DNA of 64,000 nucleotides from Caulobacterales bacterium. GTDB lineage: Bacteria; Pseudomonadota; Alphaproteobacteria; Caulobacterales; Caulobacteraceae. The stretch spans positions 370-64,369 of the forward strand of contig JBBQTP010000001.1 of NCBI GenBank assembly GCA_038213205.1, written 5' to 3'. The position numbers were made by a program, and so were the translations under genes. The first letter of the stretch is position 1, and every line of letters begins with the position of its first letter. The notes under the pieces were generated by a model. The model was not told the DNA's origin, did no database searches, and worked only from the letters and a program-made list of their open reading frames with translations. This document shows, piece after piece, positions 1 to 64,000 of the stretch.

Positions 1-1036
1 GAAAGGCCGATCGGAACCCGTGAACAGTGATGTCCTTGCGTCCCATTCGGCGAAGAACTGCCGATAGGCTCATGTCGGAAAGAGGCCTTCCGGAGCGCGG
101 GCCAGGGAAGACCAGGTGCTCTCCCTCCAGGGTGGGCAACTTCTTGAGGAGCGCCACAGCTGACGCCGAGAGAGGCACCCTGTGTTCCCTTTGAGCCTTC
201 ATCCGCGCAGCCGGCACGGTCCACACACGGTTCCTGAGATCCAATTCGCTCCAGGTAGCGCCGCGCACCTCGCCCGAGCGCGCCGCGGTCAGGATTGTGA
301 ACTCGAGCGCGCGGGCGCTAATCCCCTCCATAGCGCGAAGTTTGGCTACGAACTCTCCCATCTTTGCCCATGGCTGCGCCGCATGGTGCTTGACGCGCTT
401 GACCTTGGACGATGGGGCCAGCAGCGCCGCGAGATGTCCGCGCCAGACGGCCGGGTTCTCGCCCACGAACCAACCGCGCGCTTTGGCGTAGCTGATGATC
501 AGCTCGATCCTGGACCTAAGGCGCGAAGCCGTTTCCGCTTTCGTCGTCCAGATCGGGTTCAGGATGTCCAAGACGTGCTGGGTCGTGACCGCGCTGACCG
601 GAAGATCACCGATATTGGGATAGACGTAGGTCTTGAGCGTGTTCTTCCATTGCTGCCTGTGCTTGGCGTTCTTCCAACCCGCTTCGTGCGCGCCAATGTA
701 GTCGGCCCCGACTTCACGGACCGTGGCCTTTGCGAGGGTTTCCTCCTTTACCCGGGCCTCTTCCTCAACCGCCTTGTGCTCGGCTTCCTGTCTCTTTTCC
801 TCAAGGGGGTCGCGTCCCTTCCTAGTTCGATCCTTCAGTTCTTCGGCCTGCGCGCGCGCCTTGGCGACGCTCAGGTCTGCCAGCGAGCCCAATCCCATTG
901 CCCGCCTGCGGCCGTTCACCTGGTAGCGGAAGATCCAGCTCTTGGCGCCGCCCTTTCCGACTTGGAGATACAATCCGTCACCGTCAGGATGCAGTCCCTC
1001 CTTGGCGTGTTTGATCTCTAGCGTCGAAAGTCCCAT
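1..1036 (-). CDS. int: P4-type tyrosine recombinase / genomic-island integrase (N-terminal ~345 aa; C-terminus lies beyond the left edge)
   Basis: Not in the supplied track because it has no stop inside the window. The reverse strand from ATG (1036..1034) reads MGLSTLEIKHAKEGLHPDGDGLYLQVGKGGAKSWIFRYQVNGRRRAMGLGS..., a DUF4102/arm-type N-terminus. It continues ...LEFTILTAARSGEVRGATWSELDL...REHRVPLS...ITVHGFRSAF, which carries the catalytic Arg and H-x-x-R, and is still open at position 1. The listed ORF 182..1021(+) is its antisense shadow. Confidence 0.85.
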   Translation of the reverse strand, partial: MGLSTLEIKHAKEGLHPDGDGLYLQVGKGGAKSWIFRYQVNGRRRAMGLGSLADLSVAKARAQAEELKDRTRKGRDPLEEKRQEAEHKAVEEEARVKEETLAKATVREVGADYIGAHEAGWKNAKHRQQWKNTLKTYVYPNIGDLPVSAVTTQHVLDILNPIWTTKAETASRLRSRIELIISYAKARGWFVGENPAVWRGHLAALLAPSSKVKRVKHHAAQPWAKMGEFVAKLRAMEGISARALEFTILTAARSGEVRGATWSELDLRNRVWTVPAARMKAQREHRVPLSASAVALLKKLPTLEGEHLVFPGPRSGRPLSDMSLSAVLRRMGRKDITVHGFRSAF

Positions 1037-1308
1037 CGCGTCCTCGTCGGTTCTACCCACCACTCAACTCACCACTTTTGGTGTGGCTTTTAGGGAGTGG
1101 TCGTAAACGACGGTGATCGATGGATCTGGAAATGGCAATAGAATCAGATTGCTAAGTGCAGAAAAGTGAGTGCCTGTGAATGTCGAAAATAGCTATTCCC
1201 GCGGACACCCTCTCCGCCATCGGTTGTTGAAATCACAGGGATTTCTTCAACTCGATAAGTTCCACGCATCAACCAACCCAACAAACGCTGGAATGCCCGC
1301 GACCCGAA

Positions 1309-1656
1309 TTATTTTCGGACCGCTGTGATCTCTGGCAGGCCGTTGCCTTGATTGGCGTCGAAGCCGATCTTCTGGCCGACCTTCAGGCCCTTGAGCAGCG
1401 CCGGGGCCTTGGCGTGGAAGCCCATGGTCATTGCCGGCCAACCGAGCGAGGGGATCGGGTCGTGCTTGATGGTCACCGTCGACCGCGCCGCATCAATCTC
1501 CGTGATCACGCCGACGCCCTTGCCGGTCTTGGTGGCCGAGGCGGGCAGGGACATGCCCTTCATGTCGGCCATGGGCTTCTCCGGTGCGGCGATGGCCGCC
1601 CCGGCGGCGGCCATCGCCAGGATGGCGGCCACAGCCGTCAGGACTTGGGGTCTCAT
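1309..1656 (-). CDS. cusF: periplasmic Cu(I)/Ag(I)-binding protein CusF
   Basis: 115 aa with a signal peptide. GVGVITEID..TVTIKHDPIPSLGWPAMTMGF matches the CusF OB fold with an M-x-M site. It starts 2 nt after the cusA stop. Confidence 0.8.
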   Translation of the reverse strand: MRPQVLTAVAAILAMAAAGAAIAAPEKPMADMKGMSLPASATKTGKGVGVITEIDAARSTVTIKHDPIPSLGWPAMTMGFHAKAPALLKGLKVGQKIGFDANQGNGLPEITAVRK

Positions 1657-1658
1657 GT

Positions 1659-4600
1659 TCAGCTCCTTGGGGGTTGAGACTTGGAAACGGTGGCTGGGCG
1701 CCGGCGACGCAACAGCAGGTAGCCGGCGGGGATCACCAGCATCGAGAGCAGGGGCGCGGTCAGCATGCCGCCGATCATCGGGGCGGCGATGCGGCTCATC
1801 ACCTCCGAGCCGGCTCCATGACCGATCAGGATGGGGGCCAGGCCCGCCAGAATTACAGCGACGGTCATGGCCTTGGGCCGCACCCGCAAGAGCGCACCCT
1901 CGCGCACGGCGGCGGCGAGGTCGTCACCGCTCGGGTCTGGTCCGCACTCGGCCAGGGCCTGCTTGAGGTAGATCAACATCACCACGCCGAACTCCGCCGA
2001 GACCCCGGCCAGCGCGATGAACCCGACGCCGGTGGCGACCGACTGATGGTAGCCCAGCAGGTAGAGCGCCCAGATGCCGCCGGTCAGCGCGAAGGGCAGG
2101 GTCGCCATGATCAGGGCGGCTTCGTCCAGGCGGCGGAACGTGGCGTAGAGTAGCAGGAAGATGATCGCGAGCGTGGCGGGCACCACCAACTTCAGCCGCT
2201 CGGCCGCGCGCTGGAGATATTCGAACTGGCCGGAGTAGGCGATGGAAACCCCGGGCGGCGGCTTCACGTCACGGGCGACAGCGCGTTGGAGGTCGCCCAC
2301 CACCGAGCTGAGGTCGCGCCCCCGCACATCGACATAGACCCAGGTGGAAGGCCGCGCGTTCTCGGTCTTCAACATCGGCGGTCCGTCGGCGACCTCGATC
2401 CTGGCGACCGCGCCCAGGGTGATCTGCTGGCCGGCTGGGGTCAGGACCGGCAGCGCGCGCAGGCCCTCCAGGCTGTCGCGTAGCTCGCGCGGGTAGCGGA
2501 CATTGATCGGGTAGCGCGCGACGCCCTCCACAGTCTCGCCAATGGTCTCCCCGCCGATGGCGCCGGAGACGATCTGTTGAACATCGGCAACGTTGAGGCC
2601 GAAACGAGCCGCCGCTGCGCGGTCGATGTCGACATTCACATACCGCCCGCCCGTGAGCCGTTCCGCGAGCGCGGAGGAGACGCCGGGCGTGCGCTTGGCG
2701 ACTGCCTCGACGGCGGCGGCCGTGCGGTCGAGATCGGCTAGGTTGGAACCGGAGACCTTCACGCCGATGGGGCTCTTGATGCCGGTCGCCAGCATGTCGA
2801 TCCGGTTGCGGATTGGTGGGACCCAGACGTTGGCGAGGCCGGGGATCTTCACCGTCCGGTCCAGCTCGTCCACCAGCTTCTCCGGCGTCATGCCGGGCCG
2901 CCACTGGTCGCGGGGCTTGAACTGGATGGTGGTCTCGAACATCTCCAGTGGCGCGGGATCGGTGGCGCTCTCAGCGCGCCCGGCCTTGCCGAATACGGTC
3001 TTCACCTCGGGCACGGTGCGGATCAGGCGGTCGGTCTGCTGGAGCAGGTCCGACGCCTTGGCCACCGAAATCCCCGGCAGGGCGGACGGCATGTAGAGCA
3101 GGTCACCCTCGTCCATGGGCGGGATGAACTCGCCGCCCAGCCGCGTGAGCGGAAAGGCGGTGGTGGCGAAGGCCAGCAGCGCCAGGATCAGCACCGTCCG
3201 AGGCCGGCGCAGGGTCCAGTCGATGGCCGGGCGGTAGGCCGACGTGAGCCAGCGGTTGAGCGGGTTCTCGTGCTCGGCCGGGATGCGCCCACGGATCAGG
3301 TAGCCCATCAGCACTGGGACCAGGGTCACCGACAGGATCGCCGCACCGGCCATGGCGTAGCTCTTGGTGAACGCCAGCGGCGAGAACAGCCGCCCCTCCT
3401 GCGCCTGGAGTGCAAACACCGGAACGAACGACAAGGTGATGATGACGAGACTGAGGAACAGGGCCGGGCCGACCTCGACCGCCGCATCGGTGACCACCCG
3501 CCAGCGCGTGTCGACGTCGAGGGTTGCGCCGGGGTGCTCGTGGCCCCATCGCTCCAGTCGCTTATGGGCGTTCTCGATCATCACCACCGCCGCATCGACC
3601 ATCGCGCCGATGGCGATGGCGATGCCGCCCAGCGACATGATGTTGGCGTTGACGGCTTGGAACCGCATGACGATGAAGGCGAACAGTACGCCCAGCGGCA
3701 AAGTCAGGATCGCCACCAGCGCCGAGCGCCCGTGCCAGAGGAAGAGGCCGCAGACCAGCGCCACGATCACGAACTCCTCGACCAGCTTCTGGGTCAGGTT
3801 GGAGATCGCCCGGTCGATCAGGCCGGAGCGGTCGTAGGTGGTGACGATCTCGACGCCGGCTGGCAGGCTGCGCTTCAGCTCCTCGACCTTGGTCTTCACG
3901 GCCGCCAGCGTGGCCCGCGCGTTCTTGCCGGAGCGCAGCACCACCACGCCGCCCGTCACCTCGCCCTGGCCGTTCAGCTCGGCCACGCCGCGCCGCATCT
4001 CGGGGCCGATCTGGAGGGTGGCGATCTGACCGAGGGTGACGGGGACGCCACCGGCGGCTGTGCGCAGCGGGATGGCGCGGACATCGTCCAGGGTCTTCAG
4101 GTAGCCCGAGGCGCGGACCATGTATTCGGCCTCGCCCAGCTCCAGCACAGAGCCGCCAGCTTCCTGATTGGCCCGCTGGATGGCCTCGACCGCCTGGCTA
4201 TGGGTGACGCCATAGGCCGCGAGTTTCGCCGGATCGATCAGCACCTGGTATTCGCGCACCATGCCGCCGATGCTTGCCACCTCGGCGACGCCGGGCAGGG
4301 TCTTCAGTTCGTAGCGCAGGAACCAGTCCTGAAGGCCGCGGAGCTGCGACAGGTCGTGACGGCCGGTGCGGTCCACCAGCGCGTACTCGTATATCCAGCC
4401 GACCCCGGTGGCGTCGGGACCGAGCGAGGGTTTGGCGGCGGCCGGGAGGCGGCCTTGGGTCTGGTTCAGATATTCCAGCACCCGCGAGCGCGCCCAGTAG
4501 AGGTCGGTCCCATCCTCGAAGATCACGTAGACGAAGCTGTCGCCAAAGAACGAATAGCCGCGCACGGTCTTCGCGCCCGGCACCGAGAGCATGGTGGTAG

Positions 4601-4808
4601 TCAGCGGATAGGTGACCTGGTTCTCCACGATCTGCGGCGCCTGACCGGCGAAGCTGGTGCGGATCACGACCTGCACGTCCGACAGGTCCGGCAGGGCGTC
4701 CACCGGCGTCGAGCGCACCGCCATCACCCCCGCCACAAGCAGGGCCAGCGCCGCGATCAGCACAAGCACGCGTCCACGCACGGACGCCCGGATGAGAGCG
4801 GCGATCAT
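1659..4808 (-). CDS. cusA: HME-RND inner-membrane efflux pump, CusA type (monovalent Cu/Ag)
   Basis: 1049 aa with RND architecture. The TM4 signature [20 protein letters not shown] is the A-I-G-x2-V-D-A-A-x3-E-N form of CusA/HME4, not the D-F-G..D-G-A form of CzcA. There is a 4-nt overlap with cusB. Confidence 0.9.
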
Positions 4809-6268
4809 TGCGCAGCCGCCGGGCCGATTCGGCGCACCGTCGGCGTAGCGGTGGGCTGGTCGAAGGCGAACGCCACGCGGTCCCCGGCCTTCAGCCCTCG
4901 GGCCAACGCCGGGTTGGCGAGCCGGAAGGTCATGGTCATGGCCGGCCAGGGCACCGCGGGGATCGGCTGGTGGGAGATGGTCACGCCGTCCGGCTTGAGC
5001 TGCTCGATGACGCCGACGCCCTCGTAGAGGCTGGGTGCAGCCACAGCCGGGCCCGTCCGGGCGACGGGTCGGGCCTCGACGCCGGACAGGCTCGCCTCGC
5101 TGTCGAGCAGGAACTGGCCGGAGGCCACCACCTTGTCGCCTTCCGAAAGGCCCGCCAGGACCTCGGTCCGGTCGCCGGCCTCGCGTCCGGTCTTCACCTC
5201 GGCCGGGACATAGCGGCCACCGGGTTGGGCCAGCATGACCAGAGAGCGGCGGCCCGTTCGGATCACCGCTTCTGAGGGGACCAGTAGGGCCGGCTGAGAG
5301 AGCCCACCGAACTGCACCGTAGCGAACAGGCCGGGTCGCAGAAGCCCGCCGGGGTTGGGCAACTCCAGCCGAACGGTCAGGGTATGGCTGGCCGCATCTG
5401 CTTGCGGCAGGATGGCCGTCACGCGACCGTTGAAGGTCTCGCCGGGATAGGCCGCCAGGGTGGCCGTCGCGGTCTCGCCAGGCCGCATCTGCCCGGACAT
5501 CGCTTCGGGAACGGCGGCATTCAGCCAGACCCGCGAGACGCCGTTCACCTCGGCCAAGGTTTCGCCCGCCGTGACGGTCATCCCGTTGCGCACGCTCAGC
5601 GTCTTGATCACGCCGCCGGTCGGCGTGGAGACGGTGACCATGTTGTGCGCAAGGCCGTCCTTCTCCACCGCCGCGATCAGGCTCGCGGGCATGCCTAGCA
5701 GTTGCAGCCTTTGGCGCGCCGCGCGGATCAGCGCGGCGTCCCCGGTGTGGGTCACCGCCAAGAATTCACCCTGAGCCCCGGCCCATTCAGGGACCAGCAG
5801 GTCGGCGAGCGGCGCGCCAGCCGCCACGACATCACCGGGCGCACGGCCGTAGACCCGTTGCACGAAGCCAGCGGCCTTGGCCTGCACCACCGCCACGTCG
5901 CGGGCGTTGAAGTCGATGACGCCGGTGGCGGTGACGCCGCTCGGCAATGCGCCGCGCCCGACGGTGGCGAGGCGGACGCCGAGGTTCTGGGTCTTCGCCG
6001 GATCGATCCGCACGGCCGCCGCAGGCCCGGCGTCAGACGCTTCACCCGCGTATTTCGGCTTGAGCTGCATGTCCATGAACGGCGACTTGCCCGGCTTGTC
6101 GAAGTGCTGGGCGGGGTACATTGGGTCGTACCAATAGAGGGCGTTGCCAGCAGCATGTGCCGGTAGTGTGGGCGGGGCGTGGCTCCCCATTCGGCCAAGG
6201 CCGAAGCCGGCCAGGGCGGCGAGCGCGACGGCCACGCCACTGGCAAACAGGGTCTGGCGGCGGGTCAT
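4805..6268 (-). CDS. cusB: RND membrane-fusion protein CusB with C-terminal CusF-like domain
   Basis: I start it at [19 protein letters not shown] (ATG 6268..6266), which overlaps the cusC stop as ATGA. The track ORF extends to 6475. It has the N-terminal metal-binding motif [25 protein letters not shown] and an HlyD-like core. The C-terminal [32 protein letters not shown] is paralogous to CusF. Confidence 0.85.
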
Positions 6269-7500
6269 TGGTCGCTCCCATAGGTCAGCATGATCCGGGC
6301 GCCGTCGCGCATCACCATCGCCTCCCGCTCCAGAGCGGTGAGCTTGGCGTCGGCGAGCGCGGTCATCGCGTCGAGCACATCGGCCAGCGTCGCCGTGCCT
6401 GCCGCATAGCTGGCGGTTTCGAGATCTGCGCGCTGCTGAGCGGCCGGCGCCACGACTGTCAGCGTCCGTTGCCACTGGTCGTGGTGCATCTGGTGGTCCG
6501 CGAGGTCACCGTCGAGCTGGGCCGCAAGGCCCCGCCGCGTGTCCTCACGCTCCGCCGTGGCCTTCGACGCCTCGGCTCGACGCGCGGCGATCAGCGGGTC
6601 CTGCCTGGACCCGGCGAAGATCGGCAGGCTGACGGTCACACCGGCCATCACCATGTCGCCGAACCGTGGGTCCCGCCGTTGGTAGCCGACTTCCCAGCTC
6701 CAATCGGGGCGCTTGGTAGCGCGAGCCGCGTCAACCGCCGCCTCGGCGCGCCGGACGGCAGCGCCGGATACCAGCAGGGTCGGATTGTCGACCAAGGCGG
6801 CACGCAGAGTCGTGTCGTCGATAAGGTAATGGGGCGCACCCCCGGCCGCGCTCGGCGCAGGCTCGGCGGTCCAGCGGCTAAGGTCGGCGCGGGCGCGGGT
6901 CACAGCCGCAGCAAGTTCGCTTCGCCGATCCTCCAACGACGCTTGCAACTGCACTGGCGCGAGCGCCTGGGCAGGGCGCTGGCGGCCGGCAGCCACCGCT
7001 GAAGGCTGAGCCTTCCACAAGGGTGTGAGGTTCGCGAGCACCAGGTCGAGCGCCGCCAGCCTGCGCTCGGAATAGGCCAGGTCGATCCAGGCCACGGCGG
7101 TAGCGACCTTCACCTTCCGCGCCTCGGCCTGTTGGCCGGCGTCCGCCAGAGAGATCTCAGCGCGTGCGCCCGTGGTCTCCGCCCGGCGACGTGCGGCGTT
7201 CGGCACGTCTTGCGTGACGCCGATCCTGAAGTCGCTGAAGTCGTCGCGGCTCGGGTGGCCGGCGTTTGGCCCGGAGACCGGAAAGCCTTCGGCGGCGACG
7301 TTGAGCTTGGGGTCGGGCAGCGCGCCGGCCGCCCGCGCGGCCTGCCGCGCCGCGTCGGCCTGCAAGCGCGTCGCCTCAAGGCTGGGCGCGCTGGCGACCG
7401 CGCGCTCCAGCGCCGCCGCATAGGTTAGAGGACCAGCCTGGGCGGGGCTCGCCAGGGCGGCGCCGGCCGCCAGGGCCGGCAACCATCGAAAAGGAGACAT
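6265..7500 (-). CDS. cusC: outer-membrane efflux factor (TolC/CusC family)
   Basis: Starts at MSPFRWLPALAAGAALASPAQA (ATG 7500..7498, AGGAG 8 nt upstream). OEP-type repeats: LTYAAALERAV...LEA..LQADAA. First of three coupled cus genes. Confidence 0.8.
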   Translation of the reverse strand: MSPFRWLPALAAGAALASPAQAGPLTYAAALERAVASAPSLEATRLQADAARQAARAAGALPDPKLNVAAEGFPVSGPNAGHPSRDDFSDFRIGVTQDVPNAARRRAETTGARAEISLADAGQQAEARKVKVATAVAWIDLAYSERRLAALDLVLANLTPLWKAQPSAVAAGRQRPAQALAPVQLQASLEDRRSELAAAVTRARADLSRWTAEPAPSAAGGAPHYLIDDTTLRAALVDNPTLLVSGAAVRRAEAAVDAARATKRPDWSWEVGYQRRDPRFGDMVMAGVTVSLPIFAGSRQDPLIAARRAEASKATAEREDTRRGLAAQLDGDLADHQMHHDQWQRTLTVVAPAAQQRADLETASYAAGTATLADVLDAMTALADAKLTALEREAMVMRDGARIMLTYGSDQ

Positions 7501-7571
7501 GCTCCGACACTCCTGCTGACAGCGCACATGCGCCAAGGCCGGCGGCAAGGCGCCGCCGGGTCACACGGGGG

Positions 7572-7958
7572 TCAGAGTTGCTTGGGTGGTCGCAGGTCCC
7601 GGTCGGGCGGACGCGAGGGGCCGCCTTCCTTGTAGGTCGCGCACAGGTCTGCCGCGTTGGCCGTTAGAAAGACTGCGACTGAGGTTTCTGCGAGGACCGG
7701 CGCGTTGGCGCCCATCTGGCAGACAACCCCCTGCTTGCAGGGGCTGTCGGTCTTGCCGCCCTTGTCCGGCGCGGTTGTGTGGTGACCCATCGTCGTCGCC
7801 GTAGCCTGCATTTGCGCCATCATCGCGCAGTCTGGCGGGCATGGATCGCAAGGCGTAGCCGCCGCGCGCGCCGGCAGGCTCACGATCACCATCATGATCG
7901 CGGCGAGAAAGGCGGCAAACGTGGTCAACCTGGGCAGGGCGCGTCTCCTGGCCCTCAA
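7572..7958 (-). CDS. small secreted Cys/Met/His-rich protein, putative metal-binding, function unknown
   Basis: Lies 71 nt upstream of cusC on the same strand. Predicted signal peptide RARRRALPRLTTFAAFLAAIMMVIVSLPARAAA. The mature part carries CDPCPPDC, MMAQMQ, MGHH and SPCKQGVVCQM. The start is uncertain: TTG at 7958 is my choice, while the track ORF runs to TTG 8054 through two hairpins. Confidence 0.5.
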   Translation of the reverse strand: MRARRRALPRLTTFAAFLAAIMMVIVSLPARAAATPCDPCPPDCAMMAQMQATATTMGHHTTAPDKGGKTDSPCKQGVVCQMGANAPVLAETSVAVFLTANAADLCATYKEGGPSRPPDRDLRPPKQL

Positions 7959-8082
7959 GAATGGCGATGAGCCTGCGCCAGGGCAAGGCCCATCGCCTGG
8001 TCGGACGAGACAGCGCCAGGCCGGCAAATCTGTGGCGGAGTCTGTCTCCGCCAATTCTGTCTGCCGGCGACTGACCGGAAAC

Positions 8083-8102
8083 GGGGCCGCCGAGGCGGCC
8101 CC
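8083..8102 (-). terminator. GC hairpin downstream of the porin gene (weak U-tract)
   Basis: On the minus strand, GGGGCCGCCTCGGCGGCCCC followed by GTTTCC, 25 nt after the porin stop. A second inverted repeat GGCGGAG-N5-CTCCGCC lies at 8034..8052. Confidence 0.4.
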
Positions 8103-8126
8103 GCCCGAGTTACAACTCTGGCAGGC

Positions 8127-9449
8127 CTACCAGCGCAGCTGGCCGAACAGGCCGAGCTCGTCGTAGGTCCCCTTGTGGATCCCGCCGATCGTGCCGTTGG
8201 AGGTAGCCAGCGCGCCGTTGTCGACCGCATCGCGCTTGTAGACGAGGGCGAAGTCCACGGTCTTGGCCGGCTCGTAGTTGAGGCCAAGGTTGAAGTAGCC
8301 TTCCTTCTCGTGCGGGTTGACCGTCTTCGACGGCTTGACCGAGTCATACCGGCCGAAGGCGCTGATCTGCGGGGTAAAATTGAAGTTCCCGAAGACCGAG
8401 ACGCCGTCCGACTTGTCGGCGGCCACGGTGGTGACATTGGCCCAGTTCTCGGCGGCGAAGTACTCCGCCCCCACCTTGAACTTGGTAGTGCCGTAGGCCG
8501 CGATCAGATTGACGCGGTTGGCGGTGTGGAAGGTGGCGACGTTCTGCACCGCCTTGCCAAGCTTGCCGGAATAGACCCCGGCGCCCAAGGTCACACCGTC
8601 GAACGCGGTCGAGACGCGCGCCTCGATGTCCATGTCCTTGGAGCGGGTGGGGTTCTTGTAGCCGGCGCCGTTCACCAGGGAGACGGCGTAGTTCACCTTG
8701 CCGACCTTGCCGAGCGCGTGCGCGCCCCAGTCGGCGGAAGTGGCGAACTTGTCCTTGTCGGCGACGGTGTTCTCGACGAAGCGGTAGCCGTAGACCTCCT
8801 CTGCGAAGGGCACCCAGGGCAGGTCCGAGGCGCCCAGGCGCACGGTGAGTGCGTCGGAGTATTTGGCCTGCAGGTAGGCCTTCTTCAGGTAGACCTGGGT
8901 CAGGCCGTCGGCGGCCACATAGGCCACATCGGTGGTGACGTTGGCCGAATAGGTGTCGTTGAACTTGTGATCGATGCCCACGTAGAAGCGCTTGATGTCG
9001 AGGCTGGCGCCGGTGGCCGGAACCTTGGCGCCGTCCTTCTTCTGCTCGATGTCGGTGAGGTCGTAGTACATACGGCCGCTGACCGTGGTGGCGGCTTCCC
9101 AGCCGGGCTTCGGCTTGGCGGCGGCGACGGCGGTCTTCACCTCGCCCGGGATGGTCTTGATGGCGCTGTCGGCCTGGTCTTGCACGGCCGTGGCGCGGTC
9201 GGCGGCAGCCTGGGCGGCGGCGCGGGCCGATTGGGCGTCGGCCGCGGCCTGTTGGTTGGCCTGGTGTTGGGACACCAGCAGGTCCTTCAACGCTTGGACC
9301 TGAGCGCGCAGTTCGGCCACTTCGGCAGCGGTGGCCGCAACCGGCGCGGGCGCCTTGGCGGTGGTCTTGGCCTCGGCGTGCGAGCCGACGCTGACCGTCA
9401 ACACCGCGGTGAGAACTACCGCTGCGAGCTGGGTTGTCGTTGATTTCAT
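8127..9449 (-). CDS. outer-membrane porin with N-terminal coiled coil (OprO/OprP-like beta-barrel)
   Basis: 440 aa with a signal peptide ending SHAEA. It has an Ala/Gln-rich coiled coil (AAEVAELRAQVQALKDLL), alternating beta-strand patterns, and an aromatic C-terminal residue (...LFGQLRW). Confidence 0.65.
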   Translation of the reverse strand: MKSTTTQLAAVVLTAVLTVSVGSHAEAKTTAKAPAPVAATAAEVAELRAQVQALKDLLVSQHQANQQAAADAQSARAAAQAAADRATAVQDQADSAIKTIPGEVKTAVAAAKPKPGWEAATTVSGRMYYDLTDIEQKKDGAKVPATGASLDIKRFYVGIDHKFNDTYSANVTTDVAYVAADGLTQVYLKKAYLQAKYSDALTVRLGASDLPWVPFAEEVYGYRFVENTVADKDKFATSADWGAHALGKVGKVNYAVSLVNGAGYKNPTRSKDMDIEARVSTAFDGVTLGAGVYSGKLGKAVQNVATFHTANRVNLIAAYGTTKFKVGAEYFAAENWANVTTVAADKSDGVSVFGNFNFTPQISAFGRYDSVKPSKTVNPHEKEGYFNLGLNYEPAKTVDFALVYKRDAVDNGALATSNGTIGGIHKGTYDELGLFGQLRW

Positions 9450-9580
9450 AAGAGTTATCCCCCTCCTTGTGTCTCGTGGCTGGGCGGAGAGACCTGAAGG
9501 CTCCCGGCAAACCGAGGCGCGCGTTCTTGACTGGCCGGGTTAATGCAAGGTCAGGAAATGCGAGATCGCGGCCGCGCGAC

Positions 9581-9608
9581 CGGCCCGGCCCTACGGGCCG
9601 ATTTTTTT
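9581..9608 (+). terminator. orphan intrinsic terminator (CGGCCCG-GCCCTA-CGGGCCG + ATTTTTTT)
   Basis: A perfect 7-bp GC stem followed by a 7-T run, which is very unusual in this GC-rich DNA. No plus-strand gene ends upstream of it. It lies 88 nt before the XRE-cupin start. Confidence 0.6.
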
Positions 9609-9695
9609 GATCGCGGCAGGGCCCAGCCGATCACCTGTCGCGGCGACGGAAATCACCCTAGGCTCGCCCGCTTCGAAGCTAGGGAGCCGGACCGT

Positions 9696-10277
9696 ATGCG
9701 GCCGCGGATGTCGGATAAGACGGGGGCGGCCATCCGCAAGCTCAGGCTGGCGCGCGGCTGGAGCCTGGCGCAACTCAGCGAGCAAAGCGGGGTGCCGATC
9801 TCCACCCTGTCGCGGGTCGAGCTCGGCCAGAATTCCCTGAACTACGAGAAGCTGATCCGGCTGTGCAGCGCCCTGGAGGTCGACCTCGAAGGCCTGATGA
9901 CCCGCGAAGCCGAGGACGCTCCGGTCGCGTCCGGCCGCCGCTCGGTGACCCGGGTCCGTGATGGGGCGCCGGTCAGGATCGCGGCCAATGGCGGACGCCG
10001 CGCCGCCGCCGACCTGCTGTCGAAAAGCTTTACACCCGTGGTGCTCGACGTGGCGGCGACCAGCCTTGAGGGCCACGGGCCGATGGTGGTCCACCCGGGC
10101 GAAGCCTTCGCCCAGGTGCTGAGCGGCGCGGTGGAATTCCACAGCCATCTCTATGCGCCGCTGGGGCTGGGCGTGGGGGATTCGGTCTATTTCGACGCCG
10201 CCGCCGGCTATGCCCTGGTCGCGCCGGCCGGGGCCGCCCAAGTGCTGCTGGTCGCAGCGGGCGAGCCCGGCTTCTAG
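9696..10277 (+). CDS. XRE-family HTH + cupin-domain transcriptional regulator
   Basis: Start MRPRMSDKTGAAIRKLRLARGWSLAQLSEQSGVPISTLSRVELGQ (HTH_3), with AGGGAG 10 nt upstream. C-terminal cupin: HPGEAFAQVLSGAVEFH...GDSVYFD. The Arg-rich extension back to 9543 in the track looks non-coding. Confidence 0.8.
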   Translation: MRPRMSDKTGAAIRKLRLARGWSLAQLSEQSGVPISTLSRVELGQNSLNYEKLIRLCSALEVDLEGLMTREAEDAPVASGRRSVTRVRDGAPVRIAANGGRRAAADLLSKSFTPVVLDVAATSLEGHGPMVVHPGEAFAQVLSGAVEFHSHLYAPLGLGVGDSVYFDAAAGYALVAPAGAAQVLLVAAGEPGF

Positions 10278-10290
10278 GACGTCCGCCACC

Positions 10291-10355
10291 TGAATTCCCA
10301 AATTTATGGGCTGAATTTCCCACAATTAACCCATAATTCAGGGGCGGATGGGAAA
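10291..10355 (+). promoter_or_regulatory. mcp/che promoter region with ATTCCCA/TGGGAA repeats and a CtrA-box-like TTAA-N7-TTCA
   Basis: The sequence contains tGAATTCCCA, TATGGG, ctGAATTTCCCA, ATTAACCCATAATTCA (10326..10340 is TTAA-N7-TTCA, and TTAACCCAT is close to the TTAACCAT half-site) and TGGGAAA. Confidence 0.35.
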
Positions 10356-10404
10356 GTTCTCGCGAAATCCCGCCAGCCGGCCGGACCGCTTTTCGAGACG
10401 CCCG

Positions 10405-12312
10405 ATGACCCTCAACAATGTGAACATCTCTAAGAAGCTCGCCCTCGGCTTCGCCGCCGTGGTCACCGTCGTGACGGTCATGTGCGTGGCCGTCTTCCTC
10501 ACCGTGACGGGGATCAAATCCGCCGTGGCCGAGAATGACGAGAGCGTCGGCCAACTGAACGCCACCAGCGCCATCCTGATGACTCTGGTCGAACGTCAGA
10601 ATGCTGTGCGCGGCTTCGTGGCCAGCGGCGACGAGTCGTTCGTGGAGAAGATCGCCACCCACCAAAAGGCTTACCTGGCCGCCATCGACACCTTGGCGAA
10701 GAAGGCCCCCGAGGACGCCGCGATCGTAGGCAAGATCCGCGCCGCGGCCGATACGGCCAATGCCGAAGAGGACCAGCAGGTCACGCACAGCCGCGATCCG
10801 GCCCAGCGCGGCGCCGACCAGGCCAGCATCGCCAAGACCGGCCGCCTGACCGACGTGCGCGCAGCGCTGAAGGAATTCAACGACCAGGAGACCGCCAAGC
10901 TCGCGGAACGGGCCATGGCCCAGACCAAGGCGATCAATCAGTCGATGGTCATTCTGGTCAGCGGCGGTGTGGTCGCGGTGCTGCTCTCGGTCCTGATGGG
11001 TTGGCTGCTCAGCCGGGCGATCGCTAATCCGATCAGCGCCATGACCGGCGTGATGGGCAAGCTCGCCGCCGGCGACAACAGCGTCGAGATCCCCGCTGTC
11101 GGCCGCAAGGACGAGGTCGGCCGGATGGCCGAGGCGGTGCAGAGCTTCAAGGACGCGGCGATCGAGAAGATCCGCCTGGAGGGTGAGGCCGCCGAACAGC
11201 GCCGCGCCACCGAGGAGGAGCGCCGCTCCGCCGAGGCCGAGCGCGCCGCCGCCGCCAAGGAGCAGAGCCACGTGGTCGAGGGCCTAGCCCAGGGCCTCGA
11301 GCGCCTGGCCGCCGGCGTCCTGACCTTCCGGCTGAACGCCGCCTTCGCCCCCCATTACGAAAAGCTGCGGGCCGACTTCAACGCCGCCATGCAACAGATG
11401 CAGAGCACGATCTCCGAGGTTGCCACCAACACCGCCGGCGTTCGCACGGCTTCCACCGAGATCAGCCAGGCGTCGGACAACCTGTCGCGACGGACCGAGC
11501 AGCAGGCTGCCAGCCTCGAAGAGACCGCCGCCGCGCTCGACCAGATCACCGCGACGGTTCGCAAGACCGCCGAGGGCGCCAAGGAAGCCCGTGACGCCGT
11601 GGGCTCCGCCCGCGCTGACGCGGAACGCTCCGGCGTGGTGGTCCGCGATGCGGTCGCCGCCATGAGCGAGATCGAAAACTCAGCCCAACAGATCAGCCAG
11701 ATCATCGGCGTGATCGACGAAATCGCCTTCCAGACCAACCTGCTGGCGCTCAACGCCGGCGTCGAAGCCGCCCGGGCGGGTGACGCCGGCCGCGGCTTCG
11801 CGGTGGTGGCCTCGGAGGTGCGCGCCCTGGCCCAGCGTTCCGCTGACGCTGCCAAGGAGATCAAGGCGTTGATCTCGGCCTCGAGCCAACAGGTCGACCG
11901 TGGCGTCAGCCTGGTCGGCGAGACCGGCAAGGTGCTGGAGCGGATCGTGACCCAGGTCACCCAGATCAACGGTGTTGTCACTGAGATCGCGGCGTCCGCC
12001 GAAGAGCAGTCCACCGGACTGCAGGAGGTCAACACCGCGGTCAATCAGATGGACCAGGTGACCCAGCAGAACGCCGCCATGGTCGAGGAAGCCACCGCGG
12101 CCAGCCATGCGCTGACCAGCGAGGCCGACACGCTCTCGCGGCTGATCGCCCGCTTCGAACTGGGCGACGCCAAGGCTTCCGCGCCAGCTCCCGCCCATAG
12201 CCACGCGCCGACGCCCAACCGGGCTCCGGTCGCGGCGATGAAGACCGTCGGCGTGCGTGGCGGGGCGGCTCCCGCCCACGCGACCGCCGAAGACAATTGG
12301 GACGAGTTCTAG
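10405..12312 (+). CDS. mcpA: methyl-accepting chemotaxis protein (CHASE3-HAMP-MA) with C-terminal NWDEF pentapeptide
   Basis: Start [16 protein letters not shown]; an alternative ATG lies at 10348. It has two TMs, a CHASE3-like [19 protein letters not shown], a HAMP domain, and the signalling hairpin [40 protein letters not shown]. It ends ...EDNWDEF, compare the E. coli NWETF tether for CheR/CheB. Confidence 0.9.
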
Positions 12313-12320
12313 GCCCCCTT

Positions 12321-12617
12321 ATGAACACGTCCCAATCCCCCGGCGCGGCGAGCCTGATCCTGGCCGACTGCCTCGATCTGACTGCCGCAGCCCCCCTGAA
12401 AGCGCAGTTGCTCGCCGCCCGGGGGACCCCCCTTTCGCTCGACGCCTCGGCGGTCCGGCGGATTGGCGCCCAGTGCCTTCAGGTGCTGCTCGCCGCCCGC
12501 GCGACCTGGTCGCAGGACGGCCATCTCATCGAGGTGGTCAGCCCGTCGCCCGAGTTCGCTGAGACGGTCGCCCTGATGGGCTGCCCGACCCTCGCCGCCG
12601 CCCCCGTTCAGGACTGA
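12321..12617 (+). CDS. cheX: STAS-domain chemotaxis operon protein (CheX of Caulobacter / CheS-like)
   Basis: 98 aa, MNTSQSPGAASLILADCLDLTAAAPLKAQLL...LDASAVRRIGAQCLQVLL (STAS / anti-sigma antagonist-like). It occupies the position between the mcp gene and cheY. Confidence 0.6.
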   Translation: MNTSQSPGAASLILADCLDLTAAAPLKAQLLAARGTPLSLDASAVRRIGAQCLQVLLAARATWSQDGHLIEVVSPSPEFAETVALMGCPTLAAAPVQD

Positions 12618-12621
12618 AGCC

Positions 12622-12987
12622 ATGAGCATGACCGTTCTCACCGTCGACGACAGCCGCACAATGCGGGAGATGCTGCGGCTCGCCCTGACCGACGTCGGCT
12701 ACCGCGTCGTCCAGGCCGAGGACGGGATCCACGGGCTGGAGGTCCTGGCGGCCGAATCCCCCGACGTGATCGTCACCGACATCAACATGCCGCGCATGGA
12801 CGGCTTCGGCTTCATCGAGGAAGTCCGATCAGACCCGCAGAACCGCGGCATTCCGATCCTGGTGCTGACCACTGAAAGCGACGCGGAGAAGAAGAACCGC
12901 GCGCGGATGGCCGGGGCCACCGGCTGGATCGTCAAGCCGTTCAACCCCGTGAAGCTGGTGGACGCGATCCGCCGCGTCGCGGCCTGA
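12622..12987 (+). CDS. cheY: chemotaxis response regulator CheY
   Basis: 121 aa receiver: VLTVDDSRTMR, VIVTDINMPRMDG, LVLTTES, IVKPF. Confidence 0.9.
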   Translation: MSMTVLTVDDSRTMREMLRLALTDVGYRVVQAEDGIHGLEVLAAESPDVIVTDINMPRMDGFGFIEEVRSDPQNRGIPILVLTTESDAEKKNRARMAGATGWIVKPFNPVKLVDAIRRVAA

Positions 12988-13003
12988 ACCGGGACCTAGA
13001 CTC

Positions 13004-15169
13004 ATGGATCCCTTAGAAGCCATTCGCGGAACATTCTTCCAGGAGTGCGAGGAGCAACTCGCCGAGCTGGAAAGCGGTCTCCTGGCGATGGAGAACGGCG
13101 ACACCGATCCGGAGACCATCAACGCCGTCTTCCGCGCCGTGCATTCGATCAAGGGCGGCGCCGGAGCGTTCAGCCTCGAGGCGCTGATCCGTTTCGCCCA
13201 TGTCTTCGAGACGGCGATGGACGAGATGCGCTCGGGCCGGCTCGCGCCGAACGACGAGGTGCTGAAGACCCTGCTGCGCGCTGCTGACGTGCTGGCCGAC
13301 CTGGTGCGCGCGGCGCGCGACGGCGATACGGCCGACGAGGCCCACAGCGCGGCCATTGTCGAGGAACTCAAGGCGCTTGGCCCGGACGGCGCGTCGGAGG
13401 AAGCCGAGAGCGAAGAAGACTGGGGCGACTTCAATTTTCAGCCCCTGGCCGCGGTTACGCTGGAAGCGCCCGCCGCGGCTGGCGGTTGGCAAGTGCGCTT
13501 CAAGCCGCGCGCCGACCTCTACGCAAAGGCCAATGAATCGGCCCTGCTGCTGCGCGAGATGACCCGCCTGGGCGACGTCGCGGTCGAACTCGACGCCAGC
13601 GAACTGCCCGATCTGGAGGCCCTCGATCCGGAAGCGTCCTATCTCGCCTGGACGGTGACCGTTATCGGCGATGCCGACGAGACGGCGATCCGCGAGGTGT
13701 TCGAATTTGTCGACGGCGACTGCGAGCTGGAGATCACACCGGTTGGCGCAGAGGGCGACGGCTCCGCGCCACCGCCCCTGGGCGACCTCGACATCTCCGC
13801 CCTGCTGGCCGAGTTGCAGGAGGCGCCGCCCCCGGCCGCTCCTGAGATTACGCCGGAGCTGGAAGCTGAGTCGGCCGCGCCGAAGCCTTCACGCGCCGCG
13901 CCGCCGCCGGCCGAAGCCGCCGCGGCCGATCCGGCCGCCCAGCATCGCAAGCCCGAGGCCGGCGCCACCATCCGCGTCGACCTGGAGCGGGTCGACCGGT
14001 TGATCGACCTGGTCGGCGAGCTGGTGATCAACCAGGCGATGCTTTCGCAGCGCGTGATGGAAGCGGGCTTCGCGCGCGCCTCGGGCGTCGCCATGGGTCT
14101 CGATGAGCTGGAGCAGCTCACGCGCGAGATTCAGGACAGCGTCATGGCGATCCGCGCGCAGCCGGTGAAGTCGGTATTCCAGCGCATGCCGCGCCTGGTC
14201 CGCGAGGTCGCGGCCATGACCGGCAAGCCGGTCCGCCTGGTCACTGAAGGCGAGGGCACCGAGGTCGATAAAACCGTCATCGAACGCCTGGCCGATCCGC
14301 TGACCCACATGATCCGCAACGCCATCGACCACGGCCTGGAGTCGCCTGAGAAGCGCGCCGAGGCCGGCAAGCCGGCCGAGGGCCAGGTGCGGCTCGCCGC
14401 CGCCCACCGCTCGGGCCGCATCGTCATCGAAGTCGCCGACGACGGCGGCGGCATCAACCGTGAACGCGTCAAGCAGATCGCGGTCGACAAGGGCCTGATC
14501 GCCGCCGACGCGCCGATGTCCGACGAGGAAATCGACAACCTGATCTTCATGCCGGGCTTCTCCACCGCCAGCGAGGTCTCGGACATCTCCGGTCGCGGCG
14601 TCGGCATGGACGTGGTGCGCCGCTCGATCCAGGCGTTGGGCGGGCGGATCGCCATTACCTCCCGCCCCGGCAAGGGCTCGACCTTCACCATGAGCCTGCC
14701 GCTGACCCTGGCCGTGCTCGACGGCATGGTGGTCTCGGTGGAAGGCCAGACCCTGGTCACCCCGATCACCGCCATCATCGAGACCCTGCAGCCCAAGGCG
14801 GCGGACGTGAACAGCCTGGGCGGCCACGCCCGGGTGATCGCCATCCGCGACAGCTATGTGCCGCTGATCGACGTCGGCATGGCGCTCGGCTATCGCACCG
14901 AGCCGTTGCCGGCGACGCAAGGGGTGGCGCTGCTGATCGAAGGCGAGGGCGGCCAACGCGCGGCCCTGCTGGTCGACGCCATCCAGGGCCAGCGCCAGGT
15001 CGTGATCAAGTCGCTGGAAGCCAACTACCGGCAGGTGCCGGGCGTGGCCGCCGCGACCATCCTCGGCGACGGGCGCGTGGCGCTGATCCTCGATATCGAC
15101 ACCATCGTCGCGGTGTCCCGCGGCGCCGACTCCCTCCGCGCTGAAAAGCGCCTGGCGGGAACAGGCTGA
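13004..15169 (+). CDS. cheA: chemotaxis histidine kinase CheA
   Basis: 721 aa. Hpt [14 protein letters not shown], dimerisation [21 protein letters not shown], HATPase ([25 protein letters not shown]) and a CheW-like C-terminus. Confidence 0.95.
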
Positions 15170-15174
15170 TCCTC

Positions 15175-15639
15175 ATGACCCAGACCAATGCTACCGCGGG
15201 CGCGCTCCGCGAGCTGATCTCGTTCCGCATCGGCGCCCAGGAATTCTGCGTCGACATCATGGATGTGCGCGAGATCCGCGGTTGGACAGCAGCGACCGCC
15301 CTGCCGCAATCGCCGAGCTTCGTCCGTGGCGTGATCAACTTGCGCGGCGCCGTCCTGCCGATCGTCGACCTTGCCGCGCGTCTCGGCTTCGACAGCTCAG
15401 AGACCAGTGACCGGGCCGTGATCATCGTCGCCCAAATCGGCGAGCAGGTCGTGGGTCTGCTGGTCGACGCGGTCTCCGACATACTTTCGGTCACCGACGA
15501 CGTGATCCAGCCGACGCCGGACGTAGCGTCGGACACCGCCAAGACCTTCGTCCGCGGCCTGATCGCCATGGACGGGCGGATGATCAGCTTGATCGGCCTC
15601 GAGCGCGTGCTGCCCGACGCCGAACTGGAGGCGGCATGA
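15175..15639 (+). CDS. cheW: coupling protein CheW
   Basis: 154 aa. [21 protein letters not shown]...[14 protein letters not shown]. Confidence 0.9.
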
Positions 15640-16532
15640 GCACCGCGTCCGCCGTCAGATCGCCACCGTCCGTGAGCGCCCAGCCCTTGGTCGAGGGAGA
15701 GTTCGTCTTCACCGAAAGCGACTTCCGCCAGATCGCCGCCATGGTGCATGGCGACGCCGGCATCGCCTTGCCCGACGCCAAGGCGACCCTGGTCTACTCG
15801 CGCCTGGCCAAGCGCCTGCGCGCGCTAGGCCTGCAGAGCTTCAAGGACTACTGCGCCCTGGTCGCGGGCCATGAAGGCGTCGACGAGCGCCAGCGGATGC
15901 TGGCGGCCCTGACCACCAATGTGACGCGCTTCTTCCGCGAGCCGCATCACTTCGACGACCTGCGCCAGAAGCTGCTGCCGAGCCTGATCGACCGCGCGCG
16001 GTCCGGCGGCAAGATCCGCCTGTGGTCGGCCGCCTGTTCGAGCGGCCAGGAGCCCTATTCCATGGCCATGGCCCTTCTGGCCGCCATGCCTGACGCGGCC
16101 CAGCACGACGTGCGAATCCTGGCCACCGACATCGATCCCAACGTGGTCGCCGAAGGCCGCGAGGGTGTCTACGCCGAAGGCCTGCTGACCGGCGTACCCG
16201 ACGAATACCGCAAGCGCTGGACACGGCCGTCGCGCGCCGCCGGCCACGTGCAGATGGCCGAGGAACTCGGCGAGCTGATCACCTTCCGCGAACTCAACCT
16301 GATCGGCGACTGGCCCATGAAGGGAACCTTCCAGGCGATCTTCTGCCGCAACGTGGCGATTTATTTCGACGACCCCACGCAGCACCGCCTGTGGGGCCGC
16401 TTCGCGCCGCTGCTGTCGGCCAATGGCATGCTCTACATCGGCCACTCTGAACGCGTCGCGGGGCCCGCCGCTGCGGCTTTCGAGCCGGCCGGCATCACCG
16501 CCTACCGTCGCAGCGCGGGGCCAGTCCAATGA
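15636..16532 (+). CDS. cheR: chemoreceptor methyltransferase CheR
   Basis: 298 aa. N-terminal helical domain and SAM fold ([29 protein letters not shown]). ATGA overlap with cheW. Confidence 0.9.
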
Positions 16533-17554
16533 TCCGGGTACTGATCGTCGACGACTCCGCGACCATGCGGAAACTGATCGCCGCGGCGCTGTCCGACTAC
16601 GCGGAGTTCACCGTGGTCGGCGAGGCCGCCGATCCGTTGGAAGCCCGCGAGGCCATCAAGATCTTCAATCCCGACGTCATCACCCTCGACGTCGAAATGC
16701 CGAACATGAACGGCCTCGAGTTCCTCGAGCGGCTGATGCGGCTTCGGCCGATGCCGGTGGTGATGGTCTCGACGCTGACCAGCCGTGGCGCCGAGGCGAC
16801 GCTGGCGGCGCTGGAACTCGGCGCGATCGACTGTGTCTGCAAGCCGACATCCGAGAACCCGCGCACCTTCGACACCCTGCCGGAGAAGGTTCGCGCGGCC
16901 GCCATCGCCCGACCGCGTGGCCCGCAGTGCATCCGCGCTACCGCCGCGGCGCCGGAGGGCGCCTTCGCGCCCAACGGCAAGATCGTAGCGATCGGCTCAT
17001 CCACCGGCGGCGTCGAGGCGTTGCTGTCGATCGTCGGGCGCCTGCCGGCCAACTGTGCGCCGACGGTGATCACCCAGCACATGCCGGGGACCTTCACAAG
17101 GAGCTTCGCCGAGCGCCTGAACCGCGGCTGCGCCGCCGAGGTGAGCGAGGCCCGCGACGGCGATCCACTGATCCCGGGCCATGTTTATCTGGCGCCTGGC
17201 GGGGATAGCCATCTCGAGATCGACGGCTCGGCGACGCTGCGCTGCCGGGTCTCGCCGGGCAGTCCGGTTAGCGGCCACCGGCCCTCCGTGGACGTGCTGT
17301 TCGACTCCGTCGCGCGCACCGCGCGCAGCCGTGCGCTCGGCGTGATCCTCACCGGCATGGGCCGCGACGGGGCCCGCGGGCTGCTGGCGCTGCGCGACGC
17401 CGGCGGCCGCACGCTCGGCCAGGATGAATCGACGTGCGTCGTCTATGGCATGCCGCGCGCTGCCTTCGAGATCGGCGCCGTCGAGCGCCAGCTGCCGCTT
17501 GAGAAGATCGCGTCCGCTATCCGCCAACTGACCAACCGCTCTGGGGAGTCCTGA
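16529..17554 (+). CDS. cheB: chemoreceptor methylesterase/deamidase CheB
   Basis: 341 aa. Receiver ([23 protein letters not shown]) plus esterase (IGSSTGG, HMP, GMGRDG). ATGA overlap with cheR. Confidence 0.9.
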
Positions 17555-17942
17555 TGCCCGTCGCCGCGTCCATTCACTGCCTCATGTCGACGATCAGCAG
17601 ACCATCCGCTCGCTCGTCCGCAGCGGCCTGCAGGAGCTCGGGTTCCGCACCTTCTTCGAAGCCAACGACGGCGAGGAGGGTCTGCGGCAGATGCTCAACA
17701 GGCCGATCCAGCTGGTGATCTCAGACTACAACATGCCCAAGCTGGACGATCTGGGCCTGCTGCGCGCCGTGCGTGCGCACCCGCCGATTCAGAAGACCGC
17801 CTTCATCATGCTGACCGGCCGGGCCGACAAGGACCTAGTCCAGCGGGCCGTGCAGTTCGGGGTCAACAACTATCTCGTCAAGCCGTTCACCGTGGCCACG
17901 CTGCGCGAAAAGATCGAAGCGGTCTTCGGCGCTCTGCAATGA
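17554..17942 (+). pseudogene. cheYII: CheY-like receiver (cheYII position) interrupted by an apparent 1-nt deletion near 17584..17587
   Basis: The ATG at 17554 is coupled to the cheB stop (cTGATG) and reads [16 protein letters not shown]..., stopping at TGA 17716..17718. The receiver sequence HVDDQQTIRSLVRSGLQELGF...QLVISDYNMP...IMLTGR...LVKPF is in the next frame. That frame has no ATG/GTG/TTG between its upstream stop (17529) and the DD motif. The track therefore only finds an 83-aa tail from 17691. Confidence 0.7.
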
Positions 17943-18526
17943 GCCTAGCCGCCGCCGATTTTGAACCGGAGCGAGGCGTGGTCATGGAACCGCGCAAGGT
18001 TCACGTGATCCAGGGGGAGTTCAAGGTCTCCGACGACCCGGACCTGGTGATGACCACGATCCTGGGATCGTGCGTCGCGGCCTGTATGCGCGACCCCGTG
18101 GCCGGCGTTGGCGGCATGAACCACTTCCTGCTGCCCGGCGTCAGCGGCAGCGCCAATCTTCTTGAGGGGGGTCTGCGCTACGGCGTGCAGTCCATGGAGC
18201 TCTTGATGAACGCCCTGCTGCGCCGGGGCGCGCGGCGCGAGCGGCTGGAGGTCAAGCTGTTCGGCGGCGGGCGGCTGATCACCGGCCTGACCGACGTGGG
18301 CTCACAGAACGCGGCGTTCGCCGAGCAGTTCGTCCGCGACGAAGGGCTCGCCCATGCCGGCGGTTCGCTGCGCGGTGATCGCGCCCGGCGCATCCAATAC
18401 TGGCCGGTCAGCGGGCGCGCCCGCCAGGTCTTCCTCGCCGCGGCCGAATCCAAAGTGTTCGCCGCCGAACGGCGCCGGCCCGCCGCGCCGCCGCCGGAAG
18501 ACTCCGGCGCCCTGGAGCTGTTCTAA
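17939..18526 (+). CDS. cheD: chemoreceptor glutamine deamidase CheD
   Basis: 195 aa. VHVIQGEFKVSDDPDLVMTTILGSCVAACMRDPVAGVGGMNHFLLPG. ATGA overlap with the preceding gene. Confidence 0.9.
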   Translation: MSLAAADFEPERGVVMEPRKVHVIQGEFKVSDDPDLVMTTILGSCVAACMRDPVAGVGGMNHFLLPGVSGSANLLEGGLRYGVQSMELLMNALLRRGARRERLEVKLFGGGRLITGLTDVGSQNAAFAEQFVRDEGLAHAGGSLRGDRARRIQYWPVSGRARQVFLAAAESKVFAAERRRPAAPPPEDSGALELF

Positions 18527-18918
18527 TGCCCAATCCTTCCCAGTCGAGCGACGCACCGACTTTTCGCCCGTTCGCCGAGCCGCTGCGGCTGGCGGCCATC
18601 GAACTCGCCGACCTGGCGCGGACCGGCGACCAGCTGCAGCGGGTCATCGCCCGCCTCGCGGCCGGCGCCGGGGCGCTCGACGCGGAGCTGATGGAGGAGG
18701 CCCAGGGCGCAGACCTGCTCAGCCAGCGCCTGGAAGGCATGGCCGCCTTCCTGCGCGCGCTCGCCGACGCGGTTCCGGCCGGCGCGGCCGTCGACGTGCA
18801 CGCCGCGATGATCGACCTGACCCTGGCCGAACAGGCGCGCCGCCTCGCAGGCCCCCCGGCCGCCGTCCCGACGGCCACGGACGAGGCGTCCGGCGACCTG
18901 TTGCTGTTCGGGAGCTGA
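18526..18918 (+). CDS. cheU: chemotaxis-operon protein of unknown function (CheU position in the Caulobacter operon)
   Basis: 130 aa, helical and Ala-rich. Its start overlaps the cheD stop (TAATG). Named by synteny only. Confidence 0.5.
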   Translation: MPNPSQSSDAPTFRPFAEPLRLAAIELADLARTGDQLQRVIARLAAGAGALDAELMEEAQGADLLSQRLEGMAAFLRALADAVPAGAAVDVHAAMIDLTLAEQARRLAGPPAAVPTATDEASGDLLLFGS

Positions 18919-18919
18919 G

Positions 18920-19522
18920 ATGGGCGCCACGCCGTTCAAGGGGCGCGAGCGGGTCAACCTCTCCACCGCCGAGGTGCTGATTGTCTGCGGCGACGCTGAG
19001 GGGCTGGAGATCCTGGCCCAGATGTTCGCCGGCTTCGGCGTGCACACGCCCCGCCGCGCATCGTCCAGCGCCGAAGCGATGGTCGTCGTCGGCGAGCGCG
19101 AGCTGAACCTGGTCGTCGTCGACAGCGCGCTCGCCGATGGCGACGGCTACCCGTTCATCAACTGGCTGCGGCGCTGCGGCTCGCCCAACGCCTGGTCGCC
19201 CGTGGTGCTGGTCACCGGCCACACCACGCCGTCGCAGATCATCAAGGGCCGCAACGCCGGCGCCAGCTTCGTGGTGCGCAAGCCGGTCCCGCCGATGGTG
19301 ATGATGCAGCGCATCGTCTGGCTGCTCAACGATCAGCGCGCTTTCGTCACCTCCGAGGGCTACTGCGGCCCGGACCGCCGGGTTCGCTCGATGGGCCCAC
19401 CCGTCGGCATGAAAGGCCGCCGCCACGACGACCTCTCCGTAGAGGTCGGCGAGGCCACCACCCCCAACCTCGATCAGGGCCAGATCGACGCCCTCTTCCA
19501 GCCCAAGGCGCTCGCCCGATGA
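18920..19522 (+). CDS. cheYIII: CheY-like receiver with degenerate acidic pocket and Arg-rich C-terminal extension (CheYIII / Cle-type)
   Basis: 200 aa. LIVCGDA replaces the LVVDD pocket, while VVVDSA (Asp), LVTGH (Thr) and VRKPV (Lys) are retained. A ~70-aa tail follows, with YCGPDRRVRSMGPPVGMKGRRHDD. Confidence 0.75.
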   Translation: MGATPFKGRERVNLSTAEVLIVCGDAEGLEILAQMFAGFGVHTPRRASSSAEAMVVVGERELNLVVVDSALADGDGYPFINWLRRCGSPNAWSPVVLVTGHTTPSQIIKGRNAGASFVVRKPVPPMVMMQRIVWLLNDQRAFVTSEGYCGPDRRVRSMGPPVGMKGRRHDDLSVEVGEATTPNLDQGQIDALFQPKALAR

Positions 19523-19980
19523 GTCTCCCGCGCGTGTTCAAAGTTGAAAATAAACTGGCCAAGGTTGTCAGCCGGCCCGGCGGCAAGACCATCAAGGAAG
19601 CCCTGCAGTCAGCCGAAACGAACATCGAGTCGGTGCGCGACCAATGCATGACCGCGCTCGAGGAGAAGGCCGGAAACCTGGCTCGGATCGCCGGCGGGGA
19701 TCGCGGCGAGGGCGCGATGGCGACGCTCGACAGGCTCTACGACGTCAGCAACGCGATCTTCGGTGTCGCCGGCGCCTTTGGTCTCGAGGCGCTGGCGGAA
19801 GCAGCCTGCAGCCTCTGCGACGTCATCCACCGCTTCCGCAGCGGGGAATCCGTCAGGTGGTCGGCTGTGGATGTGCACGTGGATGGCATCCGCCTGCTCG
19901 CCGGTGGCCTGACGCGCGGGGCGGACGAGATTCTCGAGGGCCTTCGCAAGGTTCGCGCGCGGTTCGTCCCGGCGACTTGA
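19519..19980 (+). CDS. cheE: chemotaxis-operon protein of unknown function (CheE position)
   Basis: 153 aa. ATGA overlap with the preceding gene. Last gene of the coupled chain. Named by synteny only. Confidence 0.5.
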   Translation: MSLPRVFKVENKLAKVVSRPGGKTIKEALQSAETNIESVRDQCMTALEEKAGNLARIAGGDRGEGAMATLDRLYDVSNAIFGVAGAFGLEALAEAACSLCDVIHRFRSGESVRWSAVDVHVDGIRLLAGGLTRGADEILEGLRKVRARFVPAT

Positions 19981-20049
19981 GAAGCCGAGGCCCCGGCCCG
20001 TTCAGATGACATCATCTGATCGGGAAAGAAGGGTCTGTCTTCAAAGGCT

Positions 20050-20397
20050 CTAGGCGGCGGAGCTCTCGCGACGGGGTTCGGCTTCGTGGGGCAGGGCGTC
20101 GGCGGCGTCGACCAGGGCCCGTTGCAGGGCGAGCGCGATGCGCGCCTCGGCCGGAGCCCGTTGCAGGCGCTCACGCACTTCCTCGACGACGTCGGTCACT
20201 CGCTTGCAGGCTGCGCGCGCGGCGCGCTCGGCCTCTTCTTCCAGCGCCGCATCGGCGGAGGCGCCCAGCAGTGGCGAAAGTGTCGCCAGCGCCTGCAGCG
20301 TGGCCCGGCTGAGCGCCAGGCAAGCCTGCAGGTCCGCGTCGAGGCTGCGCAAGGCGCCGCGCACATCGTCATCGGCCAGGGCCAGGGTCTGGTTCAC
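20050..20397 (-). CDS. hypothetical helical protein, divergent from the MarR gene
   Basis: 115 aa with a GTG start. Third-position GC is high throughout. No recognisable family. Confidence 0.45.
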   Translation of the reverse strand: MNQTLALADDDVRGALRSLDADLQACLALSRATLQALATLSPLLGASADAALEEEAERAARAACKRVTDVVEEVRERLQRAPAEARIALALQRALVDAADALPHEAEPRRESSAA

Positions 20398-20460
20398 GTC
20401 AGTCCTTTCGGAAGCGGCGCCACACGACTTAGCCGCAGACGGTTAATTGAAATTAAAAAT

Positions 20461-20502
20461 GTGCATTTGCACCTAATGCAAATCGACATATACCATTTGC
20501 AC
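20461..20502. promoter_or_regulatory. candidate MarR operator(s): three TTTGCA-containing half-sites (ATTTGCA, TGCAAAT, ATTTGCA), the first two a perfect palindrome
   Basis: GTGCATTTGCACCTAATGCAAATCGACATATACCATTTGCAC. ATTTGCA-N5-TGCAAAT is a perfect inverted repeat (20465..20483), and a third CATTTGCAC lies at 20494..20502. It sits in an AT-rich island between divergent genes. Confidence 0.45.
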
Positions 20503-20539
20503 ATTGTGGAAAAGCGCGGATTCGGCTTGAGTCCCACCG

Positions 20540-21100
20540 ATGGCCAAGCCCCGCATCCCGCCCCGTGACTACTCCGTCGACCCGGACGGGGAGTTCCCAC
20601 TGGGGGCGCCGGAGTATTTCTTCTACCTGCTGTTCCAGGCGGCGAGGCAGCGGGACGGTTTCTTCGACAAGGCGCTCAAGCCGGTGAACCTCAACCTTGC
20701 CCAGTGGCGCTCGTTGGCGATCATCCGCCGGCTCGAGGTCTGCACCATGAGTTCGCTGGCCCGCTACAGCACGGTGGAGCGGACCACGCTCACCCGGGCG
20801 GTGGATCAGCTGGTGGCCCGCGGCGTTGTGTCGCGCTGCACGCCCGATCAGGACCGCCGGCAGGTGAACCTGGCGCTCACCGACCTGGGCGAAGTGACCT
20901 ACGGCAAGGCCGTGGCGATCCTCAAGGAGCGCAATCAGTGGGTGCTCGAGGACATCGACCCCGAGCGTCTGCGCGACGCCACCCGGGTGCTGCAGAAAAG
21001 CCTGCGCAAACTGATCGATGACGACGAGCTGGCCCTCGACCTGATCACCTTCGGACGCACGGTTCCGGGCAGCGGAGGCCAAACCGACCTCCAAGGGTGA
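20540..21100 (+). CDS. MarR-family transcriptional regulator
   Basis: 186 aa. LNLAQWRSLAIIRRLEVCTMSSLARYSTVERTTLTRAVDQLVARGVVSRCTPDQDRRQVNLALTDLG is a winged HTH of MarR type. Confidence 0.85.
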   Translation: MAKPRIPPRDYSVDPDGEFPLGAPEYFFYLLFQAARQRDGFFDKALKPVNLNLAQWRSLAIIRRLEVCTMSSLARYSTVERTTLTRAVDQLVARGVVSRCTPDQDRRQVNLALTDLGEVTYGKAVAILKERNQWVLEDIDPERLRDATRVLQKSLRKLIDDDELALDLITFGRTVPGSGGQTDLQG

Positions 21101-21140
21101 CGTTTCGGAATTCGGTGCAGTGATCGCCCAGCCATAGTGC

Positions 21141-21192
21141 GAATTCCCACGAATTCCCACTTTTAACGTTGAATTATGGGAACTATGGGAAT
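21141..21192. promoter_or_regulatory. array of two direct GAATTCCCAC and two inverted TATGGGAA repeats flanking TTAA-N7-TTAT
   Basis: GAATTCCCAC GAATTCCCAC TTTTAACGTTGAAT TATGGGAAC TATGGGAAT, 30 nt upstream of the oprB start. Confidence 0.45.
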
Positions 21193-21221
21193 GTGGCCCG
21201 GTACTACTCCGGAGCAGCAGA

Positions 21222-22421
21222 ATGCCCAGCTTTCGCCGAATCCAGCTCGCGGTCTTTGCCGCAGCGGCCGCCCTGGCCACGGGCGCCGCCGCCGAACCGC
21301 AGGTGTCTGAGACGCCGGCGGCGCCTACCCCCGCCCTCAGCTATTCGCTGGTCTACACCGCCGACATCACTGGCGTGGTCGCCGGCTCCGGTCCACGCGC
21401 CGGGCGCTACCTCGACAACTTCGACGCCATCGCCGACGTCGATCTGGAGAAGGCCTTCGGCTGGCGCGGCGCGACCGCCCACGCCTATGTGCTGAACAAT
21501 TCGGGCGGGGCGCCAAACGACCTGGCCGGCACCCTGCAGGGCGTCGACAACATCGAGGTGGCCGCCCCACGCCTGCGAATGTTCGAGCTGTGGCTGGAGC
21601 AGGACTTCGGCGGCAAGGCCTCGATCCGCGGCGGGCTCTACAATCTCAACAGCGAGTTCTATTCCAACGAGGCGGCGGGCCAGCTGCTGGCGCCGGCCTT
21701 CGGGATCGGGTCGGAACTGGCCGCCACCGGCCCCAACGGCCCCTCGATCTTCCCGGCGACCTCGCTCGGCCTGCGCGTGAACTTCAATCTCGGCGACGGC
21801 GCCTATGTCCGCGCCGCGGTGCTGAACGCCAAGGCGGGGGTGATGGGTGATCCGCGCGGCGTCGACCTGACGTTCAGCGACGGCGTGCTGGCCATCGCCC
21901 AGGTGGGCGTCGCCGCGCCGATTAAGATGAGCGTCGGGGCCTGGCGCTACAGCCACACCCAGGACGACATCCGCGATGTCGATCCGGCCGGCGCGCCGCA
22001 GCACCGCGTGGCGCAAGGCGTCTACGTCCAGGCCGAGCATCGGGTGTTCGGCGGAGAGGACGGCCGCTCGGGCACGGCCTTCGTGCGCCTCGGCGCCTCG
22101 GACGGTCAGACCACGCCCTTCCACGGCGGCTGGCAGGCCGGCCTGCGCGTCGACAAGCCCTTCGCCGGGCGGCCCGACAGCGTGCTCTCCATAGGCGCTG
22201 AGCAGGGCCTGTTGGACCGCAAGTTCCGCGCCAACCTGCGCGATCAGTTCACCGACCCCAGTCGCGCCGAGACCGGCGTCGAAGTCACCTACTCCGACAA
22301 AGTCGGGTCTCGCGTGACCCTGCAGCCCGACCTGCAGTGGATCCATCATGCCCGCGGCGATCGCGGCATGTCCGACCGCTGGGTCGCGGGCCTGCGGCTG
22401 CGGATCGAGTTGACCAGATGA
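21222..22421 (+). CDS. oprB: carbohydrate-selective porin, OprB family
   Basis: 399 aa with a signal peptide. LVYTADITGVVAG...YLDNFDAIADVDLEKAFGWRGAT...FELWLEQDFGGKASIRGGLYNLNSEF is typical of OprB. Confidence 0.8.
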   Translation: MPSFRRIQLAVFAAAAALATGAAAEPQVSETPAAPTPALSYSLVYTADITGVVAGSGPRAGRYLDNFDAIADVDLEKAFGWRGATAHAYVLNNSGGAPNDLAGTLQGVDNIEVAAPRLRMFELWLEQDFGGKASIRGGLYNLNSEFYSNEAAGQLLAPAFGIGSELAATGPNGPSIFPATSLGLRVNFNLGDGAYVRAAVLNAKAGVMGDPRGVDLTFSDGVLAIAQVGVAAPIKMSVGAWRYSHTQDDIRDVDPAGAPQHRVAQGVYVQAEHRVFGGEDGRSGTAFVRLGASDGQTTPFHGGWQAGLRVDKPFAGRPDSVLSIGAEQGLLDRKFRANLRDQFTDPSRAETGVEVTYSDKVGSRVTLQPDLQWIHHARGDRGMSDRWVAGLRLRIELTR

Positions 22422-24703
22422 TCCCAGGCTGGCGATCGCCCGAGGCGCAGCGAATCCTCGATCCGTTCCAGCGGACGCTGGCTTGGCGCGCGGGCAGCAT
22501 GTGGACCCGCGGCCTGACGGCGACCCTGGTGGCGCTCCTCGCCTGGTTCACGACCGGCAGTTCGCTGGCCGGCCTGTGGCTCGCCGCGGGACTCGTCGCC
22601 GTTGCGATCGACGCTACAGTCAGCCGCCACTTTCTCGGCAAAACCAAGACCCGGGCCGCTGCGGTCCTGACCACGATGGCCTTCACGGTATCGGCGGTGA
22701 CGTTCTCGCTGATCGCGCCCTTGCTGCTCAGCACACCCTCCTCCATCGGCCTGGCGGAGGCGGCGCTGCTGCTCTGCGCCGTCAGCCTCAACAACGCGCT
22801 GATGTCCTGCGGGTCGCGGACCGCCACGGTCGCCCTCGTAGGACCGGCTTCGACAATCCTGATCCTGAGCCCGCTCCTGGCGCGCCTGTTTGGCCTCGCC
22901 ATGCCGGTCGCACATGTCGTGACCCTGGCCTTGGCGGGGGTCATCTTCTCCGTCTTCATTGTTCGTCTGGCCGGTGTGATCAACGCCGAGGGAGTCGCGC
23001 TCGGCGATGCCCTGGACGAGCTCGCCCGCCAGACCGCCACCGCCGAGACGGCCGGCCAGGCGGCGCTGGAGAGTAAGCACCGCCTGCGGCTGATTTTCGA
23101 CCACAGCCCAACCGCGCGGACCTGCTTCAACGCCTCCGCGCTCTACGAACGCTTGCGCGTTGCAAAAGAAGATCCGCCGATCGGCCTGGGCGATGTGCTG
23201 CGCGCGCAGATCACCAGCGTGGCCGATATATTCGCCCACCTCACGGTTCTGGAAACCAATCAGGTCGCCGACGAATTGAGCGGCGACAATATCCGCCGGG
23301 TCCACCTCACCGAGTCTTTTGTCGAGGGGTTCGCGACAGCGCTGAACGCGATCAGCGATGAGGGCGTGCTGCCGGCGTTTCCCGCCGAGCTGATCCGGGG
23401 CGACGGCTCGATCGTCGACATCGAGGTCCATCTGCGCATGTCTTCCTGTGACGGCGAGCCGTGGAGCCTGTGCATGTCGACCTACGTCGATGTCACGACG
23501 GCGCGCCAGGCCGCTCGCGAACAGAAGGCGGCGCTGGAGGCCGCCGAGGTCGCCAATCGGGCCAAGAGCGAATTCCTCGCTGTCATCAGCCACGAGATCC
23601 GCACCCCGCTGAACGGGGTGCTGGGCATGGCGCAGGCGATGGCGCTGAGCCCGCTACCCCGCGTGCAGCGTGAACGCCTGCGGGTGCTGGGCGAGAGCGG
23701 CGAGGCGCTGCTGGCGATCGTCGACGACCTGTTGGATCTGGCGCGGATCGAGGCCGGCGGCCTGCAGCTGGTCAGCGCTGACTTCGACCTGCCGGCGGTG
23801 CTGGAGAGCGTCCGCTCTGCCTATTCCGCCGAGGCCGCCCGCAAGGGTCTCACTTTCAGCCTGGCGATCGATCCGCGCGCCGCCGGTCGCTACCGCGGCG
23901 ATGCAGGGCGCTTGCGCCAGATCATCAGCGCCCTGGTCTCCAACGCGCTGAAGTTCACCCATCGGGGCGAGGTGTCCGTCAGCCTGTTGAGCACGCCGCG
24001 CGGCGTTCGGTGCGAAGTGCGTGACAGCGGCATCGGCATCGACGCCGATCGCATCCCCACGCTGTTCGAGAAATTCGTCCAGGCCGATTCTTCGATGACC
24101 CGCCGCTACGGCGGCGCCGGCCTGGGCCTGGCGCTCTGCCAGAAACTCTCCAAGGCCATGGGCGGCGAGATTCTGGTCGAGAGCGCGCCGGGCGCCGGCA
24201 GCACCTTTGCGCTGACGCTGCCCCTGCCGGTCTGCGGCGTCACGGCGGCCGATGCGCGCGAAGAGATGGCCGCGGCGGCGGAGCGGCAGGTACGTGTTTT
24301 GGCCGCCGAGGATAATCCCGTGAATCAGATGGTGCTGCGCGCGCTGCTGGGTCAGATCGGCCTGGAGCCGACCATTGTCGCCAACGGCATCGAGGCGCTG
24401 GCCGCCTGGGAAGCCGGCGACTGGGACCTGATCCTGATGGACGTCCAGATGCCGCTGATGGATGGCCTCAGCGCGACTCAGGCCATCCGCGCGCGTGAGG
24501 CGGAGCTGGGCCGCACCGCGGTGCCGATCATCGCGGTAACCGCCAACGCCATGATCCACCAGGTGGCGAGCTACCGCGCCGCGGGGATGACGGGAGTGAT
24601 CTCCAAACCTATCGACGTCGAGGCGCTGTTCTCGGCGATGATCGCGGCCATCGCGCGCGGCGAGCCGCCGGAAAGCTCGGAGCTGTCTGTCGCCACCGGT
24701 TGA
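22418..24703 (+). CDS. membrane-bound hybrid sensor histidine kinase / receiver
   Basis: Start MIPGWRSPEAQ (ATG 22418), overlapping the oprB stop as ATGA. It has ~6 TM helices, a HisKA domain (FLAVISHEIRTPLNGVLGM), a HATPase domain ([22 protein letters not shown]) and a receiver (VLAAEDNPVNQ, LILMDVQMPLMDG, SKP). Confidence 0.9.
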   Translation: MIPGWRSPEAQRILDPFQRTLAWRAGSMWTRGLTATLVALLAWFTTGSSLAGLWLAAGLVAVAIDATVSRHFLGKTKTRAAAVLTTMAFTVSAVTFSLIAPLLLSTPSSIGLAEAALLLCAVSLNNALMSCGSRTATVALVGPASTILILSPLLARLFGLAMPVAHVVTLALAGVIFSVFIVRLAGVINAEGVALGDALDELARQTATAETAGQAALESKHRLRLIFDHSPTARTCFNASALYERLRVAKEDPPIGLGDVLRAQITSVADIFAHLTVLETNQVADELSGDNIRRVHLTESFVEGFATALNAISDEGVLPAFPAELIRGDGSIVDIEVHLRMSSCDGEPWSLCMSTYVDVTTARQAAREQKAALEAAEVANRAKSEFLAVISHEIRTPLNGVLGMAQAMALSPLPRVQRERLRVLGESGEALLAIVDDLLDLARIEAGGLQLVSADFDLPAVLESVRSAYSAEAARKGLTFSLAIDPRAAGRYRGDAGRLRQIISALVSNALKFTHRGEVSVSLLSTPRGVRCEVRDSGIGIDADRIPTLFEKFVQADSSMTRRYGGAGLGLALCQKLSKAMGGEILVESAPGAGSTFALTLPLPVCGVTAADAREEMAAAAERQVRVLAAEDNPVNQMVLRALLGQIGLEPTIVANGIEALAAWEAGDWDLILMDVQMPLMDGLSATQAIRAREAELGRTAVPIIAVTANAMIHQVASYRAAGMTGVISKPIDVEALFSAMIAAIARGEPPESSELSVATG

Positions 24704-26646
24704 TCGCCGAACAGGTCGGCCAGCTTCCGCGCCAGGTCGCCGCGGCGATAGGGTTTGCCGAGGAACGCCGCCTCGCCCTCCAGACGCAGCGCCTGGATGG
24801 TCGGCTCGTCGGTGTGGCCCGAGGTGAACAGGATCGGCAGTTGCGGATAGAGTTGCCGCGCCTGGTCGGCCAGTTGGCGCCCGTTCAGGCCGCCGGGCAT
24901 GACGATGTCGGTCATCAGCAGGTCGATGTCGCTCGTCGCATGCAGCCGGCGCAATGCGTCGTGGCCGTTGCGGTGAGCGGTGACCCGGCAGCCCAGCGAG
25001 ATCAACTGACGCTGCACCTGGTCGCGCAGCAGGTCGTCGTCCTCCACCAGCAGCACATGACGCGGCTGTGTCAGCAGCTGCGTGGGCGCGGCGGCCCGCG
25101 CCGTGGTTTCAGCACGCGCGGTCAGCGGCAAGTAGATGCTCATCCTTGAGCCGCGGCGGGGTTCGCTATCGATCTCCAGACGCCCGCCCGACTGGCCGGC
25201 GAAGCCGTGCACCATCGACAGGCCAAGGCCCGAACCCTGGCCCTCGGGCTTGGTGGTGAAGAAGGGCTCCAGCGCGCGGGCGCGGGTCTGGGCCGACATG
25301 CCTTCGCCGGTGTCGGCGACGCTCAGAACGACGAAGGCGTCATCGACGCTGTCGCGCGCGGCGCGCAGCGTCAGACGCCCGCCGCCCGGCATGGCGTCGC
25401 GCGCGTTGATCGCAAGGTTGAGCATTGCCGAAGTCAACTGGGTGGGATCGGCCAGGCAGCGCAGGTCAGGCTCGGGTGTCTCCAACACGATCTCGATATC
25501 GCTATTGATCGTGCGGCCCAGGATCGGCGCGAGGCCGGCGAGGAAGCTGGCACAGTCAACCGCCTGGGGCGCGAGCGGTTGAGTGCGCGCCGAGGCCAAC
25601 AGCCGGCTCACCAGCTCGGCGCCGCGCTCGGCGGCGTCCAGCCCAAGGTTCGCCACCGACTGCAGGTCAGGCCGGTCGGCCAGGGCATCGACCAGGGTCT
25701 CGTTCGACCCGATCACCACGGTCAGCAGGTTGTTGAAGTCGTGCGCGATGCCGCCGGTCAGCCGGCCGATCGCCTCCAATTTTTGCGCCTGGCGCAGCTT
25801 TTCTTCCGCCGCCATGTGCTCGCGCATGTCGCGCGCGATGCCGATGACGCTGTCCTGCGACCCCGAGCGCACCGCCGACCACATCAGCGGGACGTGGCTG
25901 CCGTCCTTGTGGATGTAGCGGTTGAGGAAGTTCTTGGTCGGCAGGCCGGCGAAGATGCTGGCCGCTGCAGCGCGGGTCGCGGCCTGGTCCTCGGGGTGAA
26001 CGAAGTCGGCGTAGCTGCGCCCGATCAGTTCCTGCGGCCGGTAGCCCCAGACCAGTTCGGCGTGGCGGTTTACGTGTTTGAACATGCCGTTGCCGTCGAA
26101 CACGCAGATCGCGTCGTGCGAACTGTCGAACATCGCCTGGCCCTCCTCGAGCGTGGCCTTCAGCCGCTCACGGCTGGCGCGCAGGGCGTCGTTGGCGAGC
26201 TTCTCGTTGGTCACTTCGTGGCCCTGGCAGAACACGCCGTAGACCAGGCCGCCGGCTTCGCGCAGGGGCTGCAGCACGAAGTCGGCGAAGGCTTCCTCGT
26301 CGGGGCTTCCGGGATAGCGCGTAACGGCCAGCTTGGCGTTGCGGAGCACCTTGGGCTGGCCGCTGGCATAGACCTCATCCAGCAGCGCGCCGAAACCGCG
26401 CGAATAGCCGCGGCGAAGGCCGACACGGGCGGGCTTGCCGACGATGCTCTCGTCCAGGCCCGACAACTTCAGATAGGCCGGGTTGGCCATTTGCACGACG
26501 TGGTCCGCGCCGAAGAACACCACCATGCAGCCGGGCGCCTGGTCGAACAGTTCGCGGATGCGGCGCACCTCCTCGGCCAGCTGTCGCGAGGTGCGGCCTG
26601 GCGTCGCGGCGGCAGGGGTGGAGACGGGGGGAAGTGGCGGAATCAC
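24571..26646 (-). CDS. soluble PAS-PAS hybrid histidine kinase / receiver (CckA-like H-box)
   Basis: 691 aa with a GTG start and no TM. It has two PAS modules, the H-box LTGGIAHDFNNLLTVVIG, N/G1/F/G2 boxes (LNLAINARDAM, DTGEGM, EPFFTTK, GSGLGLS) and a receiver (LLVEDDD, LLMTDIVMPG, GKPY). Its 3' end overlaps the convergent kinase gene by 133 nt. Confidence 0.9.
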   Translation of the reverse strand: MIPPLPPVSTPAAATPGRTSRQLAEEVRRIRELFDQAPGCMVVFFGADHVVQMANPAYLKLSGLDESIVGKPARVGLRRGYSRGFGALLDEVYASGQPKVLRNAKLAVTRYPGSPDEEAFADFVLQPLREAGGLVYGVFCQGHEVTNEKLANDALRASRERLKATLEEGQAMFDSSHDAICVFDGNGMFKHVNRHAELVWGYRPQELIGRSYADFVHPEDQAATRAAAASIFAGLPTKNFLNRYIHKDGSHVPLMWSAVRSGSQDSVIGIARDMREHMAAEEKLRQAQKLEAIGRLTGGIAHDFNNLLTVVIGSNETLVDALADRPDLQSVANLGLDAAERGAELVSRLLASARTQPLAPQAVDCASFLAGLAPILGRTINSDIEIVLETPEPDLRCLADPTQLTSAMLNLAINARDAMPGGGRLTLRAARDSVDDAFVVLSVADTGEGMSAQTRARALEPFFTTKPEGQGSGLGLSMVHGFAGQSGGRLEIDSEPRRGSRMSIYLPLTARAETTARAAAPTQLLTQPRHVLLVEDDDLLRDQVQRQLISLGCRVTAHRNGHDALRRLHATSDIDLLMTDIVMPGGLNGRQLADQARQLYPQLPILFTSGHTDEPTIQALRLEGEAAFLGKPYRRGDLARKLADLFGDQPVATDSSELSGGSPRAMAAIIAENSASTSIGLEITPVIPAAR

Positions 26647-26726
26647 AGGTGGCCTCGCGCATCGGTGGACTTGATTTCCGGGGGCGTTGGGCGGCTGATC
26701 GAGGCGGATCGGATCTTGGGGGGCAG

Positions 26727-27776
26727 ATGTCCCAGTTGGGACGCAGCGCCGGCTTGACCGGCTTTCTCGAACTCGCGCGCGAAGCGGGCGCCGATCCCTA
26801 CGCGCTCGCCAGGGCCGCGCGTGTGCCGCGCGAGGCGCTCACCGATCCGGATATGCGCGTCGGCTCGGCGTCGATGTCGCGGTTGATTGAAATGGCGGCG
26901 ACGCGGCCTGGCCTTGCAGACATTGGCCTGTGCATGGTCGAGAAGCGCCGCCTTTCGACCATGGGCGCCATGGGTCTCGCGATCCGCGAACAGCCGACCC
27001 TGCGCAAAGCGCTGGAACTGATCCATCAGTATGCCTGGCTGCAGAACGAAGCGCTGTCCGTCGGCTTGGAGGAAATCGAAGATGTCGCCCTGCTTCGCAT
27101 CGGCATGCCGGCCTGGCGCGGCCGGCAGGGTAGTGAGCTGACCACCGGCATCGTTTTTCGGGTCATCCAGGCAGTTGCGGGCCACGGCTGGCGGCCGCTT
27201 GAGGTCCGCTTCATGCACGCCGCACCGGCCAATCTCGACGCGCACCGCCGGCTGTTCGGAAAGATCCCGCTGTTTGATCAGGATTTCGTCGGCATGGTGC
27301 TCAGCGGCGCCGACCTGGACCGGCCGATCGGCGCCAACGACCCGGAGATGGCCAAGATGATATCGGGCTATATCGCCCATATCGCTCAGGGCCGCGGCCG
27401 TCCCGGCCTGGTCGACCAGGTGCGGCAGATGATCCTGTCCTTGCTGCCGGCGGGCGGCTGCACGGTGGATCGGGTGGCCCAGCGGATGGCCATGGACCGG
27501 CGGACCCTGCACCGCCGGCTTGCGGCCGAAGACACCTCCTTCACGGAGTTGTTGAACGCGACGCGCGTCGACCTGGCCGTTTCGCTGCTGACCCATAGCG
27601 AGCGCCCGTTGCAGAGCGTGGCCGACATGCTGGGCTTCGCCAGCCTCAGCGCCTTCGCCCATTGGTTTCGGCGCAACTTCGAGTGTACCGCCAGCGCCTA
27701 TCGCGGGACCCGAAGCGCGCCGGCCGCTCACGCCGCGGCCTTGATCGACGTCTCGTCGGGATCGCGCATCACGTAG
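26727..27776 (+). CDS. AraC-family transcriptional regulator (arabinose-binding-domain-2 type)
   Basis: Start [24 protein letters not shown]. The C-terminus has two HTH motifs: [19 protein letters not shown]...[22 protein letters not shown]. Confidence 0.85.
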
Positions 27777-28429
27777 CCGCCCCCCCATACCGTTTCGATG
27801 TGCTGCTTGCCGCCCGAGGCCTTGGTGAGCTTCTGGCGCAGCTTGCAGATGAACACGTCGATGATCTTGGCGCCGGGCTCGTCCATGCCGCCGTAGAGGT
27901 TGGTCAGGAACACGTCCTTGCAGAGCGTCTTGCCGCGGCGAAGCGCCAGCAGCTCGAGCGTCTGATATTCCTTGCCGGTCAGGTGAACCCGCTCGCCGCT
28001 TACATGCACGATCTTGGCGTCCAGGTTCAGGCTGACGTCGCCGATGGTGATGGTGGAATCGGCGTGACCGGCCGAGCGGCGGATCACCGCGCGCAGCCGT
28101 GCGACCAGTTCGTCCTTGTGGCAGGGCTTGACCATGTAGTCGTCGGCGCCGGCGGCCAGAGCGGCCACCTTGCCGGTGACGTCGGCGGCGCCCGACAGGA
28201 TCAGCACCGGCGTCTTGATCTTGGCGCGGCGCAGCGAGCGCAGCACCTCCATGCCGCTCATGTCCTCCAGGCCGAGGTCCAGCAACACCGCGTCATACTC
28301 ATACGACTTGGCGAGGCCGTCGCCGTCTTCGCCAAGGTCGGTCGTCTCGACCTTGAAGCCCGCGGTGTTGAGCATCATCTCGAGGCTGCGGGCGGTGGTG
28401 CGGTCGTCTTCGATCAGCAGAATGCGCAT
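27728..28429 (-). CDS. OmpR-family response regulator, CtrA-like (probable CtrA paralogue)
   Basis: 233 aa. [110 protein letters not shown], and it ends ...IKAAA. GGAGA RBS. It overlaps the AraC 3' end by 49 nt. Confidence 0.85.
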
Positions 28430-28514
28430 CTTCAGGTCTCCGGAAACTTGGGCAGGCGTGCGAGCGGCCGCGCGCGTCGCCGCGCGTGATCGGGGTGAGG
28501 GTTCGGCGTCGGGC

Positions 28515-29297
28515 CTAGCGGGCGTGAGCCAGGCTGGTCTGGGGTTCGAAATCCAAAGCGTCGGCGGCGGGTGGCCGGTCGAGGACCACGCGCGCGGCGG
28601 TGATCAGCGAGGACATCCGGAAGGGCTTGGCCAGCACCTCGTCGGCCCCCAGCTCGCTGGCCCATTCGAGGAAATTGGAACTGCGCCCATATTGGCCACC
28701 GCCGGAAATGGCGATGACCTTGGTGTCTGGCGTTGAGCGCCGGGCTTCCAGGATGGCGCCGATGCCTTCCATCTCCGGCATGACGATGTCGGTCACCATC
28801 AGGTCGGGCTTCAGCCGCTGCAGCATCTGGACGCCCATGCGACCGTTGCGGGCGCAGAACGTCTGGTAGCCCTCGCGGTTGAAGGCGGCGGCCAGCAGGG
28901 TTAGCAAGCCAGGATCGTCTTCGACCAGCAGCACGCGCAGGCCGTTCCCGTTGGCCGGGCGCGGCAGGGTCAGAGCCCCTTCGCCCGAGACCGGCTCGGC
29001 CTGGACCAGGTCGGCCTGAACCAGGTCGGCGGCCAGGCCCACCGCGCGGTCGGCGGCCAGCGCCCCGATGCGGGCGAGCTCGGCGTGCGTCGGGCTGTCT
29101 TTGAGGTTATCGGCCAGGGATTCACAGACACCGATAATGACGGCGAGCAGATCCTTGAGGTCGCGGGCCGGAGTCGTCTGCGGGCAGGCGTCAACGGCGG
29201 CCGGATCGAGGGCGTAGTGGGTCTTTGAAATTGGGAGATCGCTAAAACTTTGATGCATTTTTGGCATGGTTTCGCATGAGTTTTCGTTTGCGACCAC
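28515..29297 (-). CDS. His-less DHp-like domain fused to a receiver domain (no ATPase domain)
   Basis: 260 aa; the start is uncertain (GTG 29297, ATG 29267 or 29258). [50 protein letters not shown] aligns with the neighbouring kinase's AHDFNNLLTVVIGSNETLVDALADRPDLQSVANLGLDAAERGAELVSRLL, with His replaced by Arg. An intact receiver follows ([31 protein letters not shown]). Confidence 0.8.
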
Positions 29298-29427
29298 CCG
29301 GTGGAAGAGCTATGGAGCTTGCGGTCCGCGGCTCAGCCCCGAGGGGGTGATTCGTCGTTTCGCCTATAGGGTTAACGGCGCTTGAGCTTGTTTCTGAGGG
29401 ACAGAAACTTGCTTCTTCGGGACAATC

Positions 29428-29435
29428 TTAACCAT
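29428..29435. promoter_or_regulatory. exact TTAACCAT octamer (CtrA half-site type) in the promoter region of the DHp-REC / CtrA-like operon
   Basis: caatcTTAACCATccgac, ~130 nt upstream of the 28515..29297 gene in a lower-GC intergenic stretch. Nearby are GTTAAC (29371) and the inverted repeat GTTTCTG-N5-CAGAAAC (29390..29408). Confidence 0.3.
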
Positions 29436-29806
29436 CCGACCAGACTGGCGATTATTTACGGTGTCAATGTTCGCCGAGCAGGTTCAGCGAGCCTCGATCG
29501 CGGCCTGAGGAGCGGCGCTGGACAGCCGGACATAGGCAGCCTCGATCGCGGCCCTCAGGACTGGATCGGTGGCCAAGTCGGCTGGAAAGGCTGCGTGTAG
29601 AGCCAGGACCGCGCTCAAACGGCGTCGGGCCAGCAGGGGCGCGATGTCTTGGCGCATCCGGGTCTCGATGAGCCCGCCAGCCGCGGATCGGCCGCTCGCT
29701 GGGGCAAGCCAGACCACTCGGCCGGCATCGCGGCGTTTCTGGCCAACTGGGCCTCCGCTCAAATGCGCGGCGCGATCGTACCTGTAGATGGCTGCTGGCT
29801 GGCCCG

Positions 29807-31381
29807 CTAGGCGCGGCCGAGGATCGGCGGTAGCCGTTTCGCCGACATTGGGTCTGCGGCCTCGTAGGCGGCGGCGAGCTTCAGGCAGGCCATCTCCTGG
29901 TGCACCGGGGCGATGATCTGAAAGCCCATGGGCAGGCCGGTGGGGCCCAGGCCCGCAGGGACCGCAAGCGCCGGGCAGCCGGCCATGGTGATCAGGCAGA
30001 CCGCTTTCATCCACTCGTGGTAGGTCGCCATCTTGCGGCCGGCTATTTCGGCGGGCCAATGGAGCTCGGCATCGAACGGGAAGAGCTGGGCGGTGGGTAC
30101 GATCAGGTAGTCGTAGTGGCCGAAGAACTTGCCGACCGCCTGGCTCCATTCGGTGCGGACGGTGGAGTCCGCGGTGATGTCGAAGGCCGATTGCCTGGCG
30201 CCCAGCTCGACCTCCCAGACGGCTTCCGGCTTCAGCAAGGCACGGCGCGCGGGGTCTCTGTAAAAGTCCCGGATCGCGCCGCCCTGCTGCCAGCCGCGCA
30301 GGCGCATGAAGGATTGCCAGACCTTCTCCAACGGATAGTCCGGCATCGCTTCCTCGACGACGCAGCCCAGGCTCTCGAAGGTCCTCAGGGCCTTCCGACA
30401 GGTTTCCAGCACGCCGGGTTCGTAGGGCGCGTAGCCCTTGAAGTCGCCGGCCCAGGCAATGCGTTTGCCCTTCATGCTTGCCGCCAAGGCCCCACGGAAC
30501 TGCGCGCCGCCGCTCTCCATCGACAGCGGGGCGCGCGGGTCGTAGCCGGCCTGGATCGAGAGCAACAGAGCGAGATCGGCGACGTTGCGCGCCATCGGTC
30601 CGGTGACGCCCATCGAGGGGAGCCAGTCCTCCTTGCCGTGCACCGGCACGCGGCCGGCGCTGGTGCGGAAGCCCATGACATTGTTCCAGCCCGCCGGGTT
30701 GCGCAGGCTGCCGCCGTAGTCGCTGCCGTCGGCCAGGGGCAGCATGCGGAGCGCCAGCGACACCGCTGCCCCGCCGCTGCTGCCGCCGGCCGATTTCGTC
30801 GGGTCATAGGCGTTGCGGGTGAGGCCATAGACCGGGTTGTAGGTATGCGAGCCGATGCCGAACTCCGGGGTGTTGGTCTTGCCGATGAAGATGACGCCCG
30901 CGCCACGCAAGCGCTCGACCATGATGCTGTCGAAGGTGGGCACGAAGTCGCGGTAGATCGGCGAGCCCTGGGTGGAGCGGATGCCCTTCACCGGCTGCAG
31001 GTCCTTGCACGCGTGCGGCATGCCGTGCAGCAGGCCGACAGCCTCGCCGCGGGCCAACGTCGCGTCGCGGTCCTTCGCCTGGGCGATCAAGCCGGCGCGG
31101 TCCTGCAGGGCGACGATGGCGTTGAACGCCGGGTTCACCGCGTCGATGTGGTCGAGATAGGCGGTTATCACCTCGACGCTGGAGATCTTCCGCGTGCGGA
31201 TCGCCGTGGCCAGCGGGCCGGCATCCATCATCACGATGTCAGAAGGGTGCGGAGCCGCCGCGCTGGTCTTAGCCATGGAGGTTACCGCCGCTCCCACGAT
31301 TGCACCTGAGGCCGAGCGCAGGACGGATCGGCGATCCAGCCCGCGGGACACCGCCTGCGCATCATCGTCGCCCATGTCCAT
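29807..31381 (-). CDS. amidase-signature family amidase with Tat-type signal peptide
   Basis: 524 aa. DRRSVLRSASGAIVGAAVTSMAKTSAAA is a twin-Arg leader. AS motif GGSSGGAAVSLA, plus KDL..VKG..T.GS. Confidence 0.85.
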   Translation of the reverse strand: MDMGDDDAQAVSRGLDRRSVLRSASGAIVGAAVTSMAKTSAAAPHPSDIVMMDAGPLATAIRTRKISSVEVITAYLDHIDAVNPAFNAIVALQDRAGLIAQAKDRDATLARGEAVGLLHGMPHACKDLQPVKGIRSTQGSPIYRDFVPTFDSIMVERLRGAGVIFIGKTNTPEFGIGSHTYNPVYGLTRNAYDPTKSAGGSSGGAAVSLALRMLPLADGSDYGGSLRNPAGWNNVMGFRTSAGRVPVHGKEDWLPSMGVTGPMARNVADLALLLSIQAGYDPRAPLSMESGGAQFRGALAASMKGKRIAWAGDFKGYAPYEPGVLETCRKALRTFESLGCVVEEAMPDYPLEKVWQSFMRLRGWQQGGAIRDFYRDPARRALLKPEAVWEVELGARQSAFDITADSTVRTEWSQAVGKFFGHYDYLIVPTAQLFPFDAELHWPAEIAGRKMATYHEWMKAVCLITMAGCPALAVPAGLGPTGLPMGFQIIAPVHQEMACLKLAAAYEAADPMSAKRLPPILGRA

Positions 31382-31444
31382 CTCCCCACCCAGTGGTCAC
31401 GCTACACCGTGATGCGCGCCGAGCGAACGGCTTGTCGCGCGGGA

Positions 31445-32164
31445 CTAGAACGGCTTGGCGCAGGCGACGCCAGCCGCCACGCCGATCTCGCCCATCGGCG
31501 CCACATCGCCGCCCGCGCGGGCGCGGCAGCCGTTGTGCGGTCGACGCTCCAGAATGGCCTGCGGGTCCTTGCCGAAGGCGCCGCTCAGGTCGAGGTTCAG
31601 CCGGCCCGCCAGGCGGCCGAGGCCGGCGACCTGGCGCCTGGCCAGTCGTTGCTCGCAAACCTCCTGCTGTTCGCGCGACAGATGCATGAGCGCGCTCGGC
31701 ACGCAGCCCACGAGACCGCGCAGAGTGGCCTGGACGTCGCCCGCCGCGCGGCCCGGCAGGCGCGACGGCGCGACCTCGTCGGGCGAGGGTGTAGGGCCGA
31801 CGGCGATCTCCCGCCGCAGCGTCGCGGTTTTCGCCTCCACGCCCCGACGACGGCTCAGTTTGTCGCGCGGCGGCGGCTTGGCGGCGGGGAGACGGGCCAG
31901 CACAACGTTCATCACCGGAGGCGGCGCGTAGGATGGCGCGGAGCCGAGGTGCGAGACCAGGGCGAGGAAGAAGCCTGCGTGGGCGAGCACGGACACCGCG
32001 ATGGCGGCCTGCCGCCAAGCGGCACTGCCTCCGCGTCTGCTCGCCGATGCCGCCACAGGTCCCGCCCCTGGCTGCTGCAAAGCTCGACTGTCGTGCGCGG
32101 GCGGTGGCGGAATGAAGACCGGCGTAGGGCCGCCAATCGACTTTTCAGGGCGATGGGGCCACAC
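31445..32164 (-). CDS. hypothetical membrane-anchored Pro-rich protein
   Basis: High GC3 in this frame. One TM (AAIAVSVLAHAGFFLALVSHL) is followed by a Pro-rich linker (TonB-like N-terminal organisation). The start is uncertain. Confidence 0.4.
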   Translation of the reverse strand: MWPHRPEKSIGGPTPVFIPPPPAHDSRALQQPGAGPVAASASRRGGSAAWRQAAIAVSVLAHAGFFLALVSHLGSAPSYAPPPVMNVVLARLPAAKPPPRDKLSRRRGVEAKTATLRREIAVGPTPSPDEVAPSRLPGRAAGDVQATLRGLVGCVPSALMHLSREQQEVCEQRLARRQVAGLGRLAGRLNLDLSGAFGKDPQAILERRPHNGCRARAGGDVAPMGEIGVAAGVACAKPF

Positions 32165-32193
32165 TGCGCACGGATCCGCCGACCGACCTTGCC

Positions 32194-32790
32194 ATGTCCG
32201 ACACCGACGCCGACCTCGTCCGCAGCCACAGCGACGGCTTCGCCGCCCAGTTCGCGCGAGGCGGTGACGGCTTCCTCTATCGCCGCAGCCAGAAGGGTCC
32301 GGCCATTGAGGTGAGCGTCGAGGAGCGCAACGCCTTCGTGGTCGCCTTCGATCGCTGGATGGACATCCAGATGCTGGTGGTGCTGGGCGCCGGAATTGTA
32401 GCCGTGGTGTTGGCCTATGCCGTGTTCCCGGCTCTGGCCTATCCGATGGCCGCGATCACCATCGGCGTGGGCGTTATCCTGGCGGCCGTGTTGATCTGCC
32501 TGAAGCTGGCCTGGGACGCGCCGGCGAAGGCGCTTGCGGGGCGCCCGGTCATCGCGCCGGCGCTGTCGCGCGCCGAGTCGCATCGAGTTGATGTGGCGAC
32601 ATCGAGTTGGAGTCAGATCTCGCTGCAGGCCGCGACGTCGAGCCTCTTCCTCATCCACTTCGCCAGCCATCCGACGGCCGAACCGTGGGCCCTGTCGTGG
32701 CTCGCCGTGGGCCTTCTGGGCTTCAGCTTCGCAGCGCTGCGCGCCTGCTGGAAGCTTCGCGTCGGAAAGACCCGGACCCAGATCGTTTGA
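32194..32790 (+). CDS. hypothetical integral membrane protein
   Basis: 198 aa with high GC3 and about 4 predicted TM helices. No family recognised. Confidence 0.5.
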   Translation: MSDTDADLVRSHSDGFAAQFARGGDGFLYRRSQKGPAIEVSVEERNAFVVAFDRWMDIQMLVVLGAGIVAVVLAYAVFPALAYPMAAITIGVGVILAAVLICLKLAWDAPAKALAGRPVIAPALSRAESHRVDVATSSWSQISLQAATSSLFLIHFASHPTAEPWALSWLAVGLLGFSFAALRACWKLRVGKTRTQIV

Positions 32791-32945
32791 ACCTTTCCGG
32801 AGCCGGGCGGCATCCATAGCCAAGTGCAAGGGTCGTGACCGATTTGGCGGCGCGGGCGCCCGGGGAACCGCACGCGCCCGGCTGGTCCAGTCGCGGGTCC
32901 CGAAAGCCTTCACGGCCTGAATTTCTGCGAGGAGTTTTTCCAGAC

Positions 32946-34133
32946 ATGTCGACTTCAACCGGCGTCGGTGCGAACGCACCCGCGCGTTCGTCTTCCTATG
33001 CCCGCCTGCTGGTCCAAGTGACCGGCGTCGCGGCCTTGGCCGTCGTGGCCGCCGCCACGGCCCTGCCGCGCGCCGCTCACGCCCAGGCCGCCGGGCCGGG
33101 CGCGATCGCCTCGGGCGCCAACGCCAACGCCACCGGGACCAACGCCCAGGCCACTGGAGACGCCAGCAGCGCCGAGGGTCCGAACAGCATGGCCAGCGGC
33201 CTGCAGTCGACCGCCGTCGGCTTCACCTCGCTCGCCAATGGCAGCCAGTCGAGCGCGCTTGGCGGCCGCAGCAAGGCGGGCGGCAACTTCGCCACTGCCG
33301 TGGGCTGGGCCGACAACGCCAGCGGCCTCGACTCCCTTGCCGGCGGCAACAGGTCGGTGGCCAGCGGCCTCTCGACCGTGGCGCTCGGCGACGTGGCCCA
33401 GGCTACCGGCGACTCCAGCACGGCGGTCGGCGTGAACAGCGTCGCGTCGGGCGTGCAATCCACCGCGCTTGGCTTCAACAGCCTGGCAGACGGCGGCACG
33501 TCGACGGCGCTCGGCGGGCGCAGCCACGCGGCCGGCGGCTTCTCCACCGCGGTGGGCTGGGCCAACAACGCCAGCGGGCTTAACGCCTTCGCCGGCGGTA
33601 ACAGGTCCGTCGCCAGCGGCCTGTCCTCCGTAGCCCTGGGCGACCTGGCCCAGGCGAGCGGCGACCTGTCGACCGCGATCGGCGCCCAGGCCAAGGCCAC
33701 CGGCGCGAACTCCGTCGCGCTGGGCTCCGGCTCGGTGGCCACCGACGCCAACACCGTCTCGGTGGGCTCCGCGGCGCAGCAACGCCGGATCAGCAATGTC
33801 GCCGACGGCACGGCCACCACCGACGCGGCGACCTTCGGCCAGCTCAGCGCGGTCAGCGGCCGCGTCGACGCCCTCGACAACCGGCTAAGCAGCATCTCCA
33901 GCCGAGCCACCGCCGGGGCGGCCGCGGCCCTGGCGGTGGCCGGCCTCCCGCAGGCGTTCCGGCCGGGCAAGGGCCTGGTCGGCATCGCCGTCGGAACCTG
34001 GCAAAGCGAAACGGCCTTCGCGATCGGGGCCTCCAAGGTGTTCGACAACGGACACACGGTGTTCAAGGCCGGGGCGACCTTCGACGGTCGCGGCTCGGGC
34101 GGCGCAAACGCCGGTATCGGGTGGCAGTTTTGA
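32946..34133 (+). CDS. trimeric autotransporter adhesin (YadA-like head repeats, neck and C-terminal anchor)
   Basis: Start MSTSTGVGANAPARSS with an extended signal region. Repeated SxAxGxxSxAxG head motifs, ANTVSVGSAAQQRRISNVADGTATTDAATFGQL (neck/stalk), and the anchor ALAVAGLPQAF..GKGLVGIAVGTWQSETAFAIGAS...GAGIGWQF. Confidence 0.85.
   Translation: MSTSTGVGANAPARSSSYARLLVQVTGVAALAVVAAATALPRAAHAQAAGPGAIASGANANATGTNAQATGDASSAEGPNSMASGLQSTAVGFTSLANGSQSSALGGRSKAGGNFATAVGWADNASGLDSLAGGNRSVASGLSTVALGDVAQATGDSSTAVGVNSVASGVQSTALGFNSLADGGTSTALGGRSHAAGGFSTAVGWANNASGLNAFAGGNRSVASGLSSVALGDLAQASGDLSTAIGAQAKATGANSVALGSGSVATDANTVSVGSAAQQRRISNVADGTATTDAATFGQLSAVSGRVDALDNRLSSISSRATAGAAAALAVAGLPQAFRPGKGLVGIAVGTWQSETAFAIGASKVFDNGHTVFKAGATFDGRGSGGANAGIGWQF
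33156..33659 (+). repeat. two tandem 252-bp (84-aa) coding repeats inside the adhesin head
   Basis: GDASSAEGPNSMASGLQSTAVGFTSLANGSQSSALGGRSKAGGNFATAVGWADNASGL... is repeated as GDSSTAVGVNSVASGVQSTALGFNSLADGGTSTALGGRSHAAGGFSTAVGWANNASGL.... Repeat starts are at 33156 and 33408, and a third partial copy starts at 33660. Confidence 0.8.
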
Positions 34134-34165
34134 TGGCCCTCTGACTGCCTTCTGATCACGGCTGA

Positions 34166-34206
34166 GGGTGCGGGCCGTTCCCCACGGTCCGCACCCGTTT
34201 TCTTTT
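34166..34206 (+). terminator. intrinsic terminator after the adhesin gene
   Basis: GGGTGCGGGCCG-TTCCCCA-CGGTCCGCACCC (12-bp stem with one G-U pair) followed by GTTTTCTTTT. Confidence 0.65.
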
Positions 34207-34352
34207 GTGCCCGCCTGAACGAACGGGACCTTCTCGAACACGCGGCGTTCCGTACCACGCCGGTCGTCGGCCAGGCGGGCCGCCGCGCCTTTTCGTTTCC
34301 GGCTTTGCGCGGCGCGACCCTAAGCTGGTTGAGACGCGGCGCGGGGTGGTCG

Positions 34353-35837
34353 ATGGCCGATGTGATCGTTGTGGGCGCAGGCAACGCGGCCTTCGCGGCG
34401 GCCGTCGCCGCTCGGGAGCAGGGCGTCAGCGTCACCATGCTTGAGCGCGCGCCGCAGGACCAGGCCGGGGGCAACACCCGCTTCACCGCCGGGGCCATGC
34501 GGTTTGCCTATGACGGCGCCGACGATTTGCGCCGGCTGATGCCGGACCTCACCGACGAGGAGGCGGCCGACACCGATTTCGGGGCCTATCCGCAGAGCCA
34601 GTTCTTCGAGGACATGGGCCGGGTCACCGAGTACCGCACCGATCCGGATCTCTGCGAGCGGCTGGTCACCGGCAGCCAGCCGACCCTGCTGTGGATGCAG
34701 GGGTTGGGCCACCGCTTCATGCCGATCTGGGGGCGGCAGGCGTTCAAGGTCGACGGGAAGTTCAAGTTCTGGGGTGGGCTGACAGTCGAGGCCTATGGCG
34801 GCGGACCGGGGCTGGTGGAGGCCTGGACGCAGGCCGCCGCGCGGATGGGGATCGAGGTGCTCTATGGCGCTCGCGCGGTCTCGCTGATCGCCGACGACGC
34901 TGGCGTCCACGGGGTGCGGGTGAAGCAGGCCGGCGTGACCTTCGACCTGGCGGCGGGCGCGGTGATCCTGGCGGCCGGCGGCTTCCAGGCCAACACCGAA
35001 TGGCGCACGCGCTACCTCGGGCCCGGCTGGGATCTGGCGAAGGTGCGCGGCTCGCGGTTCAACACCGGCGACGGGTTGCGCATGGCGCTGGACATCGGGG
35101 CCATGCCGACCGGCCAGTGGTCGGGCAGCCACGCGGTGCAGTGGGAGAGGAACGCGCCGGAGTTCGGCGACCTCGCGGTCGGCGACGGCTTCCAGAAGCA
35201 CAGCTATCCGTTCGGCATACTGATCAATGCAAGGGGCGAGCGGTTCCTCGACGAGGGCGCCGACTTCCGCAATTACACCTACGCCAAGTACGGCCGCGAG
35301 GTGCTGAAGCAACCGCGCCAGTTCGCCTGGCAGGTGTTCGACGCCAAGATCCGCCACCTGCTGCGCGACGAATATCGCATCCGCCAGGTGACCAAGGTCA
35401 GCGCCGACACCCTGGACGAGCTGGCGGCGAAGCTGGACGACGTGGACGCTGCCCAGGCGCTGGAGACGTTCCGCGCGTTCAACGCCGCGGTGCGCACCGA
35501 CGTGGCCTTCGATCCCAACGTGAAGGACGGCCGTGGCACGGACGGCCTGGCGATCCCGAAATCCAACTGGGCCAACCCGCTCGATACGCCGCCCTATGAA
35601 GCCTACGCGGTGACCTGCGGCATCACCTTCACCTTCGGGGGTGTGCGGATCGATGGGGACGGCGCGGTGCTGGACGTGGACCTCAACCCGATCGCCGGGC
35701 TCTATGCGGCGGGCGAGATGGTCGGTGGGCTGTTCTACGAGAACTATCCGGGCGGCACGGGGCTGATGGCCGGCGCGGTGTTCGGACGCCTGGCCGGCAC
35801 GTCCGCCGGGCTTGGCGCAGGAAAGGGCGTGATTTGA
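34353..35837 (+). CDS. FAD-dependent oxidoreductase (FAD_binding_2; TcuA / KstD / fumarate-reductase flavoprotein-like)
   Basis: Start MADVIVVGAGNAAFAAAVAAREQGVSVTMLERAP (Rossmann GxGxxA). C-terminal GLYAAGEMVGGLF. The exact substrate cannot be called. Confidence 0.7.
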   Translation: MADVIVVGAGNAAFAAAVAAREQGVSVTMLERAPQDQAGGNTRFTAGAMRFAYDGADDLRRLMPDLTDEEAADTDFGAYPQSQFFEDMGRVTEYRTDPDLCERLVTGSQPTLLWMQGLGHRFMPIWGRQAFKVDGKFKFWGGLTVEAYGGGPGLVEAWTQAAARMGIEVLYGARAVSLIADDAGVHGVRVKQAGVTFDLAAGAVILAAGGFQANTEWRTRYLGPGWDLAKVRGSRFNTGDGLRMALDIGAMPTGQWSGSHAVQWERNAPEFGDLAVGDGFQKHSYPFGILINARGERFLDEGADFRNYTYAKYGREVLKQPRQFAWQVFDAKIRHLLRDEYRIRQVTKVSADTLDELAAKLDDVDAAQALETFRAFNAAVRTDVAFDPNVKDGRGTDGLAIPKSNWANPLDTPPYEAYAVTCGITFTFGGVRIDGDGAVLDVDLNPIAGLYAAGEMVGGLFYENYPGGTGLMAGAVFGRLAGTSAGLGAGKGVI

Positions 35838-36415
35838 TGGGCAAGGAGCGGCTGACCGCCTTCACCGATGGAGTGGTGGCGATCATCATCACCATCATGG
35901 TGCTGGAGCTGAAGGTCCCGGGCGGGACGTCGTTCGGTGACCTTGCCCCGATGGCGCCGGTGTTCGCCAGCTATGTGCTGAGCTTCGTCTACGTCGGCAT
36001 CTACTGGAACAACCACCACCACATGCTGCAGGCGGTGCGGACGATCACCGGGCCGATCCTGTGGGCCAATATGCACCTGCTGTTCTGGCTGTCGGTGGTG
36101 CCGTTCGCGACCGCCTGGATGGGTGAGAACCACCTCGCACCGCTGCCGGTGGCGCTCTACGGCGTGGTGCTGATCATGAACGCCACAGCCTACACCATCC
36201 TGATGCTGATGCTGATCCGGCACGAGGGGCCGGACTCGGCGCTGGCCAGGGCCATCGGCCGCGACTGGAAGGGGCGGATCTCCTGGATCGCCTACGCGGT
36301 GGCGATCGGCCTGGCTTTCGTCCAACCGCTCGCGGCCAAGGCGATCTACCTGCTGGTGGCCATAGCCTGGTTCATCCCGGACCCGCGGGTCGAACGCACG
36401 CTGAAGGAGTCCTGA
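35837..36415 (+). CDS. TMEM175/DUF1211-family membrane protein (putative K+ channel)
   Basis: MGKERLTAFTDGVVAIIITIMVLELKVP matches the RxxxFSDGV..I.ITLLVLE signature. It has 6 TMs. Its start overlaps the preceding stop (TGATG). Confidence 0.75.
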   Translation: MGKERLTAFTDGVVAIIITIMVLELKVPGGTSFGDLAPMAPVFASYVLSFVYVGIYWNNHHHMLQAVRTITGPILWANMHLLFWLSVVPFATAWMGENHLAPLPVALYGVVLIMNATAYTILMLMLIRHEGPDSALARAIGRDWKGRISWIAYAVAIGLAFVQPLAAKAIYLLVAIAWFIPDPRVERTLKES

Positions 36416-36418
36416 CGC

Positions 36419-37630
36419 ATGGCTGAAGCAACCCCGGCGGCGAGCGGCGGGCGGGCGGGCGTCCGCCCTGGCATGGTGATCGGTGTCTGCATGCTGGTCG
36501 CCGGGCTGGACGGCTTCGACATCCAGGCTTTCGGGGTGGCGGCGCCCAGGATGGCGCCGGCGCTGGGGCTCAATCCGGGTCAGCTCGGGGTGATCGGCAG
36601 CGTGGCCACCTTGGGCCTGGTGCTCGGGGCCTTCGCGGGCGGCTGGCTGGCCGATCGCCGAGGTCGCAAGCCCGTGCTGTTGGCCTCAGTGGTGATGTTC
36701 GGGGTGTTCTCTATCGCCACGGCGATGGCGACCGGCGGCGACCTGCTGCTGGCGGCCCGCTTCCTGGCCGGCGTCGGATTTGGTGGAGCCATGCCGAACC
36801 TGATCGCGCTCGCCGCCGAAGTCGCCCCGCCGGGCCGGCGCGCCCTGGTGACCGGGGCCATGTTCTGCGGCTTTCCGCTGGGCGGCGCCGCGGTCTCGTT
36901 GTTGGCCAGGCTGGCCGGAGAGCATGCCGACTGGCGGATGCTGTTCGTGGTGGGCGGCGTGCTACCGCTGGTCATCGCGCCCCTGATCGGCTGTGGCCTG
37001 CCGGAGACGCGGCCCGAAGCCGACCCGCACGCCGACCGCGGCCTGTCCAAGGCGCTGTTCGGCGAGGGCCGCGCTGGGCCGACGCTGCTGCTCTGGACCG
37101 GCAGCGTGCTGTCGCTGCTGGTGATGTATCTGATGATCTACTGGCTGCCGATCCTGGTGGTGTCCAAGGGGCATCATCCCGCCGATGGCGCCTCAGCTTC
37201 GCTCGCCTTCAATCTGGCCGCGGTCGCAGGCGCCCTGGTGCTTGGCTTCGCCGCCGATCGGCTGGGCGTGCGGCGCACGATCGTCGCAGCCTACCTGGCG
37301 CTGGGCGTGGCGCTCTGGGGCCTGGGCGTGGCCTCGGCGCTGGGCGCGATCCTGGTGATGTCGGCGGCCGCCGGCTTCCTGGTGATCGGCGTGCAGTACA
37401 TCCTCTATGGGCTGGCGCCCCTGCTCTATCCGCCACAGGTGCGCTCGGCGGCGGCCGGCGCCTCGGTCGGAGTGGGTCGGATCGGCTCGGTGCCCGCGCC
37501 GCTGATCGGCGGGCTGTTGCTGCAGGGCGGGTGGAGCGCAGGCCAGGTGCTGGACGCCATGGTCCCGGTGGCCCTGGCCGCGGGCACCGCGATCCTGGTT
37601 CTCACGTTTGCCGCCAAGCTTCGGGATTAA
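36419..37630 (+). CDS. MFS transporter, aromatic-acid/H+ symporter-like
   Basis: 403 aa with 12 TMs. GWLADRRGRKPVLL and the FLAGVGFGGAMPN motifs. Confidence 0.75.
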   Translation: MAEATPAASGGRAGVRPGMVIGVCMLVAGLDGFDIQAFGVAAPRMAPALGLNPGQLGVIGSVATLGLVLGAFAGGWLADRRGRKPVLLASVVMFGVFSIATAMATGGDLLLAARFLAGVGFGGAMPNLIALAAEVAPPGRRALVTGAMFCGFPLGGAAVSLLARLAGEHADWRMLFVVGGVLPLVIAPLIGCGLPETRPEADPHADRGLSKALFGEGRAGPTLLLWTGSVLSLLVMYLMIYWLPILVVSKGHHPADGASASLAFNLAAVAGALVLGFAADRLGVRRTIVAAYLALGVALWGLGVASALGAILVMSAAAGFLVIGVQYILYGLAPLLYPPQVRSAAAGASVGVGRIGSVPAPLIGGLLLQGGWSAGQVLDAMVPVALAAGTAILVLTFAAKLRD

Positions 37631-37715
37631 TGGAGGAAAACGAGCGTGGCCGTGGCCTTTTTCGGGCCAAAATGCCGCAAGTTGTCGCCGCGATCTTCGC
37701 GTAGAGGCCGCGGTC

Positions 37716-38435
37716 ATGGGCGTCATCCAAGTCTTCAAGACCGCATTCGCACGGCTTCGCCACGATCTGGTGGTGAAGCCAAAGTTCATGGCCGTGCTAT
37801 CCGTCGGCGTCACCGCCGCGGCGCTGTCGATCGGCGTCGCCGAGGCCGCCGTGCGGGTGCAGGCGATGCATCCGCTGCACGTGAGCCTCGGCGAAACGGC
37901 GGTGCTGACCTCCGGTTCAGCCCCGGATCATCCGGACGTCGCGCCGCATATCGTCTGGCGCGGCGTTGACCTGGACGGCGACGGCCAGCCGGACATCGCC
38001 AACCCCACCGGCCAGGCGCCGCGCGCCGAGGACGCCTACGGCGACGGCGGCTTCCACGCCCGGCGGGACGGTGGCGCGCGCGAGCACGAGGGCGTCGACT
38101 ACGTGGCCACGGCCGGCCAGCTGGTGGGCGCACCGATCAGCGGCTACGTCGCCAAGATCGGCCTCGCCTATCCGAGCGACCCGACGCTGAAGTTCGTGGA
38201 GATCGACAATCCGGCGCTGCACCTGACGGTGCGGGTATTCTACGTCGACCCGCAGGTGGAGGTGGGCGACGCGGTAGCGATCGGGCGGCCGATCGGTCGG
38301 GCGCATTCGCTGCAGAAGCGCTATCCGCTGGGCATCACCGATCACGTCCACCTGGAGCTGGCCAACGGCAAGGGCCGCAAGCTCGACGCCGAGCGGCTGA
38401 TCGTGGCGCGGGTTGAAGGGGGCGTGGCAGGCTGA
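37716..38435 (+). CDS. M23-family metallopeptidase
   Basis: Start MGVIQVF. It has a TM/signal segment, EHEGVDY (HxxxD) and DHVHLE (HxH). Confidence 0.7.
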   Translation: MGVIQVFKTAFARLRHDLVVKPKFMAVLSVGVTAAALSIGVAEAAVRVQAMHPLHVSLGETAVLTSGSAPDHPDVAPHIVWRGVDLDGDGQPDIANPTGQAPRAEDAYGDGGFHARRDGGAREHEGVDYVATAGQLVGAPISGYVAKIGLAYPSDPTLKFVEIDNPALHLTVRVFYVDPQVEVGDAVAIGRPIGRAHSLQKRYPLGITDHVHLELANGKGRKLDAERLIVARVEGGVAG

Positions 38436-38441
38436 TGGGGT

Positions 38442-38948
38442 TCACGGCTTGGCGATGACGGGAGCCGGGGCGCCTGCCTGATAGTGGACAGGAATGTTGA
38501 TCGTCCCGCCGACCGTCGGCAGCCCTTCAATGGGCCAGGTGGTGACCCTGAATCGAGACGCTAGCGCAAGCGCGGCCTGCCCGACTCCCTTGTCGAATTC
38601 GAACCAGTTTGAGTGGAGCGTAACTTCGCCATCCGGCGCCTCAGTGGCGATCGCTTCCGGCTTCAGTTGATATAGCGACGTGAGCGCCTGGCCGAAGCCG
38701 GAGCCGGATGGCGTCTCATTGATTACGCGGCAGGCCGAGAGCAGGCCGGCGCTATCCACATGGCACCTGACAATGGCTCGCCCGCCCGTTTTCTCTTTGG
38801 TGGCCTCCGCCGGCCAGACCGCCCGGTACTGGGCGCGGCTGGGGTACTTAAGCCAGGGGTTGGGCGCTGCATTGGGCGCTGCGCTGACGCTCGCCGCACC
38901 CAGCGGCATGAGAGCCGCGGCCGCGGCGCTCCTAGACCACGATGTCAT
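38442..38948 (-). CDS. periplasmic TonB C-terminal-domain protein
   Basis: Start MTSWSRSAAAAALMPLGAASVSA (GGAGGA RBS). YPSRAQYRAVWPAEATKEKTGGRAIVRCHVDSAGLLSACRVINETPSGSGFGQAL is TonB_C-like. Confidence 0.6.
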   Translation of the reverse strand: MTSWSRSAAAAALMPLGAASVSAAPNAAPNPWLKYPSRAQYRAVWPAEATKEKTGGRAIVRCHVDSAGLLSACRVINETPSGSGFGQALTSLYQLKPEAIATEAPDGEVTLHSNWFEFDKGVGQAALALASRFRVTTWPIEGLPTVGGTINIPVHYQAGAPAPVIAKP

Positions 38949-39043
38949 GCGATCTCCTCCCCGGGGCAAAGCCTCGCACGTCGTCGGACCGGGGGAAGTT
39001 GTAGAGAGAGCAATATCGCGTTGGCGATGCGGGCCCGCGCGGC

Positions 39044-40369
39044 TTGCCAGCCGCATGCGAACATCGTTCAGTGGTCACGCGGCAACGGTTCCTGGCAGAC
39101 GGAGCCCGCGCGGTTCGGGGGAACGACGTGGCGGCGATAGATCTCAAGGCGGCGCGCGCGCCGGCGACCTTTGGCACGGGCATCGTGGTGCTGCTCGCCC
39201 TGTCGGTGTTCCTCAACTACGTGGACCGCGGCAACCTGGCGACCGCGGCGCCGCTGATGAAGACCGAGCTGGGGCTCTCCGCCACGCAGCTCGGCCTGCT
39301 GCTGTCGGTGTTCTTCTGGACCTATGTGCCCGCACAGATTCTGGCCGGTTACCTGGCCGAGAAGATCAACCCGTACCGGACCCTGGCGCTGGGCGTCGCG
39401 GTCTGGTCGGCGGCCACCGCGCTCACCGGCGTGGCCTCGACGTTCTCAATGCTGATCGGCCTGCGCCTGTTGCTGGGCCTTGGCGAGAGCGTCGCCTTTC
39501 CCTGCTCCTCGAAGCTGCTCGGCCAGCATCTGCCGCCGCACCGCCTGGGTATGGCCAATGGCCTGATCGCTATCGGCCTGTCGGTGGGACCGGCGTTCGG
39601 CACCTTCACCGGCGGCCTGCTGATGGCGCACATCGGCTGGCGGGCCGTGTTCATGCTGTTCGGACTGAGCTCCCTGCTGTGGTTATGGCCGTGGCTGGTG
39701 GCGACGCGACATCTGTCCACGGCCGACGACGCGCCGAAGGCCGACACCGCGCCGCCGTTTCAGAAAATCCTCGCCAAGCGCCAGCTGTGGGGCGCGGGCC
39801 TTGGCCACTTCTGCGCCAACTACGCGATCTATTTCGTGATCTCCTGGCTGCCGCTCTACCTGGTCAAGGCGCGCGGCTTCACGGTCTCGCAGATGGCCGA
39901 GCTGGGCGGTGTTATCTACCTGGTCTACGCGGCGAGCTCGTTCCTGACCGGTTGGGTGTCCGACCGGGCGATGGCGGGCGGCGCATCGTCGACGCGGGTG
40001 CGGATGTCCGCCCTGATCTGCGGGCACCTGCTGACGGCGTGCGGCATGCTGGCGTGTGTGCTTGGCGACACGGCCGTGTCGATCGCCGGCCTGTTCGCTG
40101 CGGCGGTCTCCTTCGGCTTCATCGCGCCCAATCTGTTCGCGGTTGGCCAGACGCTGGCGGGACCGCGCGGCGCGGGCAAGTGGGTCGGTTTCCAGAACTG
40201 CCTGGGCAACATCGCCGGCATAGTGGCGCCGATCGTCACCGGCGCCGTCGTCGACAAGACCGGCGAGTTCACCTGGGCCTTCGCGGTGGCGGGCCTGGTA
40301 GCACTCACCGGCGTGTTCGCCTGGAGCGTGATCGTGCGCCGTGTCGAACTGCTCGACTGGCCGGCCTGA
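39044..40369 (+). CDS. MFS transporter, anion:cation symporter (ACS) family
   Basis: LNYVDRGNLATAAPLMKTELGLSATQLGLLLSVFFWTYVPAQILAGYLAEK, with 12 TMs. The true start may be the in-frame GTG at 39128. Confidence 0.8.
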   Translation: MPAACEHRSVVTRQRFLADGARAVRGNDVAAIDLKAARAPATFGTGIVVLLALSVFLNYVDRGNLATAAPLMKTELGLSATQLGLLLSVFFWTYVPAQILAGYLAEKINPYRTLALGVAVWSAATALTGVASTFSMLIGLRLLLGLGESVAFPCSSKLLGQHLPPHRLGMANGLIAIGLSVGPAFGTFTGGLLMAHIGWRAVFMLFGLSSLLWLWPWLVATRHLSTADDAPKADTAPPFQKILAKRQLWGAGLGHFCANYAIYFVISWLPLYLVKARGFTVSQMAELGGVIYLVYAASSFLTGWVSDRAMAGGASSTRVRMSALICGHLLTACGMLACVLGDTAVSIAGLFAAAVSFGFIAPNLFAVGQTLAGPRGAGKWVGFQNCLGNIAGIVAPIVTGAVVDKTGEFTWAFAVAGLVALTGVFAWSVIVRRVELLDWPA

Positions 40370-40396
40370 GCGCCCTGCTAGAAGACTGGGGCAAAG

Positions 40397-40426
40397 AAAA
40401 GCCCCGCTCGCGAGAGCGGGGCTTTT
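40397..40426. terminator. bidirectional intrinsic terminator between convergent genes
   Basis: AAAA-GCCCCGCTC-GCGA-GAGCGGGGC-TTTT. The stem is a perfect 9 bp, with an A-tract on one side and a T-tract on the other. Confidence 0.75.
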
Positions 40427-40449
40427 CAGAGTGTGGGTCGAGGGCGCTG

Positions 40450-40716
40450 CTAGAGCAAGCGGCCGCGGCCGCGGCCGGACAGGGCGTGGTAGATGACCAG
40501 CACCACAACGGCGCCAAGGGTGGCGACCATGAACGAATAGAGGTTGAGGCCGCTGACGCCGGCGTGGCCGAAGCGGGTGAACAGGAAGCCGCCGACGAAG
40601 GCGCCGACGACGCCGAGCAGCAGGTCCATGACGATGCCGCTACCAGTGCGGTTGACGAGCTTCGAGGCGATGAAGCCGGACACGAGGCCGAGGATCAGCC
40701 AGGCGAGAATGGACAT
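40450..40716 (-). CDS. GlsB/YeaQ/YmgE-family transglycosylase-associated stress membrane protein
   Basis: Start MSILAWLILGLVSGFIASKLV (GGAGA RBS), then GIVMDLLLGVVGAFVGGFLF. Confidence 0.8.
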   Translation of the reverse strand: MSILAWLILGLVSGFIASKLVNRTGSGIVMDLLLGVVGAFVGGFLFTRFGHAGVSGLNLYSFMVATLGAVVVLVIYHALSGRGRGRLL

Positions 40717-40890
40717 GGGCGTTTCTCCAGTAGGCCGGTTCGTGCGCGGAGTCGCGGCCGGCGGATGACGCAATCAAGCCCTAATGAAGGGTTTAGGTTC
40801 CGAATCATCGCGCTTAGAAGCCTATGCAACCTTCAGCGTGGCGGCGGGTTATGACGTGCCCCGTGTCCGCATCCCTTCAGGAGACATCTC

Positions 40891-41217
40891 GTGCGCAATA
40901 AGCTCATCGCCTCTGCGACCCTGGTGTGCTCGGCCCTGGCCTTGGCGACCGCCCCCATGGTGGCCAATGCCGCCGAACACCGGGGCCAACACCGGGTCCA
41001 GGTTTGCCGCGACGTCAGTTCGCGCGGCGCGCGCAACACCGGCACCGTGGTCGGCGCCGTGGCCGGTGGCTTGGCGGGCAATGCGCTCAGCCACGGCGGC
41101 GGCAAGACCGGCGGCACCATCATCGGCGCGGGCCTCGGCGCCGTGGCCGGTCACCAGATCGCCAAGCACAACGACACCCACCGCGAGTGCCACTGGGAGT
41201 GGCACAAGAACCACTAG
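40891..41217 (+). CDS. glycine-zipper (17-kDa antigen-like) secreted/outer-membrane protein
   Basis: GTG start with an AGGAGA RBS. Signal peptide, then GTVVGAVAGGLAGNALSHGGGKTGGTIIGAGLGAVAGHQI and a His-rich tail. Confidence 0.7.
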   Translation: MRNKLIASATLVCSALALATAPMVANAAEHRGQHRVQVCRDVSSRGARNTGTVVGAVAGGLAGNALSHGGGKTGGTIIGAGLGAVAGHQIAKHNDTHRECHWEWHKNH

Positions 41218-41219
41218 CG

Positions 41220-42854
41220 CTAGCGCCTCACGCACAGCCACCTGGCGCGGTGGGCGTTCAACGGGTTGTCGACCCAGCCGGTGATCTTCGGGTTGACCAG
41301 GCTGCGGCTGACCGAGAAGAACACCGGGGCCATGCCCTCGTCGTCGAGCATGGTTTGTTCGGCGCGTGACAGGATCTGGGCGCGCTTAACCGCGTCGGGC
41401 TCGTGGTCGGCCTGCGCCAACAGCGCATCATATGCCGGGTTCTTGTAGTCGCCGTAGTTCTGCGCGCCGGTGTCGGACTTCAGCAGGCCGAGGAAGGTGA
41501 CCGGGTCGTTGAAGTCTGCGTACCAAGCCATTTCGCCGACCTGGAAGTCGCGGTTGCGATAGGCGGCGAAGGCGATCTGGCCCTCGTTCTGCTGGATCGT
41601 CGCGTCGACGCCGATCGCGCGCCAATCGGCCTGAACGGCCTCCATCAGGAGCAGGACTTCGGTGGCGTTGGTAGCCTTGATCTCCAACTTCAAAGGATGG
41701 GCGGTCGTGTAGCCGGCCTGGGCCAGCAGCGCCTTGGCCTCGATCTGGCGCTGCACGAAGGGCTCATTGGCCCAGCCTGATTTGGCCCCATAGGCATAGT
41801 TGGCGACGCCGGGCGGGATGAAGCTGTAGGCCGGCTGCTGGCCCGCACGCTCCAGCTTGCCGGTGATGAAGTCGCGGTCGATGGACTCTGACAGGGCGCG
41901 GCGGACGCGGATGTCCTTCAGCGAAGCGACGTCGCGAGTGTTGAACGACAGATAGCTGGTGGCCAGCACCAGGGCGGGGCGGGCGTAGCCTGGCATTACC
42001 TCGCGGATGTGCTGCAGCCGGTTCGATTGGAAGGTGGTGTTGAGGTCGAGTTCGCCGCGCTGCACGCGCCGCTCAGCCGAGGTCACGTCGGCGGTGGGGT
42101 AGTAGTTGATGCGGTCGACGCAGACGTGGCTTGCGTCGAAGAAGTTCGGGTTCTTGTCTACCTGCACGTGGTCGCCGAGTTTCCAGGCGGTGAGCTTGTA
42201 GGCGCCGTTGGACACGTAGTTCCCGGGTGTGACCCACGCGTCGCCGAACTTTTCCACCACATGTTTCGGCACCGGATAGAAGCTCTGGTGCATGACGATC
42301 TGCGGCATGTAGGGCGCGGGGTGCTCCAGGGTGAGCACGAGCGTGTGCGGGTCGGGCGCGGCGGCGCCGACCGCGCTAAGCGGCGCCTTGCCGTCGTTCA
42401 CCGCCTGGCCGTTCTTCAGGATAGTGATCAGGTAGGCGTAGATCGAGGCGGTCTTCGGATCGAGGACCCGGCGGTAGGCGTAGACGAAGTCGTCGGCGGT
42501 GACCGGAACGCCGTCGGACCATTTGGCGTCGCGCAGATGGAAGGTCCAGGTCAGGCCGTCGGGGCTCGCTTCCCACGACTTGGCCATGCCGGGGACCGGC
42601 GTGGCGTCGGGCGCCTCGGTGGTCAGACCCATCATCAGGTCGCCGATGATCCGGGCTTCGGTGATCAGGTTGGCGCTCTGCGGGTCCAGGGTGAGCGGCT
42701 CGACCTCGTTGCCGTACTCCAGGCAGACGTGGCCAGCCGGGCAGGCGGGGCGTTGCACCTTGCTCTGGCAGCCGGCGATGAGCACGGCCGAGGCAAAGAT
42801 CAGAGCGAGGGGAGCGAAACGCAAGGGCGACCTCGTGACGGCGGCAGACGCCAT
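41220..42854 (-). CDS. ABC transporter substrate-binding lipoprotein, family 5 (peptide/nickel type)
   Basis: 544 aa with lipobox LIAGC. TLDPQ, WSDGVPVTADDFVYAY and other SBP_bac_5 features. Confidence 0.85.
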   Translation of the reverse strand: MASAAVTRSPLRFAPLALIFASAVLIAGCQSKVQRPACPAGHVCLEYGNEVEPLTLDPQSANLITEARIIGDLMMGLTTEAPDATPVPGMAKSWEASPDGLTWTFHLRDAKWSDGVPVTADDFVYAYRRVLDPKTASIYAYLITILKNGQAVNDGKAPLSAVGAAAPDPHTLVLTLEHPAPYMPQIVMHQSFYPVPKHVVEKFGDAWVTPGNYVSNGAYKLTAWKLGDHVQVDKNPNFFDASHVCVDRINYYPTADVTSAERRVQRGELDLNTTFQSNRLQHIREVMPGYARPALVLATSYLSFNTRDVASLKDIRVRRALSESIDRDFITGKLERAGQQPAYSFIPPGVANYAYGAKSGWANEPFVQRQIEAKALLAQAGYTTAHPLKLEIKATNATEVLLLMEAVQADWRAIGVDATIQQNEGQIAFAAYRNRDFQVGEMAWYADFNDPVTFLGLLKSDTGAQNYGDYKNPAYDALLAQADHEPDAVKRAQILSRAEQTMLDDEGMAPVFFSVSRSLVNPKITGWVDNPLNAHRARWLCVRR

Positions 42855-42887
42855 CAGTCCCTTGCGCGGCCGGACTTGTCGAGACGC

Positions 42888-43160
42888 CTAGTGGAGACGG
42901 AATTCGGCGCCGAGGGTGCGGATTTCCGCAGGCTTGATCAGGCGGCTGTGCCCGACGGTGACCTTGAACAGCGGGCCATCGAGGGTGCGGGTCCAGAAGT
43001 CGAGGAAGCCCTGCAGCGCCGGGAAGTGCGGGAAGAGGTCGTAGTCCTGCCAGATATAGCTCTGCAGCAACGCCGGGTGATCGGGCATGCGGTAGAGGAT
43101 CTCGGCGGTGGTCAGACCATAGCCCGCCAGCTGTTTGCGGAAGTCAGGCGATACCGGCAT
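42888..43160 (-). CDS. usg: Usg-family protein
   Basis: 90 aa. LTTAEILYRMPDHPALLQSYIWQDYDLFPHFPALQGFLDFW matches the Usg (PF06233-like) signature as I remember it. Confidence 0.7.
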   Translation of the reverse strand: MPVSPDFRKQLAGYGLTTAEILYRMPDHPALLQSYIWQDYDLFPHFPALQGFLDFWTRTLDGPLFKVTVGHSRLIKPAEIRTLGAEFRLH

Positions 43161-43387
43161 CGAACCCCCCGGGTCAGTGTCCGTCCTTGGGGATGCTAGC
43201 CGTGATTCGTTAAAACATCTCGCAAATTCAGTAATTTAGCACTCATCGCGCGGGACTGCTGCTGACGCCGCGGAAATGGGGCCTTTGTCGCGAGCGCCAC
43301 CGTGAACGGGGCTTGGCGCCCGGCCCATTCAGGTTATCGTCGTTCAGGAGACATGCTCAGCAGAAGCGGTCCTGGGAGACGACAGCC

Positions 43388-44665
43388 ATGAAGTTCACCT
43401 GGTTCAACCTGATGCCGTGGCCCTATCTGCCGGACGATTTCCGAGAGACCAACCGCTCGGTCTGGGTGGACATCGACCAGAAGCTGTTCGATCCGGCCAA
43501 GAGCCATGAGGTCTACAACACCTACATGGACCTGCTGGAGTACGCCGATACGCTCGGGTTCGACGGCGTCGGTGTGAACGAGCACCACCAGAACGGCTAC
43601 GGCATCATGCCCAGCCCCAACATCATCGCCGCGGGTCTAGCGCGCCGGACCAAGGACGCAGCCATCGTGGTGCTGGGCAACTCCATCGCGCTGTACAATC
43701 CGCCGGTGCGGGTGGCCGAAGAGTTCGCCATGCTGGACTGCATCTCCGGCGGGCGGTTGGTGGCCGGATTCCCGGTGGGGACCTCGATGGACACCAACTA
43801 CTGCTACGGCCAGATCCCAAGCCTGACGCGGGAGAAGTACCAGGAAGCCCACGACCTGATCATCAAGGCCTGGACGACGCGCGAGCCGTTCGCCTGGAAC
43901 GGGCGTTACAGCAAGCTGCGGCACGTCAACATCTGGCCGCGCCCGATCCAGCAGCCGCGGCCGCCGGTGCACATCCCGGGCGGCGGGTCGGTGGAGACCT
44001 ACGACTTCTGCATCGATAATACGTACTCTTATTCCTACCTCAGCTTCTCCGGCTACCTGCGCGCCCAGGCGCTGATGAGCGGCTACTGGAAGCGGGTGGA
44101 GGAGCGCGGCGTCGACAAGAGCCCCTACCGTGCCGGCTTCGCCCAGACGATCCTGGTGGCGGACACGGACGAAGAGGCCGAGCGGCTCTATTCCGAGCAC
44201 GTCAGCTATTTCTACAATCGCTGCCTGCACGTCTATCCGGGGTTCGCCGACGCGCCCGGCTATCGGACGATCAAGACCATCCAGACCGGCGCCTTGTCGC
44301 AATACGCCCCGCCGACCGGCGGCTATACCCAGCTGACCTGGAAGGAACTGACCGAGCAAGGCCACGTGATCGCGGGCTCGCCCGAGACCGTCCGCCAGCG
44401 GATGGAAGACCTGATCAAGGGGCTGAACGTCGGCAACATCTTCTGCCTGATGCATGTGGGAAACATGCCGGCCGACAAGTGCATGTACTCGACCAAGCTG
44501 TTCGCCGAGAAAGTGATGCCGAAGCTCAGAAACATGTTCCCCGACTGGGCCGACGACAACCGGTTCTGGACCCAGCCGCTGGACAAGCGGGTAAACGCCG
44601 GGCGGCTGCCCAAGGAAGCGCCGACGTCCGCGGACCTGGCCAAGACCTACGCGCTGGAGGCCTGA
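43388..44665 (+). CDS. LLM-class flavin-dependent oxidoreductase
   Basis: Start MKFTWFNLMPWPYLPDDF. GFDGVGVNEHHQNGYG, GGRLVAGFPVG. Confidence 0.8.
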   Translation: MKFTWFNLMPWPYLPDDFRETNRSVWVDIDQKLFDPAKSHEVYNTYMDLLEYADTLGFDGVGVNEHHQNGYGIMPSPNIIAAGLARRTKDAAIVVLGNSIALYNPPVRVAEEFAMLDCISGGRLVAGFPVGTSMDTNYCYGQIPSLTREKYQEAHDLIIKAWTTREPFAWNGRYSKLRHVNIWPRPIQQPRPPVHIPGGGSVETYDFCIDNTYSYSYLSFSGYLRAQALMSGYWKRVEERGVDKSPYRAGFAQTILVADTDEEAERLYSEHVSYFYNRCLHVYPGFADAPGYRTIKTIQTGALSQYAPPTGGYTQLTWKELTEQGHVIAGSPETVRQRMEDLIKGLNVGNIFCLMHVGNMPADKCMYSTKLFAEKVMPKLRNMFPDWADDNRFWTQPLDKRVNAGRLPKEAPTSADLAKTYALEA

Positions 44666-44666
44666 G

Positions 44667-45446
44667 ATGCTGGAGCTCAAGACCGTCCAGACTCAGCATG
44701 CTCCGGTCCGCTACTACGAGGGCGGGTCCGGCCCGGCGCTGGTCTTCCTTCATGGCGCAGGCGGCGTCACCGGCGATGATCCGCTGCTGAACGCGCTGGC
44801 CCAAAAGCGCCATGTTTATGCGCCGCTGGTCCCCGGCTACGGGGATAGCGAGGAGGCGCCCGAGATCCGCGACATGCTGGATTTCACGCTGCACACCTGG
44901 GACGTGGTCGAGGCGCTGGGGCTGAAGGATCCGATCCTGGTCGGCCATTCGATGGGCGGGATGATCGCCGCAGAGATGGCGGCGATCGCGCCGAACGATC
45001 TTTCCCGCCTGGCGCTGATCGCCCCGGCCGGGCTGTGGGACGACGATCATCCGGTGGTCGACATGTTCGCGACCCTGCCGTTCGAGATGCCGGCGCTGCT
45101 GTTCCACGATCCTGTGGCGGGCGCGGCGACGCTGACGGCGGGGCGCAACGTGCAGGACCCGGCTTTCCTGCAGGCCTATCTGGTGACCAACGCGCGCCAG
45201 CTCGGCATGGCCGGGCGCATCTTGTTCCCGATCCCCGAGCGGGGGCTCCATCAGCGGCTCTACCGGATCAAGGCCAAGACGGTGATCGTCTGGGGAGACT
45301 CTGACAAGCTGATCTCGCCCACCTATGCCCACGGCTTCAAGAAGGGCATCACGGGCTCGCAACTCGTCTCGATCCCCGAGGCCGGGCACATGGTGATCAC
45401 CGAGAAGACGCCAGCGGTGGTGGAGGCCGTTTCCAGCCTGGGCTAA
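44667..45446 (+). CDS. alpha/beta-fold hydrolase
   Basis: 259 aa. LVFLHGAGG, nucleophile elbow VGHSMGG, and C-terminal EAGHMV. Confidence 0.8.
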   Translation: MLELKTVQTQHAPVRYYEGGSGPALVFLHGAGGVTGDDPLLNALAQKRHVYAPLVPGYGDSEEAPEIRDMLDFTLHTWDVVEALGLKDPILVGHSMGGMIAAEMAAIAPNDLSRLALIAPAGLWDDDHPVVDMFATLPFEMPALLFHDPVAGAATLTAGRNVQDPAFLQAYLVTNARQLGMAGRILFPIPERGLHQRLYRIKAKTVIVWGDSDKLISPTYAHGFKKGITGSQLVSIPEAGHMVITEKTPAVVEAVSSLG

Positions 45447-45472
45447 CGCAGCCGACGCACTACATTTGAGCC

Positions 45473-46048
45473 ATGTCCGTCGCGCGCCAACCGTCGCTGT
45501 TCGAGCCCGAGCCTGAGGGGCCCGAAGGCCTCGTCTATCGGCGGGCCTTCCTGTCCGCCGACGAGGAGGCGGAGTTGGCCGCCTGGCTGGTGACCTTGCC
45601 GTTCCAGGCGTTCCAGTTCCGGGGTTATGAGGGCCGCCGCCGGGTGGTGTCGTTCGGCTGGCAGTACGACTTCACGCGCAGCCACCTGCTGAAGGCCGAC
45701 GATATTCCGAACGAACTGATGGCCGTGCGGTCGCGGGCGGCGGAGCTCGCGGGGCATCGGCCGCAGGACCTGCAACAAGTGCTGCTCAACGAATATCAGC
45801 CCGGCGCGCCGATCGGCTGGCATCGCGACCGGCCGGTATTTGCTGAGGTGGTGGGGATCAGCCTGCTCGCGCCGTGCACGTTCCGGTTCCGGCGGCGCGT
45901 GGGCGACGGGTTCGAGCGCAAGGCGCTGACGCTCGAGCCACGCTCGGCCTATGTGCTGAGCGGGCCGGCGCGGACGGACTGGGAGCATTCGATCCCGCCG
46001 GTGACCGAACACCGCTACTCGATCACCTTCCGCAACTTTCGCGGCTGA
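45473..46048 (+). CDS. AlkB-like Fe(II)/2-oxoglutarate dioxygenase
   Basis: 191 aa. IGWHRDRP (HxD), WEHSIPP (His), RYSITFRNF (RxSxTFR). Confidence 0.75.
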   Translation: MSVARQPSLFEPEPEGPEGLVYRRAFLSADEEAELAAWLVTLPFQAFQFRGYEGRRRVVSFGWQYDFTRSHLLKADDIPNELMAVRSRAAELAGHRPQDLQQVLLNEYQPGAPIGWHRDRPVFAEVVGISLLAPCTFRFRRRVGDGFERKALTLEPRSAYVLSGPARTDWEHSIPPVTEHRYSITFRNFRG

Positions 46049-46114
46049 CCTTGATTGCCCCCATTGATTGTCGTTGGGGGAGCGCGTCACTCTGCGCGTG
46101 GGAGGATGCCAACC

Positions 46115-47332
46115 ATGAAGACCCTGATGATCGCCGCGGGAGCGGCAGCGCTCCTGACAGGCGCCGCGGAGGCCAAGACCCTGAACGTGACGCCAGGTGG
46201 CGATGTGCAGGAAAAGCTGCAGACCGCGCTGCTGGACGCCAAGCCGGGCGACACGGTGATGATCGCCGCGGGCCGCTATGAGCTGACTGACGGCCTGTCG
46301 CTGGACGTGGCGGGCGTGACGGTGAAGGGCGCAGGGCCTGACGCCACCGTACTGTCGTTCAAAGGCCAGAAGAGTTCCGGCGAGGCGTTCCTGGTGACCT
46401 CCAACAAGGTCGTGGTGCGCGATCTGGCCGTCGAGGATTCCAAGGGCGACGGGATCAAGTCGAAGGGCGTCGACCAGATCAGCTTCTTGAACCTGCGCGT
46501 CGAATGGACCGGCGGGCCGAAGGACACCAACGGCGCCTACGGGGTTTATCCGGTGGCCTCGACCAATGTGCTGATCGACAAGGTGACGGTGAAGGGCGCG
46601 GCTGACGCCGGCATCTATGTCGGCCAGTCGAAGAACATTATCGTGCGCAACAGCCGCGCCGAGATGAACGTCGCCGGGATCGAGATCGAGAACTCGATGA
46701 ACGCTGACGTGCACGACAACATCTCGACCCACAACGCCGGCGGCATACTGGTGTTCGACCTGCCGAACCTGCCGCAGATGGGCGGGCACTCCACGCGAAT
46801 CTTCAACAACAAGGTGGTGTTGAACGACACGCAGAACTTCGCGCGCAAGGGGGCGATCGTCCGCGACGTGCCAACCGGCACCGGCATTATGCTGATGGCC
46901 AACCGCGACGTTCACGTGTTCGGCAATGAGATCGATCAGAACAAGACCGCCGCCATCCTGCTGGTCAGCTACACGCAGGCCTATGACGATCTGACCTACA
47001 ACCCGCTGCCCCGCGACATCGTGGTGCGCGACAACAAGATCGGCAAGAACGGCTGGGATCCTCAATTCCCGGGCGGCGACGTGGTGGCCAAGGCGCTGGG
47101 CGGTACCCTGCCCCCGGTGATCTGGGACGGGGTGACCAACTATACGCGGAAGGGCGCCACGACGCCGGAGATGGTGCACGTGCGCCTGCTGGACGGGCCG
47201 GTGGCCAATCTGCATTTCGCCGCGCCAGGCTCGATCTTCACCGCCAAGCCGGCGGTAGTGCCGTCGATCGACGACGGCGCGATGCCGGAGCCCAAGCCGG
47301 TGGTCCTGCCAAAGGCGCAAACCGCCCTATGA
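46115..47332 (+). CDS. secreted parallel beta-helix repeat protein (TIGR03805-like)
   Basis: Start MKTLMIAAGAAALLTGAAEA with a GGAGGA RBS. Right-handed beta-helix repeats (GIKSKGVD, AGIYVGQSKNIIVRN, AGIEIENS, GGILVFD). Confidence 0.75.
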   Translation: MKTLMIAAGAAALLTGAAEAKTLNVTPGGDVQEKLQTALLDAKPGDTVMIAAGRYELTDGLSLDVAGVTVKGAGPDATVLSFKGQKSSGEAFLVTSNKVVVRDLAVEDSKGDGIKSKGVDQISFLNLRVEWTGGPKDTNGAYGVYPVASTNVLIDKVTVKGAADAGIYVGQSKNIIVRNSRAEMNVAGIEIENSMNADVHDNISTHNAGGILVFDLPNLPQMGGHSTRIFNNKVVLNDTQNFARKGAIVRDVPTGTGIMLMANRDVHVFGNEIDQNKTAAILLVSYTQAYDDLTYNPLPRDIVVRDNKIGKNGWDPQFPGGDVVAKALGGTLPPVIWDGVTNYTRKGATTPEMVHVRLLDGPVANLHFAAPGSIFTAKPAVVPSIDDGAMPEPKPVVLPKAQTAL

Positions 47333-48384
47333 TGCGGGTGTTTGCGGCGGCGGCGGCGGTGGTCTGCCTGGGTGCGGGACCGGCGCCCGGTGGCGGGGCC
47401 TTGGATGTGTTGCTGGCCGCCAAGCCTGCGGAGACGCTGGCGGACTATCATCTGTTCACTGACGATGGCGCACAGCATCCGAACGAGGGCGTCACGCCCT
47501 ATGCGCTGAACACACCGCTGTTCAGTGACTATGCGGAGAAGACACGCTTCGTCTTCCTGCCGCCCGGGACCAAAGCGAAGTATCGGCCTACCGGCGCGCT
47601 GGATTTGCCAGTGGGCGCGGCGCTGATCAAGACCTTCGCCTATCCGGCGGACTTCCGTCATCCGACCGAGAACGTCCGTAAGCTGGAGACCCGGCTGCTG
47701 ATTCATCGGCGAAGCGGCTGGACGGCGCAGACCTACGTCTGGAACGCGGCGCAGACGGACGCCGTCCTGAAGCGCGCCGGGCCGCGCATCGACGTCAGCT
47801 TCATCGACGCCAAGGGGCAGAGCCGACAGGTCGACTACAAGGTGCCCAATTCCAATCAGTGCAAGGAGTGCCATTCTCTGTCCGGCCGTATCGCGCCGAT
47901 CGGGGTGAAGGCGCGCAACTTGAACGGCGCCTTCGCCTATGCCGAAGGCGCGGAGAACCAGCTGGCGCACTGGAGCCGTCTAGGCCTGCTGGTCGGCGCG
48001 CCGACGCCGGACAAGGTTCCACGCACCGCGGCGTGGGACGATCCGCACGCGCCGCTGGCCGATCGCGCGCGGGCTTATCTCGACGGCAACTGCGGCCACT
48101 GCCACAACCCGCGCGGCATGGGGTCCAACACCGGCCTGTTCCTCGACCTGGAGGAGGCGCGGCCCAATCGGCTGGGCTTCGGCAAGCGGCCGGTGGCGGC
48201 GGGCAAGGGCTCCGGCGACCTGGAGGTCGACCTGGTCCCCGGTCGCCCCGACGCCTCGATCATCGCCTACCGCATGGCCTCGACGGACCCGGGCGTGATG
48301 ATGCCGGAGCTGGGGCGGTCCCTGGTGCATGAGGAGGGCCTGGCCCTGGTGCGCGACTTCATCGCCAAGCTGAAGACGCCCTAG
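47329..48384 (+). CDS. diheme c-type cytochrome partner of the beta-helix protein (HNE_0200 / SO_2930 family-like)
   Basis: 351 aa with a signal peptide and two CxxCH motifs (CKECH, CGHCH). ATGA overlap with the beta-helix gene. Confidence 0.7.
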   Translation: MMRVFAAAAAVVCLGAGPAPGGGALDVLLAAKPAETLADYHLFTDDGAQHPNEGVTPYALNTPLFSDYAEKTRFVFLPPGTKAKYRPTGALDLPVGAALIKTFAYPADFRHPTENVRKLETRLLIHRRSGWTAQTYVWNAAQTDAVLKRAGPRIDVSFIDAKGQSRQVDYKVPNSNQCKECHSLSGRIAPIGVKARNLNGAFAYAEGAENQLAHWSRLGLLVGAPTPDKVPRTAAWDDPHAPLADRARAYLDGNCGHCHNPRGMGSNTGLFLDLEEARPNRLGFGKRPVAAGKGSGDLEVDLVPGRPDASIIAYRMASTDPGVMMPELGRSLVHEEGLALVRDFIAKLKTP

Positions 48385-49616
48385 AGGAGGTCGCCGCCGC
48401 AGGCGCCGGCGGTCGAGCCAGTGGCCTTGAACGACTTGATGACGTTGCGGCCCACGGTCCAGCGGTGAACCTCGTCCGGCCCATCGACCAGGCGCTGCGA
48501 ACGGATGTGGGTGTACCAGGCGGCGAGCGGCGTATCGCGGCTGTAGCCCAGCGCGCCGTGCAGCTGGATCGCGGTGTCGACCACATGGTGCACCATGTGC
48601 GCCAGGTAGACCTTGGCAATGGAATTCTCCTGGCGCATGTCCATGCCCTTCTCCGCCTTGTAGGCGATGTGCAGGAGCATCAGGCGCGAGATGTAGAGCT
48701 GGCTCGCGCACTCGGCCATCATGAACTGCACGGCCTGGCGCTCGTCCAGCTTCTTGCCGAAGGTCTCGCGGTTGGTGATGTGCGCGGCGGCGAGATCGAG
48801 CGCGCGCTGGGCCATGGCGATGTTGTGCATGCCGTGACGCAGGCGCCCGTAGGCCAGGCGGTGCTGGCCCATGTCGAAGCCCTTGCCCTCGCCACCGACG
48901 ATGTTCTCGGCCGGGACCACCAGGTCCTTGATCTCGATCTCGGAGTGGCCGCCGCCCATGATGTGCGAAAGCGGGCCTTCGGCGGCCATGGTCGGAATGT
49001 CGCGCTTGATCTTGTAGCCAGGGTTCGGCAGCTCGACGATGAAGGTTGAGAACTGCTGGTGGCGCGGGCCCTCGGTGTCGGTGCGGGCCATGACCAGGGC
49101 GAGGTCGGCGGCGGATGCGGCCGACGAGAACCACTTCTCGCCGTTCAGTACATAGTTCTCGTTGCCGTCCTTGACCGCGGTGGTGCGCATGCCTGTGGCG
49201 TCGGCGCCGGCGGCCTTCTCGGTCATCGAGTAGCAGACGCGTTTTTCGCCGTTCAGCAGCGGCTTGAGGAACTTCTCTTTCTGGAACTCGGTGCCGTGGG
49301 CGATCAGCGTCAGGATGGTGGCGTCGTCAGGCCCCTGGCTGTTCATGGAGAGCGCGCCGACGTAGCTCTCGCCCAGCTCCATCTGCACCAGGGCGTTGGC
49401 CAGCGGGCCCAGCCCCATGCCGCCGTATTCCTTCGGCACGAAGGGCATCCACAGCCCCTGGCCGCGGGCCTTCTTGCGCAGCTCGTCGATGACCTTCTTG
49501 TAGCTCGCCTTGTCCTTGATCTTCTCCTGGGCCGGGATGCATTCGTCGTGCACCCACTGGCGGACCTTCTCGCGAATGGCCTTGGCTTCAGCGGGGATTT
49601 CGAAGTCGATCGACAT
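48381..49616 (-). CDS. acyl-CoA dehydrogenase
   Basis: 411 aa. ACAD N, middle and C domains (YSMTEKAAGADATGM, ...GGEGKGF...). Its stop overlaps the convergent cytochrome gene stop. Confidence 0.9.
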   Translation of the reverse strand: MSIDFEIPAEAKAIREKVRQWVHDECIPAQEKIKDKASYKKVIDELRKKARGQGLWMPFVPKEYGGMGLGPLANALVQMELGESYVGALSMNSQGPDDATILTLIAHGTEFQKEKFLKPLLNGEKRVCYSMTEKAAGADATGMRTTAVKDGNENYVLNGEKWFSSAASAADLALVMARTDTEGPRHQQFSTFIVELPNPGYKIKRDIPTMAAEGPLSHIMGGGHSEIEIKDLVVPAENIVGGEGKGFDMGQHRLAYGRLRHGMHNIAMAQRALDLAAAHITNRETFGKKLDERQAVQFMMAECASQLYISRLMLLHIAYKAEKGMDMRQENSIAKVYLAHMVHHVVDTAIQLHGALGYSRDTPLAAWYTHIRSQRLVDGPDEVHRWTVGRNVIKSFKATGSTAGACGGDLL

Positions 49617-49720
49617 GGCGGTTCCTCAGGTTCTTGTTCGTTGGAACCAGCCAACGACGCCGCGGCGTGGGGAGCAAGCCGCAACGTTCAAACAAGCGTA
49701 AGAAAACCGCCGGATCGGGC

Positions 49721-49924
49721 TTAGGGCTTGGGCGTCGCGCCGCGTTCGCCGGTTTCCTTGCGGGCGCGCTCGAGGTCTTCACCGTCCGGGCCGTCGAGGG
49801 CCTGTTCGGCTTCGCGGGCCTTCTTCTCCACCGGGCCGGTTTTCACGAAAGCGCGTTCCTCGGCGTCGAATTCGCGGGCGGCGGCGTAGTTGCCTTCGCC
49901 CTGGATGTCCTTGTTGTCGGTCAT
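49721..49924 (-). CDS. small acidic hypothetical protein
   Basis: 67 aa with ATG, a GGAGG RBS and good codon bias. No family recognised. Confidence 0.5.
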   Translation of the reverse strand: MTDNKDIQGEGNYAAAREFDAEERAFVKTGPVEKKAREAEQALDGPDGEDLERARKETGERGATPKP

Positions 49925-50084
49925 TGCGGGAGCCTCCGTTGCCTGTCGGAGCTAACCCGGCGCGGGTCCGCAAGTTCCAGATAGAGCGGTTCGATGCTGG
50001 CGATAGAGACAAACGATTGGCTCTATTTCCGTTCGTGAGGCTAGTAGGTCATTGAAGTCGTCCACCCAGCGCACGGAGACCATC

Positions 50085-50501
50085 ATGAGCCTTGGCAGCA
50101 GCAAGACCCTCGAGAACCTGAAAGCCGCCTTCGCGGGCGAGAGCCAGGCAAACCGGCGCTACCTCTACTTCGCGCAGAAGGCCGACGTGGAAGGCTACAA
50201 CGACGTGGCCGCGGTGTTCCGCTCCACCGCCGAAGGCGAGACCGGCCACGCGCACGGGCATCTTGAGTTCATGGAAGCCGTCGGCGACCCCGCCACCGGC
50301 CTGCCGATCGGCCCCACGGGCGACAACCTAAAGGCCGCCATCGCCGGCGAGACCCACGAATACACCGACATGTATCCGGGCATGGCGCGCACCGCCCGCG
50401 AAGAAAACTTCGACGAAATCGCCGACTGGTTCGAGACCTTGGCCAAGGCTGAGAAGTCCCATGCCGGCCGCTTCCAACGCGCGCTCGACACCCTCGACTG
50501 A
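50085..50501 (+). CDS. rubrerythrin-family (ferritin-like diiron) protein, no rubredoxin domain
   Basis: Start [26 protein letters not shown] with a GGAGA RBS. ExxH pairs ([22 protein letters not shown]). Confidence 0.85.
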
Positions 50502-50568
50502 TCCTTTCGCGGATTAGTCGGCATTAACTCCAGGCGGCGGCCATGATGGCCGCCGTCGTGGGTTCCAC

Positions 50569-51990
50569 GTGGCAGGATCAGACGTGAGCGAAAGACCCCC
50601 GAAACCGGTTAATGGGAAATCTCCCGGCGAAATGGGTAGCGGCCCTCCGCGGGAGGGCAGTCTCGACGCGCCATTCCGCCATCCAATCGCCTGGCGGGAC
50701 GACGACTACTACGACCTGGCCAAGGTTGAGGCTGAGATGGAGCGGCAGTTCGACGTCTGTCACACCTGCCGGCGCTGCTTCAATCTTTGCGACAGCTTCC
50801 CGCGGCTCTTCGACTTGATCGACGAGAGCAAGACCGGCGAGCTGGATAGCGTTTCGAAGAGCGACTACGCCAAGGTCGATGAGGCCTGCACGCTCTGCGA
50901 CATGTGCTTCCTCACCAAGTGCCCCTACGTGCCGCCGCACGTCTTCGACATCGACATCCCACACCTGATCGTCCGCTATCGCGCCGCTAGGCGCCGGGCC
51001 GGCGAGCGCCATTTCGTGCGCGAGCAGCTGGGCCAGACCGACCGCAACGGCAAGCTCGCCAAGCCGGTCGCGGCGCTGGCCAATGCGATGAGCGCGCGGA
51101 AGAATACGCCGCTGCGCAAGCTGCTCGAGGCGATCACCGAGATCGACGCCGAGGTGGAGCTGCCGAAGTATCATTCGAAGACGGCGACCGATCGGCTGAA
51201 GAGCCCGCTAGCGGCGAACCCCGACGGCCCCGCGTTCGGCAAGCGCAGAGTGGCGCTCTATGCCACCTGCTTCGTCGACTACAACGAGCCCGACACGGCG
51301 GTGGCGGCCGCCAAGGTGCTGGCGCGGCAGGGCGTCGAGGTGAAGCTGGTCTATCCGGAATGCTGCGGCATGCCGCAGCTGGAGGGCGGCGACCTGAAGG
51401 ACGTGGCCGGGCGCGCGGAGCGAGTCGCCAAGGTGTTCGCGCCGTTGATCGAGGACGGCTATGACGTCGTCGCGCTGACCGCGTCCTGCGGCCTGATGAT
51501 GAAGTTCGAGTGGCCGCTGATCGAGCCTCAGAACAAGGCGGTCGCGGCCCTGTCCCGCGCGACCAAGGACATCTGCGAATATGTTGTCGAGCTTTCGAAG
51601 GCCTATGGCCTGGCGCCCGGCCTCACGCCGGTGGAGGGTGGCATCACCCTGCACCACGCCTGCCACGCGCGGGCGCAGAACATGGGCGCCAAGTCGGCCG
51701 AGATGCTGCGGCTGATCCCGGAGACGCGGGTCGAGCTGGTAGAGCGCTGCTCCGGCCACGGTGGCACCTTCGGGGTGATGAAGCCAACCTCGGCGGTGGC
51801 GCGGAAGGTCGGCCGCCCGGCCGCGCGCCTGGTCGCCGCGAAGAACACCGAGACGCTCTGTTCCGACTGCCCGTTGGCCTGCAAGCACCTCGGCCAGCTG
51901 CTGGTCGCCGAAACCCCTGACGCGGCGGCGGGGACGCCACGCCAGGCCCATCCCATCGAGATCTTCGCCCGCGCATACGGGGCGACATGA
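50569..51990 (+). CDS. (Fe-S)-binding protein with two 4Fe-4S motifs and CCG domains (HdrD/GlpC-like)
   Basis: [15 protein letters not shown] and [14 protein letters not shown], followed by Cys-rich CCG-type repeats (ECCGMP, ...CSGHGG). An alternative GTG start lies at 50584. Confidence 0.8.
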
Positions 51991-52595
51991 AGGAGTACGT
52001 CATGCCCCCCGCCAAGCGCCAGATTACGCCGGCCGATCTGATCCCCGACGGCGACTACGCGCGCCAGCGCCGCGAGCGCCGCGCCACCCTGCTGCCGATC
52101 AAGCGCCTGCGCCGCGTGGCGCTCGGACCGGTCTGCACGGTTCTGTTCGAGAGCTACGACACCATGCTCTTCCAGGAGCAGGAGATGCTGCTCACCGAGA
52201 AGGGCGGGGCCGTCCAGGTGCCCGACGAACTCGCCGCCTACAATCCGCTGATCCCGCAGGGCTCGGAACTGGTGGCCACGGTGATGTTCGAGATCGACGA
52301 CCCGGTGCGCCGCGCCGAGATCCTGGCCCGGCTGGGCGGTGTCGAGGATTGCTTCTTCATCGCCATCGGCACGGAGGCCGCCCTTGGCGTCTCCGAGGGT
52401 GACGTGGAGCGCACGCGCGAGGACGGCAAGACCTCCTCGGTGCTGTTCGTTCGCTTCACGCTTCGCGCCGAACAGATCGCCCGGTTCCGCGACCCGAGCA
52501 CGCCGATCATGATCGGCTGCAGCCACGACGAGTACAGCCACCTGGCCGGCCTGACCCCGGCCGCACGCGCGGAGTTGGCGAAGGACTTCGCGTAG
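51987..52595 (+). CDS. DUF3501-family protein
   Basis: 202 aa with an ATGA overlap to the Fe-S gene. Called from overall resemblance and the conserved rubrerythrin/Fe-S/DUF3501 gene context (from memory). Confidence 0.6.
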   Translation: MKEYVMPPAKRQITPADLIPDGDYARQRRERRATLLPIKRLRRVALGPVCTVLFESYDTMLFQEQEMLLTEKGGAVQVPDELAAYNPLIPQGSELVATVMFEIDDPVRRAEILARLGGVEDCFFIAIGTEAALGVSEGDVERTREDGKTSSVLFVRFTLRAEQIARFRDPSTPIMIGCSHDEYSHLAGLTPAARAELAKDFA

Positions 52596-52718
52596 GCATC
52601 CTCTCCCCTCTCGCGGCGCGAAGGGAGAGGAGTGGCGCTTGTGCCGCCCCGGCTTTCCCGTCCATCCTGCCCGTCCGGACCCGCCCTAAAGAGCGGGCCG
52701 CCCTGGGAGGGTTAGATT

Positions 52719-54056
52719 TTGACCACTGCGACCGCGCCGACGCCTGTGCCCGCCGCCACCCTGCGACAGGTGGTGCTGGCCTCGATGATCGGCACCACCA
52801 TCGAGTGGTACGATTTCTTCCTCTACGGCTCTGCCTCGGCCCTGGTGTTCGGCAAGCTGTTCTTCCCGAAGGCCGATCCGACGACCGGCGTCATGCTGTC
52901 GTTCGCGACCTACGCCCTGGGCTTCGTGGCCCGGCCGCTGGGCGGGGTGATCTTCGGCCACTTCGGCGACCGCATTGGGCGCAAGCAACTCCTGATGCTG
53001 AGCCTGATGCTGATGGGCGGCTCGTCGTTCCTGATCGGTCTGCTGCCAACCTTCCAGCAGGTCGGCGTCCTCGCGCCGATCGGCCTGGTGCTGCTGCGCC
53101 TGGTGCAGGGCTTCGCGGTCGGCGGCGAGTGGGGCGGCGCAGTGCTGATGGTCACCGAATATGGCGAGGCCAAGCGGCGCGGCTTCTGGGCCGGCTGGCC
53201 GCAGGCCGGCGTGCCGGCCGGCAATCTGCTGGCCGCCGCGGTGCTGGCGATCATGTCGGCCGTGCAATCCAACGCTGACTTTCTGGCTTGGGGTTGGCGC
53301 GTGCCGTTCCTCCTGTCCGCGGTGCTGGTGGCGATCGGCTACTGGGTCCGCGTGTCCCTGGCCGAGAGCCCGCTGTTCAAGCAGACACTGGATGACGCCG
53401 ACGCCCCGCCGCGCGCGCCGGTGATCGACGCGATCCGCGAGCGGCCGGGCGGCATCGCCATCGGCGCCGGCCTGCGCGTGGGCGAGAACATCAGCTTCTA
53501 CGTCTTCGCCACCTTCGGTCTGACCTACCTCGTCGACCACCTGCATATGGCGCGCACCCTGGCGCTGAACGCCGTGCTGATCGCCACCGCGGTCGAGGTG
53601 GCGCTGATTCCGATCGCCGCCACCCTCTCCGACAAGGTGGGCCGCCGGCCGATCTACTTCTTGGGGGCGGCCGGTCTCGTCGTCTGGGGCTTCGTCTTCT
53701 TCCGCCTGATCGACACCGGTCGCACCTCGCTGATCATCCTGGCCATGATCGGCGGCCTGGCGTGTCACGGGCTGATGTACGGGCCGCAGGCGGCGTTTAT
53801 CGCCGAGCTGTTCCCGACGCGGATGCGCTACTCGGGGGCCTCGTTGGCCTATCAGGCGACCTCGATTTTCGCCGGCTCGCTGGCGCCGATCATCGCACTC
53901 TATCTGCTCGGACGGTTCAACTCGTGGGTCCCGATCGCGATCTATCTGGCGATCGCCGGGTCGATCAGCGCCTTCTCCGCGCTGAAGGCGCGGGAGACCA
54001 AGGGGCTGACCTTCGCTGAAATCGATGCGATCCCCAGAAACGAAAATGGCCGATGA
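52719..54056 (+). CDS. MFS transporter, metabolite:H+ symporter (MHS) family
   Basis: TTG start with GGGAGG 8 nt upstream. IGTTIEWYDFFLYGSASALVFGKLFFP, GHFGDRIGRK. Confidence 0.85.
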   Translation: MTTATAPTPVPAATLRQVVLASMIGTTIEWYDFFLYGSASALVFGKLFFPKADPTTGVMLSFATYALGFVARPLGGVIFGHFGDRIGRKQLLMLSLMLMGGSSFLIGLLPTFQQVGVLAPIGLVLLRLVQGFAVGGEWGGAVLMVTEYGEAKRRGFWAGWPQAGVPAGNLLAAAVLAIMSAVQSNADFLAWGWRVPFLLSAVLVAIGYWVRVSLAESPLFKQTLDDADAPPRAPVIDAIRERPGGIAIGAGLRVGENISFYVFATFGLTYLVDHLHMARTLALNAVLIATAVEVALIPIAATLSDKVGRRPIYFLGAAGLVVWGFVFFRLIDTGRTSLIILAMIGGLACHGLMYGPQAAFIAELFPTRMRYSGASLAYQATSIFAGSLAPIIALYLLGRFNSWVPIAIYLAIAGSISAFSALKARETKGLTFAEIDAIPRNENGR

Positions 54057-55381
54057 GCAGTGCGCCGCCGGTGAAGGCCGGGCCCTCCGCGGCCCTGCGC
54101 CGCAAGGTGATGCTGGCCAGCGCCATCGGCACGACGGTGGAGTGGTACGACTTCCTGCTCTACGGCACCGCCGCGGCGCTGGTGTTCGGCAAAGTGTTCT
54201 TTCCGAAATCCGATCCATTGACCGGCACGATGTTCGCCTTCGCGACCTACGGCGTGGGCTTCATGGCCCGGCCAGTGGGCGGGATCATCTTCGGCCACTA
54301 CGGCGACCGGATCGGCCGCAAGAAGCTCTTGATCATCAGCCTGCTGCTGATGGGGACCGCGACCTTCCTGATCGGCCTGCTGCCGACCTTCAACCAGGTG
54401 GGCGTGCTGGCGCCGGCGATGCTGGTGGCGCTGCGCCTGGCCCAAGGCTTCGGGCTCGGCGGCCAGTGGGGCGGGGCGATCCTGATGTCGGCGGAATATG
54501 CGGAGCCGCAGCGCCGGGGGCTGTGGACCGGCTTCACCCAGGCCGGCGGCGGGCTAGGCAATTTCCTGGCGACGGCGGTGCTGGCGATCCTGGCCGCGAC
54601 GCTCAGTCAGGAGGACTTCCTGGCCTGGGGCTGGCGCATTCCGTTCTTGTTGTCGGTGGTGCTGATCGGCATCGGCCTGTGGGTGCGCCTGTCGCTGGCC
54701 GAGAGCCCGGTGTTCGAGGCCGCCGTCGAAAAGGCCGACGGCAACGTCGCCGAGGCGCCCGTGCTGGAGACCCTGCGCACGCGGCCCTGGCGCGTGGTGC
54801 TGGGTGGCGGGCTGAAGCTGGGCGAGAACATCTCCTTCTACCTGATGACGGCTTTCGCGATCACCTACGTCACCGAGATGCTGCACCTGTCGCGCAGCGT
54901 GGCGCTGAACGGGGTGCTGGCCGGCGCGGCAGTGGCGACGGTCTCGATGCCGCTCTGGGCGTTGTTGTCAGACAAGATCGGCCGCCGCCCGGTCTATGCG
55001 TTCGGCGCAGCGGGCCTGGTGGTCTGGGCCTTCGCCTTCTATCCGCTGCTCGACACCAAATCGCCCGGGCTGATCATGTTGGCGGTGGTGGTCGGCCTGC
55101 TGGTCCACTCGGCCATGAACGGGCCGCAGGGGGCGTTCATCTCCGAGCTGTTTCCGACGCGGATCCGTTATTCGGGGGCCTCGCTCTGCTACCAGGTGAC
55201 CAGCATCGTCGGCGGGTCCTGGGCGCCGGTGATCTCGCTGGCGCTGTACCAGCGGTTCCACTCCAGCCTGCCGATCTCTATCTACCTGGCGGCCTCCTGC
55301 GCGGTGAGCTTCGTCGCGGCCCTGATAGCCAGGGAGACGACGCGGCTGACCTTCGAGGAGATCGACGCGGAGGCGGCGTGA
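54053..55381 (+). CDS. MFS transporter, MHS family (tandem paralogue)
   Basis: ATGA overlap with the previous gene. IGTTVEWYDFLLYGTAAALVFGKVFFP, GHYGDRIGRK. Roughly two-thirds identical by eye to the upstream copy over the N-terminal half. Confidence 0.85.
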   Translation: MSSAPPVKAGPSAALRRKVMLASAIGTTVEWYDFLLYGTAAALVFGKVFFPKSDPLTGTMFAFATYGVGFMARPVGGIIFGHYGDRIGRKKLLIISLLLMGTATFLIGLLPTFNQVGVLAPAMLVALRLAQGFGLGGQWGGAILMSAEYAEPQRRGLWTGFTQAGGGLGNFLATAVLAILAATLSQEDFLAWGWRIPFLLSVVLIGIGLWVRLSLAESPVFEAAVEKADGNVAEAPVLETLRTRPWRVVLGGGLKLGENISFYLMTAFAITYVTEMLHLSRSVALNGVLAGAAVATVSMPLWALLSDKIGRRPVYAFGAAGLVVWAFAFYPLLDTKSPGLIMLAVVVGLLVHSAMNGPQGAFISELFPTRIRYSGASLCYQVTSIVGGSWAPVISLALYQRFHSSLPISIYLAASCAVSFVAALIARETTRLTFEEIDAEAA

Positions 55382-55391
55382 TCCGCCCTCG

Positions 55392-56147
55392 CTAGGCGGA
55401 CCGGATCCGGGGCGCGCGCCACAGGCTGAGGGCCACGTAGGGGAACAGCGTCAGGGCCAGGTTCAGCACCAGGCGGCCGGAATAACTGGTCCACTGGGCC
55501 AGCGATTGGAAGTCGGCTGAGTAACCGATCTCGCCGTGCGCCGTGGCTGAGGGCAGTGTCACGTTGAGCTGGGCCGCCGCGCCGACCACGGCCAGTAGCA
55601 CGATGCCCAGGATCGGCCACCGCGATGGCGATCTCTGGCGCACCGCCATCGCGACCAGCGCCCATCCCAGCATTACCGGCAGCAGGGTGTTGCTGAAGAC
55701 CACTGCGCCGGCCGAAAGTCCATGCATCCAGGCCGGCAGGTCGGCGGGGGCGCCGGTGGCCTGCTTGAGCGACGTCGCCGTGGCCACCAGGCCCACCATG
55801 GCGAGCGCCGCGCCGGCGGCGAGCGCCAGGGAGGGTGCGATCAGCCAGGTCGCGACGGGCGCCTTGGCGCTCCAGGTGCGAAACTCGCGCCGGGCGATCA
55901 TGGCGCCGGCCAGTTCGTCGAGGCTGCCGAGGCGCGCCAGCGCGCGGGCCCGGGCGTCGCGCTCGTCGGCCGCCGCCTGGCGTTCCTCGGCGATCAGATC
56001 GTCCAGATGTTCGCGAAGCTCGGCGAGATAGCGGCGGGCGGGCCTGCGGGCGACGCCGCCCTGCAGCAGTGCCTCCCACAGCCTGTCAGAGGAGGGGCCG
56101 TCAAAGGCGGGGCCGTCAAACGAAAGGGGATCAGACGAGGCTAACAT
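55392..56147 (-). CDS. PadR-associated membrane protein
   Basis: 251 aa overlapping the PadR stop by 17 nt. The N-terminal helix RRYLAELREHLDDLIAEE is typical of membrane partners encoded after PadR genes. About 5 TMs. Confidence 0.6.
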   Translation of the reverse strand: MLASSDPLSFDGPAFDGPSSDRLWEALLQGGVARRPARRYLAELREHLDDLIAEERQAAADERDARARALARLGSLDELAGAMIARREFRTWSAKAPVATWLIAPSLALAAGAALAMVGLVATATSLKQATGAPADLPAWMHGLSAGAVVFSNTLLPVMLGWALVAMAVRQRSPSRWPILGIVLLAVVGAAAQLNVTLPSATAHGEIGYSADFQSLAQWTSYSGRLVLNLALTLFPYVALSLWRAPRIRSA

Positions 56148-56478
56148 GAGCGTCTCCCACCAGAACCTGTTGCACCGCGCCCGTCACTCGGGCCCAAAGA
56201 TCTGTCAGCTCGGTCAGGCGCGAGGCGCCGGCCGGGGACAGGGCGTAGTAGATGCGGCTGCGTCCGTTCACCGCGCGCCGCTGCGCCGTGATCGCGCCGC
56301 TCTTCTCCAGGGCGTGCAGGACGGGATAGACCACGCCCTCGCCGAGGTTGACGACCTCGCCGGTCTCGTCGCGGATCGCCTGCACGATCTGGTAGCCGTA
56401 CATCTCGCCGTTGCGCAGCAGGCGCAGGACGAGGAGTTCGGGCACGCCGTTCATGAAGCTGGGATTGGTCGCCGCCAT
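56131..56478 (-). CDS. PadR-family transcriptional regulator
   Basis: 115 aa. LLVLRLLRNGEMYGYQIVQAIRDETGEVVNLGEGVVYPVLHALEKSGAI. Confidence 0.9.
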   Translation of the reverse strand: MAATNPSFMNGVPELLVLRLLRNGEMYGYQIVQAIRDETGEVVNLGEGVVYPVLHALEKSGAITAQRRAVNGRSRIYYALSPAGASRLTELTDLWARVTGAVQQVLVGDAHVSLV

Positions 56479-56491
56479 GGGGTCCGTCTCG

Positions 56492-56535
56492 ATACCTAGA
56501 ACTGATAGGTATTGATACCTATTGGTTCGAGGTAT
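56492..56535. promoter_or_regulatory. two adjacent palindromic operators ATACCTA-N7-TAGGTAT / ATACCTA-N8-AGGTAT upstream of padR
   Basis: gATACCTAgaactgaTAGGTATtgATACCTAttggttcgAGGTATgc, 14 nt upstream of the PadR start codon. Confidence 0.55.
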
Positions 56536-56556
56536 GCAAGCGTGAATTTAGAACCA

Positions 56557-56586
56557 CGAAAAAGGGCCGCCCTTGCGGGCGGCCCT
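56557..56586 (-). terminator. intrinsic terminator of the PEP-CTERM protein gene
   Basis: On the minus strand, AGGGCCGCCCGCAAGGGCGGCCCT followed by TTTTTCG, 22 nt after the stop. Confidence 0.7.
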
Positions 56587-56607
56587 TAGCAGGTCGATGC
56601 AGTGGCT

Positions 56608-57282
56608 CTAGGCGACGGTGAGCGCACCCCGGCGACGGCGCAGGACCGCGCCCGCCGCGCCGAACCCCAGGATCATCAGCGCCCAACTGGCCGGTTCCGG
56701 CACGCCTGGCGCCCTCGTCGACAGGCTGATGTCGTCGAGGGTGAAGTCGTTGCCGCTGAAGGCGAGGTTCTGGTTCACCAGGGCAATGTTGGCAGTGGTG
56801 CTGACCCCGGAATTCCAGCTGGCGAAGAACTGCTGCCAGAGCCCCGTGGTGGAGCTCGCCGTGAAGGTCGGGCCGATGGCCGAGCCGTTGATGCTGAAGT
56901 CCAGCTGGGCCGGGGCGGCTGAATAGCTCGAGGCGATCCAAGTGGAGAAGAAGTAGGTAGTGCCCGGCGCGACGGCGATTCCGTTCTCGAACCAGACCTT
57001 CTTGCCGCCCTTATCTGCCCCGTTGATGATCATCATGTTGCCAGCACCGCTCGTGTTGTCGCCGTAGCTGGCCCACGAGGGGTGGACGTTGTTGGGGCTG
57101 GTGTCGATGGCGTAGACGGCCGGCGGCAAGGCCGAACTTGGCCCCGACACGAAGGTGTAGTCGCTGCCGAAGCCGGTGTTGCCGGCGGAGAAGTCGCCGT
57201 TGATGACCAGATTGGCTGCCTGGGTGGCCGAGCCCACGAGGGCGGCGGCCATAGCCACGGTCAAAAGGAGTTTCATACGCAT
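56608..57282 (-). CDS. secreted protein with C-terminal PEP-CTERM (PEPxxWA) sorting signal
   Basis: 224 aa with a signal peptide. The C-terminus VPEPASWALMILGFGAAGAVLRRRR is PEP + TM + Arg cluster. Confidence 0.8.
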   Translation of the reverse strand: MRMKLLLTVAMAAALVGSATQAANLVINGDFSAGNTGFGSDYTFVSGPSSALPPAVYAIDTSPNNVHPSWASYGDNTSGAGNMMIINGADKGGKKVWFENGIAVAPGTTYFFSTWIASSYSAAPAQLDFSINGSAIGPTFTASSTTGLWQQFFASWNSGVSTTANIALVNQNLAFSGNDFTLDDISLSTRAPGVPEPASWALMILGFGAAGAVLRRRRGALTVA

Positions 57283-57300
57283 CGCAGCCTCGTGAAATCA

Positions 57301-57334
57301 CGACCTCCGTGCGGGCTGTACCGAACGGAGGTCG
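57301..57334 (-). terminator. 10-bp perfect hairpin downstream of the thiolase gene (weak U-tract)
   Basis: CGACCTCCGT-N14-ACGGAGGTCG. On the minus strand it is followed by TGATTTC. It could also be a 5'-UTR element of the PEP-CTERM gene. Confidence 0.4.
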
Positions 57335-57472
57335 CAGTTGAAGTAACGCTAGTCAGTGAACTTCAGGTCCACAATCGGATTCCCCTGTGGCGCGTGTTCT
57401 TTGCTTTACGTATTTGGCCGAACACAATCCTAGAGGGGTATGGAACGAGAGATGCAATCATAGGCGCCCTTC

Positions 57473-58678
57473 TTAGAAAATCTCGAACAATCCCGCCGCG
57501 CCCATGCCGCCGCCGATGCACATGGTGACGACGCCGTACTTGGCCCCGCGGCGCTTGCCTTCGTAGAGGAGGTGCGCCGTGCAGCGGGCGCCGGTCATGC
57601 CGTAGGGGTGACCGATCGAGATCGAGCCGCCGGAGACGTTGTACTTCGCCGGGTCGATGCCTAGCTTGTCGCGGCAATAGAGCGCCTGGGAGGCGAACGC
57701 TTCGTTCAGCTCCCAGATGTCGATGTCCTCGATTTTCAGGCCGTTACGCTCGAGCAGCTTGGGGATCGCGAACACCGGACCAATGCCCATCTCCTCAGGG
57801 CCGCAGCCGGCGACCGCCATGCCGCGATAGACGCCGAGCGCTTCCATGCCGCGCTTCTCGGCTTCCTTACCTTCCATCATCAGCACCGCCGCCGCGCCGT
57901 CCGAAAGCTGGCTCGCGTTGCCGGCGGTGATGAACTTGCCTTCCTTCACATAGCGGCCACCCTTGAACACCGGGGTCAGCTTCTGCAGGTCGGCCAGCGT
58001 GGTCTGCGGGCGGTTGCCCTCATCGGCGCTGATGGTGATTTCCTTGTCGGCCGTCTCACCGGTCTCCTTATTGACCACCACCTTCATGACCGTGGTCATC
58101 GGCGCGATCTCGCGGTCGAAGCGGCCCTCGGCCTGGGCCTGGGCGGTGCGCTGCTGCGATTGCAGGGCGTACTCGTCCTGGTACTCGCGGCTGACGCCGT
58201 AGCGTTCGGCGACGACCTCGGCGGTTTCCAGCATCGAGGTGGCCAGCGCCGGGACGTGCTCGGACAGCCAGGGATCGCGGGCCATGAAGCCGTTGAGGTT
58301 GCCGTTCTGCACGAGGCTGATCGACTCGATGCCGGCTCCAATGGCGATCGGCGCACCGTCGGTGATGATGTACTTGGCCGCGGTCGCCACACCCATCAGG
58401 CCCGAGCTGCACTGACGGTCGATGGTCATGCCCGAAACGGTGACCGGCATGCCGGCGCGCAGCGCCGCCTGGCGGGCGATGTTGTTGCCCGTGGTGCCCT
58501 GCTGCAGGGCGCAGCCCATGGCGATGTCGTCGACTTCGCCTGGGTCGATGCCGGCCTGCTCGATCACGGCGGAGAGCGCGTGGGCGCCGAGCGTTGCGCC
58601 ATAGGTGTTGTTGAACGCGCCGCGGTAGGCCTTGCCGATGGCGGTGCGGCGGGCGGCGACGATGACGGCTTCACGCAT
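57473..58678 (-). CDS. fadA: acetyl-CoA C-acyltransferase (thiolase)
   Basis: 401 aa. [11 protein letters not shown] (active-site Cys), [16 protein letters not shown] and CIGGGMG. Confidence 0.9.
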
Positions 58679-58714
58679 GAGCTAGTTCCTTGGTTTCAGT
58701 TCGATCTCTAAGTT

Positions 58715-58819
58715 CCGCTCATCCCGGCGAAAGCCGGGACCCAAGCTGAGCCTGCCAGGGTCCCTGTTCAGGGGTGTGCGATCCGCCCAATGGGTCCCGG
58801 CTTTCGCCGGGATGAGCGG
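58715..58819. repeat. 105-bp palindromic intergenic element (28-bp perfect arms)
   Basis: CCGCTCATCCCGGCGAAAGCCGGGACCC (58715..58742) is the exact reverse complement of GGGTCCCGGCTTTCGCCGGGATGAGCGG (58792..58819). It lies between fadB and fadA. Confidence 0.8.
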
Positions 58820-58826
58820 TGTATCT

Positions 58827-60905
<2,079 letters not shown>

Positions 60906-61064
60906 GGGGGGCTTCCTCGATGGGCTGCCGACCGCCCTTGTAGATGGGCGCGTCGCCGGAAAATTCAAACGCTTGTTACAGGCCACGCTGGACCCCTCCA
61001 AGTCAAATGTGCGAGGGGAAATGAGGCGGTGGAAAGCCGCGGCAACCGGATGAGGGGACGCGCC

Positions 61065-61841
61065 ATGGCGCTCGATCTGTTTTCGCTAGAAGGGCGCGTG
61101 GCGCTGATCACCGGAGGCTCGCGCGGCATCGGCAAGATGATCGCCAAGGGCTTCATCGAACAGGGCGCCAAGGTCTACATCTCGTCGCGCAAGGCGCCGG
61201 CCTGCGTCGAGACCGCCGAGGAACTGGGCCCGAACTGCTTCGCCCTGCCGCAGGACGTTTCGACGCTCGAGGGCGTCAAGGCGCTGGCCGCGGCCTTCTC
61301 GGCCAAGGAGCCCAAGCTCGACATCCTGGTGAACAACGCCGGCGCCGCCTGGGGCGCGCCCTTTGATGAGTTCCCCGAGAGCGGCTGGGACAAGGTGCTG
61401 AACCTGAACCTGAAGTCGCCGTTCTTCCTGACCCAGGCGCTGCACGGGGCGCTGAAGGCCGCGGCCAGTCGCGAGCAGCCAGCCAAGGTGATCAACATTT
61501 GCTCGATCGACGGCATCCGGCTCAATCCGCAGGAGACCTACAGCTACCACGCCTCGAAGTCGGGGCTGATCTACCTGACCCGCCGGATGGCGGCCAGACT
61601 GATCGAGGACGCCATCAACGTCACCGCCATCGCGCCCGGCGCCTTTGCCTCGGAGATGAACCGCGTGGCCCGCGACCAGGGCGAGGAAGTCGCCAAGCGC
61701 ATTCCGTCGCGCCGCATCGGGCGCGACGAGGACATGGCTGCCGCGGCGATCTACCTGGCCAGCCGCGCGGGCGACTATGTGGTCGGCGAGACCATCGCGG
61801 TGGACGGCGGGGTGGCGCTGGCGAGCATGGGCGGCCTCTGA
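61065..61841 (+). CDS. SDR-family oxidoreductase
   Basis: MALDLFSLEGRVALITGGSRGIGKMIA (TGxxxGIG), NNAG and YHASK (YxxxK). An alternative ATG lies at 61050. Confidence 0.85.
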   Translation: MALDLFSLEGRVALITGGSRGIGKMIAKGFIEQGAKVYISSRKAPACVETAEELGPNCFALPQDVSTLEGVKALAAAFSAKEPKLDILVNNAGAAWGAPFDEFPESGWDKVLNLNLKSPFFLTQALHGALKAAASREQPAKVINICSIDGIRLNPQETYSYHASKSGLIYLTRRMAARLIEDAINVTAIAPGAFASEMNRVARDQGEEVAKRIPSRRIGRDEDMAAAAIYLASRAGDYVVGETIAVDGGVALASMGGL

Positions 61842-61907
61842 ACGGCGATCGCCTCAGTTTCGCGCGGATTGGGCTAATGCTGGCTGCGTGACCCGAGATC
61901 TTCGCCC

Positions 61908-64000
61908 TTGACCGCCCCCAAAGCCGTCCGTCGCCGCGGAGGCCGCACCTTGGCGGTGGGGGGGCTCGTTGCGCTGCTGGTGCTCGCCCTAGCGTTTTAT
62001 GCCGCGCGAAGGCTGATCGCGCGCGAGGTGCTGGTCGGCTGGCTCCGCGCGCACGGCGTCGCTGCGACCGCGCAGGTCAGCGCCCTGGGCCTGGGCGGTG
62101 TTTCCGGGACCGTGCGGGCGGGGGACCCGGCCGCGCCCGGCTTCGCCGCCGGGGACGCGGTCGTGACCTACGGCCTGCGGGGCCTCAGCCTCGAGGTGCG
62201 CAGCGTCCGGTTGATCCATCCCGTGGTGCGGGCCCGGTTGCACGCCGGCAAGCTGAGCTTCGGCGCCCTCGATCCGCTGGTCGACGAGCTGCGCAAACGC
62301 CCCCCGCGCCTCGACACCACCCAGCCGCGGATCGAGATCGATCAGGGCCTGCTGCTGCTCACAACCGATCTCGGTCCTCTGCAGGTGACCGCCGACATGA
62401 CGATGAAGGACGGCCGACTCTTGGCCTTGGAGGCCTCGTCCGCGTCAACCCATCTGCGCGGCGCGCAGCTCGAGGCCGACCTTGGGCCGGGATCGCTGCG
62501 GCTGCGCGCCACCGGCGATCGGGTCGACATCAGCTTCGATGGCGCCGCCACCAGGATTGCCGCCCCCGGGCTCGCGGCCGACGGCGCGCGCCTGCGGCTT
62601 ACCGCCCAGGCGCCCTATCCGGATTTCAAGCACCATCGCGACGACGGCCAGCTGACCGTCACCGCCGACCTGAGCGGCGACCGCTTCGCCGTCTCCGGCC
62701 GGAGCATCGCCGGAGCCAGGCTCACCGCCGCGCTCCAGGGCCGGACCGCGGGCTGGATCGACACCCTGACCGTGACCGGTCCCGCCCAGGCGAGCCTGCG
62801 CGCCGCCTCGGGCGCCCTGGGTGCTGTCCGCACCGGCGCCCTGGAGGCCCACGCCGACGCCGCCCGCCTCAGTTGGCGCCGCAGTGGCGGCGATGCCGTC
62901 CAGGGCGCGCCCGCCCTGACCTACGCCGTGCATGATCTCAGCGCCGGCGACCTGCGCTTGCCCGTGATCTCCGGCGACGCGCGCGGGCCGGTGGGGTTCG
63001 GGCCCAAGGGTCTCGCGCTCGCTCTGACCGGGGACGCCACCGGCCGCGGCGGCTGGACGGCCCTCGGGCCTCCGGTCGCCACCGATTCCAGCGAGATCGC
63101 CGCGCTGAAGCGAGGCCTGCGCGACCTGCGGATCTCCGCGCCGGGAGTCGCGCTCCGCCTGGCCGGCGGCCGCACCGATCTGGCGCTCACCCGCCCGGTG
63201 CGCCTGGCGCCCACGACCGGCGGGGAGGTGGTGCTCACCCCCCGGGCCGGCGGCGCCTGGAACCTCACGGTGGCCGGCGGCGGCCTGCCCAGGGTCGTGG
63301 CCGACGCCGACCACGTCAGCTTCTCGAGTGGCGCCATGGCCGCCACCGGCCGGGTCAAGGCGGGCCTTTCCATCGGCCCGGTGATCGACGGGGACTTCGA
63401 CGCTGCGGGCGCGCTTCATATCGCCGGCGGCGTGACCAGCTTCACCGCCAGCCGCTGCGCCGCGATCAAGGCGAGGCGTCTGGAGCTCGGCGTCAACGAT
63501 GTCCTTGGCCTGGACGGCCGGCTCTGCCCCTCGGGCCCACCCTTGCTGACGCTCAGCCACGGCGCCTGGCGGATCGTCGGCCGGGTTGATGGGGCCGCCG
63601 CCAACGTCCCGTTCCTGCAGGCTCGGCTACAGGCCGCTGCGGGCCGGATCGAGCTTGGCCAGGCGCGCGGACGCCTCAGCGCCAATACCGCCATTGCCTC
63701 GGCCGAGATCCACGACACAGCCGCCGCCACGCGCTTCCGCCCGCTGCTGATGTCCGGGACGGCGACGTTGGCGGGCGACGCCTGGGTCGGCGATCTCGAC
63801 TTCCGCACGCCGGCCGGCCAGGCGATCGCGCATGCCGGGCTCCGCCACGCGACCGGCTCGGGCGTCGGCCGCGTCGAGATCGCGACGCCCACCCTGCGCT
63901 TCGCCGAGGGGGGGTTACAGCCCCTGCAGCTGTCGCCGCTGGCGACGGCGGTGGGTTCGCCGGCCGCCGGGTTGGCGATCTTTACCGGCCACTTCGACTG
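61908..64000 (+). CDS. large N-terminally anchored protein, open at the right edge (YdbH/AsmA-like?)
   Basis: Not in the track because it has no stop in the window. From TTG 61908 it reads TAPKAVRRRGGRTLAVGGLVALLVLALAFYAARRLIAREVLVGWLRAHGV...LSLEVRSVRLIHPVVRARLHAGKLSFGALDPLVDEL.... No plus-strand ORF of >=60 aa is listed anywhere in 61.9-64 kb, and all long minus-strand ORFs there are Arg/Gly-rich shadows. The function is a guess. Confidence 0.55.
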   Translation, partial: MTAPKAVRRRGGRTLAVGGLVALLVLALAFYAARRLIAREVLVGWLRAHGVAATAQVSALGLGGVSGTVRAGDPAAPGFAAGDAVVTYGLRGLSLEVRSVRLIHPVVRARLHAGKLSFGALDPLVDELRKRPPRLDTTQPRIEIDQGLLLLTTDLGPLQVTADMTMKDGRLLALEASSASTHLRGAQLEADLGPGSLRLRATGDRVDISFDGAATRIAAPGLAADGARLRLTAQAPYPDFKHHRDDGQLTVTADLSGDRFAVSGRSIAGARLTAALQGRTAGWIDTLTVTGPAQASLRAASGALGAVRTGALEAHADAARLSWRRSGGDAVQGAPALTYAVHDLSAGDLRLPVISGDARGPVGFGPKGLALALTGDATGRGGWTALGPPVATDSSEIAALKRGLRDLRISAPGVALRLAGGRTDLALTRPVRLAPTTGGEVVLTPRAGGAWNLTVAGGGLPRVVADADHVSFSSGAMAATGRVKAGLSIGPVIDGDFDAAGALHIAGGVTSFTASRCAAIKARRLELGVNDVLGLDGRLCPSGPPLLTLSHGAWRIVGRVDGAAANVPFLQARLQAAAGRIELGQARGRLSANTAIASAEIHDTAAATRFRPLLMSGTATLAGDAWVGDLDFRTPAGQAIAHAGLRHATGSGVGRVEIATPTLRFAEGGLQPLQLSPLATAVGSPAAGLAIFTGHFD

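Follow-up and report, generated by a model that had tools for sequence, protein, structure and literature searches.

The window, a 64,000-nucleotide stretch of a Caulobacterales genome, carries a conserved block of signalling genes whose outer edge is a MarR-family regulator gene (20540–21100, plus strand; Pfam MarR, E=1.5e-12), found at that position in 14 of 23 related loci. Next to it lie genes for an OprB-family porin (21222–22421, plus strand; Pfam OprB, E=6e-60) and a membrane hybrid histidine kinase (22418–24703, plus strand, with the longest open reading frame starting at 22337; Pfam HisKA, HATPase_c and Response_reg). The gene of a soluble PAS-PAS hybrid histidine kinase (24571–26646, minus strand; Pfam PAS, HisKA, HATPase_c and Response_reg) shares 133 bp at its 3' end with the membrane kinase gene. 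It is divergent from the gene of an AraC-family regulator with Arabinose_bd and HTH_18 domains (26634–27776, plus strand; Pfam E=6e-38 and 2e-17; likely start at the ATG at 26727), whose product gives a QhpR-like NCBIfam match at 186 bits (cut-off 250). The AraC gene is in turn convergent, with a 49-bp overlap, with the gene of a CtrA-like response regulator of the OmpR family (27728–28429, minus strand), assigned by NCBIfam, tree and alignment to a CtrA paralog clade, clade A. Upstream of the latter, across an 85-bp gap, lies the gene of the DHp-REC protein (247 aa; 28515–29258, minus strand; start set by the identical database protein P0001), and the two genes probably form one operon. Third-codon-position GC content and Pfam locate all four signalling components where the sequence-only reading had placed them; its gene list was nevertheless incomplete, leaving out the AraC-family gene amid the signalling genes, and the minus-strand placement of the PAS kinase, CtrA-like and DHp-REC genes is a correction to it.

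The DHp-REC/CtrA-like pair was recovered in 23/23 related species loci, and the AraC gene in 20, one of the three exceptions (L022) being cut by a contig end. The kinases are variable: 15 loci have a PAS-kinase ortholog and 14 the membrane kinase, besides one fragment of it. The genes are co-conserved in relatives, most fully the pair. The recurrent order across the 23 loci is DHp-REC, CtrA-like, AraC, PAS kinase, membrane kinase, (OprB), MarR. Conservation runs through the block up to MarR but does not extend into the flank beside DHp-REC, and the amidase flank is retained in L001 only.

The pair has a conserved promoter or operator region (29368–29435, minus strand). It contains a CtrA-type 8-mer, TTAACCCT, at 29368–29375, one mismatch from the 8-mer; two direct repeats TGTCCC-N7-CAA with 21 bp spacing (29388–29424); and, on the opposite strand, a perfect TTAACCAT (29428–29435). 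The window has a single copy of the double repeat, where chance would give 0.01. The layout upstream of the DHp-REC gene is kept in 22 of the 23 related (clade-A) loci, with the consensus tGTCCCg.A.Aa.CAA...tCTGTCCC..a..A.CAAgCt..gccG.CGTTAACCaT.TAGG. The promoters of modules built around a second paralog clade, clade B, also contain TTAACCAT (17/17 loci), a putative CtrA-type site kept by the promoters of both paralog modules.

The CtrA-like protein is ~65% identical to Caulobacter CtrA, taking as reference a sequence that is presumably correct, with 92–96% matches to database proteins named CtrA by NCBI; against the NCBIfam CtrA model NF045991 it scores 332 bits (cut-off 350). Three CtrA clades are resolved in the tree, and the gene of the window falls in its own. 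The canonical CtrA P0243, which shares a 90% cluster with a sequence that matches Caulobacter CtrA at 92% identity, is encoded on SSMZ01000235 and DATGEX010000036, and both assemblies also have a cluster of the window type (L004 and L005) as well as a third paralog (L038 and L023). The three genes occupy separate contigs in each assembly, and this three-paralog evidence comes from two MAGs related to the window organism, a type of assembly that can be chimeric. In L042, a canonical ctrA and a paralog lie 3 kb apart on one contig. The separate clade and the canonical ctrA elsewhere in two cluster-bearing MAGs support the earlier proposal of the CtrA-like gene as an additional copy rather than the only ctrA.

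The alignment shows that the recognition helix, with its (K/Q)KL end, is common to all three CtrA clades, as is a C-terminal Ala-Ala that persists despite variable tails. The paralog probably binds CtrA-type sites, including the TTAACCAT-like site of its own promoter, and is probably subject to ClpXP turnover in the same way as CtrA. Clade A carries the fixed changes S10R and Q14R in alpha1, together with E186G, and S10 and Q14 of CtrA alpha1 are systematically substituted in both paralog clades. This systematic difference in the partner-recognition surface suggests that the paralog probably has a different phosphate input.

In the DHp-REC protein, a flexible linker connects a catalytically dead DHp hairpin to a receiver that can be phosphorylated. 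AlphaFold models helices at residues 30–51 and 56–87 with pLDDT >90 and the receiver at 108–227; in the receiver, DD, D157, S185 and K211 do not vary across the family alignment. Sequence comparison indicates a genuine DHp at the N-terminus, homologous to that of the neighbouring PAS kinase (hhalign probability 98.5%, E=3e-15), the probability for the membrane-kinase DHp being 0.8%. Pfam HisKA gives no match to the DHp-like domain of the window and matches 13 of 27 family members. The alignment agrees with the earlier observation that Arg replaces the phospho-His of the H-box, and places Asp at the +4 Asn position. Among 120 homologs, the H-box is of the type H..N (HDLxNLL) in ~44–46, R..D/E in 57 and E/D..N in 6. 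A sister clade keeps HDLxNLL, the clade of the window has RDLx[D/E]LL, and L021 and L022 carry other substitutions (Q, R..S); distant members are also degenerate, except P0380 with HEFNNLL. The best NCBIfam match of the receiver is CpdR, with which it has an 11-residue segment in common.

The H-box of the PAS kinase is GGIAHDFNNLLT, and its best solved relative is the DHp-CA core of Caulobacter CckA (5IDJ, E=1e-37), which reads GGVAHDFNNLLT. No hydrophobic segments were found in the PAS kinase, and its scores against the NCBIfam CckA models are 253 and 219 bits, with a cut-off of 1000: on this evidence it is CckA-like in the catalytic core, yet soluble and not a CckA ortholog. The description of its H-box as CckA-type does not make the motif specific to CckA: kinases of Chlorobi, Desulfobulbaceae and other phyla have it too. 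The receiver motif is LFTSGH, in which FTSGH resembles the FxSGY motif of CckA-Rec (PMC9981736). The orthologs share the N-terminus MIPP(L/E)PP. The receiver is kept in 5/5 orthologs from loci of the His clade and has been lost from those of three Arg-clade loci (L005, L008, L009), a loss that makes direct transfer to the CtrA paralog possible.

The membrane kinase has ~5–6 hydrophobic segments between residues 73 and 222, as in a multi-pass sensor, and the H-box SHEIRTPLNG. Its receiver has the sequence IIAVTAN and no FxSGY motif; by sequence it is of the Hpt-partnered kind. In NCBIfam, TorS, BarA and LuxQ give the best partial matches, each far under cut-off. The stop codon of OprB overlaps the kinase ATG at 22418, the two genes adjoin in L001, L014, L015, L017 and L021, and they are probably co-transcribed. 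With this overlap and a DHp unrelated to that of DHp-REC, the membrane kinase shows no specific tie to the CtrA-like gene, contrary to its earlier inclusion in the pathway, and its link to the paralog is the weakest part of the account.

Other module types provide a comparison. In L042, an operon-like run adjoining the canonical ctrA consists of three genes arranged head-to-tail, for a hybrid kinase whose H-box is GGVAHDFNNLL, a receiver-only protein and a CtrA paralog, the first two overlapping by 4 bp; this run supports the association of a CtrA paralog with a receiver protein and a hybrid kinase of the CckA type. The clade-B modules have a short DHp-CA kinase nearby, with the H-box THDFNNLL. 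In each of the three module types, the CtrA paralog has a receiver gene as its partner. Clades A and B are mostly 54–61% identical in their receivers (range 49–61%) and 53–57% in their regulators, and receiver and regulator appear to have been duplicated together.

The cluster is a real, lineage-restricted and apparently undescribed variant of the CtrA phosphorelay, for which we infer the phosphate route. We see roughly even chances for the whole of the following proposal, each functional step of which derives from sequence and synteny: an accessory CtrA-type module would exist beyond the housekeeping CckA-ChpT-CtrA pathway, in a Phenylobacterium-like lineage of Caulobacterales only. Its core would be the two-gene operon, DHp-REC gene followed by ctrA paralog, with the linked AraC-family regulator gene, and the adjacent PAS-PAS hybrid kinase would be the likeliest phosphodonor. 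DHp-REC would have arisen from a CpdR-like receiver protein that gained the DHp domain of the PAS-kinase subfamily. In the HDLxNLL sister clade, where a ChpT-like role is plausible, it may be a fused ChpT-plus-CpdR, phosphate passing from the hybrid-kinase receiver to the DHp His and on to the CtrA paralog and its own receiver. In the clade of the window, the DHp is a pseudo-domain capable of dimerisation or docking only. It would keep the receiver, itself still phosphorylatable, close to the kinase or regulator, where the receiver would act as competitor, phosphate sink or modulator of proteolysis; the CtrA paralog would obtain its phosphate straight from the kinase His or via housekeeping ChpT. 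The membrane kinase probably passes its signal to an Hpt protein whose gene lies elsewhere. Of the second, rewired CckA/ChpT/CtrA copy suggested previously, the extra copy and the co-conservation are retained, and the role of DHp-REC as phosphotransferase is not.

It is somewhat unlikely that the arrangement is inherited synteny with no pathway behind it, the pair being fed by housekeeping CckA-ChpT or an unlinked kinase and the hybrid kinases serving unrelated partners: the porin, MarR and a distant Hpt for the membrane kinase, the AraC regulon for the PAS kinase. Such a reading would suit L012 and L020, where neither kinase was found and the core pair and AraC are still present, and L021 and L037, which yielded no ortholog of the PAS kinase; evolution can dispense with the kinases, so the cognate kinase may be encoded at another place. 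The loci all belong to a single family-level lineage, and the synteny may therefore partly be simple inheritance. The OprB overlap and unrelated DHp of the membrane kinase point the same way, as does the CpdR-like receiver, CpdR being a substrate of ChpT. This reading is opposed by the L042 operon, by the kinase of the same H-box class near the clade-B modules, by the specific relationship between the DHp domains of DHp-REC and the adjacent PAS kinase, by the replacement of S10 and Q14 in both paralog clades, as expected under insulation from ChpT, and by a conserved block running to MarR, set against the unconserved flank on its other side, next to DHp-REC.

We regard as doubtful the idea that DHp-REC is mainly a CpdR-like proteolysis regulator, one phosphorylation state of which would prime degradation of the paralog by ClpXP while the pseudo-DHp tethers the dimer to paralog or kinase; it is compatible with the accessory-module proposal and may be one branch of it. 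The shared Ala-Ala terminus, the CpdR-like segment, the receiver gene beside every type of CtrA paralog and the apparent joint duplication are consistent with it, but the CpdR model score is 62 bits against a cut-off of 180, and the beta4-alpha4 segment, AISGGGxYGRSxNFLxWA, is unlike that of CpdR.

The sequence-only reading, with DHp-REC as the missing ChpT analogue relaying phosphate from hybrid-kinase receivers to the CtrA paralog, is highly improbable: it draws on the true DHp homology, the DHp-derived origin of ChpT, the HDLxNLL homologs, the kinase receiver kept throughout the His clade and the lack of Hpt in the cluster, but the whole clade of the window has Arg for His and Asp/Glu for the +4 phosphatase Asn, which rules out phosphotransfer there and excludes the ChpT stand-in in this organism, the alignment holds no other conserved His in the domain, DHp-REC has no Pfam HPTransfase match and, at E<=10, matches no ChpT chain of the PDB, and receiver-only proteins hold the same position in clade B and L042, so that the DHp is not needed in such modules. 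Its statement that no Hpt other than CheA is present agrees with a Pfam scan of the cluster proteins and 20 further small window ORFs (7 without any Pfam match; three GC3-supported ORFs at 55392–57282 lay outside the scan), in which neither Hpt (PF01627) nor ChpT-type (PF10090) domains exceeded threshold.

The accessory module proposed here resembles CckA-ChpT-CtrA in its PAS-containing hybrid kinase, with a DHp-CA core nearest CckA among solved structures, its CtrA-family regulator with identical recognition helix and terminal Ala-Ala, its most CpdR-like companion receiver and the CtrA-type site in its own promoter. It differs in a soluble kinase far below CckA ortholog cut-offs, a regulator of a separate paralog clade with an altered alpha1 surface, a cluster without a ChpT-like gene, a receiver fused to an N-terminal DHp whose His has been lost in the lineage of the window, and the linked AraC regulator and second, membrane-bound hybrid kinase. 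Like ChpT and Spo0B, DHp-REC places a DHp-type helical hairpin without working kinase function in a His-Asp pathway, with a phosphorylatable His in the sister clade; unlike them, it has a fused receiver instead of a CA-like domain, shows no sequence match to ChpT and has Arg for His in the clade of the window. DivL is a histidine pseudokinase with Tyr in place of His. PsmA of Streptomyces is another histidine pseudokinase (PMC12963549). DHp-REC shares with both the loss of the H-box His, with a variable residue in its place, the loss of the D/E-x-x-T/N phosphatase motif and a conserved helical scaffold, a combination that suggests a binding or scaffolding role; those proteins keep CA or CA-like and sensor domains, whereas DHp-REC joins a DHp to a fully intact receiver. 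MrrA, SdrG and CpdR are receiver-only phosphotransfer hubs or intermediaries (PMC9981736), and DHp-REC likewise has a stand-alone-type receiver beside kinases and a glycine-rich beta4-alpha4 segment at the FATGUY position, although the motif is AISGGGxYG rather than PFxFATGY and a DHp is fused N-terminally.

The CtrA-like gene lies in a compact group of reading frames, each supported by the GC content of third codon positions and by Pfam: a MarR gene (20540-21100, + strand), an OprB porin gene (21222-22421, +), a membrane hybrid kinase gene (22337/22418-24703, +) whose start overlaps the OprB stop, a PAS hybrid kinase gene (24571-26646, -), an AraC-family regulator gene (26634-27776, +), the CtrA-like regulator gene (27728-28429, -), a gene for an N-terminal helical domain followed by a receiver (DHp-REC; 28515-29258, -) and an amidase gene (29807-31381, -). 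The four signalling proteins named by the sequence-only reading are thus real, and its gene list was incomplete, as the AraC gene that sits among them had been passed over. Its observation that the cluster has no Hpt protein also holds: Pfam detected neither the Hpt domain (PF01627) nor a ChpT-type domain, whether among the proteins of the cluster or among 20 further small ORFs from the window. A search of 20000-32000 against Rfam gave no RNA family match. Homolog names group the organism with Phenylobacterium, within the Caulobacterales.

Two convergent gene pairs overlap at their 3' ends, the membrane kinase and the PAS kinase by 133 bp (24571-24703), and the AraC regulator and the CtrA-like regulator by 49 bp (27728-27776). 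The kinase overlap recurs in most related loci with lengths of 57-117 bp. At locus L015 the kinase genes do not overlap and the alignment of the PAS kinase stops near residue 646, so the 45-residue tail of the window protein may represent read-through into antisense sequence of the membrane kinase gene.

A single scan of species-representative genomes yielded 23 loci with a full-length DHp-REC ortholog, all of them from Phenylobacterium, Caulobacterales or alphaproteobacterial genomes. A CtrA-like gene lies downstream of DHp-REC in every one (23/23), truncated at three of them (L022, where the contig ends, L002 and L016). The AraC gene is present in 20 loci, L022 being one of the three without it and cut by the contig end. 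The PAS kinase has an ortholog in 15, counting an N-terminal fragment at the contig end of L013, and the membrane kinase in 14, with a fragment in a further one (L008). These per-gene counts describe a conserved core of DHp-REC, CtrA paralog and AraC regulator surrounded by a variable periphery of kinases; the proposed co-conservation of the four genes is accordingly complete for the DHp-REC and CtrA pair, and partial for the kinases. MarR bounds the block in 14 of the 23 loci, and the amidase flank is kept solely in the closest relative. The DHp-REC family is narrow: among 1.84 billion representative proteins searched, fewer than ten clusters at 50% identity match it over its full length. In the searchable literature we found no description of the CtrA paralog modules or of the DHp-REC family.

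The possibility that the CtrA-like gene is the organism's sole ctrA is untenable in view of the phylogeny, the identity values and the genomes of relatives. The protein belongs to the CtrA family in the broad sense, having an OmpR-type receiver and winged helix, D51, the conserved Lys and the CtrA recognition helix, with a C-terminus reading ...KAAA. Its score of 332.4 bits falls below the cut-off of 350 of the NCBIfam CtrA equivalog model (NF045991), and it is about 65% identical to Caulobacter CtrA, against mostly 87-96% for the canonical CtrA sequences of the group. The Caulobacter reference behind these values is supported indirectly, through its 92-96% matches to database proteins, which include a cluster named 'CtrA [Phenylobacterium sp.]' by NCBI. 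The tree resolves three clades: tight canonical CtrA, clade A, which holds the window protein on a long branch apart from the canonical CtrA of Caulobacterales, and clade B. A canonical CtrA (P0243) is encoded beside fliI and fliJ on contigs SSMZ01000235 and DATGEX010000036, and in the assemblies of both contigs there is also a cluster of the window type (L004, L005) together with a gene of clade B (L038, L023). Each of these two metagenome-assembled genomes (MAGs) therefore holds three CtrA-family genes, evidence that comes from relatives of the window organism and from a type of assembly that can be chimeric. At another locus (L042), a single contig bears a canonical ctrA with a paralog 3 kb away. 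Residue 103 of the window paralog, directly after the conserved receiver Lys, is a Cys: the stretch reads KPCHKDE in the window, L001 and L012, and KPFHKDE in every other CtrA-family member.

All three clades keep the phospho-Asp, the recognition helix, which ends in (K/Q)KL, and the terminal Ala-Ala, with variable tails preceding it. In Caulobacter CtrA, Ala-Ala serves as the ClpXP tag. Relative to canonical CtrA, clade A has fixed changes S10R and Q14R in alpha1, the partner-recognition surface, and E186G and L187A/G beside the recognition helix. It also carries T167K, near T168 and T170, by which CtrA adjusts its choice of promoters (PMC6847485). At position 170, where CtrA has Thr, the window protein has Cys, many clade-A members have His, and those accompanied by DHp-REC proteins of the His clade, whose H-box reads HDLxNLL, have Thr.

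In the AlphaFold model of DHp-REC, residues 30-51 and 56-87 form a helical hairpin of high confidence (pLDDT above 90), which a disordered linker connects to the receiver. Pfam HisKA matches 13 of 27 homologs, the window protein not among them, and the N-terminal profile aligns with the DHp of the PAS kinase over 62 columns and both helices (hhalign probability 98.5%, E=3e-15); together these indicate a true DHp, homologous to the DHp domains of kinases. The same profile fails to align with the membrane-kinase DHp (probability 0.8%). Against the PDB it returned chance-level matches, with no ChpT chain at E<=10 and no CckA, and a Foldseek search of the model against the PDB found receiver-domain matches alone, Spo0F the best, and is uninformative on the hairpin.

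The H-box of this domain varies within the family. Among 120 homologs, 44 have HDLxNLL and two more have the same motif with Ser or Thr at +4, so that about 46 keep a phosphorylatable His; 57, including the window protein, have RDLx(D/E)LL (the Arg clade), and six have (E/D)DLYNLL. Gln and Arg/Ser variants occur at other DHp-REC loci, and more distant members are degenerate at the H-box, apart from P0380, which keeps HEFNNLL. The Asn at +4 is required for the phosphatase activity of HisKA domains. By this distribution of variants, the family has lost the His, together with the +4 Asn, several times. The rest of helix 1 remained nearly invariant, and the receiver keeps all catalytic residues. 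The clade of the window protein has Arg at the position, and no other His is conserved in the domain. Judged by these residues, the DHp of the window's lineage cannot carry phosphate, which makes it comparable to the pseudokinases DivL and PsmA (PMC12963549). We considered that the Arg might reach a phospho-Asp and rejected this, as its co-variation with Asp/Glu at +4 would be explained more simply by an i/i+4 pair on one helix face.

The sequence-only reading implied that the DHp-like protein takes the place of ChpT, a role that it does not have in this organism: beyond the missing His, HPTransfase (PF10090) matches neither DHp-REC nor any of its 27 homologs. The window protein is instead a dead phosphotransfer domain joined to a live receiver. 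For that receiver the best-scoring NCBIfam model is the CpdR equivalog, yet its score of 62 bits is below the cut-off of 180.

The PAS kinase scores 253 and 219 bits with the CckA equivalog models, below their cut-off of 1000, and no hydrophobic segment was found in it, hence no N-terminal membrane anchor of the CckA type. Its best match in the PDB is Caulobacter CckA (5IDJ, E=1e-37), which makes its catalytic core closest to CckA among solved structures. The H-box AHDFNNLLT, called CckA-type by the sequence-only reading, is by itself widespread outside CckA; this kinase combines it with the CckA-nearest DHp-CA core and with a C-terminal receiver that has a motif of the FxSGY type, LFTSGH, in which His replaces the Tyr of CckA. 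FxSGY marks intermediary receivers of the CckA type (PMC9981736). On these features the protein is best classed as a CckA-like kinase and not as CckA.

Orthologs of the PAS kinase all begin with MIPP(L/E)PP and vary in domain content. The full PAS-PAS-DHp-CA-REC arrangement is found at 10 loci; the protein is reduced to PAS-DHp-CA at L005, to DHp-CA at L008 and L009 and to DHp-CA-REC at L019, and at L013 the N-terminal PAS part alone is visible before the contig end. Receiver-less orthologs make up three of nine in the Arg clade and none of five in the His clade, numbers too small for a statistical test; all five His-clade orthologs with a visible C-terminus keep the receiver. This pattern of receiver loss fits an ancestral His-Asp-His-Asp relay running through the His of DHp-REC, which after the loss of that His might have been shortened to direct transfer.

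In the membrane kinase, about 5-6 hydrophobic segments lie within residues 73 to 222; the core is TorS/BarA-like, and the receiver lacks the FxSGY motif. The kinase probably relies for its signalling on an Hpt protein from elsewhere in the genome, and its membership in the CtrA-paralog module is doubtful. Of the proposed accessory CckA/ChpT/CtrA-style relay there remains an additional CtrA-style module, co-conserved and with a CckA-like kinase; the role of DHp-REC as its ChpT falls away.

A second module of comparable composition, that of clade B, occurs in the same genomes as clade A and combines a receiver-only gene and a CtrA paralog with a short DHp-CA kinase of the PAS-kinase H-box class nearby. 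At L023 it spans 9950-13511, with equivalent stretches in L024-L040: the receiver-only gene encodes 147 aa, the CtrA paralog (239 aa) follows about 40 bp downstream, and the soluble DHp-CA kinase (274 aa, H-box THDFNNLL) lies on the opposite strand 1.5-3 kb away. FixJ- and FixL-like genes adjoin the module at L023. In comparisons of clade A with clade B, identity is mostly 54-61% for the receivers (range 49-61%) and 53-57% for the regulators, and the receiver and regulator pair therefore appears to have been duplicated as a unit. In a different Caulobacterales MAG (L042, 6959-11188), an operon-like head-to-tail run lies within 3 kb after a canonical ctrA. Its genes encode a CckA-class hybrid kinase of 552 aa, a receiver-only protein of 155 aa, whose gene overlaps that of the kinase by 4 bp, and a CtrA paralog of 233 aa, placed basally to clade B. 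By hhalign, the DHp domain joined to the receiver in clade-A modules belongs to the same subfamily as the DHp of the PAS kinase. This shared subfamily, the L042 run and the clade-B modules tie the CckA-like kinase class to CtrA paralogs. Receivers with the signature MPE[MK]EGI / ISGGG are also found beside, or fused with, kinases of the AHDFNN(I/L)L type at L041-L080, in Chlorobi, Desulfobulbaceae, Neomarinimicrobiota and others, and this pairing is older and wider than the CtrA context. Another lineage offers an example of a complete relay with clustered genes: at L083 (3001-5635), a ctrA of canonical type, with 88% identity to Caulobacter CtrA, adjoins cheR, a receiver-only gene and a gene with an HPTransfase (ChpT) domain.

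The promoters of both modules carry conserved sites. Upstream of DHp-REC, one layout is shared by 22 of the 23 loci: two TGTCCC-N7-CAA direct repeats 21 bp apart, then GTTAACCAT, then CGAATCA. In the window the direct repeats occupy 29388-29424 and TTAACCCT lies at 29368-29375, and an exact TTAACCAT, the known CtrA 8-mer of the Caulobacter CtrA regulon, is found on the other strand at 29428-29435. The window contains no match to the full CtrA box, TTAA-N7-TTAA. With up to one mismatch allowed, TTAACCAT occurs 6 times in the whole window where 6.6 occurrences are expected, and so shows no enrichment; the evidence for the site therefore lies in its conservation across loci and not in abundance. 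In clade-B promoters (L023-L040), TTAACCAT is present in 17 of 17 loci, mostly as the near-palindrome (A/G)TGGTTAA-N5-TTAACCAT, about 30-45 bp upstream of the receiver-only gene and preceded by CGAATCAGC and an inverted repeat CTACGGG...CCCGTAG; its half-sites are spaced 9 bp start to start, against 11 bp in the classical TTAA-N7-TTAA box. On the simplest reading, both promoters would be under a CtrA-family protein, by autoregulation or through canonical CtrA. The 21-bp direct repeats might suit the linked AraC regulator, which is a guess.

A joint reading of these observations, possible and in our estimate rather unlikely, is that Phenylobacterium-like bacteria have two further CtrA pathways in addition to the essential one, each with its own CckA-class kinase and CpdR-like receiver and each ending in a regulator that recognises the DNA sites of CtrA and bears its degradation tag. 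DHp-REC would then be a natural fusion of the ChpT and CpdR roles in the course of becoming a pseudo-phosphotransferase, its His exchanged independently in different lineages for Arg, Glu, Asp or Gln as the partner kinase loses a receiver that has become useless. If so, environmental kinases could write straight onto the cell-cycle regulon. CtrA, the model master regulator of the cell cycle in Alphaproteobacteria, is commonly regarded as a single-copy hub. A conserved set of paralogs that combine its DNA-reading helix and degradation tag with their own kinases and a changed partner surface would offer a natural test of whether inputs into one regulon are insulated or deliberately mixed. The series of residues at the His position of DHp-REC (His/Asn, Glu/Asn, Arg/Asp and others) could reveal the path by which a phosphotransfer domain turns into a scaffold, and whether the kinases that partner it become simpler in parallel. 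The interest is moderate, since all parts come from well-known domain families and involve no new kind of chemistry.

A chemotaxis operon in the Caulobacter order (10348-19980) lies immediately upstream of MarR, the gene at the boundary of the cluster. It begins with a long ORF, a putative MCP by position (10348-12312), followed by a STAS protein and CheY, the long ORF taken for CheA in the sequence-only reading (13004-15169; putative), CheW, putative CheR and CheB by position (15636-17554), and finally CheD, a 130-aa ORF, a 200-aa receiver protein and a 153-aa ORF. On the other side of the cluster, a possible 57-codon ORF (29484-29657, -; MRQDIAPLLARRRLS...) lies between the amidase gene and the DHp-REC promoter; it is probably not conserved, as the intergenic gap measures about 510 bp here and about 290 bp in the closest relative, L001. 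Near the start of the window (1309-7548), a gene for a CusF-like copper-binding protein (1309-1656, Pfam CusF_Ec) precedes large same-strand ORFs that resemble a putative efflux system.

What the first reader, a model, noticed from the sequence alone, without database searches (positions are those of the whole stretch)
27728..28429. Divergent CtrA-like regulator that keeps the CtrA DNA-reading head and an Ala-Ala C-terminus
**Retained CtrA features.** The product is collinear with CtrA as I remember it from C. crescentus and S. meliloti. The following blocks are present:
- MRxLLIEDD and TTDLGE(E/D)G
- GADDYMxKPxHKDE
- [35 protein letters not shown]
- [24 protein letters not shown]
- HIETVWGxGYVxRDP

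It ends in ...KAAA. CtrA proteolysis by ClpXP depends on its terminal Ala-Ala.

**Diverged parts.** The receiver surface helices ([51 protein letters not shown]) are far more diverged than CtrA orthologues usually are, even between alphaproteobacterial orders. The KPFHKDE motif reads KPCHKDE.

**Interpretation.** A conserved DNA-binding head with a rewired receiver suggests a paralogue able to read TTAA-N7-TTAA-type boxes under different phospho-control.
Basis: partly seen in the sequence, partly recalled or inferred. Interest (0 to 1): 0.65.

Follow-up and report, generated by a model that had tools for sequence, protein, structure and literature searches.

The report
CtrA paralogue with its own phosphorelay
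This gene encodes a second, diverged copy of CtrA, the alphaproteobacterial cell-cycle master regulator. It sits in a conserved signalling gene cluster beside the chemotaxis operon of Phenylobacterium-like bacteria, so CtrA-type promoters there can probably be driven from a separate input.

Summary
Window 27728-28429, minus strand, is a 233-aa OmpR-family response regulator. It is collinear with CtrA, ends in KAAA and reads KPCHKDE.

It is not the CtrA orthologue. It scores 332 bits on NCBI's CtrA equivalog model (cut-off 350). Canonical CtrAs from four orders score 390-427, and relatives of this protein score 318-349. It belongs to a separate family of about 94 clusters at 90% identity. That family is excluded from the canonical CtrA clade in 475 of 500 bootstraps.

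One Phenylobacterium MAG (DATAUR01) carries both a canonical ctrA at the usual locus and a member of this family, and the two are 68.5% identical.

The recognition helix matches canonical CtrA apart from two positions that vary. The wing Arg is Gly, and two residues of receiver helix alpha-1 are changed.

In about 24 loci the gene sits in one conserved module:
- a DHp-receiver protein upstream
- a convergent AraC-type regulator
- a CckA-like PAS hybrid kinase and a second hybrid kinase
- marR and the che operon

The module's promoters carry conserved CtrA-type motifs. The operon promoter has TTAACC[ACT]T in 24 of 24 loci.

Function, DNA target and phosphodonor are inferred, not shown. I found no description of this family in the papers I could search.

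The parts
27728..28429 (-). ctrA-like gene. 233-aa OmpR-family response regulator of the 'G-wing' CtrA paralogue family. Phospho-acceptor D51, K101, recognition helix [14 protein letters not shown], wing WGGGY, C-terminus KAAA.
   Evidence: dN/dS is 0.12-0.17 against its closest relatives.
28515..29297 (-). Partner gene directly upstream on the same strand. It encodes a DHp (HisKA-like helical hairpin) plus a CpdR/Spo0F-like receiver, with no catalytic ATPase domain. The H-box His is Arg here (PARDLKDLL). The database gene call starts at the ATG at 29258 (247 aa).
29347..29435 (-). Promoter region of the partner/ctrA-like operon. It holds an inverted TTAACCAT (29428-29435) and two direct repeats TGTCCC[GT]-N6-CAAG (29408-29424 and 29387-29403, 21-bp period). 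These are followed by TTAACCCT (29368-29375) and, 17 nt further on, AATCAC (29347-29352).
   Evidence: The same architecture is present in 24 of 24 non-redundant loci. TTAACCHT occurs only here in the 64 kb (2 found, 0.40 expected).
26634..27776 (+). AraC-family regulator (Arabinose_bd domain plus HTH_18; closest named model QhpR). It is convergent with ctrA-like and overlaps its 3' end by 49 bp.
   Evidence: Conserved position in loci L001, L006, L007, L086, L088, L191, L193 and metagenome loci.
24571..26646 (-). PAS-HisKA-HATPase-REC hybrid histidine kinase. Its best named matches are the CckA models, below their cut-offs. The start codon is uncertain.
   Evidence: Conserved about 1.8 kb downstream of ctrA-like in roughly 20 loci.
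22337..24703 (+). Second hybrid histidine kinase (HisKA-HATPase-REC, TorS/BarA-like core). The start codon is uncertain; the homologue in L001 is called at 604 aa.
21141..21177 (+). Composite promoter element upstream of the oprB-like gene: GAATTCCCAC GAATTCCCAC TT TTAACGTTGAATTAT. It has two 10-bp direct repeats followed by a CtrA-like box with one mismatch.
   Evidence: Conserved in 8 non-redundant loci.
21222..22421 (+). OprB-like porin gene, downstream of the composite element.
   Evidence: The homologue in L001 carries Pfam OprB. Synteny.
20540..21100 (+). MarR-family regulator gene.
   Evidence: Synteny.
20443..20472 (+). Divergent marR / orf20050 promoter. It holds a CtrA-like box TTAATTGAAATTAAA (one mismatch) next to the palindrome GTGCATTTGCAC.
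10292..10340 (+). che-operon promoter carrying the same composite element: GAATTCCCAA ... GAATTTCCCAC AA TTAACCCATAATTCA.
10348..19980 (+). Caulobacter-type chemotaxis operon (MCP, STAS/CheX, CheY, CheA, CheW, CheR, CheB, CheY, CheD, unknown, CheYIII-like receiver, unknown). Its 3' end adjoins the module in most loci.

Best explanation
**What it is.** The gene encodes a functional paralogue of CtrA, not the CtrA orthologue. It belongs to a distinct, fast-evolving family of CtrA-like regulators. Every named source is Phenylobacterium, Caulobacterales or an unclassified alphaproteobacterium.

**The module.** The gene is part of a conserved signalling module made of:
- an operon of a DHp-receiver protein and the CtrA-like regulator
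- a convergent AraC-type regulator
- a CckA-like PAS hybrid kinase
- a second hybrid kinase
- marR and an oprB-like porin gene
- the neighbouring che operon

**Shown here.**
- Family separation from canonical CtrA.
- Co-occurrence with a canonical ctrA in one MAG.
- The conserved gene neighbourhood.
- Retention of the phospho-acceptor residues, the CtrA recognition helix and the terminal Ala-Ala.
- Purifying selection on the gene.
- Conserved CtrA-type sequence motifs in the module's promoters.

**Inferred mechanism.**
1. The AraC-type regulator, bound to two 17-bp direct repeats with a 21-bp period, together with a CtrA-family protein bound to the TTAACC[AC]T at the -35 position, switches on the operon.
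2. The module's own kinases phosphorylate the regulator at D51. The changed receiver helix alpha-1 (S10R, Q14R) insulates it from the essential CckA-ChpT pathway. The DHp-receiver protein acts as phosphotransfer partner or as modulator.
3. The regulator binds TTAA-type sites and controls the oprB/kinase, marR and che-operon promoters.
4. ClpXP removes it through the terminal Ala-Ala.
For: **Identity as a paralogue**
- CtrA equivalog NF045991: query 332 bits, five relatives 318-349 bits, canonical CtrAs of four orders 390-427 bits, cut-off 350.
- PGAP names the canonical Phenylobacterium proteins 'CtrA' but these only 'response regulator transcription factor'.
- 94 of the 120 best clusters share the G-wing, and most of these also the other family signature states.
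- Twelve positions separate the two families.
- Canonical CtrAs form a clade that excludes the family in 475 of 500 bootstraps.
- Canonical ctrA in Phenylobacterium lies in a fliI-fliJ ... ctrA - M28 peptidase - ArsC locus. This gene lies elsewhere.
- MAG DATAUR01 holds both copies.
- P. zucineum CtrA is 93% identical to C. crescentus CtrA and complements it (PMC2529317).

**Function retained**
- dN/dS is 0.12-0.17.
- D8, D9, D51, S79 and K101 are present.
- 12 of the 14 recognition-helix positions (188-201) are conserved and identical in both families; 190 and 199 are not.
- Nearly all family members end in AA. In C. crescentus, changing these alanines to Asp stabilises CtrA (PMC4433202).

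**Module**
- Synteny; domains.
- The kinase's best named matches are the CckA models. The partner receiver's best match is CpdR.
- The partner's N-terminus is 38% identical to the kinase's DHp (E 7e-7). AlphaFold2 models it as a confident helical hairpin. Pfam HisKA is on record for some members.

**Cis elements**
- Operon promoter.
- oprB and che promoters.
- Control: 69 of 80 canonical ctrA loci have a CtrA box within 300 nt upstream.
- Motif definitions, and the rule that activating sites lie near -35, come from PMC6180460.
Against: - No experiment supports any functional step.
- Same-genome co-occurrence rests on one MAG, which could be a mixed bin. It was not checked in the window's own genome.
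- The wing Arg of canonical CtrA is Gly in the whole family and the transactivation loop differs (E186G). DNA affinity or specificity, or the RNA polymerase contact, may therefore have changed.
- The conserved TTAA-type motifs could be bound by canonical CtrA alone.
- The operon promoter has only the ungapped 8-mer, not a full TTAA-N7-TTAA site.
- No Hpt domain is encoded in the module, although both kinases are hybrid.
- The partner's H-box His is lost in about half of the family, including the window. The phosphate route is therefore unclear.
- The AraC-site assignment rests only on repeat geometry.
Confidence: 0.7

Rival explanations
1. The paralogue has been neo-functionalised at the DNA level. 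It no longer reads CtrA boxes but another direct repeat, for example the 10-bp-spaced AATTCCCAC repeats in the oprB and che promoters. The neighbouring TTAA motifs would then belong to canonical CtrA.
For: - R217G in the wing, E142H, S162A, T167K, E172D and E186G are fixed differences in the DNA-binding domain.
- AATT(T)CCCA[CA] occurs only four times in 64 kb, always in these two promoters. It is conserved in 8 loci.
- Tandem direct repeats with a 10-11 bp period are the usual site type of OmpR-family regulators (established knowledge).
Against: - The recognition helix, the main base-reading element of OmpR/PhoB-type domains, matches canonical CtrA at 12 of 14 positions; the other two vary.
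- The operon's own promoter has TTAACC[ACT]T in 24 of 24 loci but no AATTCCCAC repeat.
Confidence: 0.17
2. The protein is a competitor or antagonist of CtrA. It occupies CtrA boxes but cannot activate transcription, because the transactivation loop and the wing are altered. It would damp or re-time the CtrA regulon.
For: - The recognition helix is retained while the alpha2-alpha3 loop changes from DEPELK to DEPGAK and the wing changes R217G.
- The terminal AA is retained, which suggests controlled turnover.
Against: - A TTAACC[ACT]T at the -35 position of its own operon, and boxes just upstream of the oprB and che genes, fit activation rather than repression (PMC6180460).
- The loop change is conservative in length, and its effect on RNA polymerase contact is unknown.
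Confidence: 0.08
3. It is simply the only CtrA of a divergent lineage, a fast-evolving orthologue, and the window's genome has no second copy.
For: - CtrA is its best family match by a wide margin: 332 bits against 178 for the next family.
- JGI annotations call relatives 'CtrA'.
- The window's full genome could not be inspected.
Against: - A family member co-occurs with a canonical ctrA in MAG DATAUR01.
- The family is found in Phenylobacterium, a genus whose canonical CtrA is 93% identical to that of C. crescentus.
- The locus differs from the canonical one.
- The window's CheA, CheW and CheY are about 91% identical to those of a Phenylobacterium MAG. Its CtrA-like protein is only 64-67% identical to Caulobacteraceae CtrA.
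Confidence: 0.04
4. It is a decaying duplicate with no function.
For: It is much more diverged than CtrA orthologues are. The F-to-C change in KPF and the His-to-Arg change in the partner could be read as decay.
Against: - dN/dS is 0.12-0.17.
- The reading frame is intact, with third-position GC of 0.91.
- 103 positions are conserved in both families.
- About 94 clusters share conserved synteny and promoter architecture.
Confidence: 0.01

Closest known systems
Canonical CtrA (C. crescentus, P. zucineum, S. meliloti): cell-cycle master response regulator of the OmpR family
   Same: - Same length and collinear two-domain architecture.
- Phospho-acceptor residues present.
- 12 of 14 recognition-helix positions identical in both families.
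- 103 positions conserved in both families.
- Terminal Ala-Ala.
- CtrA is the best family match: 332 bits, next family 178.
   Different: - 63-67% identity to Caulobacterales and Hyphomicrobiales CtrAs and 57-60% to the Azospirillum and Rhizorhabdus copies, while canonical CtrAs of different orders are 71-85% identical to each other.
- Below the equivalog cut-off.
- Twelve fixed family differences, including S10R and Q14R (receiver alpha-1), I112L/H113R/V116I (alpha-5), E186G (transactivation loop) and R217G (wing).
- Not at the fliI-fliJ-ctrA locus.
- Co-exists with a canonical copy.
CckA-ChpT-CtrA/CpdR phosphorelay (the system as a whole)
   Same: The module contains a CckA-like PAS hybrid kinase, a CpdR-like receiver and a CtrA-like regulator. 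It looks like a duplicated, compacted version of that relay.
   Different: - No ChpT-like protein and no Hpt domain.
- The CpdR-like receiver is fused to a CckA-type DHp hairpin whose His is often lost.
- An AraC-type regulator and a second hybrid kinase are added.
- All matches to the CckA and CpdR models are far below their cut-offs.
Extra plasmid-borne ctrA copies (Methylobacterium, Sphingomonadaceae, Mesorhizobium plasmids)
   Same: They are second CtrA-type genes in genomes that are expected to have a chromosomal ctrA.
   Different: - The plasmid copies are canonical in sequence. They have WGRGY, and the Rhizorhabdus copy scores 390 bits, above the cut-off.
- They are annotated as CtrA.
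- They lack the DHp-receiver, AraC and hybrid-kinase module.
DivL, the pseudo-histidine kinase of the canonical CtrA pathway with Tyr in place of the phospho-His (established knowledge)
   Same: The partner protein keeps a well conserved DHp but has lost the His in about half of its family (R, E or D). That suggests a binding or modulating role rather than a phosphotransfer role, as for DivL.
   Different: The partner has no ATPase domain and no PAS domains, carries a receiver domain, and is not homologous to DivL beyond the DHp fold. The analogy is one of logic only and was not tested.
PmrA/BasR and other OmpR-family regulators
   Same: Same fold and domain order. BasR is the best full-length match among solved structures, at E 8e-38.
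   Different: They are much more distant: 178 bits against 332 for the CtrA model, and the recognition helix is unrelated (alignment).

Membership tests
OmpR/PhoB-family response regulators | N-terminal receiver domain plus C-terminal winged-helix Trans_reg_C domain, with phospho-acceptor Asp and conserved Ser/Thr and Lys | tested here: met
   Pfam PF00072 (3-112, E 4e-25) and PF00486 (145-221, E 4e-18). D8, D9, D51, S79 and K101 are present.
CtrA (orthologous group, NCBIfam NF045991 equivalog) | Score at or above the curated equivalog cut-off (350 bits) | tested here: not met
   The query scores 332.4 bits. Five relatives score 318-349 and five canonical CtrAs score 390-427.
CtrA (orthologous group) | Branches inside the clade of canonical CtrAs | tested here: not met
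   In a neighbour-joining tree of 80 sequences, the canonical CtrAs of Caulobacterales, Hyphomicrobiales, Rhodospirillales and a sphingomonad form a clade that excludes the family in 475 of 500 bootstraps. Only a distance method was used, with a single distant outgroup.
CtrA (orthologous group) | Conserved genomic position (fliI-fliJ ... ctrA in Caulobacteraceae and Azospirillum; fliJ-ctrA-RR-chpT in S. meliloti) | tested here: not met
   The query lies between a DHp-receiver gene and an AraC gene near the che operon.
CtrA (orthologous group) | Single CtrA-type gene of the genome (no canonical copy elsewhere) | tested here: inconclusive
   This could not be checked in the window's own genome; the window holds no second copy. 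In MAG DATAUR01 a family member and a canonical ctrA co-occur.
CtrA (functional features) | CtrA recognition helix ([14 protein letters not shown]) | tested here: met
   The query has [14 protein letters not shown]. Positions 188, 189, 191-198, 200 and 201 are conserved and identical in 115 canonical and 90 family sequences.
CtrA (functional features) | Wing motif WGRGY with its Arg | tested here: not met
   WGGGY. Position 217 is R in 100% of canonical sequences and G in 100% of family sequences.
CtrA (functional features) | C-terminal Ala-Ala needed for ClpXP degradation in C. crescentus | tested here: met
   The sequence feature is present (KAAA), and nearly all family members end in AA. 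Its role in degradation was not tested. The literature basis is PMC4433202.
CtrA (functional features) | Binds TTAA-N7-TTAA / TTAACCAT | not testable with these tools
   Support is indirect only: conserved CtrA-type motifs in the module's promoters.
CtrA (functional features) | Phosphorylated by CckA through ChpT | not testable with these tools
   The family-specific changes S10R and Q14R in receiver helix alpha-1, and dedicated kinases next door, suggest a different donor. This is inference.

The most novel reading that the evidence does not exclude
Phenylobacterium-type Caulobacteraceae run a second, insulated CtrA-type phosphorelay. It consists of a CckA-like PAS hybrid kinase, a second hybrid kinase, a DHp-receiver protein that is often His-less and acts as pseudo-phosphotransferase or modulator, and a CtrA-like regulator. 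An AraC-type small-molecule sensor switches the relay on. The relay feeds an environmental signal into CtrA-box promoters, including the chemotaxis operon. Two regulators with the same recognition helix would then share or compete for the master regulator's sites.
Probability: 0.35. Interest if true: 0.75.

Novelty: new variant of a known kind. Interest (0 to 1): 0.6.

Why it matters
CtrA is the paradigm of an essential cell-cycle master regulator. Its pathway (CckA-ChpT-CtrA/CpdR) is a textbook case of how two-component systems are kept insulated from one another.

A conserved second CtrA-type regulator in close relatives of Caulobacter raises direct, testable questions:
- It keeps the recognition helix but changes the docking helix, the wing and the transactivation loop.
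- It comes with its own CckA-like kinase and its own CpdR-like partner.
- How are two regulators with one DNA-reading helix kept apart, or made to cooperate?
- How does a duplicated phosphorelay become insulated?
- Can environmental input reach CtrA-controlled motility and chemotaxis genes without touching the essential pathway?

There is also a practical point for annotation. KEGG/JGI pipelines label these proteins 'CtrA'. That label will mislead regulon and orthology analyses.

Tried and rejected
1. **Linking a canonical ctrA to the window's organism through its source metagenome.** The window is held almost completely by one sediment metagenome run (X1, 0.97 of words). Laying X1 contigs on a canonical Phenylobacterium ctrA locus gave hundreds of fragments from many alphaproteobacteria. 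The window's depth there is only about 9, so no linkage was possible and I dropped this approach.
2. **Genome scan with the family alignment.** It returned 78 canonical ctrA loci and only 2 family loci, and not the window's genome.
3. **Finding sequencing runs of the isolate Phenylobacterium sp. CCH12-B4** to test for a canonical copy.
4. **Exact-protein look-ups to match assemblies.** Seven look-ups found no shared assembly. The look-up of P0025 then did. Strain CCH9-H3 has a canonical ctrA and strain CCH12-B4 has the module, but I could not show both in one isolate.
5. **RNA evidence for the promoter.** No RNA run holds the stretch.
6. **Simple sigma-70 consensus scan of the promoter region.** It found nothing. 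That is unsurprising for an activator-dependent alphaproteobacterial promoter.
7. **Foldseek on the partner's model.** It returned only receiver-domain matches, with Spo0F first, and said nothing about the N-terminal hairpin.
8. **GroEL/GroES guess.** I took ORFs 41220-43160 for GroEL/GroES as a taxonomic marker. They are an OppA-type binding protein and an unknown gene. The window holds no housekeeping marker.
9. **Literature searches** for a CtrA paralogue, CtrA2 or a second CtrA found nothing relevant.
10. **A Biopython bootstrap** timed out. I replaced it with a numpy implementation.
Full report
**1. The observation**

The coordinates 27728-28429 bound an ORF exactly, but it lies on the minus strand (ATG start, 233 aa). 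Its third-position GC is 0.91 in a window of 67.9% GC, which marks a true coding frame. Pfam finds a receiver domain (3-112) and a Trans_reg_C winged-helix domain (145-221).

I aligned the protein with an annotated S. meliloti CtrA (fetched as L002), with Azospirillum, Rhizorhabdus and Methylobacterium CtrA copies and with Caulobacteraceae CtrA sequences. The protein ends in KAAA, and KPF reads KPC.

**2. It is CtrA-like but not the CtrA orthologue**

- *Model score.* NCBI's CtrA equivalog model is by far the best family match, at 332 bits against 178 for the next, PmrA. The score is below the curated cut-off of 350. The gap is systematic. Canonical CtrAs of Phenylobacterium, Sinorhizobium, Azospirillum and a Rhizorhabdus plasmid score 390-427 bits. 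Five relatives of the query score 318-349.
- *A separate family.* In the 5.8-billion-protein search the nearest relatives are 95, 92 and 91% identical, and the rest 78% or less. Of the best 120 clusters, 94 carry WGGGY in place of WGRGY, and most of these also share the other derived states. These are EDDR..ARS for [19 protein letters not shown] for [21 protein letters not shown] for EYQMLELLSLR and DEPG(A/G)K for DEPELK.
- *Fixed differences.* I compared 115 canonical and 90 family sequences. Twelve positions are fixed differently: S10R, Q14R, Y28E, I112L, H113R, V116I, E142H, S162A, T167K, E172D, E186G and R217G. Another 103 positions are conserved and identical in both groups.
- *Tree.* In a neighbour-joining analysis the canonical CtrAs of four orders form a clade that excludes the family in 475 of 500 bootstraps.
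- *Identity.* The query is 63-67% identical to Caulobacterales and Hyphomicrobiales CtrAs and 57-60% to the Azospirillum and Rhizorhabdus copies. Canonical Phenylobacterium CtrA is 85% identical to S. meliloti CtrA and 71% to Azospirillum CtrA.
- *By domain.* The query's receiver is 64% and its DNA-binding half 70% identical to canonical Phenylobacterium CtrA. The corresponding figures between Phenylobacterium and Sinorhizobium are 83% and 88%. Both domains have diverged, the receiver only slightly more.

**3. Evidence that it is a second copy**

- *Named sources.* The named sources of the family are Phenylobacterium sp., Caulobacterales bacterium and unclassified alphaproteobacterial MAGs. 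PGAP names these proteins only 'response regulator transcription factor'. It names the canonical Phenylobacterium proteins 'CtrA' (a 1374-member cluster).
- *Canonical locus.* Canonical ctrA of Phenylobacterium lies in a fixed locus: fliI, fliJ, sometimes a short-chain dehydrogenase gene, ctrA, M28 peptidase, ArsC. P. zucineum CtrA is 93% identical to C. crescentus CtrA and complements a ctrA mutant (PMC2529317).
- *Decisive pair.* P0025, 74% identical to the query and in the same gene neighbourhood, is encoded on contig DATAUR010000031.1 of assembly GCA_036268175.1. Contig DATAUR010000070.1 of the same assembly (Phenylobacterium sp. SMAG_U5577) carries a canonical ctrA, and an M28 peptidase gene and ArsC lie 4.6-7 kb downstream. 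The two proteins are 68.5% identical and both contig pieces have 70% GC.
- *Caveats.* This is a metagenome bin, so a mixed bin cannot be excluded. The window's own genome could not be inspected. The window comes from a sediment metagenome and holds no second OmpR-family gene.
- *Likely organism.* It is probably a Phenylobacterium-like member of the Caulobacteraceae. CheA, CheW and CheY are about 91% identical to those of a Phenylobacterium MAG. The closest named homologues of the partner protein are all from Phenylobacterium.
- *Under selection.* dN/dS against the two closest relatives is 0.12 and 0.17.

**4. The gene is part of a conserved module**

In the window the order on the minus strand is:
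- promoter
- DHp-receiver gene (28515-29297)
- an 85-bp gap
- ctrA-like (27728-28429)

An AraC-family gene (26634-27776) converges on ctrA-like and overlaps it by 49 bp. Next come:
- a PAS-HisKA-HATPase-REC hybrid kinase (24571-26646)
- a second hybrid kinase (22337-24703)
- an oprB-like porin gene
- marR
- a small ORF
- the 3' end of a complete Caulobacter-type che operon (10348-19980)

The same arrangement, in whole or in its core (DHp-receiver, ctrA-like, AraC), is found in:
- a 92%-identical MAG
- Phenylobacterium sp. RI_411 and a Kiruna MAG
- the isolate Phenylobacterium sp. CCH12-B4
- further MAGs
- about 20 metagenome contigs retrieved with the family-specific peptide IETVWGGG

More distant WGGGY proteins, at 48-58% identity, lack this context.

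The PAS kinase's best named matches are the Brucella and Caulobacter CckA models, at 253 and 219 bits, far below their cut-offs. The partner's receiver is closest to the CpdR model and, by structure, to Spo0F. The module therefore looks like a duplicated, compacted CtrA relay without ChpT.

**5. The partner protein**

- Residues 44-99 are 38% identical to the DHp/H-box segment of the neighbouring PAS kinase (E 7e-7).
- AlphaFold2 with 57 homologues models two long helices (30-51 and 56-86; pLDDT about 90-96), followed by a disordered linker and a receiver domain.
- Pfam HisKA is on record for some members.
- The residue at the phospho-His position is Arg in the window. Among 120 homologue clusters it is R in 56, H in 46, E in 5 and D in 1. 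Among 20 module loci it is H in 13 and R in 7.
- The receiver's Asp is kept in 118 of 120.

A DHp that is strongly conserved but often lacks its His argues for a docking or modulating role rather than obligatory phosphotransfer. This is inference.

**6. Cis elements**

*Motifs used.* CtrA sites are TTAA-N7-TTAA, the ungapped TTAACCAT and TTAA half-sites, and activating sites lie near -35 (PMC6180460).

*Control.* 69 of 80 canonical ctrA loci have such a site within 300 nt upstream. Caulobacteraceae have TTAACCAGTCTTAAA at about -100.

*The partner/ctrA-like operon promoter.* Upstream of the operon, 24 of 24 non-redundant loci share one architecture:
- two direct repeats, consensus TGTCCCG-N6-CAAG, 21 bp apart
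- about 10 bp further on, TTAACC[ACT]T
- 17-20 bp further on, (C)GAATCA

In the window these lie at 29408-29424, 29387-29403, 29368-29375 and 29347-29352, with a further inverted TTAACCAT at 29428-29435. TTAACCHT occurs nowhere else in the 64 kb (2 found, 0.40 expected).

The 17-bp two-part repeats at a 21-bp period, next to the -35 position, have the geometry usual for AraC/XylS-type activators (established knowledge). I assign them to the adjacent AraC-type regulator by inference only.

*The other promoters.* The window has three TTAA-N7-TTAA sites with one mismatch (0.48 expected, 0 of 100 shuffles reach 3). All three are in promoters of this gene neighbourhood:
- *Upstream of the che operon (10326-10340).*
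- *In the divergent marR promoter (20443-20457).* It lies beside a GTGCATTTGCAC palindrome.
- *Upstream of the oprB-like gene (21163-21177).*

The last two are conserved in position in distant loci.

The che and oprB promoters share a composite element: AATT(T)CCCA[CA] repeats followed by TTAAC-N6-AATT[AC]. The repeat occurs only in these two promoters in the whole window. The shuffles do not model the AT-richness of intergenic DNA, so the conservation across loci is the stronger argument.

**7. Mechanism proposed**

- *Shown.* A distinct, selected paralogue family. A conserved module. The retained phospho-acceptor residues, recognition helix and terminal Ala-Ala. Conserved CtrA-type motifs in the module's promoters.
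- *Inferred.*
  1. The operon is switched on by the AraC-type regulator together with a CtrA-family protein at the -35 8-mer. That protein is either canonical CtrA, which would give cell-cycle gating, or the paralogue itself, which would give positive feedback as at ctrA P2.
  2. The paralogue is phosphorylated through the module's own kinases and is insulated from ChpT by the S10R and Q14R changes in the docking helix.
  3. It binds TTAA-type sites in the oprB/kinase, marR and che promoters.
  4. It is degraded by ClpXP through its terminal Ala-Ala (PMC4433202).
- *Open.* The route of the phosphate is unclear, since both kinases are hybrid, no Hpt domain is present and the partner is often His-less. 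The effects of R217G and E186G are unknown, as is what binds the AATTCCCAC repeats.

**8. Comparison with what is known, and novelty**

The closest known protein is canonical CtrA. The protein works most like CtrA but fails the tests for membership of the orthologous group: equivalog score, clade, locus and wing motif.

Extra ctrA copies on Methylobacterium, sphingomonad and Mesorhizobium plasmids are a different matter. They are canonical in sequence and lack the module.

Full-text searches for a CtrA paralogue, a second CtrA or CtrA2, and for CtrA together with Phenylobacterium, found no description of this family. The search covers open-access papers and bioRxiv only.

I rate it a new variant of a known kind, with interest 0.6.

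Noticed in passing
window 10348-19980 (+): A complete chemotaxis operon in the gene order of the major C. crescentus che cluster: MCP, STAS/CheX, CheY, CheA, CheW, CheR, CheB, CheY, CheD, unknown, CheYIII-like receiver, unknown. CheA, CheW and CheY are about 91% identical to those of a Phenylobacterium MAG.
   Followed up: partly
window 10293-10323 and 21142-21160: The motif AATT(T)CCCA[CA] occurs four times in 64 kb, only in the che-operon and oprB promoters. Each time it lies just upstream of a TTAAC-N6-AATT[AC] box (3 exact AATTCCCAM found, 0.18 expected). What binds it is unknown.
   Followed up: partly
window 20461-20472: The palindrome GTGCATTTGCAC lies in the marR / orf20050 divergent promoter. 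It is conserved in loci L001, L086, L007, L115 and L152 and is probably the MarR operator.
   Followed up: no
window 28515-29297 (-); homologues P0151-P0270: This is a family of DHp-plus-receiver proteins without an ATPase domain. The H-box His is replaced by Arg, Glu or Asp in about half of the members (R 56, H 46, E 5, D 1), while the rest of the DHp stays highly conserved.
   Followed up: partly
window 27728-27776 and 24571-24703: There are two convergent gene overlaps. The AraC gene and ctrA-like overlap by 49 bp, as also in L001. The two hybrid-kinase ORFs overlap by 133 bp as listed, though their start and stop assignments are uncertain.
   Followed up: no
window 1659-6475 (-): CusA-type (AcrB family, 1049 aa) and CusB-type (HlyD_D23, CusF and heavy-metal-binding domains) efflux genes. 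Unrelated to the finding.
   Followed up: no
plasmid records H1-H23 (e.g. L004 Rhizorhabdus wittichii pSWIT01, L005 Methylobacterium radiotolerans pMRAD01): Canonical-type ctrA copies sit on small and large plasmids of Methylobacterium, sphingomonads and Mesorhizobium. Some lie next to integrase or RES-domain genes.
   Followed up: partly
window 29341-29346 and equivalent positions in 24 loci: Directly downstream of the conserved (C)GAATCA element, every locus has a C-run/G-run inverted repeat (CACCCCCTCGGGG in the window). It could form a hairpin at the start of the transcript.
   Followed up: no
P0004, P0050, P0086: A few database proteins combine a canonical-type N-terminus (DSATA) with the G-wing or other family states. 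They may be assembly chimeras or true intermediates.
   Followed up: no
loci L112, L127, L139, L142-L146, L151, L153, L155, L160, L167-L172, L177, L178: A more distant set of OmpR-family proteins also carries IETVWGGG but is only 48-58% identical to the query and lacks the module. It may be a third CtrA-related family.
   Followed up: no
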